DNA of 64,000 nt from Treponemataceae bacterium. Lineage in GTDB: Bacteria; Spirochaetota; Spirochaetia; Treponematales; Rectinemataceae. A program made the translations under genes and the position numbers. The stretch spans positions 32,001-96,000 of the forward strand of contig CAXXHO010000003.1 in assembly GCA_963667725.2 (NCBI GenBank). The letters are read 5' to 3'. Shown here one piece after another: positions 1 to 64,000 of this stretch. The notes beneath the pieces are model-generated. The model saw only the letters and a program-made list of their open reading frames with translations. It had not been told where the DNA came from and ran no database searches. The first letter of the stretch is position 1. Each line of letters starts with the position of its first letter.

Positions 1-615
1 TCCGTCGTCACCGAGAAGACATCCAAAACCGTCGAGATCATGCTCTCGAGCGTCACGAGCCGCGACCTCATGTTCGGGAAGATCCTGGGCCTCGGCCTGG
101 CGGGGCTCCTGCAGTACGGAATCTGGGTTGCGATGGCCATGCTGCTTACGAAGCTCATAGGCCCGGTCTTCAACCTTTCGATGCCCGCTGGCGTTTCCAC
201 TGGGAACATGCTCTGGCTCGTCATATTCTTCGTGTTCGCCTTTTTCCTCTACGCCTCGGCCTACGCGGCCCTGGGCGCCGCGAGCGAGGACGAACAGCAC
301 CTCGGCCAGGTGGCCTGGCCTCTCCTCATGTTCCTCATGTTTCCCCTCGTGATGATCAGCAGCCTCGTTACCAATCCCGATTCGACGGTTTCGGTCTTCC
401 TCTCGCTCTTTCCCATGACGAGCCCCATCGTGATGCTCGTCCGCATCCTAGTGTCGGAACCGCCCGCGTGGCAGATCGCGCTCTGCCTCGCCCTGCTCGC
501 GGCTAGCGTGGCCGGCATGGCCTTTCTGGCCGCCAAGATTTTCCGGATCGGCATCCTCATGACGGGCAAAAAGCCCAAGCTCAAGGAAGTCCTGCGCTGG
601 ATAACGGTCAAGTAA
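1..615 (+). CDS. ABC-2/NatB-type transporter permease, 5'-truncated by the window edge
   Basis: Frame open from base 1 (SVVTEKTSKTVEIMLSSV, the EK..R..E.LLS motif), GKILG, several TM helices, C-terminal AAKIFRIGIL. Confidence 0.85.
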   Translation, partial: SVVTEKTSKTVEIMLSSVTSRDLMFGKILGLGLAGLLQYGIWVAMAMLLTKLIGPVFNLSMPAGVSTGNMLWLVIFFVFAFFLYASAYAALGAASEDEQHLGQVAWPLLMFLMFPLVMISSLVTNPDSTVSVFLSLFPMTSPIVMLVRILVSEPPAWQIALCLALLAASVAGMAFLAAKIFRIGILMTGKKPKLKEVLRWITVK

Positions 616-634
616 AATTTACGGCGAATTTATA

Positions 635-646
635 GGGAACGTTCCC
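635..646. promoter_or_regulatory. LacI-family operator O1 (GGGAACGTTCCC)
   Basis: Perfect palindrome with central CG, upstream of a LacI gene; identical copy at 692-703. Confidence 0.8.
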
Positions 647-655
647 AATTAGCTA

Positions 656-684
656 TTGCGCGATTTTTAAAGTCGTGTTAGGGT
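656..684 (+). promoter_or_regulatory. Sigma70-type promoter TTGCGC-N17-TAGGGT with extended TG
   Basis: Spacing and position between the two operators. Confidence 0.5.
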
Positions 685-691
685 GTTTTTA

Positions 692-703
692 GGGAACGTT
701 CCC
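692..703. promoter_or_regulatory. LacI-family operator O2 (GGGAACGTTCCC)
   Basis: Second identical palindrome, 3 nt before the ATG at 707. Confidence 0.8.
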
Positions 704-706
704 ATT

Positions 707-1735
707 ATGAATAAACCCAAGATAAGCATTCACGAGGTTGCCCGTCTCGCCGGCGTCTCGAAAAGCACAGTGTCGCGCGTCGTCTCCGACCGGGGCGGTT
801 CGGTGAGCCCGAAGGCCCTCGAAGCCGTCAACAAGGCCATCGAACAGCTCGGCTACACCAAGAACCTGATGGCGGCCTGCCTGCGAACCCAGAAAACCTA
901 CATGGTGCTCGTGATGGTTCCCGACATAGCCAACCATTTCTGGTCGGAAATCGCCCGAGCCATCCAGGACAGGCTGGAGCCCGAGGGCTATTCGGTCGTC
1001 ATTGGTTCCACCGACTGGAGCGAGACGCGGGAGGCGCGCTACTACGAGCTCGCGCGCTCATCGCGTTTCGACGGGCTCATCCTCAACAGCGTCACCGACA
1101 ATATCAGCCTCATCAAGGACATAGGCGTTCCGAGCGTCATGATCGGCGAACGCAGCGCCACCCAGGACATCGACACGGTGGGCACCGACACGATGTCAGC
1201 CGCCCGCCTGGCTCTCGATTATCTCTACGGCACCGGACACCGCCGCATAGCCCTGGCCACGAGCGACCACGGCGGCGAGCGCTATCTCTCGCTGCGAAGC
1301 AGGGCATACAAGGATTTTCTGCGCGATAAAGGGCTCCCCTACGATCCCGACCTCGTCTTTTCGGTAAATCTCGACGAGGAAGGCGGCAGGACCCTGGCTA
1401 GGCATTGCCTGGCCCTGCCCGATTGGCGCCGCCGCGTCGATTCGCTTTTCTGCGGCAACGACATCGTGGCCATAGCCGCGATGGGCGAATTCAGGAAATT
1501 CGGGATCATTCCCGGCATAGACATTTCGATCGTCGGCATGGACGACGTGCCGGCGGCCGCGCAGACCTATCCCCCGCTCACGACGGTGAGGAAGCCCAGG
1601 GGACGGATCGGGGCGGCGGCCGCCGAGCTTTTACTCGCGAAAATGAAAGACCCCGGCAGACCCGCCGAAAAGCACCTGTTCCCCGGCGAACTCATCGTCA
1701 GGGACAGCGTCGTACAAAGGAAGGAAGAAGCATGA
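707..1735 (+). CDS. LacI-family transcriptional regulator
   Basis: N-terminal SIHEVARLAGVSKSTVSRV HTH; sugar-binding domain with GMDD and PPLTTV. Confidence 0.95.
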   Translation: MNKPKISIHEVARLAGVSKSTVSRVVSDRGGSVSPKALEAVNKAIEQLGYTKNLMAACLRTQKTYMVLVMVPDIANHFWSEIARAIQDRLEPEGYSVVIGSTDWSETREARYYELARSSRFDGLILNSVTDNISLIKDIGVPSVMIGERSATQDIDTVGTDTMSAARLALDYLYGTGHRRIALATSDHGGERYLSLRSRAYKDFLRDKGLPYDPDLVFSVNLDEEGGRTLARHCLALPDWRRRVDSLFCGNDIVAIAAMGEFRKFGIIPGIDISIVGMDDVPAAAQTYPPLTTVRKPRGRIGAAAAELLLAKMKDPGRPAEKHLFPGELIVRDSVVQRKEEA

Positions 1736-2727
1736 AAACCAGAGCTGAAGTTGTCGCCGACCGCGCCGGCTATGAATCCAGGGCCGCGGGCGCCCTGATA
1801 GGGCTTGCCGTGGGCGACGCCGTGGGCGATCTCGGCAGGAGCCAGGAACACAGGAACCGTTACGGCCTTATCGTGCGCCTTCTCGACGACGGCAAGAGCA
1901 CTGACGACACGGAATTCGGCGTGCTGACCGCGCGCGCCCTCCTGGATTGCCGCGGCGCGCTGACGCCCGCGAAGACGGCGGAAGCCTGGCGGAAGTACAT
2001 TATCGGCCGCGGCGGCGCGAAGAAGCGCGCGGGCCGGCCCCTCTATGGCGCCATCGAGAACCTCGGCCGCGGCATGGAGCCTCCCTTCACCGGCAAATAC
2101 AACGTGATGAACATAGACGACGGCGCCGCGATGCGCGCCACGCCCCACGGAATTCTGAGAGCGGGCGATCCCGACGGGGCCGCCGAACTCGCGGCCGCCG
2201 ACGCCTGCGTGAGCCATGACGCCGACGGCATATGGGCGGCCCAGGCTCTCGCCGCGAGCGTCGCCGTGGCCATCGCCGGCGGGTTCGTGGACGAGATCGT
2301 CGCCGCCGGCCGGGCCAGGTTTCCCGCAGGCAGTTGGATCGGCCACGCCATGGATACCGCCATGGATATCTGCGACCGCTTCCCCGATATCGAGGAAGCC
2401 TACGAGGAACTCCACACGAAGCTTTGGACGCCCGAACACGCCACGTCGCCCGAGGCCATCCCCCAGGTATATGCCATCTTCAGACTCACCGCCGGCGATC
2501 CCCGCCGCGGCCTTCTCTGGAGCGCCAATTTCGGCAGGGACGCGGATACGATCAGCGGCCTCGTCTGCTCCCTCGCGGGCGCCATGCACGGCCTCGCCGC
2601 CTTCCCCGACGCCTGGACGGCGCGCCTTCGCAAACCCTCCGGCACCTGCCTCGATTTCGCCGCGGAGGAAGACATCGTCACGCTCGCGAAAGAACTTGTG
2701 GCGCTCTCCTGCGGGATGAAGGCCTGA
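1732..2727 (+). CDS. ADP-ribosylglycohydrolase (ARH/DraG) family protein
   Basis: GLAVGDAVG, STDDTE, DGAAMR and GRDADT motifs; ATGA overlap with lacI (true start lies inside the ORF-track 1405 frame). Confidence 0.9.
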   Translation: MKTRAEVVADRAGYESRAAGALIGLAVGDAVGDLGRSQEHRNRYGLIVRLLDDGKSTDDTEFGVLTARALLDCRGALTPAKTAEAWRKYIIGRGGAKKRAGRPLYGAIENLGRGMEPPFTGKYNVMNIDDGAAMRATPHGILRAGDPDGAAELAAADACVSHDADGIWAAQALAASVAVAIAGGFVDEIVAAGRARFPAGSWIGHAMDTAMDICDRFPDIEEAYEELHTKLWTPEHATSPEAIPQVYAIFRLTAGDPRRGLLWSANFGRDADTISGLVCSLAGAMHGLAAFPDAWTARLRKPSGTCLDFAAEEDIVTLAKELVALSCGMKA

Positions 2728-2729
2728 AA

Positions 2730-3665
2730 ATGAGCGGAATCAATGCCCCAGCGCGGACGCTGACGGCGCGCCGGCCAGGGACTGGCCTGCGGAAGCAGGA
2801 ATGGTCGCTTCTCCTCCTCCTCGCACCCGCCCTTGTCTATTTTCTCGTCTATCACATCGTCCCGCTCTTTGGGATGGTTATGGCTTTCCAGGATTTCCGA
2901 ATCATCGGGAAAAGCCCTTTCGTCGGGCTCAAGCATTTTAAGGCGCTCTTCAGCTCGCCTTCCTTCATGCAGGTCCTGGCCAACACCCTGATCATCAGCT
3001 TCATGAAGATCGTGCTTTTCTTCCCCCTGCCCATCGCCTTCGCCCTCATGCTGAACGAAGTGCGCGCCTCCTTCATGAGGAAATTCATCCAGTCGACCAC
3101 CTACCTGCCTCACTTCCTTTCCTGGGTGGTCATCGCCGGCGTGTGGATCGCCTTCCTCTCGCCCAGCACGGGAGGCATGAACCAGCTGCGCAGCATTTTC
3201 GGCCTCCCGGCCATCGATTACATGACGGATAAGGGTTCCATCCGCTGGGTGCTCTTTGCCTCCGAGACATGGCGCAGCCTCGGATGGGACTCGATCATCT
3301 ACATGGCCGCCCTGGCGAGCATCAGTCCCAGCCTCTACGAATCGGCCGACCTGGACGGTGCGGGGCCGCTGCAGAAAATGCGTTTCATCACCCTGCCCGA
3401 GCTCACCTCGACCATGGTGACGGTCTTCATCCTGAACATGGGATTCTTCCTCAACGCGGGTTTCGACCAGGTCTTCAACATGATGAACGACTCGGTGATC
3501 AGCGTGGTGGATATTCTCGACACCTACGTCTACAGGATAGGCCTCCTGAACATGCAGTACTCGATCTCCACGGCGGCCAGCCTCTTCAAAGGCGTCATCG
3601 GCCTCGTCCTCATCCTCGCGGCCCATAAGGGCTCCCTCAAGGTGACGGGGAAGGGGATGTGGTGA
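2730..3665 (+). CDS. Carbohydrate ABC transporter permease (LplB-like)
   Basis: YLPHFLSWVV; EAA-like loop LYESADLDGA; TM pattern. Confidence 0.92.
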   Translation: MSGINAPARTLTARRPGTGLRKQEWSLLLLLAPALVYFLVYHIVPLFGMVMAFQDFRIIGKSPFVGLKHFKALFSSPSFMQVLANTLIISFMKIVLFFPLPIAFALMLNEVRASFMRKFIQSTTYLPHFLSWVVIAGVWIAFLSPSTGGMNQLRSIFGLPAIDYMTDKGSIRWVLFASETWRSLGWDSIIYMAALASISPSLYESADLDGAGPLQKMRFITLPELTSTMVTVFILNMGFFLNAGFDQVFNMMNDSVISVVDILDTYVYRIGLLNMQYSISTAASLFKGVIGLVLILAAHKGSLKVTGKGMW

Positions 3666-4561
3666 TGCGCAAAGTAAGAACGACCACAGTCGAGATAATC
3701 TGGCGCAGCGCCATCGCGATCTTTCTTCTCGGTATCAGCGTGGTGGTTATCGTCCCCCTGCTCAACCTCCTCGCCCTCTCCCTCTCCGACCCGGCGAGGG
3801 TGTCGGAGGTGCGCGGCCTCACCATCGTGCCCAAGGGGCTTTCCCTCATCAATTACCGCGTTCTGGCGGCTAATCCGCTCTTCGTCAGAAGCATCATGAA
3901 CTCAGTCTACATCACCTTCGTGGGCACGGCCCTGAACCTCCTCGTCACCGCGATGGCCGCCTTCGCCATGACACGGCCCAGGCTGCCCTTCAAGCGCTTC
4001 TTTCAGGTTCTCATCGTTGTGGTGATGATCTTCGAACCCGGGCTCATCCCCGAATACCTCGTCGTCAAGAAGATAGGCCTCATGGGAAGCCTCTGGGCCG
4101 TCATCCTCTACAAGACCGTGAACGTTTATTACCTCATCATCATGATGCGCTACTTCGAGGAAATCCCCTCCTCCTTCATCGAGGCCGCCCAGGTGGACGG
4201 GGCCAGCTACATGAAAATCCTGGCGAAAATCGTTCTCCCCCTGTCCAAGCCAGCCCTCGCGACGCTCGGACTTTTCTACGGCGTGTTCCACTGGAACGAA
4301 TACTTCAGGGCGAGCATCTATCTCACCGACCCCAACAAGTATCCGCTCCAGCTGATCCTGAGACAGTTCGTCGTTCTCGACGACACCGCCTCGCTCATCG
4401 GATCGGGCGCGCTCTTCAGCTACGATGAAGCCGCCCGCCTCAGCTACGACGCGCTGCAGGCGAGCACCATCATCGTGGCCATGCTGCCGGTTCTCGTTAT
4501 CTACCCTCTGATCCTCAAGTATTACGCGAGAGGAGTGATGGAAGGTGGAGTCAAGGAATAG
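3659..4561 (+). CDS. Carbohydrate ABC transporter permease (LplC-like)
   Basis: IEAAQVDGAS EAA motif; PLSKPALAT; HWNEYF. Confidence 0.92.
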   Translation: MVMRKVRTTTVEIIWRSAIAIFLLGISVVVIVPLLNLLALSLSDPARVSEVRGLTIVPKGLSLINYRVLAANPLFVRSIMNSVYITFVGTALNLLVTAMAAFAMTRPRLPFKRFFQVLIVVVMIFEPGLIPEYLVVKKIGLMGSLWAVILYKTVNVYYLIIMMRYFEEIPSSFIEAAQVDGASYMKILAKIVLPLSKPALATLGLFYGVFHWNEYFRASIYLTDPNKYPLQLILRQFVVLDDTASLIGSGALFSYDEAARLSYDALQASTIIVAMLPVLVIYPLILKYYARGVMEGGVKE

Positions 4562-4582
4562 GACAAGGAATAGGAGGTTATC

Positions 4583-6010
4583 GTGAAAAAGCACAGTATC
4601 GTGTCTTTGCTGATGGCGGTTCTTCTCGTCTGCGGAGTCGCCTTCGTGGGCGCGGCCACACCCAAGGTGAGGCTCGTGCTCAAGGATCTGGATACCGATC
4701 CCAATTCGGCCCAGTTCATCCAGCTTATCGAAAAGGGCATGGCCGCGGTCGGGACGCCCGTCGATATCGAGATCGTCAAGGTGCCGGCGGGCAACTACGC
4801 CGAGAAAATCAGCCTGATGATCATGTCGGGCGACATCCCCGATCTCATCTACTTCCAGGGCGGCGACGACAAGATCGCCATGCAGGACCTGCTCGTGGAC
4901 CTTCGCCCCTACGTCAACACATCGAAGAGCCTGAAAACTGTCCTGGACCAGCACAGCAAGCTGCGCCTCGAGAGCTATCCCTACCTCGTGTGGGTCGCTC
5001 CTCCCCGCGTCCGCGCTCCCGTTATCAGGCAGGACTGGTACGATTCGCTGCCCTCCGCCAAAGCGGTGGCCGCCAAGCCGACCGTCGACAACTACTACGC
5101 CCTCTTCAAAGATCTCGTCCAGAAAAAAGGAGCGAAGTTCGGCATCTCCGTGACCGGCGCCACCAACGGCGTCGAGGAACTCGACTCGATATTCGACGCG
5201 GCTTTCGGCATCACCTCGACTTGGATGAAGGGCGCCGACGGCCAGTGGACCTACGCGCGCGTCACGCCGAACGAGAAGACCAAGCTCGAATTCTACGCTA
5301 AACTCTACAAGGAAGGCCTTCTCGATCCCGAATACCTGACTAAGAAATGGGATTCCAAGGAGCAGGTGTTCTATGAGGGCAAGGCTGGCATGGTGGCGGG
5401 CGTGGCGCCCGGCAGCCTCGATGTCTACGCGAACAAGATGCTGAAGACCCAGGGCACGAGCATCGTTCCTCTTCCTCCCCCCGCCGGGATCGCCCAGGGC
5501 CTCGGCCCCTTCGTGGACGTCACCAAGGAAGCGCGCGGTTTCGCGATTCCCACGACCTCCAAGGTCAAGGATGCCGCCTTCGCCGTGATCGACTTCATGT
5601 GGAGCCCGGCCGGTCTCAAGATTGCCAAGCTCGGCATGCCCGGCCTCCACGTCGTTGAGGAAGCCAACCGCTATGTCCTCACCGACAAGTATTCCGAATG
5701 GTACAACGGCTGGTTCGGCGATTCCTTCAACGGCTTCAACCCCGACAAGCCTCTCTCGAGGCCGATCATGACCGACGCCGCCGTGGCATCGGCCAAACTG
5801 GCGACGAAGTACATGATGGCGGACAAGACCTTCCTCATTCCCGAGCAGTACGTCACCAACTGGGACGCCATGACAAACCTGTACAAGGAATATATCGCCG
5901 ACATCGTCACCGGCAAGAAACCCCTCTCCGCCTTCGATGAATACGTGCAGAAGTGGTACAAGGCTGGCGGCACCGAGCTGTCCAAGTACGCGGCCACCAA
6001 GCTGAAATAA
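4583..6010 (+). CDS. Extracellular solute-binding protein, family 1
   Basis: Signal peptide; [26 protein letters not shown]. Confidence 0.9.
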
Positions 6011-6025
6011 GCGACGGGTTCTCTG

Positions 6026-6049
6026 GAGGCGCCGCTGACGCGGCGCCTC
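6026..6049 (+). other. Intergenic stem-loop after the solute-binding protein gene
   Basis: GAGGCGCCGC-TGAC-GCGGCGCCTC with no U-tract; likely an mRNA stabiliser. Confidence 0.5.
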
Positions 6050-6075
6050 ATTATCTTCACTTTTGGAGTAAACCA

Positions 6076-8253
6076 ATGTCTTCCATACCTAGCGATTATC
6101 TCGAACGTGTCTACGCGGGCTTTCTGGGCAAGAATGTGGGAATCAGGCTCGGCGCGCCCGTGGAGCCCGCCATCTGGACCTACGAACGTATCCGCGAGGT
6201 GTATGGAGACGTAAAATCGTATCTGAAGCCCTATAGGAATTTCGCCGCCGACGACGACGCCAACGGCCCCGTGTATTTCGTGCGTCCCCTGCTCGAGGCG
6301 GCGGAGAAGGCCGCGCCGAAGGCGATGCCGGGAGCGACTCCTGAGGCTGTTCCTGGGGTGGTGCCGGCAACGACGCCCGCCGATGTCGGCAGGGCCTGGC
6401 TGGACTACGCGCGGGAAGGCGTCGGAATGTTCTGGTGGGGCGGCTACGGCCGAAGCACCGAGCATACGGCCTACCTGAACCTCAAGAACGGGATCCAGGC
6501 GCCCGAATCCGGCTCCATCGAGCGGAACGGGCAGGTGCCGGCCGAGCAAATCGGCGGGCAGATTTTTATCGACACCTGGGGCCTTGTCTGGCCGGGAAAT
6601 CCCGAAAAGGCGGCGGATTACGCGGCCGCCGCCGCTTCCGTGTCCCACGACGGAGAGGGACTGCTCGGCGCGCGCTTCATCGCGGGCTGCATAGCCGCCG
6701 CCTTCGTCGAGAAGAATATCCGTTCGGTGGTCGAGATCGGCCTCGGGCTGCTTCCCGCCGATTCGAAATACGCCGAGGTGGTGAGAGCCGTCATGGATTT
6801 CCACGACGCCCATCCCGAGGACTGGCGCCCCTGCCAGGAATACCTCATCGCGTCCTGGGGCTACGACAAATGGCCAGGGCTATGCCACATCATCCCGAAC
6901 GCGGGTGTCTGCGCCCTCGCTCTCCTCTATGGAGCCGGCGATTTCGCCCGCACGGTGGAAATCGCCACGATGTGCGGATGGGATACCGACTGCAACGCCG
7001 GCAATGTGGGCACCATCGCGGGCGTGCTGTACGGGCTGGACTCGATTCCGGCGCATTACCGGGCGCCCATCAATGACGGCATCGTCCTGTCGGGTCTGCC
7101 GGGCGCGCTGAACATTCTCGACCTTCCGACTTTTTCCAGGCGACTTTGCGCCGTCGGGTACAAGCTGGCGGGAGAGCCTGTTCCCGCGCCGATCACGGCA
7201 GCCCTCGAGCGGGGCGACGGGGAGAAGGCGCTGGACTTCGATTTCCTTCTGCCGGGCTCGACGCACGGCATGAGGGTTTCCGATCCCGTGGGCTTCGCTG
7301 CCGTGCATAGGGAAGGCATGGGGCTGGAGGGCGGCGGGGCGCTGGAGTTCCGCTTCGAGCGCCTGACGAGGGAGATGAACGGGAAACTGTTCTTCAAACC
7401 ATTCTACCGACGGGCTGATTTCGACGATGAGCGATACAGCCCGGTATTTTCGCCGATCGCGAGAGCAGGACAGATCGTGAAGATCCGTTTCCGCCACGAA
7501 CGCTGGGAAGGGCAGAGCGTCGGCGTGGAAGGTTATGTGCGCGATACCTTCTCCAAGGCGGAAATCATCGCTTCCCCGATGATATTTCCCGAAGAGAAAA
7601 AGCCTTATTGGATCGAGTTCGCGATTCCGGAGACGGGCGGCGCCTCGGTGGACGAGATCGGCCTCAAGCTCACGAGTTTTTCCGGCAAGGGGAAACGCGA
7701 TTCGGGCAGGCTCCTCGTCGACAGGTTCTCGGTGAGCGGCAAGGCTCGTTATGCGATTGATATAGGAAAACAGGCCGTCGAGTTCGGATGCGTGACGCCT
7801 TTTTCCCACGAAGGCGGCTGCTGGTCCATCGACGACGGCAATCTCCATCTCATGACGCCGGTGCCCGCCGCTTCCTATACGGGCGGATACAAGGTTGGCG
7901 ATCAGAGAATCAGCGCTCAGGTTAGGCCTTTGGCCGGCGACAGTCACCTGCTCATCGCGAGAGCGGGCGGTGCCATGCGCGGCTATATGGGCGGGTTCGA
8001 CAGTAAGAACGGCATCTCCATTTTCAGGAAGGATTTCGGCGTAACGTTGCTCGCTCATGCCGATTTCGAATGGAGGCACGGAGTATCGTACGTTCTCTGT
8101 CTCGAGGTTATTGGAGATCGCATAACTTTGCTCGTGGACGGCCGCGCCGTCCTGGAAGTACGCGACGGTACCTTCTCGAGCGGAATGGTGGGCTGCGGCT
8201 CCCTCAGGGCGGCCAGGACTATGTACGGAGCCTTCGAAATTGAGGAGCTGTGA
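6076..8253 (+). CDS. Large ADP-ribosylglycohydrolase-family protein with C-terminal beta-sandwich (lectin-like) domains
   Basis: [45 protein letters not shown] before ATG 6076. Confidence 0.88.
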
Positions 8254-9479
8254 TGAGCAAGGATCTGTTCCGCGCCGGCTCGCGGGCGAAATCGGATTGT
8301 TCGGTCACGTATGAAAGGAACGGAGCGCCCCTTACGGCTACCGTCAGCTCGAGCGTGGGTTCCTTGTTCGGCAAAGCCATCGCCGCGGCGGCGCTGCGCG
8401 TCGCCGCCGAATTCGGTGTCATGACGGGCTCCTTTACCATCGACGACGACGGCGCCCTCGACGACACCGTGGCGGCGCGCGCCGAGGCCTCTTTAAGGCT
8501 GGCCGGCTTCTCCCGAATCCCGGAAGCGGTCCCCGCCCAAGCTCCGCTCGCCGACGCCCCGGCCGCGGCTCGGCCAGCCAACGCGCGCGCCGCTTCCCCT
8601 CGGGGCAGACCTCGCCGCGCTCGCCTGTACCTGCCCGGCGACCAGCCCCATCTGGCGGTCAACGCCGGCCTATTCGGCGCCGATTGCCTCGTCTTCGACC
8701 TCGAAGACGCTGTCGTCGCCGAGTGCAAGTTCGAGACCCGCATCCTCGTGCGCCGCGTCCTCGAAGAGAGCCTCATGCTCGGGGACTGCGAGATCGCCGT
8801 CCGCGTCAATCCGCTTTCGGGGCCGTGGGGAAAGGGCGACCTCGCCGAGATCGTAAAGGCCAGGCCACACGCTATCGTTTTCCCGAAATGCGAATCAGCC
8901 GCCGACGTGGAAGAAGCCGACAGGGAAATCTCAATTCTGGAAGAAGCCGCGGGCGTTCCCGCGGGCTCGATATATCTCATGCCCCTCATCGAAACCGCCG
9001 CGGGCGCGCTCAACGCGAAAGAGATAGCCAAGGCTTCGCCGCGCAACGTCGCCCTCCTTTTCGGGCGCGAGGATTTTTCGCGCGACATCGGAGCGGTCCC
9101 CGTCGCGGCGTTGCCCGGCGCCGAGAGCCTCCTGGCCAGGCAGATGATCGTGCTCGCGGCCAGAGCCGCCAGAATCGATCCGTTGGATTCAACCTACGCC
9201 GATGTCGGCGACGAGGAGGGCTTGAAAGCCTCCTGCGAGGAAGCGAGGGCCCTCGGTTTCGCCGGCAAGGGCGTCCTCCATCCCGCCCAGATACCCATCG
9301 TCATGAAAGCCTTCCACCCCACGGAGGAAGAAGCCACGCGCGCCGAAAAAATCGTCGCGGCCTTCGACGCGGCCGCGGCCGAAGGCCGGGGCGCCATATC
9401 GGTGGACGGGGCCATGGTCGACGCGCCGGTCGCGGAAAAAGCCCGCGGCATTCTTCGCGATTACAGGGGAGCGCTCTGA
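8253..9479 (+). CDS. citE: Fused citrate lyase acyl-carrier (CitD) and citryl-CoA lyase (CitE)
   Basis: N-terminal AGSRAKSD and DDGALD..ARAE resemble CitD; Ala/Pro linker; then FDLEDAV, LIETA, FGRED, GKGVLHPAQI, MVDAP of CitE. Confidence 0.85.
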   Translation: MSKDLFRAGSRAKSDCSVTYERNGAPLTATVSSSVGSLFGKAIAAAALRVAAEFGVMTGSFTIDDDGALDDTVAARAEASLRLAGFSRIPEAVPAQAPLADAPAAARPANARAASPRGRPRRARLYLPGDQPHLAVNAGLFGADCLVFDLEDAVVAECKFETRILVRRVLEESLMLGDCEIAVRVNPLSGPWGKGDLAEIVKARPHAIVFPKCESAADVEEADREISILEEAAGVPAGSIYLMPLIETAAGALNAKEIAKASPRNVALLFGREDFSRDIGAVPVAALPGAESLLARQMIVLAARAARIDPLDSTYADVGDEEGLKASCEEARALGFAGKGVLHPAQIPIVMKAFHPTEEEATRAEKIVAAFDAAAAEGRGAISVDGAMVDAPVAEKARGILRDYRGAL

Positions 9480-9480
9480 T

Positions 9481-11079
9481 ATGGAATGGAACACCACCTC
9501 GCTCGGACGTGTCGTCCCGGCCGAAATCGACGGTAAAAAGCTGACCCCCTTCGCCGGCGCCTTCGCCGATCCACGCGCCGCGGCCGTCAGTTCTGAGCGG
9601 TCCGACCAGCGCGCCGCGGCCGCAGCCGCCCCCTCCATGCGGCAAACCCTTCGCCCCATTCCCTCGCGCGGCCGGCCGGTTAAGCTCGTCTCCGGCTGGA
9701 ACGACCTTTTCGACCGCCTGGAGCTTCGCGACGGAGCCACCATTTCCTTTCATCACCATCTTCGCGACGGCGACCGAATCGTGCTGGAAGTGGTTTCCCG
9801 GCTCGCGGCCCGGGGGCTTCGCGGCCTCAGGATCGCGCCCACGGCCCTCTTTCCCGTCCACGAAGGCCTTCTGCCCTTCATCCGCTCGGGCGTTGTCGCC
9901 AGGGTCGAAGGATCGATGTATGGCGCGATAGGGGCCGCCTGCTCCAAGGGCGAAATCCCGGAACTCTGCGTCCTGCGCTCCCACGGAGGCCGGCAGAGGG
10001 CTGTCCAGGAAGGCGAACTCGTCATCGACGCGGCCTTCATCGCCGCGCCCTGCGCCGATCCCTTCGGCAACGCCAACGGTCTCTCCGGAAAATCCGCCTG
10101 CGGCCCCTTGGGCTATGCCTTGCCCGATTCGCAGAACGCCCGAAAGGTGGCCGTCATCACCGACGGCCTCGTGCCCTATCCCTGCCATCACTGGTCGATC
10201 AAGGGCGCCAACGTCGATTATGTGCTCGAAGTGGAGAGCATCGGCGACAGCGCGAAGATCGTCTCCGGCAGCACGAAGCTGACGAGAAGCCCGACCCAGC
10301 TGCTGATAGCTGACATGACCGCCCGTTTCATAGAAGCCGCAGGCATCATGAAGGAAGGCTTTTCCTTCCAGGCGGGAGCGGGGGGCATTTCCCTCGCGGC
10401 GACCGTCTTCCTCGCCGAACGGATGCGCAAGGCAGGAGTGAAAGCTTCCTTCGCCCACGGCGGCGCCACGAAAGTCCTCGTCGACCTTCTCGAGGAAGGC
10501 CTTCTCGGCTCCATCGTTGATCTCCAGAGTTTCGACCTGGACGCCGCGCTCTCATGCGCCCGGGATCCGCGCCACATCGAATCCGATCCCTTTTCCTCCT
10601 ACGGACCGCGGTCGGCGGGCTGCGTCGCGAACATGCTCGACGTGGCAATCCTAGGCGCCACCGAAGTGGACCTCGACTTCAACGTCAACGTGAACACCCA
10701 TTCGGACGGCCTGCTTCTCCACGGCATCGGCGGCCACACCGACGCAGCCTCGGGCGCTGGCTGCACGATCATCACCGCGCCTTCTTTCAGAAAGCGCATC
10801 CCCATCGTGCGGGAAAGGGTGACGACGCTGACCTGCCCGGGCGAAGTGGTCGACGTGATCGTCACCGAGCGCGGCATCGCCATCAATCCCGCCCGCCCTG
10901 ACCTGATCGAGCGCTCATGTCGTGCTGGATTGCCCCTGGTGGACCTGCCTCGGCTCATGGAGGATGTCCGCAAAATCACCGGCATTCCCGAAGCGCCTCG
11001 CTTCAAGGACAGGCCGGTCGCCCTCATCGAATGGCGCGACGGGACGGTCATCGATGTCGTGAGAGAGTTGGATCTCTAA
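9481..11079 (+). CDS. citF: Citrate lyase alpha subunit (citrate CoA-transferase)
   Basis: ISFHHHLRDGD, RSHGGR, FSFQAGAGG, GIGGHTD, EWRDGTVID. Confidence 0.93.
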   Translation: MEWNTTSLGRVVPAEIDGKKLTPFAGAFADPRAAAVSSERSDQRAAAAAAPSMRQTLRPIPSRGRPVKLVSGWNDLFDRLELRDGATISFHHHLRDGDRIVLEVVSRLAARGLRGLRIAPTALFPVHEGLLPFIRSGVVARVEGSMYGAIGAACSKGEIPELCVLRSHGGRQRAVQEGELVIDAAFIAAPCADPFGNANGLSGKSACGPLGYALPDSQNARKVAVITDGLVPYPCHHWSIKGANVDYVLEVESIGDSAKIVSGSTKLTRSPTQLLIADMTARFIEAAGIMKEGFSFQAGAGGISLAATVFLAERMRKAGVKASFAHGGATKVLVDLLEEGLLGSIVDLQSFDLDAALSCARDPRHIESDPFSSYGPRSAGCVANMLDVAILGATEVDLDFNVNVNTHSDGLLLHGIGGHTDAASGAGCTIITAPSFRKRIPIVRERVTTLTCPGEVVDVIVTERGIAINPARPDLIERSCRAGLPLVDLPRLMEDVRKITGIPEAPRFKDRPVALIEWRDGTVIDVVRELDL

Positions 11080-11129
11080 ATAGTCCTATTTATACCGATA
11101 CCCCCTATACATAAAACCCGAAATTCTGT

Positions 11130-11148
11130 ATGTTAACAGTGTTAACAT
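11130..11148. promoter_or_regulatory. Probable TetR operator ATGTTAACA-G-TGTTAACAT
   Basis: Perfect 9-bp inverted repeat over a -10-like TATGTT, just upstream of tetR. Confidence 0.75.
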
Positions 11149-11171
11149 GCCTGACTGAAAAAGGGGATTTC

Positions 11172-11816
11172 ATGCTTGAGGCGGAAAAAGGCACGAGCCG
11201 GCGAATTCGCGAGGCCGCCAAGAAGATCATCTCCGAAGAAGGCATGGAAGCCCTCTCGATGAGGAAGCTCGGCAAAGCCGTGGGCTTGAGCCAGGCGGCT
11301 GTGTATCGCCACTACAGGGACAAGGAAGCGCTCATACTGGCAGTCGTGGGCGAAGGTTATTCAGGCATCGTCGCGACCCTGGAATCGATCGCGGCTTCCG
11401 CTTCCTCCACCGAGGACTTTTTCCGGAAGTCGCTGAGAGGCTACGTGGAGTGGGCGTTATCCGACCCTGCCATGTTCAAGGCTCTGGCCCTGCGCGACGC
11501 TGGGCCGGCGGCTCGCCAGGTCAATTCTCTTTCGCCGGGCGTCTCGGCAAAACGAGAGACCTTCCAGATCCTCGTGGCGAAACTTGTGGAAGGGATGGCC
11601 GATGGCTCAGTGGCGAAGGTCGATCCGGAACTTTTGGCGCAGGTTCTTTGGATGTGGGTATTCGGCATCGCCGCCCGCCTTGTCCTGGAGCCGGAAATTC
11701 CGCCCCAGCACAGGGAAAAACTGATCGTAAACGCGGGGATAATGATATCCCGCAGCCTCAGGCCCGAAAGGGCTGAGGAAGATAGCCGCGACGCGGCCAA
11801 GGAGAAAGGACAATGA
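11172..11816 (+). CDS. TetR/AcrR-family regulator
   Basis: LSMRKLGKAVGLSQAAVYRHYRDKEAL HTH; SD AAGGGG. Confidence 0.92.
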   Translation: MLEAEKGTSRRIREAAKKIISEEGMEALSMRKLGKAVGLSQAAVYRHYRDKEALILAVVGEGYSGIVATLESIAASASSTEDFFRKSLRGYVEWALSDPAMFKALALRDAGPAARQVNSLSPGVSAKRETFQILVAKLVEGMADGSVAKVDPELLAQVLWMWVFGIAARLVLEPEIPPQHREKLIVNAGIMISRSLRPERAEEDSRDAAKEKGQ

Positions 11817-12295
11817 AACTATTGGTCCTGTATGACACGAAACATGGAACGACAGCCGAGGTGGCCAGGGCCATAGCCTCGGCGTCGGGCGGAACCGCCG
11901 TCCCGCTGGCGGACTGTCCGGCATCGCTCGCCGGCTACGACAAGGTCGTGCTGGGCGCCCCCGTCTATTTCGGCCAATGGTCGAAAGCGCTCGGCGCCCT
12001 CGCCCTCGAGCGCCAAAACGAGCTTTCCGGCCCGAAGCTCTATGCCTTCGCGCTGGGCATGATGCCGAACGACCATGCCGGGGTAGTGAAGGCGACTCTG
12101 CCGGCCACTCTCGCCGATAAAATCGGGGGCATCCAGTGTTTCGGCGGACGCATCGATCCGGCGAAGCTGGGTTTCGCCGAACGCTTTATAACGAAAATGG
12201 TGTCGAAGGCTTCGGCCAAGCAGGGGCAGGCAACGGTCGAACTCGATCTCGCCGCCGCGGCGGAATTCGGAAGGAGGCTTCGCGATGAAGCCTAA
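11813..12295 (+). CDS. Flavodoxin-domain protein (HemG/flavodoxin_5-like)
   Basis: YDTKHGTT FMN loop; GAPVY; FGG. Confidence 0.85.
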   Translation: MKLLVLYDTKHGTTAEVARAIASASGGTAVPLADCPASLAGYDKVVLGAPVYFGQWSKALGALALERQNELSGPKLYAFALGMMPNDHAGVVKATLPATLADKIGGIQCFGGRIDPAKLGFAERFITKMVSKASAKQGQATVELDLAAAAEFGRRLRDEA

Positions 12296-12662
12296 GGCGA
12301 GTCCCTTCCTCATCGCCCTCATGCTGGTGTCTCTTGGGTTGGCTTCTTCCTGCGCCATGGATCCCGTGCCCGTGGCGGTGATGCCTGATATCTCGGCCAA
12401 GACCGACGGTGTCTACACAGGCGGCTACGATGGCGGCCTCGTCAAGGCCACCGTCGCGGTCACGCTGAGAGCCGGGCGGATCGACGCCATAAAAATCGTG
12501 AGTCACGACTGCAGTCCCGTCGGGAAAAAGGGCGAAGCGGTGGTCGACCGCGTCGTCGAGAGGCAGACCCTCGCGGTGGATGTCGTGTCGGGAGCCACCG
12601 GTTCCAGCATGGTGCTTCTCAAAGCTATCGAAATCGCCATTTCAGGAGAACCCGGTACTTGA
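12285..12662 (+). CDS. FMN-binding lipoprotein (extracytoplasmic flavinylation domain)
   Basis: Lipobox LASSC; DGVYTG; VDVVSGATGSS flavinylation motif. Confidence 0.85.
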   Translation: MKPKASPFLIALMLVSLGLASSCAMDPVPVAVMPDISAKTDGVYTGGYDGGLVKATVAVTLRAGRIDAIKIVSHDCSPVGKKGEAVVDRVVERQTLAVDVVSGATGSSMVLLKAIEIAISGEPGT

Positions 12663-12707
12663 CAAATTTCACAGACTTTATTAGTGTATTAGCTATCTAA
12701 TACACTA
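12659..12707 (+). promoter_or_regulatory. Promoter TTGACA-N17-TAGTGT overlapped by a YtrA/GntR operator TAGTGTATTAG-N4-CTAATACACTA
   Basis: Perfect 11-bp inverted repeat at 12682-12707 with AGTGTA/TACACT half sites; YtrA-type gene in the same operon. Confidence 0.8.
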
Positions 12708-12717
12708 GGAGTGTGTG

Positions 12718-13674
12718 ATGGTAAAGATTCAGTCCATGACCTTCGGGTATGGTAAGAGACCGCTCTTCGAGGGTCTCGATCTGAGGCTCGAACCGGGTAC
12801 GGTATTCGGCCTCTTGGGCCTTAACGGGGCCGGCAAGACGAGTTTGTTGAAGCTTCTCGCCGGCGCCCTCAGCCCTCAGTCGGGCTCGATAAGCGTCTTC
12901 GACGCCGAGCCCCGGCGGAGGGAAGCGGCTTTTCTGGCGGACACGGTCTTCGTGCCCGAGGACCCCTGGCTGCCGGCCATAAAGCCCTCGGCCTGGCTGG
13001 AACGCTACGCTGTGTTCCGCCCTGCCTTCAACAGGAAGGCCTTCCTCGAACTGGCCCACGAATTCGCGCTGGACGAGGACAAGCTTCTCACCCGATATTC
13101 CTACGGCCAGCGAAAGAAATTCGCTCTCGCCGCCGCCCTGTCGAGCGGTTCACGGCTCATCCTTCTCGACGAGCCGACCAACGGTCTCGACATCCCTTCC
13201 AAATCCCAATTCAGGCGCGCCCTCGCGTCCTCAGCCGAGGCGGACAGGATCATCGTCGTATCCACCCATCAGGTCCGCGACCTCGAGCGCCTGATCGATC
13301 CCGCTGTCATAGTCCATGGAGGGAAGATACTCTTCAGCCTCGGCTCGGAAATGATGGCCGCGAGACTAGGCTCCGGCCATGTGCGGGAGCTGGGTCCCGA
13401 TGTCGTCTACGCCGAAAAGGACAGGGTGGGGTACTCCGTCCTCCTCAAGCGTTCCTCCGACAATACCGGCTCCGGCGAAATCCAGACCGCCGATCTCGAA
13501 CTCGTTTTCAACGCGGCGATCGCCGCGCCGCGGCGCCTCGAAGCCGCTCTCCGCGGCGAATCGCTGCGCCCTCTCGATCCCGCGGACGCGGCCCAGGCGG
13601 CTGACGCGGCACGAACGGCGGATCGGACCTCTTCCGGCGCGGCGAAAGACTATGCCGAGGAGGCCTCGAAATGA
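12718..13674 (+). CDS. ABC transporter ATP-binding protein (YtrB-like)
   Basis: GLNGAGKT; YSYGQ; LLDEPTNGLD; STH. Confidence 0.92.
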   Translation: MVKIQSMTFGYGKRPLFEGLDLRLEPGTVFGLLGLNGAGKTSLLKLLAGALSPQSGSISVFDAEPRRREAAFLADTVFVPEDPWLPAIKPSAWLERYAVFRPAFNRKAFLELAHEFALDEDKLLTRYSYGQRKKFALAAALSSGSRLILLDEPTNGLDIPSKSQFRRALASSAEADRIIVVSTHQVRDLERLIDPAVIVHGGKILFSLGSEMMAARLGSGHVRELGPDVVYAEKDRVGYSVLLKRSSDNTGSGEIQTADLELVFNAAIAAPRRLEAALRGESLRPLDPADAAQAADAARTADRTSSGAAKDYAEEASK

Positions 13675-14468
13675 CCAACGCGACGTTGAATAAAACATTC
13701 AGCTTTGAGAGGCTGGCCCTCCTCGTGAGGAATCGCGCCTTTGAGGATTTCCCGTCCATCGCCATCGTCGCCGGAATTCTGGCGGGGATCAATCTCCTGT
13801 CCATTCTCATTGTCGGAAAGGCTGTCATGAACGATCCCGACGGCCAGTCCTGGATCTTCACGATAAGCCTCGCGGGACTCATCCTGGCTGGCTCCGCGTT
13901 CAAGGGCATGCACGACGGGCGTTCGGGCACCGACTGGCTTCTTCTTCCCGCCACAAGCCTCGAAAAGTACGCCGCCGCCCTGGTTTCCTATCTGATCCTC
14001 CTCCCCGTCGCCGCGGCGATCGGAGCCACCGGACTTTCGGCTATTCTCTCCCTCATCGAGCTGATAGCCGGAGGGCAGGGGGGGAGAATCCTGAACCCCA
14101 TCCAGGCTTTTGGCTTCAAGGGATGGATCGATTTCGCGACGGGAGCCCTTGTCCTCGCCGCAGGATCGGCCACGTTCAGGAAGAGGGCGCTGATCAAGAC
14201 CCTCGGCATCGTCATCGTCACCGTCCTCGTCGCCTCCGGACTTCTCTTCGTCGCCTTCATCGGCGTCAGGGGAATCCAAGGTCTTCCCGTTCCCTTCGTC
14301 AGGATGTCCGACGGCGGCTGGAATATCAACGGCGACATGTCGATGAAGGCCTCGCCGGCCCTCGATGTGCTGCTGGGCATCGTCCGTTATGCCTTCGTCC
14401 CGCTTTTTGCCCTGCTCTACGGCTACTTCCGCGTCGCGGAAAAGGAAGCGCGCGATGAGGTTCAATGA
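13671..14468 (+). CDS. ABC exporter membrane subunit
   Basis: About six TM segments; LLLPATSLEK motif; coupled to the ATPase gene. Confidence 0.75.
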   Translation: MTNATLNKTFSFERLALLVRNRAFEDFPSIAIVAGILAGINLLSILIVGKAVMNDPDGQSWIFTISLAGLILAGSAFKGMHDGRSGTDWLLLPATSLEKYAAALVSYLILLPVAAAIGATGLSAILSLIELIAGGQGGRILNPIQAFGFKGWIDFATGALVLAAGSATFRKRALIKTLGIVIVTVLVASGLLFVAFIGVRGIQGLPVPFVRMSDGGWNINGDMSMKASPALDVLLGIVRYAFVPLFALLYGYFRVAEKEARDEVQ

Positions 14469-14880
14469 CGAGAAACCGATTTTCGCCCAGATCGCCGAGC
14501 TTTTCGCCGACGACATCGTGGCGGGCAGAATACCGGCGGGGGAGAGGCTGCCTTCGGCGAGGGACATAGCCTCATCGCTTGAAGTGAACCCCAACACCGC
14601 CGCCCGCGCCCTGCAGTCTCTGGCCGAATCGGGCATAGCCCGTGTCGAGCGGGGCACCGGCTATTACGTGTCCGAAACGGGCGCGAGCAAAGCCAGGGAA
14701 ATCAAGCGCGCCCGCTTCCTCGACGAGGAGCTGCCGCGATTTTTCAGATCGATGGCTGACCTCGAGATTGCGTTCGAGGAAATAGAATCGCGGTGGACCG
14801 GCCTCGCGGCCGCCGCCGCCGCAGCGACCCCCGCAGCCTCAGCGGCCCCAGCGGCCGATGACAAGGATGGAATAGCATGA
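14455..14880 (+). CDS. GntR-family regulator, YtrA subfamily
   Basis: PIFAQI, LPSARDIA, VNPNT, RGTGYYV. Confidence 0.92.
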   Translation: MRFNDEKPIFAQIAELFADDIVAGRIPAGERLPSARDIASSLEVNPNTAARALQSLAESGIARVERGTGYYVSETGASKAREIKRARFLDEELPRFFRSMADLEIAFEEIESRWTGLAAAAAAATPAASAAPAADDKDGIA

Positions 14881-14972
14881 AAACAAGCAACCGGCTTTTA
14901 TTGATTTTCGGTATCGCGGCGCTCGTCCTCATCGTCGCGGCGGCGATCATCGCCGGCACGACGATAGCCTGA
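14877..14972 (+). CDS. 31-aa single-TM peptide (MKTSNRLLLIFGIAALVLIVAAAIIAGTTIA), possibly a truncated gene
   Basis: ATGA overlap with the gntR stop; AAGGA upstream; hydrophobic signal-anchor; absent from the ORF track. Confidence 0.5.
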   Translation: MKTSNRLLLIFGIAALVLIVAAAIIAGTTIA

Positions 14973-14990
14973 TCCGCCAATGGGTTACAT

Positions 14991-15012
14991 ACCCCGCGGC
15001 TTGCCGCGGGGT
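14991..15012. repeat. GC-rich REP-like hairpin ACCCCGCGGC-TT-GCCGCGGGGT (may also act as terminator)
   Basis: Perfect 10-bp stem followed by TGTTGATTTTT. Confidence 0.5.
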
Positions 15013-15134
15013 TGTTGATTTTTCCGCGGCGCTCTTGTCCTCTCCGATCATTTCCTGTACTTTTTAATTGAGGTTCCGGGAAAAGCGCGATAAAACCCTT
15101 TTTCCGGAACCTACAATATTTTTGGAGACGCCCC

Positions 15135-16211
15135 GTGGACGTCCACGTTCTTCCCAAGCCGGTAAACGCCCTCATGGCCACCCGGCTCGTTCAGCAAACG
15201 ACATTCTGGAGCCGGGTCAAGAGAAGCCTCGGCTGGAAAGTCCTCGCCTTCGATATAAAAGCCGATGGTTCGCCCTCCGGCGATGTCCTCCTCCTCCTGC
15301 GCGACGTGGGCGGAGGCATGAGCATCGCCTATTCCCCCTTCGGTCCCGAAAAACTCCCGGACGATGACAATCGTGGTCTCTACCTCTCCGCCCTGTCCTC
15401 CGAACTCTGCCGGTACCTGGGACCGGGCTGCCTCTTCGTGCGTTGGGATCTGCCCTGGACTTCTCCCTATGCCGAGGAGGAGGATCGCTACGACAGCGCC
15501 GGCTACTGGCTCGGTCCGCCCGAAACGCGCCTGGCGGAACTCAGGATGAACTGGGGCGTGCCCGACGTGGGCCTGCGCAAATCGCCCAGCGATATTCTCC
15601 CTCCCGACACCATTCTCGTGGATCTGCGGGGCGGCGATTCGGCTCTCCTGGCACGGATGAAGCCCAAGACTCGCTACAATATACGCCTCTCGGCGAAAAA
15701 GGGCGTGTCGGTGCGGGAAGGAAGCTTGACCGACTTGGGGCTCTGGCAGAGACTCTATTCCGCGACCGCCCGACGAAATGGCATCGTTCCCCACGAGCAA
15801 CGCTTCTTCCAGGCTCTTTCGCAGGGCGAGAATTCCGATGCCAAGGTAAGGCTCCTCATAGCGGAGAGGGATGAAAAACCCTTGGCTGCGATGTTCCTCT
15901 CCATGTCAGCCGACAGGGCCACCTACCTGTACGGCGCTTCGTCGGGGGAGGAGAGGAACCTGATGGCGCCCTACGCGCTGCAATGGGCCGCCATGGGTCT
16001 GGCCAGGCGGGAAGGATGCGCGAGCTACGATCTGTTCGGCGTTGCTCCCCGCCCCGATCCCGATCACCCGATGTACGGGCTCTTCGTTTTCAAGAGCGGA
16101 TTCGGCGGCTCGATGCTTCACCGCCAGGGCTCGTGGGATTACCCCTACGATGAAAAAGCCTATGAAATGTACCTGGCCCGGGAATCGATGAGCTCGGGAT
16201 TCCATCTCTAG
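15135..16211 (+). CDS. FemX/FemAB-family peptidoglycan aminoacyltransferase
   Basis: MKPKTRYNIRL, YLYGASS, YALQW, YDLFG, FKSGFGG. Confidence 0.88.
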   Translation: MDVHVLPKPVNALMATRLVQQTTFWSRVKRSLGWKVLAFDIKADGSPSGDVLLLLRDVGGGMSIAYSPFGPEKLPDDDNRGLYLSALSSELCRYLGPGCLFVRWDLPWTSPYAEEEDRYDSAGYWLGPPETRLAELRMNWGVPDVGLRKSPSDILPPDTILVDLRGGDSALLARMKPKTRYNIRLSAKKGVSVREGSLTDLGLWQRLYSATARRNGIVPHEQRFFQALSQGENSDAKVRLLIAERDEKPLAAMFLSMSADRATYLYGASSGEERNLMAPYALQWAAMGLARREGCASYDLFGVAPRPDPDHPMYGLFVFKSGFGGSMLHRQGSWDYPYDEKAYEMYLARESMSSGFHL

Positions 16212-16222
16212 AGGAGAGACCT

Positions 16223-17668
16223 TTGCTGCTGACCGGAGCCATTATCCTTATCTTTCTCGCCCTCAGCGCCGCCTTCTTCCGGCGCTTCAACGTTCCCATG
16301 ATAATCCTGGCCCTGGCGGTCGGCATATTTTTCGGTAGCGACGTTACGGGCATCATCTATTTCGACGATGCCTTCCTCACCCGGAGGCTGGCAGACATAG
16401 CCCTGGTCTTCGTCCTTTTCGCGGGCGGCTACAGCATCAAACGCTCCGATCTCAAACCAATCTTGCTTCCGACCATGACGCTGGCGACCCTCGGCGTCCT
16501 CCTCACCATGATCGTAAGTACCGTCATATTCCATTTTCTGAGCGGCTGGACCTTCTCCCGATCCCTGCTCGTCTCGGCCGTCATATCGTCGACCGACGCC
16601 GCGGCCGTCTTCTCCATTCTGCGAAACAGGTCCCTGCGGAAACGTCCTTCGGCGATCACGGAGATAGAGTCGGCGGCGAACGATCCCATGGCCATCATCT
16701 CGACGACCTTCATCGTCAGGGTAGTCGCCGGCTCCGACATTGAAGTGGGGCGCACGATCCTTCTCTTTCTGTGGCAGTTGGCGGGAGGCGTGGGGATAGG
16801 CCTAGCCATAGGCTGGGCGGGAGTCTGGCTCTTCAGGAAAATCAAGGAAGTCGAAAGCGGATACTATTACATCCTCCTCATCGGCCTCATCCTCGCGAGC
16901 TACGGAGCCGCCGATCTCGTCGGGGCGAGCGGCATGCTCTCGGCCTTTTTCGCGGGCTATCTCTTGGGCAACAGCAAGCTGCCGCTCAAGCAGGCCATTT
17001 CATCCTTCACCGCGACGCTTTCCTTCGTCGCCAACGCCGGTCTCTTCATCCTCCTCGGCCTCCTTATGTTCCCCAGGAGCCTGGGGCTGGTCTGGAACCA
17101 GGGACTTCTCATCTTCATCATCCTTTCCTTCATAGCGCGACCAGTCGCCGTCTTCCTGTGTACGATGTTCATGAAAATTCCCTTCAAGGAAAAAATCTTC
17201 CTGAGTTGGAGCGGCATCCGCGGCTCAGTCCCCATCGTCCTCGCGACCTACCCGGCCGCGGCAGGCCTGGACCCGGATCGCCAGATCTTGAACATCATCT
17301 TTCTGGCCGTAACCCTGTCGATTCTCATCCAGGGCACGACGATCGGCAAGCTCGCCGAACTTCTCGGGCTCAGCGCGAAGGAACAGCCGAAGGCCAAGCA
17401 GAAAATGGAGCTCGTGACGGTCCACGATACGAAATACGAACTGGTGGAGCTCTTCATCGACGGCGACCTTTATAGGGGCGAAGCCTCGCTCTCGAAACTG
17501 GAGCTGCCCTCCGATGTCGCCATCACGATGATCGCGCGCAAGGAAAGGATCATCGCTCCCCGCGGAAACACGGTCATAAGGCCGGGCGATATCCTCACGA
17601 TCCTGGTCGAGGAAGAGAAGGTGAGAGAGGTTGCCGACAGCATTCTTTCGCGTTTCCAGAAGCATTGA
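16223..17668 (+). CDS. K+/H+ antiporter (CPA1, NhaP2/CvrA-like) with TrkA-C domain
   Basis: SSTDAAAVFSIL, ESAANDP, GIRGSVPI; C-terminal APRGNTVIRPGD; start codon uncertain. Confidence 0.9.
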   Translation: MLLTGAIILIFLALSAAFFRRFNVPMIILALAVGIFFGSDVTGIIYFDDAFLTRRLADIALVFVLFAGGYSIKRSDLKPILLPTMTLATLGVLLTMIVSTVIFHFLSGWTFSRSLLVSAVISSTDAAAVFSILRNRSLRKRPSAITEIESAANDPMAIISTTFIVRVVAGSDIEVGRTILLFLWQLAGGVGIGLAIGWAGVWLFRKIKEVESGYYYILLIGLILASYGAADLVGASGMLSAFFAGYLLGNSKLPLKQAISSFTATLSFVANAGLFILLGLLMFPRSLGLVWNQGLLIFIILSFIARPVAVFLCTMFMKIPFKEKIFLSWSGIRGSVPIVLATYPAAAGLDPDRQILNIIFLAVTLSILIQGTTIGKLAELLGLSAKEQPKAKQKMELVTVHDTKYELVELFIDGDLYRGEASLSKLELPSDVAITMIARKERIIAPRGNTVIRPGDILTILVEEEKVREVADSILSRFQKH

Positions 17669-17767
17669 AGCCTCGTGGAGCACATTACAGCTAAACCTAT
17701 ATAAAGAGACGCCCTCTATATCTCCGTAATAGTAGTTTTTAATATGAGTTTATCTATAGAATATTAT

Positions 17768-17785
17768 TGGTAGGATGACTTGACA
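17768..17785 (+). promoter_or_regulatory. Putative FadR-family box TGGTAGGATGACTTGACA including the -35 hexamer
   Basis: Identical 18-mer at 21546-21563. Confidence 0.7.
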
Positions 17786-17975
17786 ACCTATCAAAAGGAT
17801 TTAATAATACCTTATCCCACAGTATTACAGGAGGGTTTGCTATGGTGTAGTAAACAATTTTCAAGGTAATCGTACATGTCTTTTACGACAGTTCGTTCAA
17901 GCTTAACCATAGGCTTGAAGGATTTAAGTGTAAGTAATTGCTAATGATTATCGCTGGAAAAAAGGAAGGCAGGGC

Positions 17976-19625
17976 ATGAAAAATAGATTTCTTTCAAACT
18001 CAAGGTATTGGCTAGTTATTTCTTTTGTTTTTGCTCTTAATCTCATCGTCACAAATAGCGTATTCGCTCAAAAAGCATGGGGATGCAGTCCCGAAATGAG
18101 CGACATAATGTTGATCAATGGGAACATCCGAACGATGGATTCACAGAACTCTGTCGTTTCGACCTTGTGGATCAAAGACGGGAAAATCGCAGGCACGAGC
18201 GCTATCCCGCAGAAGCCGGGTGTGGCCACCAAAGTCATCGACCTTATGGGGCATACGGTAATTCCAGGCTTGATTGATGACCATATGCATTTCGTTCGGA
18301 CAGGTTTACTGCCTGGCCACGATACCCGGGAGCTCGAGACTGCGTTCACCATTGCTGATGCCCAAACAATCATCAAAAAAGAAGCCGCGGCCCTGTCGAA
18401 GGGAACCTTCATCTCTGCTGTCGGTGGCGTTCACCCGACCCAGTTCGCCGAAAAGCGTTGGCCTAATCTGACAGAACTGGACGAAGCCGCGCCTGATAAT
18501 CCCGTCTATCTATCCCAGTCAAACACAGGCCCCGGACAGGTGAATACTCGGGCGAAAGAATACTTCGCGAGTCTAGGAGTCAATGTTGCGGCGGACGGTG
18601 TGATCAGCACGGCCGAAACCGTAAACATCTGGTATAAACTTCTCGCGCAGCAAAACGCCGCCGACACGAAGGTTCAGCTTCAAAACAACATGGCTTTCGC
18701 CGCGAGCAAAGGGATGACCACAATCGTGGATCTCGGCGGCGCTATTCCCGACGGTGGCTGGCTCGATCCGGCAACGGGTTATGATCCTTTACTCGAGTTG
18801 ATGAGGGCGGGGGAGGTACCCATCCGGCTACGCCTCAATTTGCGGAACCTCGATACCACAGCGGATCTATCTGAACTGAAGGGCACGCTCGATCACGTAT
18901 GGAAAGAATTCGGAAACGACCAGGTGAAGGTCGTCGGCGTGGGTGAATGGCTGATCGCCATGAGCCTCCAGCCTAAAAGTCCTCTTCCCGAATTCTACGA
19001 AGACGCGGTTCGGATGGTCGCTCAGCGAGGGTGGATCTATGACCAACATATGATCAACCTTAGCCAACAGAAAGCTCATCTGGATATATGGGAGAAAGTG
19101 AACAAGGATATCCCGCTCGCCAACCTTCATTGGATGCTCGCGCACGCCTATGGTATCGATCAAGAGACAATCCTGAGGGCAAAAGCGCTGGGCGTCGGTA
19201 TCGGCGCGCATAGTACCGCTTACTACGGCGGAAAACCAGCAGTAAATGGTAATCCTCCCTTCCGTAAGATTATCGATAGCGGTATCCAGGTCGGAGGAGG
19301 TTCTGACGGAGCCCGAATCGGTGTCATGAATCCCTGGTTAAGTATCTACTACATGGTCACTGGCAAGAATTGCGGTGGCGACCTTATCAACCCCGGCCAA
19401 ACCATCTCCAGAGAGGAAGCCATCCGTCTGTGGACGGCGAACCAGGGTTGGTTCACAAAGGAAGAGGACAAGCTGGGTTCGCTCGAGGTAGGCAAGTTCG
19501 CCGACATCGCTGTTCTGAGTGAGGATTTCTTTGATCAGAACAAGGTGTCGGACCAGGATATCAGAAACCTCAAGTCCGTTCTCACGATTGTCGGAGGCAA
19601 GATAGTCCATAACGAGTGTTTCTGA
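17976..19625 (+). CDS. Secreted metal-dependent amidohydrolase (Amidohydro_3/YtcJ-like), copy 1
   Basis: Signal peptide ending VFA; PGLIDDHMH; GSDG; GSLEVGKFADIAVL. Confidence 0.88.
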   Translation: MKNRFLSNSRYWLVISFVFALNLIVTNSVFAQKAWGCSPEMSDIMLINGNIRTMDSQNSVVSTLWIKDGKIAGTSAIPQKPGVATKVIDLMGHTVIPGLIDDHMHFVRTGLLPGHDTRELETAFTIADAQTIIKKEAAALSKGTFISAVGGVHPTQFAEKRWPNLTELDEAAPDNPVYLSQSNTGPGQVNTRAKEYFASLGVNVAADGVISTAETVNIWYKLLAQQNAADTKVQLQNNMAFAASKGMTTIVDLGGAIPDGGWLDPATGYDPLLELMRAGEVPIRLRLNLRNLDTTADLSELKGTLDHVWKEFGNDQVKVVGVGEWLIAMSLQPKSPLPEFYEDAVRMVAQRGWIYDQHMINLSQQKAHLDIWEKVNKDIPLANLHWMLAHAYGIDQETILRAKALGVGIGAHSTAYYGGKPAVNGNPPFRKIIDSGIQVGGGSDGARIGVMNPWLSIYYMVTGKNCGGDLINPGQTISREEAIRLWTANQGWFTKEEDKLGSLEVGKFADIAVLSEDFFDQNKVSDQDIRNLKSVLTIVGGKIVHNECF

Positions 19626-19810
19626 TTCAATAAAATCGCTTATCGCTTCCTGCCGGCATTATGTCGGCAAGACACTGCACCTGCCATATAAACGGCTAAG
19701 TGGGTGAAAAAGAACGTTGGGGAATGAAGCATTCGTGTGTATTTGATACGGATCTATGGATCGCTTGATGCGATACCTGGGAAAATTGCATTTCGAAAAG
19801 GAGAGCTGTT

Positions 19811-21460
19811 ATGAAACGCAGATTTCATTCAGGCATACGAGTTAAATTAATTTTTTGTTGTTTCCTTTTTGCTGGTATCTGTGCAGTAAATAGCGCATTT
19901 GCGCAAAAAACCTGGGGTTGCAGCCCTGAGATGAGCGATATAATGCTGATCAACGGAAAGATCTGGACGATGGATTCCCAGAATTCAATTGTATCGACTC
20001 TCTGGATCAAAGACGGGAAGATAGCCGGCACAAGCGCGAGCCCGCAGAAACCGGGCATCGCCACCAAGGTTATCGATTTGATGGGGCACACCGCAATTCC
20101 TGGGCTGATAGATGATCATATGCACTTTGTCCGGACGGGCCTCCTTCCTGGGCACGACACGAGAAAACTCGAGACTGCCTTCTCGATAGCCGACGTCCAG
20201 CGTATAATCAAGGCAGAAGCCGTCAGCCTGCCCAAGGGGACCTTTATAACGGCTATCGGCGGCATCCATCCCACCCAGTTCGCCGAAAAACGTCTGCCTA
20301 ACCTGAAGGAGTTGGATGAGGCTGCCTTCGACAACCCCGTCTACCTATCCCTATCCAATACCGGCCCCGGACAGGTGAACAGCAAGGCCAAGGAGTACTT
20401 CGCCAGCCAGGGGATCAACGTCGCGGAGAACGGAGTGATCAGCGCGGCCGAAACGGTCAGCATCTGGTACAAGCTCCTCGCTCAACATACCGCTGCGGAC
20501 ACGAAGCTCCAGCTCGAAAACAACATGGATTTCGCAGCCAGTAAAGGGCTCACCACGATCATGGACCTCGGCGGCGCTATCCCCGACGGCGGCTGGCTAG
20601 ACCCAGCCTCAGGCTACGATCCTCTCCTCGATCTGATGAGGGAGGATAAGATGCCCATACGGCTCCGCCTTAGCCTCAGGAACCTCGACACAACCGCGGA
20701 CCTCTCCGAGCTGAAGGGTACTCTCGACCATGTATGGAAGGAGTTCGGAAACGATCAGCTGAAGGTAATCGGTGCAGGTGAATGGCTTGTGGGGATAACA
20801 CTGCACTCGCAGATACCCCTTCCTTCATTTTATGAGGACGCGGTCCGGATGGTGGCGCAGCGCGGATGGGTCTACGACCAGCACATGATCAACAAAGCTC
20901 AGGCGGACGCTCATCTGGATATCTGGGAGAAGGTAAACAAGGATATCCCCATTGCCGATCTGCACTGGAAAATCGCCCATGGTAACGGCATGGATCCAGA
21001 GCTTATCGCGAGGGCAAAGGCGTTGGGCGTCGGCGTCGGCGCGCACAGCTGGACATATCTCGGCGGGAAGCCGACGGGAACGGGCAATCCTCCCTTCCGC
21101 ACGTTGATCGATAGCGGTATCCAGGTTGGAGGCGGTTCGGATGGGGCACGAATTGGTGTTATGAACCCATGGCTCAACATCTACTACATGGTAACCGGCA
21201 AGAATTGCGGTGGCGACCTTATCAACCCCGGCCAAACCATCTCCAGAGAGGAAGCCATCCGTCTGTGGACGGCGAACCAGGGTTGGTTCACAAAGGAAGA
21301 GGACAAGCTGGGTTCGCTCGAGGTAGGCAAGTTCGCCGACATCGCTGTTCTGAGTGAGGATTTCTTTGATCAGAACAAGGTGTCGGACCAGGATATCAGA
21401 AACCTCAAGTCCGTTCTCACGATTGTCGGAGGCAAGATCATCCACAACGAGAGCTTCTAA
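19811..21460 (+). CDS. Secreted metal-dependent amidohydrolase, copy 2 (tandem paralogue)
   Basis: Same length (549 aa) and motifs as copy 1. Confidence 0.88.
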   Translation: MKRRFHSGIRVKLIFCCFLFAGICAVNSAFAQKTWGCSPEMSDIMLINGKIWTMDSQNSIVSTLWIKDGKIAGTSASPQKPGIATKVIDLMGHTAIPGLIDDHMHFVRTGLLPGHDTRKLETAFSIADVQRIIKAEAVSLPKGTFITAIGGIHPTQFAEKRLPNLKELDEAAFDNPVYLSLSNTGPGQVNSKAKEYFASQGINVAENGVISAAETVSIWYKLLAQHTAADTKLQLENNMDFAASKGLTTIMDLGGAIPDGGWLDPASGYDPLLDLMREDKMPIRLRLSLRNLDTTADLSELKGTLDHVWKEFGNDQLKVIGAGEWLVGITLHSQIPLPSFYEDAVRMVAQRGWVYDQHMINKAQADAHLDIWEKVNKDIPIADLHWKIAHGNGMDPELIARAKALGVGVGAHSWTYLGGKPTGTGNPPFRTLIDSGIQVGGGSDGARIGVMNPWLNIYYMVTGKNCGGDLINPGQTISREEAIRLWTANQGWFTKEEDKLGSLEVGKFADIAVLSEDFFDQNKVSDQDIRNLKSVLTIVGGKIIHNESF

Positions 21461-21545
21461 TTCCTGGAAACGCAAGTCGCGTCTCACCGGACTCTTTAAC
21501 AGCGAGGCGCGGCTCGCCTAATGAGCCGTTCGATTGAAACATCAG

Positions 21546-21587
21546 TGGTAGGATGACTTGACATTGATGGAAGATGGTTTGTAAAAT
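21546..21587 (+). promoter_or_regulatory. Second TGGTAGGATGACTTGACA box with promoter (TTGACA...TAAAAT)
   Basis: Identical to 17768-17785; upstream of the TRAP operon that includes the FadR gene. Confidence 0.7.
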
Positions 21588-21613
21588 ATGATATATTCTT
21601 GAGGAGGTATTGC

Positions 21614-22537
21614 GTGAAAAAGCTTGTAGTAATCGCTATAATCGTTGCGTTCATTGCTTCGCCGACGTTCGGCCAGAAAAAGACCGAACTTCTCATGGGC
21701 ACGGCCAGCATGGGCGGCGCTTTCTACCCGGTAGGGCAGGGCATCGCCAACCTGGTTTCCAAATATTCGGGCAGTTACGCCATGGTTCCCGTCGTAACCG
21801 GCGGCGCGGTTGAAAATCCCCGGCTTATCGCCTCGGGCGATGTCGATATCGCCATCACCAACGCGAATATCGCCTATTTCGCCTATGCGGGCACCGATCC
21901 TTTCACCAAGAAACTCGACATCGCTTGCGTGGCGAGCCTCTATCCGAGCGTCCTGCATATGGCGGTCCCCGCGAAGTCGTCCATCAACGATTTCGGCGAC
22001 CTCAAGGGCAAGCGCGTCGCGGTTGGCCCAGCCGGCGGCGGCACTCTCGATATCCTGAAAGTCCTCCTCGAGGAATACGGCATGACCATGAAGGACATCA
22101 CGCCGAGCTACCTCGCCTATGGCGACGGCTTCAGCGAAATGTCCGACGGCAACGTGGACGCGGCCTTCGCCCTCTCCGGCTATCCCGCCTCCGCCGTCAT
22201 GCAGACCGTGGCGACCAGCGAGATCAAGTTCATCGAGATCCAGCCAGCCAAATTCGCTTCCATCATGAAGAAATACCCCTATTACACCGATATCACGGTT
22301 AGCAAGGAAACCTACAAGACCAAGAAAGACACGGTGATGGTGGGCGTGCAGAACGTGCTCATCGTGAAGAAGAATTTCTCCGAGGACGCCGTCTACAAGA
22401 TCACCAAGGCGCTGTTCGACAATCTGCCCGAATTCGCCGCGGCCAACGCCAACGCCAAGCAGATTGACATCAAGAAGGCCGCCCAGGTGCCGGTGCCTCT
22501 CCATGCCGGCGCCGAAAAGTACTTCGCCGGAAAATAG
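21614..22537 (+). CDS. TAXI-family TRAP solute-binding protein
   Basis: GTASMGGAFYPVG, TGGAVEN, LHAGAEKY; SD GAGGAGG before GTG. Confidence 0.92.
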   Translation: MKKLVVIAIIVAFIASPTFGQKKTELLMGTASMGGAFYPVGQGIANLVSKYSGSYAMVPVVTGGAVENPRLIASGDVDIAITNANIAYFAYAGTDPFTKKLDIACVASLYPSVLHMAVPAKSSINDFGDLKGKRVAVGPAGGGTLDILKVLLEEYGMTMKDITPSYLAYGDGFSEMSDGNVDAAFALSGYPASAVMQTVATSEIKFIEIQPAKFASIMKKYPYYTDITVSKETYKTKKDTVMVGVQNVLIVKKNFSEDAVYKITKALFDNLPEFAAANANAKQIDIKKAAQVPVPLHAGAEKYFAGK

Positions 22538-22680
22538 CCGAACCGACTCAATCCTTCGGATGAGCGACCGGCGAGACTATGCTTAGTTTTGCCGATCGCC
22601 TTTCGAGCTGGTCCTCCCGCGGAACGGCAGGCCTAGTGCCCGTTCCGCACTCTTTCAAAAATCGCTTTCAGGAGTCTTTC

Positions 22681-24576
22681 ATGCAAGAAGCTTCAGGATT
22701 CAAGAAGACCTTGAGTACTGTGGTGGCGGCGCTCTGCGTCGTCATCGGAGCATTCCACGTGCTCAACGTGTCCGGGCTTATCGTCCTTTCGACAATGATA
22801 GTGAGAATCGTCCATATCGCCTTTATGATGACGATCGCCTTCCTCAGTTTTCCCATCGGGAAAAAGAGTTCGGGCAGCAAGCTCGACCACGCCTCCAGGC
22901 TGGTGATGGCCGCGCTGACCATAGCGGGAAGCCTCTACATGCTCCTGCGCTGGGAAGATATCGCCAACACGGGGGGCATGACCTCCTCGGCTGACGCGAT
23001 AATCGGCCTCATCATGATCCTCGTCGTGCTGGAAGCCACCCGCCGCAGCGTAGGCATGGCGCTGGCGATCATCTGCACGGTCTTTCTCGTCTATCCCTTT
23101 GTCGGCCCATTCCTCCCTGGGATGCTGCATACGAGAGCGATCAGCCTCCAGAGAATTTTCACCTTCCTGTTCACCACGAGCGAAGGCATCTACGGCATTC
23201 CCATCGGCGTCTCGGCCACCTACATCGTGCTGTTCTGCGTATACGGCTCGTTTCTCAGCGAGTTCGGAGCGGGCGATTTCTTCTATGCCGTCGCCAAGAA
23301 AGTAACGAAGAACCTTCTCGCCGCCTCAGCCAAGACAGCGGTTATTTTCTCCACGCTGATCGGCATGATCTCCGGCTCGGCAGCCGGAAACGTGGCCGTG
23401 GCCGGCGTCTTCACGATTCCTTGGATGAAGAAGGAAGGCTATAAGGACTACGAAGCGGGAGCCATAGAAGCCCTCGTGTCCACCGGCGGACAGATAATGC
23501 CTCCTGTCATGGGCGCCGCCGCCTTCATCATGGCCGAAATCCTCGGCCTCCCCTATACGAATATCATGAAGGCGGCCATCATACCCGCTCTTCTTTTCTT
23601 CGCTTCCACCTTCATCATCGTCCATCTTCTCGCGAAGAAATACGGGCTTCAGGCTAAAAAGGAAGAAGAGCTGGCCGCCGACGCGAAAAAAGAGAAAGTA
23701 AGTCTTCTTGAGGGCGGCATTCACTTCCTCATTCCCTTCACCACCCTCCTTGTCATGATGTTCATGAACTTCTCGCCCTTCAAGGCCGCGTTCTGGTCCA
23801 TCCTCGCCCTTCTCGCGGTGAACATCGTCTGGAACCGAAAGATCGACAGGAAATTCGTGGATAAAATCATTCGATCGCTGAAGGACGGCGCCAAGGCCAC
23901 CGTGCCTCTCGCCATCGCATGCGCGGCCGCCGGCATCATCTCTGGCGTGCTCTCTGTCACAGGTCTCGGCTCCAAGCTCTCCACCATGATCGTGACGCTG
24001 TCCATGGGCGTGCCCTTCCTCGCCCTGTTGTTCACGGCGATCGTGGCGATCATCCTGGGCATGGGCCTTCCTACCACTGCCGCCTACCTCATCCTGGCCA
24101 CGGTCGTCACGCCCGCGCTTACCCAGATGGGCATTTCTCCGCTCACGGCTCATATGTTCGTTTTCTTCTATGGCTGCCTTTCCACGATCACGCCGCCGGT
24201 GGCGCTTGCCTCCTATGTGGCGGCGGGCATCGCTGGCGCCGATATCAATAAAGTGGGCTGGACCGCCTTCCGCTATGGCCTCACTACCTTTATTCTTCCC
24301 TTCATGTTCGTGTACGGACCAGCTCTGTTGATGGAAGGTTCGGCCATGGAGATAATCTGGACGGTCATCATCAGCCTCTTTGGCGTCTACGTCATCGCCT
24401 CGGGGCTCGTGGGATACCTCAAGGGACCCATCTCTGTCTGGATGCGCGTCTTGCTCTTCGTTGGAGGCGCCTGTATGGTGGCCGAAGGCTTGGTCACCGA
24501 TGTGATCGGCGCCGCGATTTTCGCCGCCTGTCTGCTGTTCGTAAACCTGCAGACAAAGAAACGAAAGATAGCATAA
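22681..24576 (+). CDS. TRAP transporter fused 4TM/12TM permease
   Basis: GSAAGNV, STGGQIMPPVMGAAAF, LGMGLPT, ITPPVALA. Confidence 0.92.
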   Translation: MQEASGFKKTLSTVVAALCVVIGAFHVLNVSGLIVLSTMIVRIVHIAFMMTIAFLSFPIGKKSSGSKLDHASRLVMAALTIAGSLYMLLRWEDIANTGGMTSSADAIIGLIMILVVLEATRRSVGMALAIICTVFLVYPFVGPFLPGMLHTRAISLQRIFTFLFTTSEGIYGIPIGVSATYIVLFCVYGSFLSEFGAGDFFYAVAKKVTKNLLAASAKTAVIFSTLIGMISGSAAGNVAVAGVFTIPWMKKEGYKDYEAGAIEALVSTGGQIMPPVMGAAAFIMAEILGLPYTNIMKAAIIPALLFFASTFIIVHLLAKKYGLQAKKEEELAADAKKEKVSLLEGGIHFLIPFTTLLVMMFMNFSPFKAAFWSILALLAVNIVWNRKIDRKFVDKIIRSLKDGAKATVPLAIACAAAGIISGVLSVTGLGSKLSTMIVTLSMGVPFLALLFTAIVAIILGMGLPTTAAYLILATVVTPALTQMGISPLTAHMFVFFYGCLSTITPPVALASYVAAGIAGADINKVGWTAFRYGLTTFILPFMFVYGPALLMEGSAMEIIWTVIISLFGVYVIASGLVGYLKGPISVWMRVLLFVGGACMVAEGLVTDVIGAAIFAACLLFVNLQTKKRKIA

Positions 24577-24614
24577 GCTATTCAAGAAGTTCGGCGGTGA
24601 AGCAAGGAGGGGCT

Positions 24615-25337
24615 GTGCGTATTGAGCCAATTGTTAGAGTATCGGTTGTAGAGCAAGCTCTTGATAAGATATATGATCTCATCATAGCCCAGGACCTGAA
24701 GACAAACGATCGCTTGCCGCCTGAACGCGAGCTTGCAGAGATGCTCGGAATCTCTAGAAATTCTCTGCGCGAGGCCATCAGAGTCCTGGACGTGTTGGGC
24801 ATCATCAGGGTGGACCAGGGCAGCGGCATGGTGATCGATGCCACCAAGGTTTCTAACGCCGTGACTATGCATCTGTCCTTCGCCCTCATGCTCAACAGGG
24901 ATAAATTCAGGGAACTCTTCGAAGCCCGCCTCATTTTCGAAACCGAATGCGCAGGACTCGCCGCCGAACGGGCCACTGATGAAGAGATAGCCGAACTAAA
25001 GGAAGCTTACAGCAAGCTCGTGGCGAACAGGGCGGATAGGGCGAAAGGCATCGAATACGAGCTTTCGCTGCACGCGATAACAGCCAGGGCTGCCCACAAC
25101 ACGGTGCTGGAGAAGATCCTTTCTTCATTGCGCCAAGTCCTCAGGGAAAGCCGCGAACAAACCGTGCCTTCGAGCGGCGTAACGCCGACGACCGTGGAAC
25201 TGCAGGAGAAAATCGTCGACGCGATAAGTAAACATGATAAGGTATTGGCACGAGCGCTGATGTACGAGCATATCGCGGCGGTGGCGGAGCGCGTCAAGAC
25301 AGGCGTTGAAAATGCGGCTACAAAAAAGGGCGGCTGA
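24615..25337 (+). CDS. FadR/GntR-family regulator with FCD domain
   Basis: LPPERELAEMLGISRNSLREA; LFEAR; SD AAGGAGG before GTG 24615. Confidence 0.92.
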   Translation: MRIEPIVRVSVVEQALDKIYDLIIAQDLKTNDRLPPERELAEMLGISRNSLREAIRVLDVLGIIRVDQGSGMVIDATKVSNAVTMHLSFALMLNRDKFRELFEARLIFETECAGLAAERATDEEIAELKEAYSKLVANRADRAKGIEYELSLHAITARAAHNTVLEKILSSLRQVLRESREQTVPSSGVTPTTVELQEKIVDAISKHDKVLARALMYEHIAAVAERVKTGVENAATKKGG

Positions 25338-25385
25338 ATATATCAATTTACTGGTTTTTAGTATGGCAATATTAGGAGAAATCTC

Positions 25386-26600
25386 ATGAGCGAGCGATAT
25401 AAAAGCGAAGGAAAATATTGGGTGAGTCCCTACAACTTCAAGCCTGAAGTGATGGCCAAGCGCGAACAGCCGGCCAAGGTGCTCATCCACGACGCGACGT
25501 TGCGCGACGGCGAGCAGACGCCGGGCGTCGTCTTCCGCAAGGAAGACAAGGTCCGCATAGCCAAGGCCCTCGATCTCGTGGGCGTCGACAGGATAGAAGC
25601 GGGCATGCCCGCCGTTTCGGAAGAAGATTTCGAGGCTATCGGCGAAATCGTCTCCCTAGGGCTCAAGGCGAAAATATTCACCTTCGCCAGAGCCATGAAG
25701 GAAGACGTGGACAAGGCCGTGGCCTGCGGCGCCGACGGCGTCGTCATCGAGGTGCCGATCGGGTATCCCAAGCTCGTGCACCAGTTCCATTGGACCTGGG
25801 AAGACGTCGTGCGCAAGTCGGCGCCCGTCATCAACTACGCCAAGTCTAAGGGGCTCTACGCGACATTCTTTCCTTACGACACGACGAGGGCTCGGGAAGA
25901 AGACCTGGATGCCATGCTCGACGCCATCATGAGGGAATCGCCTCCCGATTCCATCGGCCTCGTGGACACGATGGGCTGCGCGACGCCCGAAGCCATCGCC
26001 TACCTGACGCGTAAATTCAGGGACATCACCCATCTGCCCGTGGAAATCCATACCCACAACGATTTCGGCATGGCTGTGGCCACCGAGCTGGCCGCCGTGG
26101 GGGCCGGCGCCGCCGTCGTCCATTCCTGCGTGAACGGCCTGGGCGAGAGGACGGGAAACGCCGCCCTCGAAGAACTGATTCTCAGCCTGGACCTTCTCTA
26201 TGGCGCCAACACCGGCTGCGACATCGGTGCCATCAAGGATCTTTCGGAACTCGTGGAAGAACTGAGCGGCATCAGGATCGCGCAGAACAAGCCTGTCGTG
26301 GGCTCGGAGAACTTCACGCGCGAATCGGGCATCGGCGTAAATCTTGTCGTCGAACAGCCCCTCGCCATGTTCGCCACCCATCCGGCCCTCACCGGCAGGA
26401 AGGGCAAGATCGTTCTCGGGAAGAAGAGCGGCAAACCCTCTATTCAGTACAAGCTTAAGGAACTCGAGCTCGGCGATCTGGACGACGCGCAGACCGCTGC
26501 CGTACTCGCCGAAGTAAAGCATCAGGGCAACGAAAAACGCGGCCTTGTCGACGATGAAACGTTCAAGGCGATAGTCGCGGCCGTCCGCGGCGCAAAGTGA
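25386..26600 (+). CDS. DRE-TIM metallolyase (homocitrate/isopropylmalate synthase-like, no regulatory domain)
   Basis: DATLRDGEQ, HTHNDFG, GLGERTGN, LGKKSG. Confidence 0.85.
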   Translation: MSERYKSEGKYWVSPYNFKPEVMAKREQPAKVLIHDATLRDGEQTPGVVFRKEDKVRIAKALDLVGVDRIEAGMPAVSEEDFEAIGEIVSLGLKAKIFTFARAMKEDVDKAVACGADGVVIEVPIGYPKLVHQFHWTWEDVVRKSAPVINYAKSKGLYATFFPYDTTRAREEDLDAMLDAIMRESPPDSIGLVDTMGCATPEAIAYLTRKFRDITHLPVEIHTHNDFGMAVATELAAVGAGAAVVHSCVNGLGERTGNAALEELILSLDLLYGANTGCDIGAIKDLSELVEELSGIRIAQNKPVVGSENFTRESGIGVNLVVEQPLAMFATHPALTGRKGKIVLGKKSGKPSIQYKLKELELGDLDDAQTAAVLAEVKHQGNEKRGLVDDETFKAIVAAVRGAK

Positions 26601-26607
26601 GGTTCGC

Positions 26608-27300
26608 ATGAGAATAATCGATCTGAGCCAGGAAATTTACGCGGGAATGCCGGTCTTCAACGGCCATCCGCAAGTCACCATGAAACCCGCCGTCACCCAC
26701 GAGCAGAGGGACGGCATCGAGAATCCCACGACGGTTTCTCCCGTCGTCCACGAAATCACCCTGGGCGAGCATTCGAGCACCCACGTGGACGCCATCAACC
26801 ATTTCGCGCGCATTCACGTCGGGAAATCCATAGACAAAATGCCTCTGGAGACCTTCTACACGGAAGGCATCTGCCTCGACTTCTCGAAAAAGAAGCCCCT
26901 GGAGCTCATCGACGTGGACGAAATCAAAGCCGAGCTCGTCCGCGAGGGAAAGGAAATCCGCAAGGGAGACACCGTCCTCATCTATACCGACCATTACCGC
27001 CGTTACTACGAAACCGACCAGTGGAACAATGGTCCCGGGGTGACGCCTGCCGTGGCGCGCTGGCTCGGGGAATTGGGCGTTGCCGCCTTCGGCGTCGAAA
27101 CCAGATCGCCAGGCGTGCTGGGGAAGGGCAACAAGGAAATCCACACCATCTGCGGCGAGATGAACTATCCGCACTACGAGAATGTGATCAACATGCAGGA
27201 GCTGCTTCCCTACAAGCGCTTCAGGTTCATCGCCTTCCCGCTCAAGATTCGCGGCGGCACCGGTTCCCCGGTGCGCGCCGTGGCCATCGTGGAAGAGTAA
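26608..27300 (+). CDS. Cyclase / kynurenine formamidase-family hydrolase
   Basis: IIDLSQ, HSSTHVDA, GTGSPVRAVA. Confidence 0.85.
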   Translation: MRIIDLSQEIYAGMPVFNGHPQVTMKPAVTHEQRDGIENPTTVSPVVHEITLGEHSSTHVDAINHFARIHVGKSIDKMPLETFYTEGICLDFSKKKPLELIDVDEIKAELVREGKEIRKGDTVLIYTDHYRRYYETDQWNNGPGVTPAVARWLGELGVAAFGVETRSPGVLGKGNKEIHTICGEMNYPHYENVINMQELLPYKRFRFIAFPLKIRGGTGSPVRAVAIVEE

Positions 27301-27303
27301 GCC

Positions 27304-29703
27304 ATGGAACAGGCGCGGGAAAAAAGAAAACGCTTCGCTGCTCAGGTTTGCGGGGGGCTGGCGGGTCCAACTATGGGGGGCGCCGAGCCCGCGCCGCGGT
27401 TTGCGGCGGTAGAGCCGGCGTCAAGACCGGCGGCCCGGGAGACTGACGAGCCGCCGGCCTCGGCTCGGTTTCTCTTTGAGGCGACGCGCCGCGCCGCCGA
27501 GGCTGAAGGGCTGGAAATCATTCCAACCTGCTGTTTTTCCTGCAATACCGCCTGCGAAGTCCTGGCCTTCCGGGAAAAGGCGACGGGCCGGATCGTTAAA
27601 ATAGAAGGCGATCCCTCCTCTCCCGTCACCCATGGGGTCGCCTGCGCCAAAGGCCTGGCCGCTGCTGATCTTCTTTATAACCCCGGCCGAATAAAGCGAC
27701 CCCTCAAGCGCATAGAGCCGCGCGGCGCAAAGCCGGCGGCTTGCCCTGCATCTCCGGCTTCTCCTACTTCCCAAGATTTTTCGGGCGAAGCGGTTCCTCC
27801 CGGCTGGAAGGAAATCTCCTGGGACGAAGCGCTGGAAGAAATCACCTCCAGGCTGCTCAAGTACAGGGAGACAGACGGCGCGAAAAGCATAGCCTTCCTC
27901 GAAGGCACGAGGCGAGGGTGGAGCAGGGTGTATTCGCGCCTCGCCAATGCCTTCGGAGCGCCGAATCACGGGGCGGCGGGCTGGGCTCAATGCCTCTGGC
28001 CCCGCCTCGTGGACTGCAAGGTTACGTTCGGCGGCGCCCAGTACCCCGAGTCCTGCGACTTCGCGAACACGAACTGCGTCATAGTCTGGGGATCCAACCC
28101 CGCGGCTACCTGGCCTCTCCAGGGCGCGGCCATCATGGATGCCGCGGAACGCGGCGCCAAACTCATCGTCATCGATCCCAGGCTTTCGGAAACCGCCGCC
28201 AAGGCCGATACCTGGCTGCGGCTGAAACCGGGCAGCGATACCGACCTGGCCTTGGGATTCCTCCATGTGATCATAGCCGAAAACCTCTACGACCGCGATT
28301 TCGTCGAAAACTGGACCGTCGGTTTTGAGGAACTGCGTTCCCATGTGGCATGGAGGACGCCGGAAATCACCGAGAAGCTCACCGAAGTCTCGGCGGCGGC
28401 GATCCGCGAAGCCGCGATCGCTTTTGCCTCGACAAAACACGCGTGTATCTCCCGCTGCGTCTCGGTTGACCAGACCGCTGACTCGGTACAGACCTGCCGG
28501 GCCCTCTCGATCCTCATCGCCGTGACGGGCAACCTGGATGTTCCAGGCGGCAATATCCTCGTCTCCGGAAGGGGCGAACGCTCCCAGAACAGCCATGAAT
28601 TCATCCTTGCGGACAAGATTCCCCTGGAAATCCAGCGCGAGCGATGCGGCTACGAACGTTTTCCCCTCCTCTGCGGGGAACTGAGCTCAGTTCCGAGCGC
28701 GCACATGCCCAGCCTCTGGCGGACCGTGCTCACGGGCGAACCATATCCCATCAAAGCGGCGCTCATATTCGGCAGCAACGCCGCCGTTTCCTACACCAAT
28801 ACGAATGTGGTGACCCAAGCGATGGAGAAACTGGAATTCCTGGCCGTCTGCGACCTCTTCATGACGCCTACGGCCCAGATGGCCGACATCGTCCTCCCGG
28901 CCTCGTCCTGGCTCGAACGCGACAACGTCATCTCTTCCTTCCAGACATCCCTAGACTACAGCGTCATTCAACGGAAATGTTCCGAACCGATCGGCGAATC
29001 GCGATCCGACGTCGATATCGTCTGCGAACTCGCGAGGCGGATGGGCCTGGGCGACCTATTCTGGAAAGATTCGGAAGCGCTTTACGACTACCTGCTGGCG
29101 CCCACCGGATTGGGCCTGAGGCAAGCCATCGAAAAACGGCGCCTCTATGCTCCGCTCAAATACGGCAACTATCTCAAATCGGGCTTCAAGACACCTTCGG
29201 GCAAGGTGGAATTATTCTCGTCGGTGCTGGCCTCCAAGAACTGCGCCCCCTTGCCTCTAGGATCGCCTCGACCCAAGGAAGCAGGAAAACCCGAGGTAGA
29301 GGGGCAATCCAAAGAAGCAGGCAAACTCGGCGATGCGGAATACCCCCTGGACTTCAGTACGGGCGCGAGAAGCATCTTTTTCCGCCATACCGAGAACAGA
29401 AGAAATCCATGGCTCCTTTCCCAGAACCCCCATCCAACCGTCTATATCAACACCGAAATGGCGGCTTCCCTCGGAATCGCCGAGGGAGACCTTGTCGAAG
29501 TGCAGACGCCGGCGGGCAGCGCGCGCCTCCATGCCAAGCTCGAGCGCGACCTGGCCCTGAATTTCGTGGAAGCCGTGCCCGGCTGGGATGGGGAGGGGAA
29601 CATCAACCGCGCCCTGGGATGGGAACGTTTCGCCGAGGGAATCGGAACCGTGCCCATGCGAGGCCTAAAATGCCGGATAAAGAAGGTGAGCGATGCCATC
29701 TAA
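27304..29703 (+). CDS. DMSO-reductase-superfamily Mo/W-bisPGD enzyme, acetylene-hydratase-like
   Basis: CFSCNTAC...CAKG Fe-S motif; IDPR; PGSD; ADIVLP; TPSGKVE; no Tat motif; start may lie further downstream. Confidence 0.85.
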   Translation: MEQAREKRKRFAAQVCGGLAGPTMGGAEPAPRFAAVEPASRPAARETDEPPASARFLFEATRRAAEAEGLEIIPTCCFSCNTACEVLAFREKATGRIVKIEGDPSSPVTHGVACAKGLAAADLLYNPGRIKRPLKRIEPRGAKPAACPASPASPTSQDFSGEAVPPGWKEISWDEALEEITSRLLKYRETDGAKSIAFLEGTRRGWSRVYSRLANAFGAPNHGAAGWAQCLWPRLVDCKVTFGGAQYPESCDFANTNCVIVWGSNPAATWPLQGAAIMDAAERGAKLIVIDPRLSETAAKADTWLRLKPGSDTDLALGFLHVIIAENLYDRDFVENWTVGFEELRSHVAWRTPEITEKLTEVSAAAIREAAIAFASTKHACISRCVSVDQTADSVQTCRALSILIAVTGNLDVPGGNILVSGRGERSQNSHEFILADKIPLEIQRERCGYERFPLLCGELSSVPSAHMPSLWRTVLTGEPYPIKAALIFGSNAAVSYTNTNVVTQAMEKLEFLAVCDLFMTPTAQMADIVLPASSWLERDNVISSFQTSLDYSVIQRKCSEPIGESRSDVDIVCELARRMGLGDLFWKDSEALYDYLLAPTGLGLRQAIEKRRLYAPLKYGNYLKSGFKTPSGKVELFSSVLASKNCAPLPLGSPRPKEAGKPEVEGQSKEAGKLGDAEYPLDFSTGARSIFFRHTENRRNPWLLSQNPHPTVYINTEMAASLGIAEGDLVEVQTPAGSARLHAKLERDLALNFVEAVPGWDGEGNINRALGWERFAEGIGTVPMRGLKCRIKKVSDAI

Positions 29704-30265
29704 TACAACATTCGCCATAGATTTGGATCGCTGCTGGGGATGCGGCACCTGCGAGGTCGCCTGCGCCCTTGAGAAAAAAAGCGGCCCCGGCACTGGCCGC
29801 GTAAAAATCGAGGAAATCTGGGGAAAGAATGGCGAAGCCATCCCCGGATCGCTCCAGGGGCGCGGCTTCGTCCCCGTTCTCTGCCAGCAATGCGAGGACC
29901 CCGCCTGCGCGGCCGCCTGCCCTGCGGGCGCTTTGTCCAGAGACGCCGCCGGGCTTCTGGCCTTCGACGCCGAACTCTGCCTTTCCTGCGGATTATGCGA
30001 ATCAGCCTGCCCCTATGGCGCGATCCAGCTCGCCGCCGATTCAGGACAGCCGTTGAGGTGCGATCAGTGCGCTTCGCGCCAGAGCGCGGGGCTTCTGCCC
30101 GCCTGCGTCCAGCACTGCCCGGGCAAGGCTCTCGCCATCGTGGCGGAGGGCAAGGAAGCCGACCGCGGCGCAGAAACCGGCCGCGGTCCCAAACGCGCTT
30201 GGTCGATCGGCAGGGTTGACTATTTATCGCGCGGTATAGGGCTTAGCGATCGTTCTCCCGATTGA
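29693..30265 (+). CDS. 4Fe-4S electron-transfer subunit (DmsB-like)
   Basis: CWGCGTCEVAC, CQQCEDPAC..ACP, CLSCGLCESACP, CDQC. Confidence 0.9.
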   Translation: MPSNTTFAIDLDRCWGCGTCEVACALEKKSGPGTGRVKIEEIWGKNGEAIPGSLQGRGFVPVLCQQCEDPACAAACPAGALSRDAAGLLAFDAELCLSCGLCESACPYGAIQLAADSGQPLRCDQCASRQSAGLLPACVQHCPGKALAIVAEGKEADRGAETGRGPKRAWSIGRVDYLSRGIGLSDRSPD

Positions 30266-31358
30266 ACCGCCTGAACTCTCGATTGATGCTCCGCCAACGC
30301 GCCCGCTCGGCCGCCGCCAGCAGGGGATCCTGCCGCCGTTCCAGGGCCTCGATTTCGCGGCGCAGCTTTCTCCAGGCGGCGACGCGATCGTCAGCGATAG
30401 CGCCCGATTCGATAGCCTCGCGCACCGCGCATCCTGGCTCGTTCTCGTGAGTACAGTCCCTGAATTTACATGAGGCAGCCAGAGCCTCGATTTCGGGGAA
30501 GGTCGCGTCCACATCCTCTTCCGAAGTCCAGAGCTGAATCTCCCTCAATCCTGGCGTATCGATGAGAAGGGCGCCCGAAGGCAGGCGGAAAAGCGTCCGA
30601 ACGCTCGTCGTGTGCCGTCCCTTGTGGTCGTCGGCGCGAATGTCCTGGACGCGCTGGAGGTCTCGCCCCGCTAAACGGTTGAGCAGAGTGCTCTTCCCCG
30701 CGCCCGAGGAACCGACGAGGACGGCGGTGACTCCAGGCAGGAGAAATTCATCGAATTTTTCCAAGCCTTGACCGGTGAGAGCGCTCACCGCGAAGACGGG
30801 GAGGGCAGGCGCCAGGCTTCTCGTCCTGTGGATAAGCTCATCGATATTCTCGGCCAGATCAACCTTCGTTATGACAACGACCGGACGCGCGCCCGAATCG
30901 ATAGCGAGGGCTATATAACGTTCGATCCGCCGCGCGTTCCAGTCCTGGCCCGCGGCGGCGACGATTATGGCCGTGTCGATGTTCGCGACGAGAACCTGCT
31001 CCTCGACCTTGTCGTAGGCTGTATCGCCCTTAGCCTTGCGCGAAAACCTGCTCACGCGCGGCAGGACGGCATGGATCACAGCCGGCGAATCTTTGTATTG
31101 CCCCTGGCGTATGAGGACCCAGTCGCCCGTCACGGGCATTTCGGCGGAAAGGCCGACTCCATGCATGAACTTTCCCGAGACGACAGCGTCGAGTTCCTCG
31201 ACTGCATCCCCAACGCCCTCTGTGGCTTCGGCCACTACGCGCCATGAATCCCTGCCGGTTTCCGCGACGCGCGCCGGCGACAGGTTCAGATCAGCATAGA
31301 CGTGGGCGGCGCCCTCGAAAGTGGCGTTCCATCCGTATGATTCTAGTGAATTGTGCAT
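30243..31358 (-). CDS. rsgA: Ribosome small subunit-dependent GTPase A
   Basis: TKVD, GSSGAGKS, GRHTT, DTPG, CKFRDCTHENEPGC zinc finger; start MHNSLE with SD GGAGA. Confidence 0.93.
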   Translation of the reverse strand: MHNSLESYGWNATFEGAAHVYADLNLSPARVAETGRDSWRVVAEATEGVGDAVEELDAVVSGKFMHGVGLSAEMPVTGDWVLIRQGQYKDSPAVIHAVLPRVSRFSRKAKGDTAYDKVEEQVLVANIDTAIIVAAAGQDWNARRIERYIALAIDSGARPVVVITKVDLAENIDELIHRTRSLAPALPVFAVSALTGQGLEKFDEFLLPGVTAVLVGSSGAGKSTLLNRLAGRDLQRVQDIRADDHKGRHTTSVRTLFRLPSGALLIDTPGLREIQLWTSEEDVDATFPEIEALAASCKFRDCTHENEPGCAVREAIESGAIADDRVAAWRKLRREIEALERRQDPLLAAAERARWRSINREFRRFNRENDR

Positions 31359-31452
31359 TGCTTTGTTTCTCCGGTTAAATTTTGCTAACATCCCGACATA
31401 CCGTTCGCGGGAGGAAGCCCGGAGAATGACTCGAAGATTCCAAAAGGGAAAG

Positions 31453-31509
31453 CTAGGCGAGTATCCTCCGAGGTTCCTTTTCGCGAACAATCACCCTGTA
31501 GTTTTTCAT
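31453..31509 (-). CDS. 18-aa leader peptide MKNYRVIVREKEPRRILA upstream of rsgA
   Basis: Perfect AGGAGG (plus-strand CCTCCT 31515-31520), ATG and TAG; embedded in a long inverted repeat. Confidence 0.7.
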   Translation of the reverse strand: MKNYRVIVREKEPRRILA

Positions 31510-31626
31510 ATGGACCTCCTCGTGGATATTTTTGAGGGAGCCTTAAGGCTCTTCTTGATCATAATAAAAGTTTGCGATTAAAAAATCAATAGTAGTTTTA
31601 CATCATCTCAGCGTGTTGTTCTGCAG

Positions 31627-33177
31627 TCATGTGGCAGATCGAAAATACGCTTGCGCGAGCGACCTTAGCCGTCTTGCGATCGATGGAGGCAGGGCTTCCT
31701 TCATCCGCCAAGTCCAGTAGCCATCCTGCCTACCCGGATAATTCATGCGCGCCTCGCTTCCCAACCCGAGCAGATCCTGGACAGGCGCGATGGCGATACA
31801 GGCGGGGCTGGCCCAGGCTGCTTTTATCATGTTCCAGGCAAAGGCAGCGCGGCGCCCGCCTACAAACCCCAGCCCCCGCCTGGCCGCGGCAGGCGCCGCT
31901 TCCCCGATCCACCCCATGCACGTGTTGTTGTCGTGAGTGCCCGTATACACCACCGCGTTCCTCTCATAGTTGTACGGGTAATCGGCGTTGTCCCCTTCGG
32001 GCTCGAAGGCGAACTGCAGAATCTTCATGCCCGGAAAACCCAGACGCGTCCGCAGTTCCTGCACCTCGGAAGTCATGAAGCCCAGATCCTCGGCGATGAT
32101 CGGCAGATCGCCCAGCTCGGCTTCGATCGCCTCGAACAAGGCAAGCCCCGGCCCCTTCTCCCATCGCCCGGCAGCAGCCGTATCGTCGCCCGCCGGTACC
32201 GCCCAGTAATCCACGAACCCCCTGAAATGGTCGATACGCAGAATATCCACAAGCTCGAGCGATGCCCTTATCCTTGAAATCCACCAGGCATAGCCTTCTT
32301 TCTCGTTAGCCTTCCAGTCGTAGAGAGGATTTCCCCAGAGCTGGCCAGTCTCGGTGAAATAATCCGGCGGAACCCCGGCGACTTTCTCGGGCTTACCCGA
32401 TTCGTCCAGGAGGAAAAGTTCGGGATGGGCCCATGTGTCGGCGCTGTCGTAGGCCGCGAAAATCGGAATGTCGCCGATGATTCTCACGCGCCGTTCGTTC
32501 GCGTAGGCGCGCAGCGCGCCCCACTGGCCGTAAAAAAGAAATTGGGCGAATTTGTGCCTTTGCATCCTGTCGGCGTTTGCTCTCCTGAAATCGGCCAACG
32601 TTTTTTCTTCTCTCTTTCTCAGGGAAGCCGGCCACCGGTCCCATGATGAGAAGTTGCGCGATTCCTTTATGGCCGAGAACAGGGCGAAATCGTCGAGCCA
32701 AAAGGCTTTTTGCTGCGAAAAGGTCGCGAATTCCGCCGCCAGGTCAGGGTTCCCGGCGCCGATTTTCCCGCCGGTCCCGGAGGCGGCCTCGGAGCCGCCT
32801 CCAAGGCCGCTGCCTGCCTTAAAATTCTCCCAAGCCCTGTCGATAAGCCGGTTCTTTTCCAGAAAAAGCCTGCCGAAATCGATCCGTCCCGTGTTCGGCG
32901 TCCTGCATGCTGCCGCCTCTTCGGGACTCAGCAGCCCCAGCGCCGCCAGCTCATCGGGATCGATGAAGTAGAGATTGCCGGCGAAAGCGGACAGGCATTG
33001 GTATGGTGAATCGCCGTAGCCCGTCGGTCCCAGCGGAAGAATCTGCCAGAGCCCCACGCCTGCTCCGGCCAGGAAATCTATGAAATTTCTCGCTTCCCTC
33101 CCAAGCGTTCCTATGCCGAAAGGTCCCGGCAGGGAACTGGGGTGGAGGAGAACGCCCGCGCTTCGCTGAAAATTCAT
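31627..33177 (-). CDS. malQ: 4-alpha-glucanotransferase (amylomaltase, GH77)
   Basis: GVLLHPSSLP, SPYQ, RIDHFRG, AEDLG, YTGTHDN. Confidence 0.95.
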   Translation of the reverse strand: MNFQRSAGVLLHPSSLPGPFGIGTLGREARNFIDFLAGAGVGLWQILPLGPTGYGDSPYQCLSAFAGNLYFIDPDELAALGLLSPEEAAACRTPNTGRIDFGRLFLEKNRLIDRAWENFKAGSGLGGGSEAASGTGGKIGAGNPDLAAEFATFSQQKAFWLDDFALFSAIKESRNFSSWDRWPASLRKREEKTLADFRRANADRMQRHKFAQFLFYGQWGALRAYANERRVRIIGDIPIFAAYDSADTWAHPELFLLDESGKPEKVAGVPPDYFTETGQLWGNPLYDWKANEKEGYAWWISRIRASLELVDILRIDHFRGFVDYWAVPAGDDTAAAGRWEKGPGLALFEAIEAELGDLPIIAEDLGFMTSEVQELRTRLGFPGMKILQFAFEPEGDNADYPYNYERNAVVYTGTHDNNTCMGWIGEAAPAAARRGLGFVGGRRAAFAWNMIKAAWASPACIAIAPVQDLLGLGSEARMNYPGRQDGYWTWRMKEALPPSIARRLRSLAQAYFRSAT

Positions 33178-33182
33178 GTCGC

Positions 33183-34052
33183 CTAACCTTTTACGGCGCC
33201 GGCCGCGATGCCCTTGATTATGTATTTCTGCAGGGACAAGTAGAAAATGATGATCGGTGTCGCCGATAGCACGAGGGAAGCCGTGAGAGGGCCGTATTCC
33301 TTCAGGAACTGTCCGTAGAACTGCATCTGCGCCAGCTGTATCGTCCCCTGCTTTATCACGAGGAGGGGCAGGAGGAAGTCGTTCCATATCCAGAGCGCGT
33401 CCAGAATCGCGATGGTCGCCGTTATCGGCTTCAGCAGCGGGAACACGATCCTGAAGAAAATGTAGCTCGTCCCCGCCCCGTCGATGGCCGCCGATTCCTC
33501 CAGCTCCCTCGGCACGCCCTTGATGAAACCGTGGTACATGAAGACGGCCATCGGCGCGCCCAAGCCCCAATACAGGACGACAATGCCCGCCGGATTCGTG
33601 AGGTGAAGGTCGGAGGCTAAAACGGCCAGCGGCACCATGATGATCTGGAAGGGGATCACGAGGGCGAAGGCGAACAGCGAATAGATAAGCCATGAATAGC
33701 GTTTTTCCGTCCGCGCCAGCATCCAGGCCGCCATAGAGCTCGTCAACACTATCCCCGCCACGCCGGCAGCGGAAATCAGGAAGGTGGTCGCTACCACCCT
33801 GGGGAATTCCATAACCTTCCATGCCTTGATGAAGTTGTCGAGAAACAGCTTCGAAGGCAGGGCGAGCGGCTTGAGCATGATTTCCGCGTCCGGTTTCAGG
33901 GCGCTCATCAGCACGAAGAGCGCGGGATAGATGTAGAGGAAACCGAAGATGATCATGAAGGCTTCCAGGAAGTGCAGCGGCCGCAAACGCCACCGAGGCC
34001 GCTGCGGCTGCCAAGACCGCCGTCGCAGTCGAGCCTCCAGCGTGGATTTCAC
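33183..34052 (-). CDS. Maltodextrin ABC permease (MalG-like)
   Basis: ELEESAAIDGA; WNDFLLP; GTG start overlapping the upstream stop. Confidence 0.9.
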   Translation of the reverse strand: MKSTLEARLRRRSWQPQRPRWRLRPLHFLEAFMIIFGFLYIYPALFVLMSALKPDAEIMLKPLALPSKLFLDNFIKAWKVMEFPRVVATTFLISAAGVAGIVLTSSMAAWMLARTEKRYSWLIYSLFAFALVIPFQIIMVPLAVLASDLHLTNPAGIVVLYWGLGAPMAVFMYHGFIKGVPRELEESAAIDGAGTSYIFFRIVFPLLKPITATIAILDALWIWNDFLLPLLVIKQGTIQLAQMQFYGQFLKEYGPLTASLVLSATPIIIFYLSLQKYIIKGIAAGAVKG

Positions 34053-35581
34053 AGCTGCACCTCCTTTCGCTTCATGATGATGAGCTGAGCGCCCGTCAGG
34101 AGGAGAATGGCCAGGAAGAGCAGGGTGGCCTTGGCTGTGGCCAGCCCGGCTAACTTGCGCGCGAAGGCGTCGAAGAAGATGTCCATGACGAAGGGGACGG
34201 TTCCCACCGCGTAGCCCGAGGTTCCCACCATGGCATAGACGAGATCGAAGCATTTGAGGGCGTTGGCGATGGAAATGAAGAAGCACACGGTGAAGGCCGG
34301 CATGAGGAGAGGTAGCGTTATGCGTTTTAGTCTGTTCCAGAAACCCGCGCCGTCAATCATCGCCGCCTCTATCACGTCGGGCGGAATGTTCTGCAGACCC
34401 GCGAGGTACACGACCATGTAATAGCCAGCGGCCTGCCACACAGAAACGCCGACCAGAAGCCAGGGAGCCTTGGACGAATCGCTCATCCACGTCTGAATGC
34501 CCGTCAGCCTCGGCAGGAGATGAAAAAAAATAAAGGACCATATCAAGGCGACTACGATCATGGACAGAACGTTGGGCAGAAAGAACACCGAGCGCAGTAC
34601 GTTGCGCGATTTTATCTTCCTGTCCAGCGCCATCGCTATCCAGAAGGCGAGGAGGTTGGCGAGGACGACGTTGCCCACGGCAAAGAAAATCGTGAAGCCG
34701 ATGACGCCGAGGTCGAATTTCTTAGCCGTCCATGTCGAGGCGAGGAGGGTCTTGAACCTGCCTATCTCGAAGAGCCTGTCGGCGTTCCGGTCGATGCCCG
34801 CTTTCTCAATATCCGAAAAGGGCGCCATAACCGCGAGCGCCTTCGCCACGAAAGCCTGAACGGCGGCCTCGAGAGCCGCCCTGTCCTGGGCGAGGCCCGC
34901 CTTCTTGGCCGATGCGAGGAAATCGTCCACGGCTCCCGAATCGAGATCGCCCGACTCCACCTGGGGCAGGGTCCAGAAAGCGTCCTCCACGACGAATTCG
35001 TCCATATCCGGCGCAAGACGGTACGCGCCGCCATCCGCCACGTAAAATTTGGCCGCCAAAGCCGCGCTCTGAGCATTCAGCTTGGCGAGGAAATTCTTCT
35101 CGTAGCTTGCGGTTTCCACTTCGGCGGGCAGGGCTGAATTGGCGTTGAAGTAATTCTCCTGAAAGGCTCGCGGGTAAAAACGTTGATCGACTTCGCCCGT
35201 AAAGATGGACCTGTAATTCTCGACGCCCACATCCCTGTATTTATCGGGCGCGTATCCCGCGGCTTTGAGGATTCCCTCTAGCCTGTAGCGCTTCAGACCC
35301 GAAATCGACAGCCGCGCGTACTGTTCCCCGGCCGCGTCCAGCTCGTACAGCGAAAGCAGAAATTCGCGGTCAGGCGCCCTTTTAACCTTGCTAAGGATCT
35401 TGGCCTCGAACTCGGCCTTGTCCATGCTTATCGGCGTTTTCGGCGTCAGCCCATCCCAGTTCGTCGTGGATATCCGCAAGCCCTGGCCGAAAGGCAGGAG
35501 AAAGAAGAGGGCATAGAGCAATAGAGCCGGCGCGACGAATAGAATGAAATTCATCCGTCGCGCGGAAGATTTTTGAACCAT
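34049..35581 (-). CDS. Maltodextrin ABC permease (MalF-like) with large extracytoplasmic insertion
   Basis: IEAAMIDGA; more than 200 aa of soluble sequence after TM1. Confidence 0.88.
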   Translation of the reverse strand: MVQKSSARRMNFILFVAPALLLYALFFLLPFGQGLRISTTNWDGLTPKTPISMDKAEFEAKILSKVKRAPDREFLLSLYELDAAGEQYARLSISGLKRYRLEGILKAAGYAPDKYRDVGVENYRSIFTGEVDQRFYPRAFQENYFNANSALPAEVETASYEKNFLAKLNAQSAALAAKFYVADGGAYRLAPDMDEFVVEDAFWTLPQVESGDLDSGAVDDFLASAKKAGLAQDRAALEAAVQAFVAKALAVMAPFSDIEKAGIDRNADRLFEIGRFKTLLASTWTAKKFDLGVIGFTIFFAVGNVVLANLLAFWIAMALDRKIKSRNVLRSVFFLPNVLSMIVVALIWSFIFFHLLPRLTGIQTWMSDSSKAPWLLVGVSVWQAAGYYMVVYLAGLQNIPPDVIEAAMIDGAGFWNRLKRITLPLLMPAFTVCFFISIANALKCFDLVYAMVGTSGYAVGTVPFVMDIFFDAFARKLAGLATAKATLLFLAILLLTGAQLIIMKRKEVQL

Positions 35582-35591
35582 CGGTGTTCGG

Positions 35592-36824
35592 CTACTTTTT
35601 TCTGTTCGCCGCCCACTGCTTGTCGATGTCGGCGATCACGGCCTCGGCTGTCTTCTTGTTGAAAACATACTGCTGGGCGCCGTTCTTGCACGCGTCCTCG
35701 AACACCGCGGTCGGATAGGAGGCGAATGCCCAGGGATAGGCGCCGTTCTTCTCGACGCCGCTCATCAAATCGACGAAGGGACCGCCGAGCTTGGACACAT
35801 CGGCGCCCTTGAACGACAGCGTGAGCTTGTAGTCTTCCACCCATATCTTCTGAGCCTGGGGCGTGGCCAGCCACTCGAGGAACTTGAGGGCCGCCGCCTT
35901 CTTGTCGGCGGGGGACTGGGCGGACACTCCGAAGCAGGAATCCACGTCGGCGTAGAACTTGTTCATCTTGGCATCGTTGAAAACGGGGAAGGGCGCGAAG
36001 CCGCAGTTGAGTTTGGGGTTCGTTCCTATGGCGGCGCCATAGGACCAAAGTCCCTGCACCATAATCGCCGCCTTGCCTTCGGCGAAAGCCGCCTGCTGCT
36101 CGTTCCAGTTCCATTCCTCGGCGTTCTTGTCCATGTTCGCTCGATAGAAGTCGATCACGGAGAAGAGCTTGTCGGTGTCCACGACGCCATAGCTTGTCTT
36201 TCCGGCGTTCATGTCGGCCACGAATTTGGCTGGCGCGATCTTCTTTTCGGCGAGGAGATTGGTATGGACGAGGGTGATGAAGTGTCCCATCGACCAGTTT
36301 TCCTTCAGAAGACCGGCGAAGGGCGTCACATTGTTCGTCCGCAGCGTCCGGGCGATCCTCTCCAGATCGCGGTAGGTGGCGGGAGGCTGGAGCCCGAATT
36401 TCGCGAAAATGTCCTTGTTGTAGATGATGCCGATCCCGGCGAAATCCATCGGCAGACCCCATAGTTTGCCGTTCCAGGTGACCGATGGTTTCGCGCTGTC
36501 GACTACTTTGCCCAGCACAGGCTGTTTGCCAAGGTCAACCAAATAGCCCTTCTCCGCGTATTCGGCGACGCGGGAATAAGATTGCATCTGCAGGATATCG
36601 GGCAGCTTGCCCTGGGCGGCGCGCGCCGACATCGTGGCGTCGGCGTCGTTCGGCACGATCAGCATATCGATCGATATGCCCGGATTTTCCTTCACGAACT
36701 GGGCCACGAGCTTCTTGAGCCCTTCCTGATTTTCCTGTTTATAGTAGTACAGCTCGAGTTTCTGGGCCTGTACCATTCCGGCCAAAGCGAAGAGCACGAG
36801 GAGAAGGGATAGGATTCTCTTCAT
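35592..36824 (-). CDS. Sugar ABC solute-binding protein (MsmE-like)
   Basis: Signal peptide MKRILS..VQA; LPDI; YNKDIF; SD GGAGG. Confidence 0.9.
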   Translation of the reverse strand: MKRILSLLLVLFALAGMVQAQKLELYYYKQENQEGLKKLVAQFVKENPGISIDMLIVPNDADATMSARAAQGKLPDILQMQSYSRVAEYAEKGYLVDLGKQPVLGKVVDSAKPSVTWNGKLWGLPMDFAGIGIIYNKDIFAKFGLQPPATYRDLERIARTLRTNNVTPFAGLLKENWSMGHFITLVHTNLLAEKKIAPAKFVADMNAGKTSYGVVDTDKLFSVIDFYRANMDKNAEEWNWNEQQAAFAEGKAAIMVQGLWSYGAAIGTNPKLNCGFAPFPVFNDAKMNKFYADVDSCFGVSAQSPADKKAAALKFLEWLATPQAQKIWVEDYKLTLSFKGADVSKLGGPFVDLMSGVEKNGAYPWAFASYPTAVFEDACKNGAQQYVFNKKTAEAVIADIDKQWAANRKK

Positions 36825-36834
36825 AAATTCCTCC

Positions 36835-36852
36835 ATGTAAACCGATTTACAT
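36835..36852. promoter_or_regulatory. LacI-type operator ATGTAAACCGATTTACAT downstream of promoter TTGACA (36877-36882, minus strand)
   Basis: Near-perfect palindrome with central CG. Confidence 0.65.
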
Positions 36853-36904
36853 AAAGTGTATCATGAAGGCTAAGGTTGTCAAGTGAGAAAAATTAAAGTG
36901 GCGG

Positions 36905-37882
36905 TTACTGCGCGGTCACCGTAAAGGAGATGGAATCCGAATACTGGCCGGCTGTGTAATCTTGGATGTTCCCTACAGTGATCGACGCCGCGTACTCACG
37001 TGTGCCTGTTCCAGTGGGGCGTTCCATCGATGCGACCGTGTAGGGAGCGCTACTCACCGTGATCGGCGATCCGCCGATAGTAAAAGTGTAGGGGATTGTC
37101 TCGGTGACATTGGCGTTAACATGTTTGAGTTCGCCGCCATGTCCGGTCGGGGAACTCACGCTCAGCGAGTAGCGGAAATTGGATTTTACGCTCACCCTGA
37201 AGCTGCTGGTCGTCGTCGACGCCACATCGTTGAAGACTACCGATGAGATTGTCGTGCTTCCGGATGTGCCTGAAAGGAAGCCAATCGTCGCCGAGGGGGC
37301 CACGACGAATTTGATATAGACCGTCTGCGTATCAACGGGCTGCGTACTAGGATTTCTGTAAGATCTGAAGCGCTCGTTTCGGACTCGGAAGGTGATCGGA
37401 AGTTGATAAGTCCCCGCCGACAGCGAGGAATTGTTCCAGAAGACCGCGTAATACTGGAATGATGTGGTGGAACCGACAGTCGCGGATCCATTTGGAAATG
37501 CGTAGGTATACACATTGCTGCTACCGACGCCGATGTCCGATCCCCACATTTTTATGACATTCCCGCTGGTGGATTGGCTAAAGAAGACTTCAGAGTTGTC
37601 TATATACGTCGAGCTGTCACTACTCGTCCCTATATAAATCCAATCGGAGTTGCGAGGGTAGGGAGAGTCGGCTTTCGGGGAGAGGTCCACGGTGATATTC
37701 GTTACCGTGGAATAGTTTTTAGTCACGGTGATAGTACCCGTGACCCAGGTTGGGGTTCCCGCGTTGTCGTAGATGACGATGGCTGGGCTCTCTGCCGAAA
37801 GCAGAACGGTCTGCGCCCCCGCTGTCCAGGTCGCTGTCGCGATCATCATCGCGATTAGCAAATACTTTTTATATATGGTCAT
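36905..37882 (-). CDS. Two-domain pilus tip/adhesin candidate (CsuE/spore-coat-U-like)
   Basis: Signal peptide; two beta-rich domains ending AGTYQLPITFRV and AGQYSDSISFTV; last gene after the usher. Confidence 0.65.
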   Translation of the reverse strand: MTIYKKYLLIAMMIATATWTAGAQTVLLSAESPAIVIYDNAGTPTWVTGTITVTKNYSTVTNITVDLSPKADSPYPRNSDWIYIGTSSDSSTYIDNSEVFFSQSTSGNVIKMWGSDIGVGSSNVYTYAFPNGSATVGSTTSFQYYAVFWNNSSLSAGTYQLPITFRVRNERFRSYRNPSTQPVDTQTVYIKFVVAPSATIGFLSGTSGSTTISSVVFNDVASTTTSSFRVSVKSNFRYSLSVSSPTGHGGELKHVNANVTETIPYTFTIGGSPITVSSAPYTVASMERPTGTGTREYAASITVGNIQDYTAGQYSDSISFTVTAQ

Positions 37883-37956
37883 AACAGCTCCTTGCCCGCA
37901 TTTCATACTTAAAATAAGCCCATTCCCCCAAATAGACAATATGCTTGCCCATCGGT

Positions 37957-40431
37957 TCACCCTCCCGAACCGATGGTCGCGACGACGTCGCCCAATTCAA
38001 GTGTTCCATCGGGCGCATCCGTGAGCGTGAGAACCGTCGTACCAATGGCGTCCGGCCAGAGTATCTTGTACTCGCCTGGAGAAAGTCCGTAGATTTGGAA
38101 ATAGCCGGTATCGTCGGTGAAGGTCTGATCCGAGAACGATCCATCCGATTTCTCGACATCACCCGCCGTGTAGGTAATCGGGTCGCCTGCTTCGTTGACC
38201 AGCCTGCCTGTCACATAGAATCGTTTCTCGAGTCCCGCCTTGAAGAGGAAGCCAGTTCGATACCCCGAGGAAAGGGCGATTTGCGGTATCGTCGCCGATA
38301 CGTCGGCATCGGCTTCCGGGAAGTCCATGGAGGCACGCGCTTGATGATAGGAACTGAGCGGGGATGCCACTGGCGTTCCATAGCTCATGAACTTTGTTCC
38401 CGAATCGACGGCGAAGGCTACCGCCATGCCTTTTGTGGACTTGTCCGGATTGAAGATGATGAAGGAATCATAGATAGGTTTCGAAATCGCGAAAGACCCG
38501 TCAGCGAACGCGAGCGCCGTTGCCAAGCCCAGGTTAACGGTGCCCATCGGAGACGCGAGCTTGGAGCCGTAGCTTATGCCGCTGCCTCCCGAAACTGAGA
38601 AATAGGGCGTACTGAAACCGGAACTGATAGAGATCGAGGATGGGTCGTCCACGCCTCCCGCCAGATTGGTTCCCTGTATCCCAAATCCTATACCCCCGAG
38701 CGGTGGATAGACATCGCTATAGGTAACCGTATTGCCCCCTTCCGCCGACTGAGTCAGCCCGATCTGTCTTCCGGATTTCTGCGGATCCGAGGCGGTGAGG
38801 GAGAACGACGCTGTCAACGCGGGGCTTTTGCCTGTGGCAAATTCCATACCTGAACTGATGCTGAATGACGCGTTCTTGGCGGTGGAGAACCCAAGATTGA
38901 GAGAAGCGACTCCTCTGTCGGCTACGGTGCCCGTCAGCGTACGATTCCATTGGCCCGAGAGCCCAAAGGAGATATTCTTTGAAATTGATCCGCCGATGCT
39001 GCCCGACACGTTCACGTAGGCTTCGGGCAGGACGACCGTGGAGAGAGGTTGCGGCGCGGTGAATCCCTCCGAAGCGTAGGCGAAGGAGAGCCCGAAGGCT
39101 GGGGTGCTGGTCTTCCCTGGTTTGGAAAAATGATATTCCATATTCGCGGCGAAGGCTATCGGCTTCGATCGTCCATCCCAGGCGTAGAGGGAATTGGCGC
39201 CCAGTATGAACCCGCCAATATCGGTGCCTACCACAGCGCCCAGCCCTGCAAGCAGCGAGCGGCGGTCCGCTTGGAGGTTGGTAGAGAGGGTGAGTGCCGA
39301 GGCAAGGCCGTATCGGAAATAGACTGAAGCGATAGGTTGGTCAATTTCGGAACGTCCCACGCCCGCGGAAAGGCCGTAATCCCATTTACCGCCGACGAGG
39401 AGGCCGGTTTCCGCTGTGATGTATTTGGTTACTGGCTTATAAATCGCGACCCCGTCGTTAGTCTCTCCGTCCTGCACCTCGAGTTCGAACTGATTGAGGC
39501 CATACGCGAAAGGAAGATCGTATATCCTGTAATTGCCCCTATCCAGTTTCAGAACTCTTATGACCGACCCGTTTATCCTGAATCTCACCGTCGAGGGTTT
39601 CTGCAGCGTGAAAGCCACAGAAGGCGAATAATTTCTGTCATAGCGGCTGAAGGTTTCAACATTATGCAGTGATACGCCGTAGATTTCCGGTCTCGATTGC
39701 TGGGCGGTACCTTCGCCCGATATCATTCCGGCATAAAGCCGGCCTTCGATTTTGGGGAAGTCGTAAACTGCGCGGGCGCTGTTCAGCGACCATGAATACG
39801 ATGGGGCCGAATAGGACATCGATCCGCTCGATTCGAGCGCCAGTGACCAGAGGTTGAGAAGACCATCGGCGGTTATTGATACCGGCAATGTGGATCCGGT
39901 ATTTTTTATCGTGGCTGTACCGCTCGCGTTGAAATTGATGACGCCGGCGATAGATGCCGGTTTCAGCCAATTCTTATCTTCAAGGACAGTGTTGGGCGAA
40001 AAATCTAATTCCCTCAGAGAGGAATACTCTCCTGGCGTTACAATGGAGTAGCTGAGCGTTTCCATCTCCCAGACGCCCTTAAGTCCAGCTGCTTCAAGAT
40101 CGGCAATTCCAGCCCATTCCAGCTTCGAGAGAATGATGTTGAATATTCTATCTTGCTGGGTGACTGACAGAGCCTGTGAAAGAGCTTCGTGGAGTACCGA
40201 GACCCTTATGAAAGGATCCTCCATATCTATTTTCGCCTCAACATCGCCGTAGCGTTTTCCGTTGACGTTGAGCGCGACGATAGCTTCGCCCTCCGGAATG
40301 GGATTTAGGTTTTGTTCGAGGGGCAAAATCGCGGAAGACTCTTGCTGCGTGGCTGCGTCCGCTTCGAAAGACCCCGCTATGAGGAGTATCGCGGCGAACA
40401 AAAACGGTAAAAAGCTATTCGATCTCCGCAT
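37957..40431 (-). CDS. Fimbrial usher (outer-membrane assembly platform)
   Basis: About 820 aa; signal peptide; PSTVRFRING..L..GNY.I.DLP..YGLN plug motif; YFRYGL; amphipathic beta strands; FTDDTGYFQIYGL C-domain; coupled to the chaperone gene. Confidence 0.8.
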   Translation of the reverse strand: MRRSNSFLPFLFAAILLIAGSFEADAATQQESSAILPLEQNLNPIPEGEAIVALNVNGKRYGDVEAKIDMEDPFIRVSVLHEALSQALSVTQQDRIFNIILSKLEWAGIADLEAAGLKGVWEMETLSYSIVTPGEYSSLRELDFSPNTVLEDKNWLKPASIAGVINFNASGTATIKNTGSTLPVSITADGLLNLWSLALESSGSMSYSAPSYSWSLNSARAVYDFPKIEGRLYAGMISGEGTAQQSRPEIYGVSLHNVETFSRYDRNYSPSVAFTLQKPSTVRFRINGSVIRVLKLDRGNYRIYDLPFAYGLNQFELEVQDGETNDGVAIYKPVTKYITAETGLLVGGKWDYGLSAGVGRSEIDQPIASVYFRYGLASALTLSTNLQADRRSLLAGLGAVVGTDIGGFILGANSLYAWDGRSKPIAFAANMEYHFSKPGKTSTPAFGLSFAYASEGFTAPQPLSTVVLPEAYVNVSGSIGGSISKNISFGLSGQWNRTLTGTVADRGVASLNLGFSTAKNASFSISSGMEFATGKSPALTASFSLTASDPQKSGRQIGLTQSAEGGNTVTYSDVYPPLGGIGFGIQGTNLAGGVDDPSSISISSGFSTPYFSVSGGSGISYGSKLASPMGTVNLGLATALAFADGSFAISKPIYDSFIIFNPDKSTKGMAVAFAVDSGTKFMSYGTPVASPLSSYHQARASMDFPEADADVSATIPQIALSSGYRTGFLFKAGLEKRFYVTGRLVNEAGDPITYTAGDVEKSDGSFSDQTFTDDTGYFQIYGLSPGEYKILWPDAIGTTVLTLTDAPDGTLELGDVVATIGSGG

Positions 40432-41167
40432 CGAAGGCACCCTCGTAGGTTGCTCCTATCACCGCAGCCTCCCAGGGCACGAAAAAAGTTCTCTCCGACA
40501 AGGCCAAAATGTTCTGCCCGTCGATGCCGGCGGCAGCCTCGCCAGAAAACTCCCTCGGGGTCGATCCCGAGCTTTCATTGATACGGATCATAGGATTCGA
40601 GAGAAGGGCATGTTTTGTCCCTTCGTTTTTAACGGTCACCTGAAGTCCGGCTTTTCCGTCCTTCTGGGCGCCGACAGCTTGCGAAAAAATGAGTTTGGGC
40701 GACGCGTTCTTCGGCGTCACGTACAGCGCGGCCACGTAAGTCAGCAGAATGCTCACTCCCGAAGTCGCCGACTTGGTGAAATCGACCGGCAGCTGCTCGG
40801 CGATGACCCTGAAGGCGCTTTCGCTGGCGATGGCGGGACTGCCTCGGTACTGCACCTTGACGTTCTGGGAGCTATTGGCTTTCAGCACCACGCGGGAAGG
40901 GAACACCAAAAAGAGTTTGTCGGCGGGTTCGTTCTTCTCGACGCCGGAAGCGTCGATCGTTCTCGTGGTCACCTTTATGGATACAGCCGTTTGCTGGTCC
41001 GATTCGTTCGTCACTTTATAGGTCATTACGGCGTTCGCGCCCGACGGAGCTATCGACACCGTCATCGGCGAAAAGGAAAACGCGGCTGCCGTGGCAGCCG
41101 CGCTCACCAGAAACACAGCCACAATGATGAATGAACGAAGCTGTTTTGCCGTGTTTACGTTTTTCAT
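40415..41167 (-). CDS. Periplasmic pilus chaperone (PapD/CsuC-like), copy 1
   Basis: FSFSPM, VFPSRVVL..Q.VKV, ESAFRVIAEQLP, ALYV.P, NEGTKH. Confidence 0.85.
   Translation of the reverse strand: MKNVNTAKQLRSFIIVAVFLVSAAATAAAFSFSPMTVSIAPSGANAVMTYKVTNESDQQTAVSIKVTTRTIDASGVEKNEPADKLFLVFPSRVVLKANSSQNVKVQYRGSPAIASESAFRVIAEQLPVDFTKSATSGVSILLTYVAALYVTPKNASPKLIFSQAVGAQKDGKAGLQVTVKNEGTKHALLSNPMIRINESSGSTPREFSGEAAAGIDGQNILALSERTFFVPWEAAVIGATYEGAFDAEIE
40416..41096 (+). repeat. 681-bp direct repeat, copy 1 (mature chaperone coding region)
   Basis: Reads identical to 42512-43192 (offset 2096). Confidence 0.9.
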
Positions 41168-41186
41168 TGCGATCCTCGTAGAAAAA

Positions 41187-41726
41187 TCAGTTTGCAGCGA
41201 CAGTCACGTGGAGAACGTCCTGGTAGTTAGCGGCATCCCAATCGGCACCGGCAGCGATACCAACAACATTCACGCCGTAGACAAATGCCTGGCCGCTCAC
41301 GCCGCCAGTTGTCTTCGCAGTGAACGTCGCGGTGAGCGCAGATCCAGCGCTTATCGGAACTGTTTGCGCGACGATTTTCTCGGCAGCAACCGTTGCAGCG
41401 CTGTTGAACGTGAAGGTGTAGGGGATCGTCGTCACATTCGCGCCGGTAACGTAAGTAGTTCCGTTCCACTGCGTAAGAACGCCCTTTTCCGCATACACTT
41501 TAAACGTCCACGAAGAATGGTTGCTTCGGATCATCGCCGTATCCGAGTCTGACCCGCCGGTCACCACATCGAGAGTACCCAGCGCGAGATTAGGAGCGGA
41601 AAGAATATACACGTGCTTGCCAACATTGGCAGCAACAGTGATATCCTGGCTCTGCGTCGCCGTCTGAGCGCTCACGAAACCGAACCCTGCAAGAACCAAA
41701 AGACCTACGATTACCAACTTTTTCAT
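41187..41726 (-). CDS. Pilin subunit P1 (179 aa, spore-coat-U/Csu-like)
   Basis: Signal peptide; RSNHSSW; IPYTFTF; AANYQDVLHVTV. Confidence 0.7.
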   Translation of the reverse strand: MKKLVIVGLLVLAGFGFVSAQTATQSQDITVAANVGKHVYILSAPNLALGTLDVVTGGSDSDTAMIRSNHSSWTFKVYAEKGVLTQWNGTTYVTGANVTTIPYTFTFNSAATVAAEKIVAQTVPISAGSALTATFTAKTTGGVSGQAFVYGVNVVGIAAGADWDAANYQDVLHVTVAAN

Positions 41727-41819
41727 ATGAGACTCCCTTGCTGCCGCGGCTTTGCCGCGACGTACTTTTTTATCAGGGCAGTTCCTTTTAAAGGGAACAG
41801 ACCCTAATTTATTACTTAC

Positions 41820-41848
41820 ATAATACTTATCGGGCTGATGATTGTCAA
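41820..41848 (-). promoter_or_regulatory. Sigma70 promoter TTGACA-N17-TATTAT for P1-chaperone-usher-adhesin
   Basis: Near-consensus hexamers with 17-bp spacer. Confidence 0.7.
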
Positions 41849-41898
41849 TACTGAGAAATTATGAAAAAAGTGACGCTTTTAAAATAGGAACAGGCTTT

Positions 41899-42438
41899 TT
41901 AATTGACGCTAAGAGAAACGTGGAGGACATCGCGATAGTCGCCGGCGCCCCAATCGGAACCTTCGGCTATTCCTGTCACTTCGACGGAATAGTCGAATGG
42001 CTCCCCGTTGGCGCCATATTTTGTTTTCTCGCCGAAGGTGGCGACAAGTTCAGTTCCAAGCGCAGTTGGGACGGTTTGGGCAATTATTCTCTCCGCAGGA
42101 TTGGCCGCCGTGCTATTGAACGTGAAGGTATAGGGAATCAAATCCCCGCCGGATACATAGCTCGAAGTGAGCGCATCCCATTCCGCGAGCGCCCCCTTTT
42201 CGGCATAGACCCTGAATCGCCAGGAAGAATGATTGCTTCTGATAACGATGGTTCCGGTGGCCGTATTCAAGCCTGTGGTGCTGAGCGGACCGAAAGAAAG
42301 ATCCTGAAGCGATAGAATGTAAATATGCTTTGAGACATTGGAAGTAACCGTTATATCGGTATCCTCGGAGGCTGTCTGAGCGCTGAGATATCCAACACAA
42401 GCCAGACACAGAAAAAACCACACCATCAACTTTTTCAT
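41899..42438 (-). CDS. Pilin subunit P2 (179 aa), close paralogue of P1
   Basis: KHIYILS, RSNHSSW, YAEKG, IPYTFTFNS, AGDYRDVLHV; start MKKLMV with SD AAGGGG. Confidence 0.7.
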   Translation of the reverse strand: MKKLMVWFFLCLACVGYLSAQTASEDTDITVTSNVSKHIYILSLQDLSFGPLSTTGLNTATGTIVIRSNHSSWRFRVYAEKGALAEWDALTSSYVSGGDLIPYTFTFNSTAANPAERIIAQTVPTALGTELVATFGEKTKYGANGEPFDYSVEVTGIAEGSDWGAGDYRDVLHVSLSVN

Positions 42439-42510
42439 ATAGAGCCCCTTTTCGCGGCGGCATCGCGACCACATGCTACATATGTTTTGTTTTCGTCAAC
42501 CATGACGGCA

Positions 42511-43257
42511 TTATTCGATCTCCGCATCGAAGGCACCCTCGTAGGTTGCTCCTATCACCGCAGCCTCCCAGGGCACGAAAAAAGTTCTCTCCGACAAGGC
42601 CAAAATGTTCTGCCCGTCGATGCCGGCGGCAGCCTCGCCAGAAAACTCCCTCGGGGTCGATCCCGAGCTTTCATTGATACGGATCATAGGATTCGAGAGA
42701 AGGGCATGTTTTGTCCCTTCGTTTTTAACGGTCACCTGAAGTCCGGCTTTTCCGTCCTTCTGGGCGCCGACAGCTTGCGAAAAAATGAGTTTGGGCGACG
42801 CGTTCTTCGGCGTCACGTACAGCGCGGCCACGTAAGTCAGCAGAATGCTCACTCCCGAAGTCGCCGACTTGGTGAAATCGACCGGCAGCTGCTCGGCGAT
42901 GACCCTGAAGGCGCTTTCGCTGGCGATGGCGGGACTGCCTCGGTACTGCACCTTGACGTTCTGGGAGCTATTGGCTTTCAGCACCACGCGGGAAGGGAAC
43001 ACCAAAAAGAGTTTGTCGGCGGGTTCGTTCTTCTCGACGCCGGAAGCGTCGATCGTTCTCGTGGTCACCTTTATGGATACAGCCGTTTGCTGGTCCGATT
43101 CGTTCGTCACTTTATAGGTCATTACGGCGTTCGCGCCCGACGGAGCTATCGACACCGTCATCGGCGAAAAGGAAAACGCGGCTGCCGTGGCAATAGAAAC
43201 GATAAGATAGAAAGCAACCGCCATGAGTGAACGTTTGCCCAAAGGGAATCTTCTCAT
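42511..43257 (-). CDS. Pilus chaperone, copy 2
   Basis: Mature sequence identical to copy 1; different signal peptide and stop codon. Confidence 0.85.
   Translation of the reverse strand: MRRFPLGKRSLMAVAFYLIVSIATAAAFSFSPMTVSIAPSGANAVMTYKVTNESDQQTAVSIKVTTRTIDASGVEKNEPADKLFLVFPSRVVLKANSSQNVKVQYRGSPAIASESAFRVIAEQLPVDFTKSATSGVSILLTYVAALYVTPKNASPKLIFSQAVGAQKDGKAGLQVTVKNEGTKHALLSNPMIRINESSGSTPREFSGEAAAGIDGQNILALSERTFFVPWEAAVIGATYEGAFDAEIE
42512..43192 (+). repeat. 681-bp direct repeat, copy 2
   Basis: Reads identical to 40416-41096. Confidence 0.9.
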
Positions 43258-43361
43258 AATAAATCCTTTTAAATCTCTACCTAATGCCTAATCGATTTTA
43301 CCCATGATGTCAATTATCTGGCGCTAGTTATTTATCGGATCAATGAATGTAAAAAATTATG

Positions 43362-43390
43362 AAAAAAGCGGCCACGATAAGCGGCCGCTT
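43362..43390 (-). terminator. Rho-independent terminator after pilin P3
   Basis: Minus strand AAGCGGCCGC-TTATC-GTGGCCGC-TTTTTT. Confidence 0.7.
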
Positions 43391-43414
43391 CGAAGAAGGC
43401 TAAAGGGGGTTCAA

Positions 43415-43987
43415 TTAATTAGTCGTAATCTTGACGTTTACAGTGTCGGTGTACACGCCGGCGTCCCAGAATTCTTCAGCATCTTGGGCGGTGATGGCTA
43501 TTTTCATGTCGACCGCTTCGCCAGCTATTAATGTTTTGCCAGTCTTTTCATAATATCCATCGCCGGAAGTAGGATAATTGTCATCAGGAAGGGTGACATA
43601 TCCCTCATTCCAGTCATGGGCTCCGGAGACTTTTACAAAGGCGAAGGTGTAGGGGATATCGACAGTCATCGTTGCGCCCACAGGATCATCACTTGTATCA
43701 CGAACTAACTTGCTTCCATTATCAGAATAGACTTGAACAATCCACTTCTTGTAGTTCGTCGTAATGGTAGCGGTGGCAACTTTATGAGCAGATACACCAG
43801 CTGATAAAAGGGTAAACTCGTTTCCGTCAGTGCCAGTAACGGGATCAATCGCTAATGCAACGTATTTGTTTACATGAGCGGTAAGATCAAGAGTATCGCT
43901 TGCTGTGGTGACCGGTGCCGCAGGCTGGGCAAAAGAAAAACCAACGGCGATTAAGGTAAAAAGAAACACAATACCAAACTTTTTCAT
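43415..43987 (-). CDS. Pilin subunit P3 (190 aa)
   Basis: Start MKKFGIV with SD AGAGG; TTNYKKW..VYSDNG; IPYTF; AGVYTDTVNVKI. Confidence 0.7.
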   Translation of the reverse strand: MKKFGIVFLFTLIAVGFSFAQPAAPVTTASDTLDLTAHVNKYVALAIDPVTGTDGNEFTLLSAGVSAHKVATATITTNYKKWIVQVYSDNGSKLVRDTSDDPVGATMTVDIPYTFAFVKVSGAHDWNEGYVTLPDDNYPTSGDGYYEKTGKTLIAGEAVDMKIAITAQDAEEFWDAGVYTDTVNVKITTN

Positions 43988-44077
43988 ATAACACCTCTTT
44001 TGCGGGTTAATCCGCAAACTTACTTTTTTCGGATAGGTTATCCAAAAATGGGTAGCCAATCCTTTTTCTTTGCAGTT

Positions 44078-44106
44078 ACTATAATTCCTACACATAAAAC
44101 TGTCAA
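44078..44106 (-). promoter_or_regulatory. Sigma70 promoter TTGACA-N17-TATAGT for P3
   Basis: Near-consensus hexamers with 17-bp spacer. Confidence 0.7.
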
Positions 44107-44152
44107 TACTCAAGCACAAAAAAATTGTTAAAAACAAATAATTCGAAAAAAT

Positions 44153-44656
44153 CTACGAAATCGTCACCGTGATCGTCACGATATCGCTGTAGGTGTCGGC
44201 GACGACTGGTTGGTCAAGATCTTCAAGTCGAGTGTAGCTTATGCTTACCGGGTATTCCACGGTCGCTTTCGCCACGAGCGTGGAGTAGGTCATCTCAAAG
44301 TCGGATGACAGGTCGATTCGGTCAACTGTCCCGAATCCCATTGTATACGGATAAAGATCGTTGTTTCCCGGGGTTTTTCCCGACAGTTTGCCGGCATTTT
44401 TGGAGTTGATGCTTATCGTCCAGATACCCTTCGTATTCGTGTAGACAATCACTTTGCCGAGATAAGCCGTGTTGGCGTTGACCAAATCCACAGTTTCTAT
44501 GTCGGTCATATCGGTGCTTAGCGTGAATACGGTCGGGACGATGCCCTGTATTTCCGTGGTCAAAACTTTAGTGGTCTGGGAATATGTCCCAAACGCGGCA
44601 GCGAGGAAAAGGAAAAACGCCAATACTTTTTTTATTGTCATAGTTGTTATACTCAT
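44153..44656 (-). CDS. Pilin subunit P4 (about 167 aa)
   Basis: YTNTKGIW...SKNAG; YPYT; ADTYSDIVTITV. Confidence 0.65.
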   Translation of the reverse strand: MSITTMTIKKVLAFFLFLAAAFGTYSQTTKVLTTEIQGIVPTVFTLSTDMTDIETVDLVNANTAYLGKVIVYTNTKGIWTISINSKNAGKLSGKTPGNNDLYPYTMGFGTVDRIDLSSDFEMTYSTLVAKATVEYPVSISYTRLEDLDQPVVADTYSDIVTITVTIS

Positions 44657-44740
44657 TGATAGAAACTTCGAATCGATTCATCCAGAGGGGCGATAATCAA
44701 CTGGTGAGTGTCGCCCCTCTCTTTGTCACCCTGAGACTTC

Positions 44741-45199
44741 TCAGAGGGTGGCAACTGTGATGGTAATCGTGTCCTTGTAGGTATCCGCCGCGAGGCCCAG
44801 CGAAGAAGCCGTGGCATAATAAGCGGTCAAGGGATAATTGAGCACGCCGGTGCCAGTGATCGTGGCTGTCCTATCGGCGGAGAGCGACAGGTTGTTAATG
44901 GAGGCGATGGACACTGTGTAGTCGTAGTGATTTGAGAGCGACTCGCCTTTCATATACCCGCCATTAAGAGAGTGAACGGTGATTGTCCAGCTGCCTGTGG
45001 TGTTCGAGGTTATCGTGACTGAACCTAGGCTTGCCTGGGTCGCGGTAACATCGATCGTCGTGGTGGCGGGCAGGTCGCCGGTTACTCCCACGCTCGCTCC
45101 AACGACGGCGATGATCTGGGTGCTTGAAGTGTTGCCTGCAGAAAATACGGGTGTTGACGCAAGAAGGGCAACAATGGCAAACAGTACAAACTTTTTCAT
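44741..45199 (-). CDS. Pilin subunit P5 (152 aa)
   Basis: TSNTTGSW..VHSLNGG; YDYT; ADTYKDTITITV; SD AGAGG. Confidence 0.7.
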   Translation of the reverse strand: MKKFVLFAIVALLASTPVFSAGNTSSTQIIAVVGASVGVTGDLPATTTIDVTATQASLGSVTITSNTTGSWTITVHSLNGGYMKGESLSNHYDYTVSIASINNLSLSADRTATITGTGVLNYPLTAYYATASSLGLAADTYKDTITITVATL

Positions 45200-45245
45200 A
45201 ATACCTCTTTTGGGCGGATTGTCGCCCGACTTTTATCTTTATCAT

Positions 45246-45275
45246 ATAATATGAACGGATGGAGCGATATGTCAA
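45246..45275 (-). promoter_or_regulatory. Sigma70 promoter TTGACA-N18-TATTAT for P5-P4
   Basis: Hexamer matches upstream of P5. Confidence 0.6.
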
Positions 45276-45424
45276 TAGTTCGGATAGTACTTCTTTATGC
45301 TTTTTTCTGAATACTTTGAGCGGCAAGAATGATATATCGAGGAGAAAAACTTCTTGACATGATCGGGGCTGGCAGGATATATCTTCACCGTGTCCTGCCC
45401 GTAAATGGGTAGCTTTAGGGATTT

Positions 45425-45498
45425 GGGCGGTTAGCTCAGTTGGTTAGAGCACCAGTATGACACGCTGGGGGTCGCAAGTTCGACTCTTGCACCGCCCA
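45425..45498 (+). tRNA. tRNA-Val(GAC)
   Basis: Cloverleaf with GGGCGGT/ACCGCCC acceptor stem, anticodon loop ATGACAC, TTCGA T-loop; no encoded CCA. Confidence 0.93.
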
Positions 45499-45506
45499 TA
45501 ATCGTC

Positions 45507-45543
45507 AAAGGCCGTCAACGATGAAATCGCTGACGGCCTTTTT
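45507..45543. terminator. Probably bidirectional terminator between tRNA-Val and the OmpA-domain gene
   Basis: AAAGGCCGTCA...TGACGGCCTTTTT. Confidence 0.75.
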
Positions 45544-45550
45544 CTATAAT

Positions 45551-48500
45551 CTACTTTTTGATCAGCACGAATTCCACACGTCGGTTCTTCCACCTGTTCT
45601 CCGCATCTTGGAATTCCACTACGGGTCTGCTCGAGCCAAGGCCGACGACGCTGAGGAGCTTGGCGTCAACGCCGTTCCGCACCAGCATGTCTCGTACCAG
45701 CTCGGCCCTGCCGGCGGACAAGGGAATCAGCTCCCTGCTTTCTTCGATGTTGATTTTCGCCTGCGACAAACCCATAATCTTGGCCGCGCTGTTCGCGTGG
45801 CCTTCAATCCTGATTCTATAGTCCGGGTATTTGTTCAATATCTGGGCAATTCTCGCTACTACTTCCTCGTTCCGCGCGACAATCTCGGGCGATAGGTTGA
45901 GGAAATCCGCGAAGTTAGCCCTGAACACGATCGAGGGAACCTTGATCATGAACCGGCTTCCATCGCGTATCACGAGGACGTCGACCGCGATGACGCCTGA
46001 GATGGTCGTACTATTCCCCAACGCATCATGGGCCACGAATTTGAAAGGATAGTCTGTCGCCGACTCGACAAGAGCGCCGCTGGCCGACTTTCCATCCCAG
46101 GCGATCGTGGCTGGAGGATTTCCCTTGCCGCTCCATTCCGTGAATCGTCGCTCGGTTGCCGCAGTCCTGGGGCTACTCGATTCAACGGTGGCGGTCTCGA
46201 ACACCTTCAGGTTCCAATCGACGATTCCCGCCTCCGCGTCCGCGCCGATGTGGAAGTTCAACGTGTCATCTACCCCATCCCCATCGGGGCTGAAGCGTTG
46301 TACATCGACGCCGACGGTCATAGCGGGCGGAGAGGCGTCGACGAGAACCGACGCGCTGGACGCCTGAGCAAAGTCGCCCTTCGCGTAGAAGACGCTAAGT
46401 TTACCTATAAACTTGCCCCGAACCACCTGACCTTGGAGATCGCGACCGTCCCATACAATTTGCTCGGGCAATTCTGAACCCGTGCCGTCGAAGAAGCGCT
46501 TCTCCGTGCCCTCTTCATCGACAAGGGAGAATCTCCAGGACTCGATTCCTTCCCGCCGCTCGATGCCGATGGAAAAGGACAGCTTGTCGTGTATTCCGTC
46601 GCCGTTGGGTGATATGCCAGTATTGGAGGCGGTCACCTTTACTTTTGGTATTGTTCCGTCCACCGTGATGGCGGGAATATTGGCCGATGAGGTGTTGCCC
46701 GCAATATCAGCAGCTTTCACTTCATAGCTATAGACGCCATCTTCGACGATCGATCCAGCCGAGTCCCTTCCATCCCAGGTGAAGTTTTTGGCTTCGGATT
46801 TCCATGACCAGGACCGAACGATCGCACTCGAGGCATTCCTTATGAGTCCGGTCCAGTCGTCGCCTATGGAGGAATTCTGAGCGATGACTACCGTATCTTT
46901 GTTGCCGTCGCCGTTGGGAGAGAAAAGAATAGGCGAAGCCTCGACCGAGATCCTCGGGGCTTTCGTGTCGAGCATGATCGCTGGGCTGAGGGACGAGAAT
47001 ACTTCGTCGTCGCTGAACCGAACATTCAGCGCGACTTGGTAATCGCCATCCGGGGCGCGGGCGCCATAATCTGTGCTGCCATCCCAAGCATAACTATCGC
47101 TGGTGCTCATCGAGCCCTTCCATGACTTAATAGGGGCGGAGTCGCGATTCCCTGACGCGTCGAGGCCGTAAATGACAACCTCGTATTGCCTAATCACCGG
47201 GATCGCCGGCACATGCGTACGAATATTCATTATATCCCGCATGCCGTCGCCGTTCGGGCTGAACGCCTTCTGGTCTAGGTTGATAAGAATTGCCTTTTTA
47301 GCGATGGCTTTTTCGACAGAAAGCCGCTCGGCCGCCAGACGATTCGCCTCTCTCAATCGGTCCTGGGTATCGGTCAATTGACGTTCGGCCTCGGCTTTTT
47401 CGGCATTCAAGCGCGATATTTCCGCTTCCTTCGAAGCGAGGTTTGCCGCCAATTCCGCGGCTTGCCTGTTCGCTTCCCTGGCGATGGCGGAGGCCCTGTC
47501 CGCTTCAGCCTTTTTTGCCGCGAGCCTCGCTTCGCCGAGAATCCTGAGCGCCGCTTCGGCAACCGAAGATTTGCGTTCGTCCGCAGCCGCTTTCGCTCGC
47601 TCCAGAGCGAGGCCCTCCGAGAATTTCGCCCAGGCAGCGATTCTGTGGGCTTCCGTAAACGCGGAAGCTGAGGCTTTATAATCCGTCGCGGCGTCGGCGA
47701 AATCGCCGTATTCGCGCTTCTGGTCGCCGTCGGCCATCAAGAAAGAGGCGAGCAAGTATTCTTTTTGGGCATTGAATTCCGCCGATGCGGCGTCAGCGGC
47801 CTGTTTTGCGGTCGTGGCTTGTGTTCTCGTCTCCGAAGCGTACTGTTCCGCACCCCAGGCAAGTATATGGCTGCAGTCGCGCGCCGCAATCTTGAGTTTT
47901 TCCGTTCCCGCCCTGATCGAATCATTGGAACCCGAATCATAGAGATCGCGATCCTCGGCTCTAAGCCTTTCGGCCTCCGCCGCGTGGAAGGGAGAATAAT
48001 GGCCGAAACCGCTTTTCGCGACCTGAGTGTAAAGTGCCTCCACATCGGCTTTCATCGCTGCCGATTCGTAGAGCAGGGAAGCTCGCTTATAGGACGCGAT
48101 GGACGCTCTGTATTCCTTATTGGCATGGAAATCCTGGGCGTAGATCCATTCAGCTTCAGCGTTTTCGAAACGATCGGCCGCTTCGGAGGCCGAGTCGCGA
48201 GACCGAGCATATTCTGCCGCAGCGGAGGCTTTTTCCATTTCGGCCTCTGATCTCAGGGGCAAGCCTTCTTCGAGCAGCGCCTGCAGATCCGCTTCGGCGC
48301 CGCTCAGCATGATAGCGACGTGATAGGCGGAGATCCCGTTGAAGGGAATCTGACGGATCTCAACTTCGTAATATGCTTTTGCGTCCTGAAACCCCTCAAG
48401 GGTTGTCGCCGTTTTCACGGGCAGGATGGTATCTATTCCGTAAGACTTAATTTCTTGAGCGCAGAGGTTGACTATCCCGAACAGATTCCGGAATGCGGGT

Positions 48501-48715
48501 TCTGTTATCGCGGGCTTCGGGATGATGGTAGTGGTTGTCGTAGCCGGCGCTGCTTGAACGATGACGAGAGGCGGCAAGGGTATAATGGTCGACGTCGTGG
48601 TTATCGCGGGACCGGCTTCCGTCGTGATCAAAGCCACATCGGGTTGTACCGCGCAGGAGGCAAGGAAAAGGAGTAACAAAAACAAGGACAAAAAAACAAC
48701 TTTTTTTCTTTCCAC
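45551..48715 (-). CDS. Large lipoprotein: Ala-rich helical/coiled-coil region, four FlgD-like Ig repeats and C-terminal OmpA-like peptidoglycan-binding domain
   Basis: Lipobox LASC; four (F/I)SP(N/D)GDG repeats with WDG motifs; IEGHA; NRRVEF. Confidence 0.85.
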   Translation of the reverse strand: MERKKVVFLSLFLLLLFLASCAVQPDVALITTEAGPAITTTSTIIPLPPLVIVQAAPATTTTTIIPKPAITEPAFRNLFGIVNLCAQEIKSYGIDTILPVKTATTLEGFQDAKAYYEVEIRQIPFNGISAYHVAIMLSGAEADLQALLEEGLPLRSEAEMEKASAAAEYARSRDSASEAADRFENAEAEWIYAQDFHANKEYRASIASYKRASLLYESAAMKADVEALYTQVAKSGFGHYSPFHAAEAERLRAEDRDLYDSGSNDSIRAGTEKLKIAARDCSHILAWGAEQYASETRTQATTAKQAADAASAEFNAQKEYLLASFLMADGDQKREYGDFADAATDYKASASAFTEAHRIAAWAKFSEGLALERAKAAADERKSSVAEAALRILGEARLAAKKAEADRASAIAREANRQAAELAANLASKEAEISRLNAEKAEAERQLTDTQDRLREANRLAAERLSVEKAIAKKAILINLDQKAFSPNGDGMRDIMNIRTHVPAIPVIRQYEVVIYGLDASGNRDSAPIKSWKGSMSTSDSYAWDGSTDYGARAPDGDYQVALNVRFSDDEVFSSLSPAIMLDTKAPRISVEASPILFSPNGDGNKDTVVIAQNSSIGDDWTGLIRNASSAIVRSWSWKSEAKNFTWDGRDSAGSIVEDGVYSYEVKAADIAGNTSSANIPAITVDGTIPKVKVTASNTGISPNGDGIHDKLSFSIGIERREGIESWRFSLVDEEGTEKRFFDGTGSELPEQIVWDGRDLQGQVVRGKFIGKLSVFYAKGDFAQASSASVLVDASPPAMTVGVDVQRFSPDGDGVDDTLNFHIGADAEAGIVDWNLKVFETATVESSSPRTAATERRFTEWSGKGNPPATIAWDGKSASGALVESATDYPFKFVAHDALGNSTTISGVIAVDVLVIRDGSRFMIKVPSIVFRANFADFLNLSPEIVARNEEVVARIAQILNKYPDYRIRIEGHANSAAKIMGLSQAKINIEESRELIPLSAGRAELVRDMLVRNGVDAKLLSVVGLGSSRPVVEFQDAENRWKNRRVEFVLIKK

Positions 48716-48878
48716 ATCGATATCCTATATACTTATTGTAATTAGCCGATGGTTTTTTTCTGGATAAATGATAACAGATAACGGATTTAGGGGCAACAGC
48801 ATTTGCCCGCCCGCGATGGTTTTTTACTATCAGTACTTGACAAAGGAAGATGCTTACGGTAAGAATCATCCCCGAAAC

Positions 48879-48951
48879 GCCGCTGTAGCTCAGTTGGTAG
48901 AGCAATGGACTGAAAATCCATGTGTCATCAGTTCAATTCTGATCGGCGGCA
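48879..48951 (+). tRNA. tRNA-Phe(GAA)
   Basis: GCCGCTG...CGGCGGC acceptor stem; ATGGA-CTGAAAA-TCCAT anticodon arm. Confidence 0.93.
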
Positions 48952-48976
48952 AACCACCCCTTAGGGTGGTTTTTTT
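48951..48976 (+). terminator. Rho-independent terminator after tRNA-Phe
   Basis: AAACCACCC-CTTA-GGGTGGTTTTTTT. Confidence 0.8.
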
Positions 48977-49046
48977 ATGCCCTGAGCCGATCTCTGGCTC
49001 CATCAGCCCGCTTCCGGGATTCATCGTTTCTTAGTATTATAAAAGC

Positions 49047-50024
49047 ATGAAAATACTGATCATTGGCGGAGCCGGCTATATCGGCAGCCACGTGGCGAGG
49101 CTTTTCGCCGACAAGGGTCATAAGGTCGATATCGCGGATAATCTTTCGACGGGCAGCGAGGAAAATCTTTTTCCCGACTACGGGTTTTTCCAGGGCGACA
49201 TTCTCGACTATCCCTGGCTTCTCGGCGTGATGGGGAAGGGCTACGACGCCATCGTTCATCTCGCGGCGTCGAAGGCCGCGGGCGAGTCGATGCTGGCGCC
49301 GGAAAAGTACGCCAGGCAGAATATAAGCGGAACCATCAATATTCTCAATGCCGCGTGCGAGGCGGGCATCCACGCCATCGTCTTCTCTTCCTCCGCGGCG
49401 GTATACGGAGAGCCGCGGTACCTGCCCATCGACGAAGCCCATCCCCAGAACCCGGAAAACTTCTATGGCTTCACGAAGCTGGAGATCGAGAGGATTCTGG
49501 CCTGGTACGATAGGCTGAAGGGGCTGAAATTCGCCGCCCTGCGCTATTTCAACGCCGCCGGATACGATCCCGCCGGCCGCGTCCATGGACTGGAGAAGAA
49601 TCCCGCCAATCTCATTCCCGTGATCATGGAAACCGCGGCGGGCATGCGTCCCGCGCTTAAGATTTTCGGGCTGGACTATGCCACGCCCGACGGCTCGGGC
49701 GTCAGGGACTACATCCATGTCAGCGATCTGGCCGAGGCGCACCTGCTCGCCCTTGAATATATCCTACGCGAGAAGGCCAGCCTCACCGTGAATCTTGGTT
49801 CCGAGGAAGGTCTCTCGGTGCTCGAGATCCTCGAGGCCGCGAGGAGGATCACTGGCGCGCCCATCGCGACCGAGATCTGCGAGCGCAGGCCCGGGGACCC
49901 GGCCAAGCTGGTGGCTTCGAGCGCCAAGGCCAAGAAATTATTAGGCTGGGAAGCGAAGCATTCCGATGTCGAAAGCTTGATCGCGACGACATGGAATGCC
50001 TATCGGCTTTCCTTGGACAAATAA
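49047..50024 (+). CDS. galE: UDP-glucose 4-epimerase
   Basis: GGAGYIGSH, SSSAAVYG, YGFTK, LRYFNAAG, RDYIHV. Confidence 0.95.
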   Translation: MKILIIGGAGYIGSHVARLFADKGHKVDIADNLSTGSEENLFPDYGFFQGDILDYPWLLGVMGKGYDAIVHLAASKAAGESMLAPEKYARQNISGTINILNAACEAGIHAIVFSSSAAVYGEPRYLPIDEAHPQNPENFYGFTKLEIERILAWYDRLKGLKFAALRYFNAAGYDPAGRVHGLEKNPANLIPVIMETAAGMRPALKIFGLDYATPDGSGVRDYIHVSDLAEAHLLALEYILREKASLTVNLGSEEGLSVLEILEAARRITGAPIATEICERRPGDPAKLVASSAKAKKLLGWEAKHSDVESLIATTWNAYRLSLDK

Positions 50025-50046
50025 AATAAACCACAAGGAGAACGCA

Positions 50047-51264
50047 ATGAAAGAGAAGATTTTTTCCTACATCGAAAATAGCGTCGACGGCATCATCGAA
50101 CTGGAGAGCCTCCTGACCTCGATCCCAGCGCTGGCGCCGGAATCGGGAGGGCAGGGCGAGCTGGAAAAATCCATCGCCTTGGAGAAATGGCTCAGGGCTC
50201 AGGGCATCAACGATATCTTTCACATGGACGCGAAGGACGACAGGGTGGCGTCGGGCGTCCGCCCCAACTTCGTCGCGACCATTCCCGGCAGGAACGACAA
50301 ATCCCGCCTCTGGATAATGACGCACATGGACGTCGTTCCGGAAGGCGAGCGCTCCAACTGGAATACCGATCCCTGGAAGGTGACGGTGAAGGGCAAGACG
50401 CTCGTCGGCCGCGGCGTGGAGGATAACCAGCAGGGCCTCGTGTCTTCGGTGTTCATGGCCCTGGCCTTCGTCAAGCAGGGCATCGTGCCCGAGCGGACGA
50501 TCAAGTTGCTCTTCGTGGCCGATGAGGAAGTGGGGTCAACGTTCGGGATCCAGCATATCATCAACAACTATTCGCTTTTCGGGAAGGACGATCTCATCAT
50601 CATCCCCGATGGGGGCAATGCCGAAGGCACCGAGATCGAGGTGGCCGAGAAGAATATCTGCTGGCTGCAGGTGAGGACGAAGGGAGTGCAGACGCACGCC
50701 GCTTCGCCGGACAAGGGTGTCAACGCCTTTCTGGCCGCCAGCGACCTGGCCCTGCGTATCCACGGACTCGAGAAAACTGTCTTTACGGCCAGGGACTCCC
50801 TTTTCGAGCCCGATAGGACAACGATCAATCCCACGAAAAAAGAAGCCAACGTGCCGAACGTGAACACGATTCCCGGCGACGATGTCTTCTGCGTGGATAT
50901 GAGGATTCTTCCCCAGTATCCCGTTTCAATCGTTATGGCCGAGGCGAGGAAGGTCGCCGACACGGTGGAGGCCGAATACAAGGTCAAGGTCTCCTTCGAG
51001 GTGCTGCAGAGCAATGAATCCAAGGCTACCGCGGCCGACGCGCCGGTCGTCGGCCACCTGAAGACCGCGGTGAGGGAAGTCTACGGCGTGGAGGCCCGGG
51101 CGATAGGCATCGGAGGGGGAACCGTTGGCGCTTACCTTCGCAAGGCCGGATTCGATTGCGTGGTATGGGCTAAGATGAACGAAACCGCCCATCAGCCGAA
51201 CGAAAGCGCCGAGATCGCCAACGTAATCGGCGACGCGAAGGTATTCGCCAGCCTGGCGCTGTGA
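50047..51264 (+). CDS. M20-family metallohydrolase (DapE/ArgE-like)
   Basis: HMDVVP, GRGVEDN, DEEVG, AHQPNE; SD AAGGAG. Confidence 0.9.
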   Translation: MKEKIFSYIENSVDGIIELESLLTSIPALAPESGGQGELEKSIALEKWLRAQGINDIFHMDAKDDRVASGVRPNFVATIPGRNDKSRLWIMTHMDVVPEGERSNWNTDPWKVTVKGKTLVGRGVEDNQQGLVSSVFMALAFVKQGIVPERTIKLLFVADEEVGSTFGIQHIINNYSLFGKDDLIIIPDGGNAEGTEIEVAEKNICWLQVRTKGVQTHAASPDKGVNAFLAASDLALRIHGLEKTVFTARDSLFEPDRTTINPTKKEANVPNVNTIPGDDVFCVDMRILPQYPVSIVMAEARKVADTVEAEYKVKVSFEVLQSNESKATAADAPVVGHLKTAVREVYGVEARAIGIGGGTVGAYLRKAGFDCVVWAKMNETAHQPNESAEIANVIGDAKVFASLAL

Positions 51265-51294
51265 GGGTACACTTACCCGCCTAATGGATCTCGT

Positions 51295-52719
51295 TCAGCG
51301 AGCGGGGACTTTCAGTTTTTGGCCGATCCTGAGCGTGCTGTTCACGCTTATGCCATTCCGTTCGGCGAGCGTGTCGGGTTTCACGTCAAAAAGAAGGGAG
51401 ATATCCCAGAGGGTATCTCCCTTCTTTATTGTGTAGAAATCGCTGAACGCGGCGTTTTCGGAACCGGTCGTCTTTTTGGATGCGGAGATTGTCGTGGACA
51501 GATGGGGAATGATGACGGTTTGCCCTATCCGTATCTTGTCCGCCTTGAGGCCGGGATTGGCCTGAAGGATTATGTTGAGCGGCGTCGCGTAACGCTGGGC
51601 TATCGCGCTCATCGTGTCGCCCGATTTTATCTTGTATATTTCGTATTTGAACAGCGGCGAGGAGACATCTTCAAGGATGGCCCGCACCGTTTCCGCCTTG
51701 TCCGCGGGCACCTTCACCATATGCTTCGCGCTGGGGGGCGTTATGTGGTATTTAAGTTCGGCGTTGCCGTCTTTCAGCAGCTTGAGAGGAATGCCCGTTC
51801 GCTCGGCCAGGACGTTCATATCCACCTGACGGGATGTCTCCAGGGCTTCCCATAGGTGCTTTTCGCCCCATCCGGACTGAAAGCCATGGAGTTCCGGATA
51901 GCTCAGTATCGAAGCGACGGCAAGGAATTTCGGGACATAGGAGAGCGGCTCCCTGGACAGTTTTTTGCTTTCGTAAAGATGCCAGAAATCGATAGACTCG
52001 CCGTTCGAGGATCTTATCGCCCTCGTGACGGCACCCAGCCCCGCGTTGTAGGCGGCAATGGCCAACGGCCAGTCTCCGAGCGCCTTATAATTGTCGCGCA
52101 GCTTCCGCAGCGCGGCATCGGTGCTTTTCATGAAATCCTTCCGGTCATCAGTCCATTCCGATATGGAAAGACCATAGCCCGAGATGGAGTTCCGCATGAA
52201 CTGCCAGATGCCCGTGGCCCCGCTTCTCGACACGGCAAAGGGAGAATACTCCGACTCTATGACGGGCAGGTAGACAAGTTCCTTGGGCAGTTGGTATTCC
52301 ACAATCTTCTCTTCGACGTAGGCCAGGTAGGGAAGGGAGCGCTCCATGACAGCCAGGAGCCATTTCTTGCCCCCGGAGGTCATGTAGGTAGCGCGGTAAT
52401 TCTCAAATTCCTCATGTCCCCATGGCATTTCCATATCGAATTGAAGTCCGTCCACCAGGATGCCCGCGGACATGACGATTTCCGGATCGGCTGTCTGGGA
52501 TTCGGCGGGTGGGGCGGCGGGGGGGAGCGAGACTTCGGGAGCAATACTCGCCAGAACCTCTGCGGCGGCTTCCGTCTCGATCTCCGGATCATGCCCTTGC
52601 CCGTAAACGGCGACGCTGAGCGTCAGCATAAAAAGCGCCGGCAGGAAAAAGCGGAGGCGCAAACCTGGGTGGAGACGTCTGTTCGAAACGGATTCAGAAT
52701 ATGGTCTATCATGATTCAT
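51295..52719 (-). CDS. Lytic transglycosylase (MltD-like) with two LysM domains
   Basis: IESEY, GATGIWQFM, AAYNAG, YVPK; LysM motifs KSGDT and KKGDT. Confidence 0.9.
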   Translation of the reverse strand: MNHDRPYSESVSNRRLHPGLRLRFFLPALFMLTLSVAVYGQGHDPEIETEAAAEVLASIAPEVSLPPAAPPAESQTADPEIVMSAGILVDGLQFDMEMPWGHEEFENYRATYMTSGGKKWLLAVMERSLPYLAYVEEKIVEYQLPKELVYLPVIESEYSPFAVSRSGATGIWQFMRNSISGYGLSISEWTDDRKDFMKSTDAALRKLRDNYKALGDWPLAIAAYNAGLGAVTRAIRSSNGESIDFWHLYESKKLSREPLSYVPKFLAVASILSYPELHGFQSGWGEKHLWEALETSRQVDMNVLAERTGIPLKLLKDGNAELKYHITPPSAKHMVKVPADKAETVRAILEDVSSPLFKYEIYKIKSGDTMSAIAQRYATPLNIILQANPGLKADKIRIGQTVIIPHLSTTISASKKTTGSENAAFSDFYTIKKGDTLWDISLLFDVKPDTLAERNGISVNSTLRIGQKLKVPAR

Positions 52720-53876
52720 TGCATCTTTTCTCCAAAATAAATGCCGGCCCATTCCCATTGTCCGTGTACCTTGGGATCGGCCGGAAAGTCGATTTTGCGG
52801 AAATACAGGTACCAGACCTGGACGCGGCCCGTCCAGCCCCATGTCCGCAGATAGGCGTCGTATGGTCCCGACGATGAATGCAGGCTGGCCGCCGATTGGA
52901 TGGGCCGACCCTGCATGAACTGGCTCAAATCGAAGGCGACCTTGCTGTTCGCGTCCATTCCGCTGTCCTGGTACCATGATACCGCAAAAAATCCAGCTTT
53001 CGAGGCATATTTTCGCAGCTGGCGGGCCGAACCGGACGCGAGGGCCTTTCTAACGTTCGCGGTCAATTCGTCCAGACTCTCGAAGGTCCAGTCTTTCGGG
53101 CTGGCATTGAATTCGACCAGCTGTCTGGCATAGGCATGGGCTTCCGGATAGCCCGGAACGCCCGTTCCGAAATAGGGAAGGAAGGCGGCATAATGCTCCA
53201 AGGCTTCTTTCCACGATCCGATTTTTTCGTACTCCTTGGCGAGGAGGAAGTGAGAAGCCCCCACATCCTCGGCATCGGGGAAACGCGCGATGAGATCCCG
53301 GTAATATTCGATCTTCCGTTCAGGCACTTCCGCGCTTCGAACCAGCCGCGCGAGCGATTCGTAGTGAAGGCTCTTTCCCTCGATATTGAGATCGGGGAGG
53401 GTCTTCACGATTCTCTCGTAGAGGAGAATCGCCAGCGGCGCATCGCCCGCCGCCTCGTAGCTCGCGGCGGCGGCGAAGAGATACCAGGCCGCGTATTCAT
53501 CGGAAGGATCGCTCATCCCGACAAGGAATGACGCTGCCTTCGCGTGATTCCCGCCGTCGATCAGTATGGCGGATATTTTCCTCGCGGCGGCATAATGCGC
53601 CACACTGTTGGGTTTGGCCCCATCAGGGCCATGTTCGTCCAAAACCGCGAACAGCGACGATAGCGCCCTTCTCTGCGAAAGGCCGCCTACGATATACAGG
53701 GAATTACCGCCGGAACAGGATGTTACAAAAAAAGAGGCCGCAAGGATAAAAATAACAAATAAAGCCAGCCGGCGCGCTTGAGAGGAGCGCAACCCGGTCC
53801 TCTTTATGCGGGGGGCAGGTGAAAACACAAAAACCAGAGTAACACGCGGTTTTTCCGCTTTGCAAGTACGAACCAT
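52716..53876 (-). CDS. TPR-containing probable lipoprotein (start uncertain)
   Basis: FVTSC lipobox-like site; helical repeats; C-terminal WEWAGIYFGEK; coupled to the transglycosylase. Confidence 0.7.
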   Translation of the reverse strand: MVRTCKAEKPRVTLVFVFSPAPRIKRTGLRSSQARRLALFVIFILAASFFVTSCSGGNSLYIVGGLSQRRALSSLFAVLDEHGPDGAKPNSVAHYAAARKISAILIDGGNHAKAASFLVGMSDPSDEYAAWYLFAAAASYEAAGDAPLAILLYERIVKTLPDLNIEGKSLHYESLARLVRSAEVPERKIEYYRDLIARFPDAEDVGASHFLLAKEYEKIGSWKEALEHYAAFLPYFGTGVPGYPEAHAYARQLVEFNASPKDWTFESLDELTANVRKALASGSARQLRKYASKAGFFAVSWYQDSGMDANSKVAFDLSQFMQGRPIQSAASLHSSSGPYDAYLRTWGWTGRVQVWYLYFRKIDFPADPKVHGQWEWAGIYFGEKMQ

Positions 53877-53919
53877 CTCTATATACTTAAGACCTCATTC
53901 CTTGGAGGAATTGCCACCA

Positions 53920-54309
53920 GTGAAACCCAGAGTATTCCTGACGCTGAGATTTCTCGCCACTTTTCTGATTTTTTCAACCGTGGCGGGGCTTGTAACCTGG
54001 GTCGGCGGGCTGCGGATCGTCCAGACTTGGCCCTTCTTCCTGGGAGCGGCAGGCTTCGCCGGCCTTCTCGCCGGGATAAGGAAACGCCATCGTTTTTCTG
54101 TGGGATTCACCATCCCATCCATGGTTTTTATAGCGCTGTCAGGCTTCTTCTGCCTTTTTTCCTTTCATCTCATCCCCATGCGGCTGAAAGATTTCATTTT
54201 AATGTATTGGCCGGCGATACCTGTCGTCTCCCTGGCATGTTTGTTTTTGAGCGCGTTCTTTTTCGGCTGGCGGCGTCGGGCCGGGCGCGGGAAAAATTCG
54301 GAAAGATGA
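53920..54309 (+). CDS. Small membrane protein with about four TM helices
   Basis: SD GGAGG before GTG; hydrophobic segments. Confidence 0.6.
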   Translation: MKPRVFLTLRFLATFLIFSTVAGLVTWVGGLRIVQTWPFFLGAAGFAGLLAGIRKRHRFSVGFTIPSMVFIALSGFFCLFSFHLIPMRLKDFILMYWPAIPVVSLACLFLSAFFFGWRRRAGRGKNSER

Positions 54310-54429
54310 ACTTTTAATGCGGAAGTATTCAAGAAAAGAGGAATTTGTTACGATTTTCTATTATAATCACAATGACCAATCCAATAATGAAATGGGAACG
54401 CTTGGCGTTCGCGGCGGGAGAAAAGTGAA

Positions 54430-56385
54430 TTGAATAAAGTCTGCAAGCGTGGAGCGCTGATTGTCTTTCTCGCCGCCATGCTCGGAACCGCCGTTCAGCC
54501 TTTATGCGCCCAGACCAGCATAGCCATGGCCGATCCCGAGACCCTGGCCAGGATGATCGGCAACAAGGCTGAAATCGAACGCAATATTATCTTGGCCACA
54601 CCCGATTCTCTCGTCCTCGCCAGGAATGGGCTCGCCGAATCGAAGGTCCTCGCAGAAGACGACAGAAAAGCCCTGCTGGAAATCGTCCGCGGAATTTCGA
54701 CCATTCTCTATCCCCCGCCCATCGCGGCTCGCGCGACGCCGAAGGTCGCGAAAAACCCTCCCCCGCGCTTCAAGGGGAGTGATGAACCGCTCTCCGATTT
54801 TTTCGTGGATCCACTGCTCAAGAATATCCATCCTATCTATTCCATATGCCTGACCCAGTTGGTGGAAGCTTCCAGCGGAAGAATCTTCGCCGCGCCCAAG
54901 GGTTCAGAGGGCGCTTTCCTGACGGAAATTCTGCCCGCCCTCGCCGTATTCAAGACCTCTGACAGAGATACAGCCAGATCGGCTCTCGCTTATTCCGAAC
55001 GTTTCGAGGCTTCGGGCAGCTATGCCTCGGCCATACCGGGGCTCGTGCAGGCGCGGTCCGCCAGATTGGAAGGCGACTCGCTGAAAGCCTATCATCTCTA
55101 TGGCAAGGTCCTGGATTCCTATCCCGATGTCTGGCCGGCAAGGCTGGAACTGGGGCTGCTTTCCCTGGAAATGGGAATGCCCGTGAACGCGCTGACCTAT
55201 CTTTCCCCCCTCGCCGAAAACAGGCAAAACGATGGCGCCGTCGTCTTGCCCTATGCCATGGCGCTCTATCACAACGGAAGACTGGCGGACGCCGAACCCT
55301 ATGTGCGGAAGGGCCTGGAATGCTATCCCGAATCACCCGCGCTCTCGATTATCGCGGCGCACATTCTGATGGACAGAAATGACTACGCCGCCGCCCAGCC
55401 CCTTATCGATTCCTACGGGAAGAAACATGCTTCGGACAGGATGTACCTGTATTTAAAAGCCCTCCTGGCCAAGGGGCAGAACCGGAACGATGAAGCCCAG
55501 AAGTGGGCGCGCAAAGCCCTGCAGGCATATCCTGAAGACCCCGAAATCATGGTGCTTCTCGCCGGAATCCTTTTTGGCGGACCTGAGGCGGGACACAAGG
55601 AAGCGGCGGCGCTGAGCATCGAAGCGAAGAATCGTTTTGCCGCCGAAAGAACCATGGCGGTCGGGGCAAAGTCGACTCCTTTCAGTCCCTTGATGGAGGC
55701 GATGCGCAAAGAGGCCGAAGGCGAGGCCACGCGCTTCCTGATGCTCGAGGCCTACAACCATCAGGATTGGTACGCGGCCGGCGAGATGCTTGGGTCGACC
55801 TCGACATCGGGCATAGATAAGGCCGTCGTGGCCACGATCCTGAGGAAATCAGGCAGGAAAAAAGAAGCCCTCGCTTTTTCCTCCGAATGGTACAGCGACA
55901 GCCCGCAATCGGAAGCCGCCGCCGAAGCCTACCTCAGATCCCTCGCCTCGGCCAGCACCGGCATTGGTGTGGCCTCGGCGGCCGGCTCCACGGTTTCTGA
56001 CGCCGGCACCGGCCTCATCGGGTTTATGGGCGGCTACGCTCCCGGGAGTTCGGGACCTGTCCTGGATGCGGGACAGCCTTCCATCATCGGCCTCGTGCTC
56101 CAGCTGCTCTCGGGATCCTGTTCGGCCAGCATGCGATCCTATCTCTATTATCTTCGCGGAACCCTGCAGACCGATACCGACGCGGCCATCGACTCCTATC
56201 GGATGGCTCTCCTCGAGCGAGCCGATAACGTGGAAGCCATAGCGGCCCTGGCAAAGGCCTACGCCAAGAAAAACGACGCGCAGAAAGCGCTTTTCTTTGT
56301 CAAGCAAGCCAAGTCGATTGGTATCGACGACGCTGACCTCGCCTCCGATCTGCAGGCGCTGGAAGCGACGCTCGTCAAGGGATGA
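54430..56385 (+). CDS. Secreted tetratricopeptide-repeat protein
   Basis: Signal peptide; multiple TPR-like motifs. Confidence 0.75.
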   Translation: MNKVCKRGALIVFLAAMLGTAVQPLCAQTSIAMADPETLARMIGNKAEIERNIILATPDSLVLARNGLAESKVLAEDDRKALLEIVRGISTILYPPPIAARATPKVAKNPPPRFKGSDEPLSDFFVDPLLKNIHPIYSICLTQLVEASSGRIFAAPKGSEGAFLTEILPALAVFKTSDRDTARSALAYSERFEASGSYASAIPGLVQARSARLEGDSLKAYHLYGKVLDSYPDVWPARLELGLLSLEMGMPVNALTYLSPLAENRQNDGAVVLPYAMALYHNGRLADAEPYVRKGLECYPESPALSIIAAHILMDRNDYAAAQPLIDSYGKKHASDRMYLYLKALLAKGQNRNDEAQKWARKALQAYPEDPEIMVLLAGILFGGPEAGHKEAAALSIEAKNRFAAERTMAVGAKSTPFSPLMEAMRKEAEGEATRFLMLEAYNHQDWYAAGEMLGSTSTSGIDKAVVATILRKSGRKKEALAFSSEWYSDSPQSEAAAEAYLRSLASASTGIGVASAAGSTVSDAGTGLIGFMGGYAPGSSGPVLDAGQPSIIGLVLQLLSGSCSASMRSYLYYLRGTLQTDTDAAIDSYRMALLERADNVEAIAALAKAYAKKNDAQKALFFVKQAKSIGIDDADLASDLQALEATLVKG

Positions 56386-57236
56386 GCGCTCTTTTCAATC
56401 CGGACATAGCGGAGTTCCTCGAAACCATCTACAACGAATGCAACCGACGGCAACGATTGAACAGGGATCCCCTGGCTATCGTCGCCGGCTACAGCGATAC
56501 TTCCGACAGGGAAGTGGCGGGGCTCATCTGTTCCACCCTCGCTTTCGGCTCGGTAGATCTCATTCTCCGCGCCTGTAATCGCGCGCTCGAACCTCTGGGT
56601 TCCCACCCCGCTTCGGCGCTCGAATCCATGGAAGACAACGATTTGTCGCGGTTCTGGGGCGATTTTCACTATCGCTTCTGTTTTCCTTCCGACATGCAGG
56701 CCCTGCTGCGTTCTATCCGCGCGGCCAGGCGCAGCCATGGCTCCCTTGAGGCATTGTTTCTCGCCGGCGACGCGCCCGGGAACGGGATGCCGGAGACGAC
56801 AGGAACCTTCGTCAGGGCGTTGAGAAGCCTGGGTTCGGACGATTCGCCGTCTGGATCCCGCACATCTGGCTCCTCCGGGCCTGGCATCCGCAAGAACCTC
56901 CTGCCCGACCCCTCCGACGGTTCCGCCTGCAAAAGACTCTTCCTGTTCCTGCGCTGGATGGCGCGTAAAGACGACATCGACCCGGGCGGCTGGGATTCGC
57001 TATCCCCGTCGCGCCTTCTTGTTCCTCTTGATGTCCATATGGTAAAAACCTGCCGCGAAAGATTGGGGTTCTTGGGCAAGGCACGAGCATCGGGTTCCCC
57101 GAATCTGCGCGACGCCATCGAGGTGACGCGCCAATTCGCCCTCTATTCGCCTGACGATCCGGTCAAATATGACTTCGCCTTGACGAGGCCAGGGATCGAT
57201 CCTTGGCCCGGGGACGAAGTCTTTGGCTGTTTCTGA
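56382..57236 (+). CDS. TIGR02757/DUF2400-family protein
   Basis: DP...DREV; SACKRL.LFLRWM.R; PLDVH; DPVKYDFAL. Confidence 0.88.
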   Translation: MSALFNPDIAEFLETIYNECNRRQRLNRDPLAIVAGYSDTSDREVAGLICSTLAFGSVDLILRACNRALEPLGSHPASALESMEDNDLSRFWGDFHYRFCFPSDMQALLRSIRAARRSHGSLEALFLAGDAPGNGMPETTGTFVRALRSLGSDDSPSGSRTSGSSGPGIRKNLLPDPSDGSACKRLFLFLRWMARKDDIDPGGWDSLSPSRLLVPLDVHMVKTCRERLGFLGKARASGSPNLRDAIEVTRQFALYSPDDPVKYDFALTRPGIDPWPGDEVFGCF

Positions 57237-57291
57237 TTGACATTGGCGAGGCCGCTGTGATAGCTTAGTCGAGCTATCGGTACGGTAGCGA

Positions 57292-57365
57292 CGGGCAATA
57301 GCGCAGGTGGTTAGCGTACGAGTCTGGGGGACTCGGGGTCGCCAGTTCGAGTCTGGCTTGCCCGA
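57292..57365 (+). tRNA. tRNA-Pro(GGG)
   Basis: CGGGCAA/TTGCCCG acceptor stem; CGAGT-CTGGGGG-ACTCG anticodon arm. Confidence 0.92.
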
Positions 57366-57366
57366 T

Positions 57367-57405
57367 AGAGAGCGAGTTATCGCGATGCGATGGCTCGCTC
57401 TTTTT
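57367..57405 (+). terminator. Terminator after tRNA-Pro
   Basis: GAGCGAGTTATCGC-GAT-GCGATGGCTCGCTC followed by a T-run. Confidence 0.75.
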
Positions 57406-57533
57406 GTTTTTAAAAGCTATTACGTATAAAGCGGCTTGACGAAGTCAGTAGTTGATGTAACAATTTTTATAGGATATTGGCATATTGTAAGTGAAAATTT
57501 GAACACATAAGTGTTTTTCGGAGGAGGCTGCGA

Positions 57534-59033
57534 TTGAAGGCAGTTGGCTATGCGTGGCTCATTCAAACGTACCGCCTCGATGTGCTCGAGTCTTCATCAG
57601 TCTCCTATATCCATGAGCGAAGCGATCGCCGCAGTGTGGAACAAGATAGCCGGACCGAGTTGTATTACCCCAGGGGCTATGATCCTGGCGATGGATGGGC
57701 CGGGAACCTAACGTTCGCGTTAAAGTATGAAGGGCTCAATCTTGAGGTAGTGGCAGCGTTGTTCTCAAAGCTCGATTCCTCGGCGGTCGAAGCCTATGTT
57801 CAGGAATCACCGATCGGCAAATATGCTCGGTTTGTATGGTTTTTTTATGAACTTCTAACGAAGCGAAAGCTTGGGATTCCTGATCTCGATACAGGCAACT
57901 ATCTACCCATCCTCGATGAAGAGCGGGAATTTGCCATCCCGGAGGCGGTTGCGCCCAGGGCGAAGCGGCAAAGACTTATTGTAAACCTCCTCGGAGGAAA
58001 AGAGTATTGCCCGCGCATCAGGAAGACCGAAGCGATCGCAGCCTTCCATACCGCCGATGTCGCGGCATCAGTACGAGCCCTTGTAGCCGCCTATCCCGAT
58101 GAACTCATCGGGCGCGCTTCCCGATACCTCTACGCGAAGGAAACGAAATCTTCGTTCGAGATCGAGCGAGAGCGAGCCGACACAAAACGCACCACCAGGT
58201 TCATTGAACTCTTGAAACGAGCGGGGCGTGTCGATCCGTATGGGGAAGAGGAGCTTACGGCGCTGCAGAACGCGATCGTGGAAGAACGATATGCCGTCGA
58301 TGGGTATAGGACGAACCAAAATTATGTAGGCGAGAGCATCGGCCCGACCCGCGAACTCGTCCATTATATTCCGCCCAAGCCGGAAGACTTAGGATTCCTT
58401 ATGGAGGGATGGACTTCCTCCTGCAGGCAGATTCGGTCCAGCGCTCTCGATGCCCTCGTTCTTGCCACCGTAATGGGATTCGGGTTCGTGTATCTCCACC
58501 CCTTCGAGGATGGCAATGGCCGCATCCATCGATTCCTGATCCACGACGCGCTGGTCGCGACGGGATTCACGCCGGAGGGCATGATATTCCCGGTATCCGC
58601 GGTTATGCTCCGCCGGATGAAGGAGTACGATGCTGCTTTGGAAGCGTTCTCCAGGCCTTGCATGGAGCGGCTTCAGTATGCCCTCGATAGCCGGGGAGCG
58701 GTAACGGTGCAGGGAGAGACCAGCGGGCACTACCGCTATCCAGACCTGACGCGGCAGGCGGAAGCTTTAGCTTCATTCGTGCAGGAAACGGCGCAGGTGG
58801 AGTTTTCAGCGGAACTGGAATATCTCTCGCTTTTCGACCAGACAGCCGAAGCCGTTCGCTCGCTCCTTGACATGCCCGATCGAAAGCTCGAGCTCTTCGT
58901 CCGCCTCTGCATCCAGGGCAAAGGGAAGGTGTCGGCATCGAAACGCGGGCTGTTCCCTGAGATCACCGATGGGGAACTTGCCGAACTCGAAAGCGCCGTA
59001 GCCCCAATCATCGCTGGCCAAAAGCAAAATTGA
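57534..59033 (+). CDS. Fic-domain protein (long form)
   Basis: Canonical HPFEDGNGRIHR; SSFEIE inhibitory-like motif; SD GGAGG before TTG. Confidence 0.9.
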   Translation: MKAVGYAWLIQTYRLDVLESSSVSYIHERSDRRSVEQDSRTELYYPRGYDPGDGWAGNLTFALKYEGLNLEVVAALFSKLDSSAVEAYVQESPIGKYARFVWFFYELLTKRKLGIPDLDTGNYLPILDEEREFAIPEAVAPRAKRQRLIVNLLGGKEYCPRIRKTEAIAAFHTADVAASVRALVAAYPDELIGRASRYLYAKETKSSFEIERERADTKRTTRFIELLKRAGRVDPYGEEELTALQNAIVEERYAVDGYRTNQNYVGESIGPTRELVHYIPPKPEDLGFLMEGWTSSCRQIRSSALDALVLATVMGFGFVYLHPFEDGNGRIHRFLIHDALVATGFTPEGMIFPVSAVMLRRMKEYDAALEAFSRPCMERLQYALDSRGAVTVQGETSGHYRYPDLTRQAEALASFVQETAQVEFSAELEYLSLFDQTAEAVRSLLDMPDRKLELFVRLCIQGKGKVSASKRGLFPEITDGELAELESAVAPIIAGQKQN

Positions 59034-59077
59034 GCGTTATGCGGCAATGCCGCACAGGAAGCGATGTTCAACCTTAT

Positions 59078-62000
59078 TCAGATTTCAAATCCACCCTTGA
59101 TGATGAACCGCTTTAAAAGGTCATGGATCTTGATGTTGATCTTGATCGGGGCAATGGTCGATCCTTCCAGGCCTTCAAAATAAGCCTTGGCTTTTACTTT
59201 ATCGATCGTATCCTTGAGTTCGTCGAAGCGACCGAATTCATTGATGTTCGCTTCGGTAATACCCGAATTCATCATGGCGCGTAGCTTTGCCTCATCCAAG
59301 CCCAAGATCCCGGAAAGCGTGCTGATCTGGTCGTTTTTCGCCGTACATTGATATTCGGTCACGTAATCACGAAAGGTCTTCCCGCTTTCCATGACCGCGC
59401 AACCGCTTTGTACATCGTGGAGAAAGATATTGGCGTATTTTTGTTCTTCGATGGTCAGATACGCGAAGGACTTATGCAAATCGTCCAGGGTTTGCAGCCT
59501 CTGTTCTTCCTCGATGCCGTCCTGATTCAAGGCTTTCAGATATTTATCAAACCGCGAGTTCATGTAGTCGGCATCGATTCTCCCGGTATCGATCTCGGTC
59601 AAGTATCCGTCGATATCATAGGGAACGTCGGGGATGCCGCTTCCGCCGCTCCCCCCACCGCCGCCGGCGAGTTCTTTGTAGCGGAGCGCCAGAACGAGGT
59701 AGTCACTCTCATCGAATCGCATATCGATGATTTTTTTTGGTTTACCAGGGCCATCGCTGAATTCGTAGCTCGACTTGCTCCAAGTAAAGCCCTGGATTTT
59801 CGCCGCCTCGAGATGGAGGCTCAATTCCTTGAATAGCTTGGCGAATTGTCCTCGCTCCGCGCCGTCGTCCGGCAATTTTGAAATATCCGGAACACCGGCT
59901 CGGACGAACAAGTCCACGATGTCCTGGTAGAGAGAGTTCATTGCGCGCAAATTTGAATCAAGCCGATCCACGAACAACCCAAGCGGCATGTCCCCCGAAT
60001 AGAGCTTTACCGCTCTGTTGATGTTCGCTTCCATGGTATGCGGCTTGCGGTAATAGCGGATCGTTCCGAAGGGTTTGTCGGGGCCGAAGAGACGATTGGT
60101 GCGGGAGAAGGCCTGGATGATATTCTCGTACTGGAGCAGCTTGTCCAGATACAAGGTGTTGATCCACATGGAATCGAAACCGGTGAGCATCTGATCCACC
60201 ACGATCAAAAGATCTATCTGTTTCTCCGGGCTTCGCTCCAGGCGGATATATGGTTCTTTATGGGCAAGACGGGCAGCTATGTCTTTCTTGAATTGCGCAT
60301 GGGTAGGTATGGAAAAATCCTGGCCATACCGCGCGTTATAGTCCTCAATGATTTCGACAAGACCGTCTTCTTTGAATTTTACCCCGCCGTTATTGTCGAT
60401 AGTGGGATCAAAGAGAGTCGTAAATTTCAGGTTGGTTTTCTTGCTTTTGATGAGGCGGTAATATTCGATCGCCTCAGCTATGCTCGTGGTGGCGAAGAGC
60501 GCGTGGAATTTTCCGTTCTGGCTCAGGGTGAGCCAGTTATCCAGGATATCCTCGACAACCTTTTCCCGGTGCTCGGTCCGCTCGTATTGTGCCTGTGTCA
60601 GGTAATCCTCGATGCCTTTGACCACGCTGCCGTCGCCCGCGATGGAACCGGCCATGGGCATGTCTTTCATGAATCGGTTAAAGACGGCTTTCTTTTTGGG
60701 ATCGGCAAAGGCTTCAGCCTCATCGCTGGCTTTCGCCTGTTCCAGGGCTATCGCGACGCGCAGATCCTTGTCCTTGTAGGTGAGGACCTTATATGGATCA
60801 AAGCCCAGGACGTTCTTATCCCGAATACCATCGGCGATGCTGTAGCGGTGGAGCTCGTCGCCGAATAGGGAGGACGTGGTATTGAGCTTTTTCTGGTTCT
60901 CTTCATGGATGGGGGTGCCGGTAAAGCCAAAGAGAAGGGCGTGGGGAAAGGTAGCCTTGATCGTGATCAGCATATCCCCAAAGGTTGAACGATGTGCCTC
61001 GTCGACGATGATGACGATACGCTTCGCCTGCATCATGGCGAGGTCATGGGCGTTGATGCCTCCCTCTTCGTCCTTGATGTTGCTCATCTTCTGGATCGAG
61101 GTGACAATCAAAGTGTCGGCCGGGCGCGTGCTTTTCAGCTTGGTGATCAGGACGGCCGTATTCTCGGTGGCCTGAACCTCCTCGCTCTCTTCGGCGAAAC
61201 CACGGTACTCGTTCAGGGACTGGGTGCCGAGCTCGATCCGGTCCATGAGGAAAATGACCTTGTCGGCGTCCTTGGAATTGGCGATGAGTTGGGCCGACTT
61301 GAAGCTGGTCATGGTTTTGCCTGAGCCGGTGGTATGCCAGACATAGCCGCCCCGCCCCTTGTGAGCGCTCCAGTCAATCTTGGAGACCCGGTCGGAGATG
61401 GCGTTGGCCGCGTAATACTGGTAGCTCCGCATCACCTTGAGGATGCCGTCTGAGCCGTCGGCCACGGTGTAAAAGCCGATGAGCTGATGGGCCATGGGTA
61501 TGGAGAGGAGTGAGGAGGCGATATCCTTCCAATCATTGACCGGCTCGTTGTTAAAATCGGCCCAGCGGAAATAGTAATCAGTGTTGAATCTGCCTTCTGG
61601 ACCGGGGTTCGCGAAGTAGCGGGTTTCTTCAGGCTGCATGGCGACAAAGATCTGGACGAGGGAAAAGAGGCTCGTGAAAATGCCCTCGTCCGAATACTTT
61701 TCGATCTGATGGAAGGCCTGGCTCACGGGCACGCCGCTTTTTTTAAGCTCGATGTGGATGACGGGCATGCCGTTTATAAGGAGCATGAGGTCGCCCCGAC
61801 GCTCGTTTAAAATCTTCGATCTGCTTTTAAACTGAGGCTGGCGGGCGATCTGATAGCGGCTTTGCCCGGCGGCGATCTCCCGACGATCGTAGATTTTTAG
61901 GCTTACTTCCTTGCCGAAATGGAGCCGGTCTTCCGGGTTGTCGCGGGTGATCGAGACGGTTTTCCCGTTGATGAAGCCATTGAGTTTGAGGGGCGTGCGC

Positions 62001-62218
62001 AGGGTGGCGATCTGCTCCATGATCTGCCGCATCTCGCCCTCGGTGAGGGGATAGTCGCCGAGGCGATCGATGTCGCGGTTGTTGTCGAAAAGGATGGTCG
62101 CCCAGTTCTTCAGAAGATTCTTTTCGGTAGGGTAATTTATGACCTCCCTCTCCCAACCCTTGTGGGAAAGGATCTCTATGAGCGCGTTTTCAAAGTCGGC
62201 TTCATTGGTAAAGGTCAT
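59078..62218 (-). CDS. hsdR: Type I restriction enzyme R subunit
   Basis: D..LINGMPVIHIELK nuclease motif; HTTGSGKT; DEAH; FTGTP; QAFSRTNR. Confidence 0.95.
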   Translation of the reverse strand: MTFTNEADFENALIEILSHKGWEREVINYPTEKNLLKNWATILFDNNRDIDRLGDYPLTEGEMRQIMEQIATLRTPLKLNGFINGKTVSITRDNPEDRLHFGKEVSLKIYDRREIAAGQSRYQIARQPQFKSRSKILNERRGDLMLLINGMPVIHIELKKSGVPVSQAFHQIEKYSDEGIFTSLFSLVQIFVAMQPEETRYFANPGPEGRFNTDYYFRWADFNNEPVNDWKDIASSLLSIPMAHQLIGFYTVADGSDGILKVMRSYQYYAANAISDRVSKIDWSAHKGRGGYVWHTTGSGKTMTSFKSAQLIANSKDADKVIFLMDRIELGTQSLNEYRGFAEESEEVQATENTAVLITKLKSTRPADTLIVTSIQKMSNIKDEEGGINAHDLAMMQAKRIVIIVDEAHRSTFGDMLITIKATFPHALLFGFTGTPIHEENQKKLNTTSSLFGDELHRYSIADGIRDKNVLGFDPYKVLTYKDKDLRVAIALEQAKASDEAEAFADPKKKAVFNRFMKDMPMAGSIAGDGSVVKGIEDYLTQAQYERTEHREKVVEDILDNWLTLSQNGKFHALFATTSIAEAIEYYRLIKSKKTNLKFTTLFDPTIDNNGGVKFKEDGLVEIIEDYNARYGQDFSIPTHAQFKKDIAARLAHKEPYIRLERSPEKQIDLLIVVDQMLTGFDSMWINTLYLDKLLQYENIIQAFSRTNRLFGPDKPFGTIRYYRKPHTMEANINRAVKLYSGDMPLGLFVDRLDSNLRAMNSLYQDIVDLFVRAGVPDISKLPDDGAERGQFAKLFKELSLHLEAAKIQGFTWSKSSYEFSDGPGKPKKIIDMRFDESDYLVLALRYKELAGGGGGSGGSGIPDVPYDIDGYLTEIDTGRIDADYMNSRFDKYLKALNQDGIEEEQRLQTLDDLHKSFAYLTIEEQKYANIFLHDVQSGCAVMESGKTFRDYVTEYQCTAKNDQISTLSGILGLDEAKLRAMMNSGITEANINEFGRFDELKDTIDKVKAKAYFEGLEGSTIAPIKINIKIHDLLKRFIIKGGFEI

Positions 62219-63228
62219 TTTTTATTTTTCTCCCATAGACGTTTCTCTATATCTTCCAACTCTTTTAAATCCTCTCTATCGGCGGCCAGCGCTTCTTCGG
62301 CTCTGCGCCTATTGTCAAATTCTTCATACCGTTGTTCGGCAATTCTTTGGGCTACCTCGGCTTTTACTTTTCCGGCATGGGTTAAAAGTTCATGCTCGTT
62401 AAACAACAGAAAAGCGTCGAGTTTTTCCGACCACCGTTCCATGGTAACGGTTTTCCTCAGCCGGGCCTGGCTTTCCGCATAATCAAGATACATGGTCACG
62501 ATTTCGTTGAGGTCTTTGATTTCATCGGCATCCAGGTAATTCTTGGCGATGGCCACATCCTGCTTGCGGACAATAGAACCCTGCCAGGACCTGAGGCCCA
62601 TATTCGGCAGTCCGGGATTGCCACGGGATTCAATCAGCTCGGCGGCGGTGTTGCCGGTGATAGCCCAGAGCATTTTATTCTGGACCTTTTTGAAGAAGAT
62701 CTGGGCCTGTTCCGAGGTTTTTTCGTAATCGACCGCGGTGGCGTAAATGTCCCGTATTTTCTGGTAAAAACGCTTTTCCGAGGCCCGGATATCCCGGATG
62801 CGCGCCAGCCACTCGTCAAAATAGTCCCAGGTATCGGCTTTTTTGAGCCGATCATCATCCATGGCAAAGCCTTTGATTATGTATTCCTTCAGAATACTGG
62901 TGGCCCATATTCTAAACTGAGTGGCTCGTTTGGAGTTGACCCGGTAGCCTACGGCGATGATGGCGTCGAGATTGTAGAAATCTTTATTGCGGGTAACCTG
63001 CCGACCCCCCTCATTTTGGACTGTTTCCATTTTGGAAACAGTTGCTTCTCGGCTCAATTCCCCTTCCTCATAGATGTTGGTCAAGTGCTTGGATATGGCG
63101 GGAACATTGACGTCAAAGAGTTCCGCCATCGCCGTCTGGGGCAGCCAGATGGTTTCATTCCGCAAAACAGTATTAATTTTGATTTCGCCGTCAGGAGTGG
63201 TATACAGGACAATTTGCGATTGGGTCAT
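62215..63228 (-). CDS. RhuM-family protein
   Basis: ETIWL.Q..MAELF; YNLDAIIAVGYRVNS; FRIWAT; RIRDIRASEKRFYQK. Confidence 0.88.
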   Translation of the reverse strand: MTQSQIVLYTTPDGEIKINTVLRNETIWLPQTAMAELFDVNVPAISKHLTNIYEEGELSREATVSKMETVQNEGGRQVTRNKDFYNLDAIIAVGYRVNSKRATQFRIWATSILKEYIIKGFAMDDDRLKKADTWDYFDEWLARIRDIRASEKRFYQKIRDIYATAVDYEKTSEQAQIFFKKVQNKMLWAITGNTAAELIESRGNPGLPNMGLRSWQGSIVRKQDVAIAKNYLDADEIKDLNEIVTMYLDYAESQARLRKTVTMERWSEKLDAFLLFNEHELLTHAGKVKAEVAQRIAEQRYEEFDNRRRAEEALAADREDLKELEDIEKRLWEKNKK

Positions 63229-63257
63229 ATAGCCAGCTCCTTTTTCATTATGCGTTT

Positions 63258-64000
63258 CTATGCATCCTTCCGGTCCGTTAAGAGCCTTTGCTCCCGTTCC
63301 AATTCCACCACCAACTCTTCCTCGCTGGGTAAAACCAAGCGGTATTTGGATGCGAAAAGCTGTTCGCTTTCTTTCAGGACGGAATACTTCACAACGGTTT
63401 CGTCTTTTTGCGCGCAGAGGATCAAGCCGATGGAAGGATTATCGTCGGCTTGCTTTTTCAGATCATCAAACATGCGGACATACATGTCCATCTGGCCGAT
63501 ATCCTGGTGGGTCAGTTCGGTGGTTTTTAGGTCGATCAGGACAAAGCACTTCAGTATATAGTTATAGAACACAAGATCAATATAGAAGTGTTTGGTTTCC
63601 GTACTGATGCGGAATTGGCGGCCGACAAAGGAGAAACCTCGCCCCATCTCCAATAGAAAAGATTGAAGATGGTCAACAATGGCGCTTTCGATGGATTGTT
63701 CCTTGGGCCATGGGGTTTCCGGGAGGTCCAGGAATTCCAGAACATAGGGGTCTTTGATAAAGTCCCGCGGCTGCATTTTCGCCGCGTCGGTTGGGGCTAG
63801 TACTGCTTCCTGTTTATTCCGGGACGAAAGGAGGCGTTCAAAATGGAGGCTGTTGATGTTCCGTTCCAGCAGCCGAGTGCTCCACCGCTGATCGGCGCAT
63901 TCATGAATGTAAAATTCTCGGGCATCCGGATTCTCGACCCGCATGATCAGGCGGTAATGGGACCAGGTCAATTGGCTACGCACTGCGTAGCTTTTCTCAA
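63258..64000 (-). CDS. DUF1016/YhcG PD-(D/E)XK nuclease-family protein, 5'-truncated by the window edge
   Basis: LTWSHY, KDPYVLEFL, FLLEMGRGFSF, IDLVFYN, IDLK, GQMDMY. Confidence 0.92.
   Translation of the reverse strand, partial: EKSYAVRSQLTWSHYRLIMRVENPDAREFYIHECADQRWSTRLLERNINSLHFERLLSSRNKQEAVLAPTDAAKMQPRDFIKDPYVLEFLDLPETPWPKEQSIESAIVDHLQSFLLEMGRGFSFVGRQFRISTETKHFYIDLVFYNYILKCFVLIDLKTTELTHQDIGQMDMYVRMFDDLKKQADDNPSIGLILCAQKDETVVKYSVLKESEQLFASKYRLVLPSEEELVVELEREQRLLTDRKDA

Follow-up and report, generated by a model that had tools for sequence, protein, structure and literature searches.

Swimming by means of internal flagella is the defining trait of spirochaetes; a block of nine genes in the genome studied here raises the question whether a member of this phylum may build a fibre by the chaperone-usher (CU) pathway. 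The block lies in a stretch of 64,000 nucleotides, hereafter referred to as the window. A preliminary description of the window regarded CU pili as mainly proteobacterial, a view that has to be widened as they are also known in Cyanobacteria and Deinococcota (PMC10104325, PMC4654587). In the literature surveyed, non-classical CU pili are placed only in Proteobacteria, Cyanobacteria and Deinococcus-Thermus, and our search found no description of a CU fibre in the phylum of spirochaetes. The evidence presented below makes it highly probable that the locus is an intact non-classical CU operon of a flagellin-less Rectinemataceae spirochaete, likely assembling a thin adhesive pilus, known at present from its genes and from models.

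Gene content and host genome

The complete minus-strand locus described earlier was recovered with all nine open reading frames (36905..45199; Table 1), which comprise five pilin-like proteins of 152-190 aa, two chaperones, an 824-aa usher and a 325-aa two-domain product, and its identity as a CU operon is confirmed. Signal peptides had been ascribed to all nine products, and each indeed has a hydrophobic N-terminus and an AxA-type site by a simple heuristic (not SignalP). Cysteine is absent from every mature product. The block is AT-richer than its flanks, as had been noted, but the size of the difference is modest (GC 0.521 vs 0.588 and 0.564); it stands at the 10th percentile of 1177 windows of the same size in the contig, and the low value is mostly due to 43-45 kb (0.46-0.47), the usher and chaperones having 0.55-0.56. 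The adjoining 1054-aa lipoprotein gene varies along with the cassette and is a candidate member.

Table 1. Features of the CU locus and its immediate surroundings (positions in the window)
Feature	Position	Strand	Basis
Two-domain tip subunit, 325 aa, likely adhesin	36905..37882	-	AF2 model, fold matches
Outer-membrane usher, 824 aa	37957..40431	-	AF2 model, FimD match; 24-strand barrel, plug after strand 6
Periplasmic chaperone, usher-proximal copy	40415..41167	-	PapD_N (PF00345) E 3e-8, above cut-off; Pro61, Arg91
Pilin p1, 179 aa, candidate major subunit	41187..41726	-	promoter-like site, RNA-labelled contigs, CsuE profile match
Sigma-70-like promoter site before p1, TTGACA-17-TATTAT	41820..41848	-	11/12 consensus matches; predicted
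Pilin p2, 179 aa, p1 paralogue (about 52% identical)	41899..42438	-	sequence comparison
Periplasmic chaperone, distal copy	42511..43257	-	mature part as in proximal copy; signal peptide differs
Pilin p3, 190 aa, likely start 43987	43415..43987	-	sequence; promoter-like site 44078-44106
Sigma-70-like promoter site before p3	44078..44106	-	11/12 matches; predicted
Pilin p4, 167 aa, best-conserved pilin among relatives	44153..44656	-	61-68% identity where tip has 25-38%
Pilin p5, 152 aa	44741..45199	-	sequence comparison
Sigma-70-like promoter site before p5	45246..45275	-	11/12 matches; predicted
tRNA-Val adjoining cassette	45424..45499	+	ARAGORN
Lipoprotein, 1054 aa, Ig-like repeats and OmpA-type C-terminus	45551..48715	-	Pfam FlgD_ig, CHU_C, OmpA

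The host had been called an apparent spirochaete; it groups with the Rectinemataceae and is thus not a proteobacterium. BamA is present in its genome, while flagellin, DsbB and VKOR were not found, positive controls having been matched for the latter two; since the genome is 97% complete, the absence of DsbB or flagellin is not proven. A search for FlaA matched no control and gives no information.

Usher, subunits and chaperones in relation to known systems

As an usher, the product of 37957-40431 should form a 24-strand barrel with a plug, and its AF2 model (pLDDT 81.9) agrees, with an N-terminal domain, six strands (161-257), the plug (272-331), a further 18 strands (350-643) and two C-terminal domains (646-817). 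The top folds for the model are FimD and PapC (FimD Foldseek E 1e-33; VIA Z 26.4 over 640 residues), the architecture being that of the classical type 1 (Fim) and P (Pap) systems at 12-15% identity. By sequence, neither the usher nor the chaperone matched a PDB entry, the window's own usher gave no PF00577 match in the Pfam search and NCBIfam returned no usher or pilin match; PF00577 was present in 27 of the 39 matches of the usher homologue search.

The AF2 model of the tip subunit (pLDDT 92.7) has two beta domains, for which the best folds are the CfaB and CfaE fusions of the alternative (alpha) CFA/I system (Z 11-12) and CsuE (Z 9.7; Foldseek E 1e-9); as all of these are CU subunits of non-classical classes, they support the CU operon reading. 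Its C-terminal domain aligns with CsuA/B 15-155 and FimH 158-279 to the last residue, ending at strand F. The incomplete Ig fold expected of the subunits is thus seen in the tip model, and is extended to the five pilins only through the profile that they share with this domain. Among the motifs described as common to the subunits, (P/D)YT and A..Y.D occur in all five pilins and in the tip, but the strict SN..W pattern is limited to three pilins, p1 and p2 carrying it with another spacing (SNHSSW). Y83 and Y148 are invariant in an alignment of 44 sequences and N49, W53 and D150 nearly so, and an alternating hydrophobic stretch near the pilin N-terminus is a candidate donor strand.

No Pfam pilin family was matched by the window's own pilins, nor SCPU by any of its proteins; SCPU (PF05229) was matched by 8 of 33 tip family members (best E 2e-10) and by 4 of 44 pilin relatives, and the ESM Atlas neighbours of the subunits are SCPU clusters. 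Pilin and tip profiles match CsuE and CupE1 first, and CsuE is the top PDB match of the pilin profile (E 0.018), matches to solved pilins being weak (E 0.006-0.02); the profiles favour SCPU over CS1-type pilins, a difference from the alternative systems. Nine residues follow the Y-x-D motif in 74 of 88 spirochaete hits, mostly with a non-aromatic end, whereas all six sigma references have eight and an aromatic end; the pilin C-terminal strand is, on this alignment, one residue longer than in the Csu type. CsuA/B and CupE1 have a conserved disulfide (two cysteines in the sigma references), in contrast to the cysteine-free subunits here.

Pro61 and Arg91 are invariant in all 21 chaperone sequences. 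Pro61 aligns with the proline of CsuC (Pro59), EcpB and FimC, and Arg91 is by alignment the equivalent of the non-classical Arg89 of CsuC and EcpB (PMC4654587), where FimC has Trp. This Arg anchor is shared with the alternative systems (CFA/I, ECP), and the chaperone profile matches EcpB at E 0.05. V109, I111, L113 and Y115 fall in the donor-strand register of CsuC V110, F112, M114 and Y116, whereas the CsuC residues Tyr196 and Arg174 have Asn190 and Leu159 as their counterparts; judged from these alignments, the domain-2 anchor differs from the Csu type. Unlike Csu, the locus has two chaperone genes, identical over 681 nt (42512-43192 and 40416-41096), and an assembly error was rejected as their source in view of the doubled depth of the 681-nt unitig (96.5 vs 40-50 alongside).

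With classical ushers as the outgroup, the usher clade (100/100), which is common to spirochaete, cyanobacterial and proteobacterial loci, is the sister of canonical sigma (100/99; 4-5 sigma references in the trees). EcpC joined the clade, but on a very long branch that makes its placement unreliable, and the final tree was built without it; CfaC was not among the ushers compared. On the references used, the usher lies beside and not inside canonical sigma; this position, the cysteine-free pilins with their longer C-terminal strand and the different chaperone anchor set the locus apart from the Csu type, although cyanobacterial CU systems are counted in the literature as sigma in the broad sense. 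The archaic (Csu/spore-coat-U) type proposed in the preliminary description survives as a real likeness, seen in the SCPU-like subunits with a C-terminal Y-x-D motif, the sister position of the usher, the chaperone residues and the CsuE-like tip, but a distant one, given the missing SCPU match. The pilin(s)-chaperone-usher-tip order is found again in relatives, in loci of cyanobacteria and proteobacteria, and in Acinetobacter Csu (csuA/B-A-B-C-D-E) and Pseudomonas CupE. A Leptolyngbya plasmid locus has the best plasmid match to the chaperone (34%), an usher of the same clade and a cysteine-free first pilin with the same longer C-terminus; it differs in having two small subunits and no two-domain tip beside the usher. 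According to PMC4390875, the related CU genes of Synechocystis (CccS/CccP/Slr0019) have an effect on type IV pili, and the CU fibre of that organism is so far hypothetical.

Distribution, expression and alternative explanations

The usher was found in at least 31 of 40 flagellin-less and at least 6 of 29 flagellated genomes of the family, a contrast reflecting few independent events; all usher counts are lower bounds since the family search missed one genome (G406) whose usher was found later. Seven matches in another family of the phylum (f19) and two elsewhere in the phylum shared only a C-terminal carboxypeptidase-regulatory-like domain, and the f19 loci were dropped as no chaperone or pilin was present in the four inspected. 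The locus occupies one site, from malQ/sugar transporter to epimerase, in seven relatives of several genera; it is thus at one chromosomal site across the main flagellin-less clade of the family and ancestral there, not a recent island. In G450, the tip (25%), the usher (60%) and the 1054-aa lipoprotein (40% identical) diverge amid flanks of 96-98% identity, by which the cassette is shown to be swapped between close relatives; such divergence of tip and usher is what diversifying pressure on a surface structure would be expected to produce. In another view, the block would be foreign DNA acquired recently, or a product of faulty assembly, and would have no established role in the phylum. This view draws on the lower GC of the block, the flanking tRNA, a contamination estimate of 6.3% for the genome and the disagreement of the usher and RpoB trees within the genus. 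It is very improbable and largely refuted by the shared site, the usher in at least 36 of 69 family genomes, the single clade of ushers from flagellin-less genomes (100/99; all spirochaete ushers as one group have 38/91), the best DNA run, whose depth is even along the locus, and the contigs recovered in other studies.

All three promoter-like sites precede pilin genes. Contigs covering p1 were present in five of five RNA-labelled runs from three studies, p3 was covered in two RNA runs, and the usher and chaperones were barely or not covered in three runs recorded as RNA; as this evidence consists of assembled contigs, depth cannot rank genes, and DNA may be the true source of two of the five runs, it gives a weak hint that p1 is the major subunit. 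A p1 depth of 7636 in run X6 was set aside, as it came from a single contig ending in adapter sequence and could be a product of amplification. A locus encoding two fibres, one per chaperone unit, or using p3 as the shaft instead of p1, with promoter switching, is unlikely: p3 is preceded by a promoter-like site of its own and followed by a hairpin, the two chaperone genes show only 65-71% similarity at the DNA level in G450, G461 and G409, and in two relatives the distal and proximal types stay separate in the tree, but there is a single usher and a single tip, the mature chaperones are identical here, and p1 is the pilin covered in all five RNA-labelled runs. Slightly less likely still is the export of subunits by the same machine into a short coat, an envelope mesh or free secreted adhesins in place of a long pilus. 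Such coats, meshes or secreted adhesins have been proposed for other SCPU proteins, protein U of Myxococcus has a spore-coat role, the nearest family here is SCPU, and the pilin genes of some relatives are scattered away from the usher; in Synechocystis, moreover, the SCPU protein CccS is exported chaperone-dependently without a proven fibre (PMC4390875). Against this, in nearly all loci inspected the gene after the usher encodes a two-domain tip, as in Csu, and the strong promoter-like site of p1 with its recovery from RNA runs fits a many-copy shaft.

Proposed assembly and biological meaning

For the pilus favoured here, the nine products would be exported through Sec into the periplasm, and BamA would insert the usher. 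The chaperone G1 strand (V109, I111, L113, Y115) would bind each unfolded subunit while Arg91 grips its C-terminus, and Asn190 and His157 likely replace CsuC Tyr196 and Arg174, fitting a strand one residue longer. The tip subunit would enter the usher first, and p1 would polymerise by inserting its N-terminal strand, a donor strand read from the sequence, into the preceding subunit, with p2-p5 as possible adaptors, terminators or alternative shaft subunits. No disulfide would be needed, which fits a genome without detected DsbB or VKOR, and because the mature chaperones are identical, the second gene would add dose rather than specificity in the host. We infer an adhesive role, in which the fibre would hold a cell that does not swim to surfaces, to particles or to partner cells.

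A broader reading, which we offer tentatively as possible though not the probable outcome, is that of a separate CU branch, sister to the archaic one, which would anchor its subunits in a manner of its own and, in keeping with anaerobic life, be built without disulfides, serving as the main surface appendage of spirochaetes that lost periplasmic flagella; one site, many pilins, cassette swapping and twin chaperones kept identical by gene conversion would then serve attachment to particles, biofilms or syntrophic partners. The existence of cultured rod-shaped relatives such as Rectinema cohabitans (PMC6052044) opens the question to bench work. In the branch, nature provides a test of how CU assembly proceeds when disulfides are absent and the chaperone anchor is altered, and a CU pilus common among flagellin-less spirochaetes in sludge, aquifers and biofilms would offer an explanation of their attachment that can be tested.

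Operon layout and host genome

All nine minus-strand open reading frames claimed for the chaperone-usher (CU) locus are present, in the transcription order p5, p4, p3, chaperone, p2, p1, chaperone, usher, tip (p1 to p5 being pilins), and constitute a real CU operon. Signal peptides had been claimed for all nine genes, and a simple heuristic finds a signal-peptide-like start in each (9/9), after which none of the products carries a cysteine. The block, described as AT-richer than its flanks, is so (GC 0.521 vs 0.588 and 0.564); its value corresponds to the 10th percentile among 1177 windows of the contig, and most of the drop lies in 43-45 kb.

Features of the window
Feature	Position	Strand	Likely start codon
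Two tandem 549-aa ORFs, lower-GC stretch	17976-21460
Tip	36905-37882	-	37882
Usher	37957-40431	-	40431
Proximal chaperone	40415-41167	-
Pilin p1	41187-41726	-
Pilin p2	41899-42438	-	42438
Distal chaperone	42511-43257	-
Pilin p3	43415-43987	-	43987
Pilin p4	44153-44656	-
Pilin p5	44741-45199	-
1054-aa lipoprotein	45551-48715	-
tRNA-Pro	57292-57365
Fic-domain gene, type I restriction subunit R, RhuM-family gene; lower-GC DNA	57534-63228

The host was presented as an apparent spirochaete, in agreement with the titles of the closest named loci (Rectinemataceae bacterium, Rectinema sp. and Spirochaetaceae bacterium, among 6 loci found, of which two short ones bear other labels). In a genome-collection search the Rectinemataceae bacterium locus has an usher 84% identical and shares the downstream genes (72-91%), and the nearest named loci recur among same-genus and same-family genomes. 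The host genome (97% complete, 6.3% contamination) contains BamA; searches for flagellin, DsbB and VKOR found nothing in it, with controls positive in 4, 6 and 3 of 14 genomes. Elsewhere in the window, the restriction-gene stretch preceded by tRNA-Pro is likely a defence island.

Usher, chaperones and subunits

The usher had been expected to form a 24-strand barrel with a plug, and its AlphaFold2 model (pLDDT 81.9, 34-sequence input) comprises an N-terminal domain, six strands, the plug, eighteen strands and two C-terminal domains. FimD and PapC account for all of the model's top Foldseek matches (E 1e-33 to 7e-10), and VIA gives Z 26.4 across 640 residues, the best-scoring non-usher reaching 14.9. 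The protein itself has no Pfam usher match; PF00577 is found on 27/39 matches of the homologue search and several are auto-named usher, so these genes are already labelled in databases. The wider family is large: in a library of 1.8 billion proteins, the usher profile matched 3057 clusters with an E of 0.001 or below. In a 23-usher tree (LG+G4; EcpC excluded as a long branch in an earlier tree), canonical archaic (sigma) ushers (100/99) are sister to a clade (100/100) that contains the spirochaete loci beside Leptolyngbya, Vibrio and three alphaproteobacteria. A cyanobacterial CU system is described in passages of PMC4390875 and 10.1101/130278.

Two loci of the same clade, on a Vibrio alginolyticus plasmid (L076) and in Photobacterium (L095), have two adjacent, divergent chaperones and pilins annotated just as hypothetical; a LuxR-type gene neighbours the former. 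Exported proteins of 810-837 aa adjoining an FHA-like gene in spirochaete family f19 (L071-L074), with 5-6 cysteines and a carboxypeptidase-regulatory-like domain, are not ushers.

Both chaperones matched PapD_N above the cut-off. According to sections of PMC4654587, Pro59 is invariant across all CU chaperones, Arg89 marks the archaic and alternative ones, and the CsuC anchor is completed by Tyr196 and Arg174. Pro61 and Arg91, aligning with Pro59 and Arg89, are invariant in 21/21 spirochaete chaperones, whereas FimC has Trp in place of Arg91. The CsuC donor residues are matched by V109, I111, L113 and Y115 of the window's chaperone, while Tyr196 and Arg174 correspond, in a purely sequence-based alignment, to Asn190 and Leu159, beside an invariant His157.

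The two chaperone genes share an identical 681-nt sequence that runs from the signal-peptide cut through the stop. This stretch forms one unitig in sequencing run X3 (depth 96.5 vs 40-50 in neighbouring sequence), and contigs from two other studies span the distal copy without differences. The copies in three relatives (G450, G461, G409) are 65-71% alike, and thus the two-chaperone layout predates the identity, which is likely due to gene conversion. The G449 contigs, which are 4-10% different from the window, break off within the two copies after 140 and 141 nt, the expected assembly effect of an identical repeat.

Against the PDB, the pilin profile matched the CsuE pilin domain best (E 0.018) and the tip profile matched CupE1 solely (E 0.006). 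The SCPU pilin domain (PF05229) was matched by 8/33 tip relatives and 4/44 pilin relatives; SCPU clusters among the ESM Atlas neighbours of the subunits serve as leads only. The tip model (pLDDT 92.7) has two beta domains resembling CfaB/CfaE fusions (Z 11.3-11.9), CfaE (9.8) and CsuE (9.7), the modelled second domain aligning with CsuA/B 15-155 up to its end. Archaic CsuA/B and CupE1 carry a conserved disulfide (portions of PMC4654587 and PMC10104325), unlike the window's subunits. Two cysteines are kept in proteobacterial members of the same usher clade and their loss is therefore lineage-specific. Among 88 spirochaete matches, in which some loci appear twice and 5 lack the motif, 74 have nine residues after Y-x-D; the archaic references (6/6) have eight and end in an aromatic residue.

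Distribution, cassette exchange and expression

The search found the usher in 36/69 family genomes, missing that of G406, and flagellin in 29/69, divided cleanly by genus. Ushers occur in 31/40 flagellin-less vs at least 6/29 flagellated genomes (5/29 before G406 was added). An RpoB tree places the window's genome within one flagellin-less clade (support 96) and indicates at most three further losses, so that the association reflects a handful of events, not 69. Across the phylum, the chaperone was found in 7 of 401 sampled genomes; in family f12 it is present in 3/3 genomes, none with flagellin. Of the other spirochaetes, two were checked (G317 and G210), and these have both chaperone and flagellin.

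In seven relatives (G449, G450, G461, G409, G433, G441, G446) the locus lies between malQ/sugar-transporter genes and an epimerase gene, on the evidence of one flank only in some; other relatives have chaperone-usher-tip at this site and pilins elsewhere. In G450, RpoB is nearly identical to that of the window's genome and the flanks are 96-98% identical, yet the cassette is diverged (identities: usher 60%, p3 45%, tip 25%) and the usher clusters with that of G461, a different genus; the cassette has thus been exchanged in place.

The neighbouring 1054-aa lipoprotein (coiled region, Ig-like repeats, OmpA-type domain), encoded between tRNA-Val and tRNA-Phe, resembles Leptospira Lsa66 below the cut-off. 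Where the cassette is swapped, relatives carry a version 36-40% identical to it; none was found at the site in G433, G441 and G446. Several tip-like genes occur in L057, L144 and L147 (G409 has a tandem of three, G468 has three and G406 has two). Family f12 ushers (L099, L100, L101) have 1095-1247 aa with long extensions; in G374 five exported genes ending in a pilin-like Y..T motif lie 3' of the usher, and no pilin adjoins it in G371 or G377. A lone 190-aa cysteine-free pilin-like gene distant from the operon (L146, G000:C3:251927-252499), adjoining an elongation-factor-G-like gene, could encode a product using the same usher.

Three 11-of-12 sigma-70-like sites lie upstream of p5, p3 and p1 (12 sigma-70-like sites in all vs 7.9 expected by chance). 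Contigs from 5/5 RNA-labelled runs (from 3 studies, with 2 of the runs perhaps DNA), several derived from related strains, cover most of p1; four end at 41770-41785, just within the predicted start. In 2 such runs contigs also cover p3. This pattern hints weakly at p1 as the shaft.

Biological meaning

By analogy with established CU biology, the subunits would be exported by Sec, bound by the chaperone through donor-strand complementation and assembled tip-first at the usher, followed by p1 polymerisation; the fold and variability of the tip suggest a role in adhesion. Literature searches (listings, abstract starts) brought up no description of CU pili from a spirochaete. The terms pili, fimbri and usher are absent from the main texts of a phylum-wide genomics preprint (10.1101/2025.07.04.663154) and a Rectinema study (PMC6052044), whose supplements could list such genes, and spirochaetes are unmentioned in PMC5717340. 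The machine itself is already familiar; what makes it worth specialist follow-up is the phylum it occurs in, its disulfide-free branch, its altered anchor, the exchange of the cassette and the association with flagellum loss.
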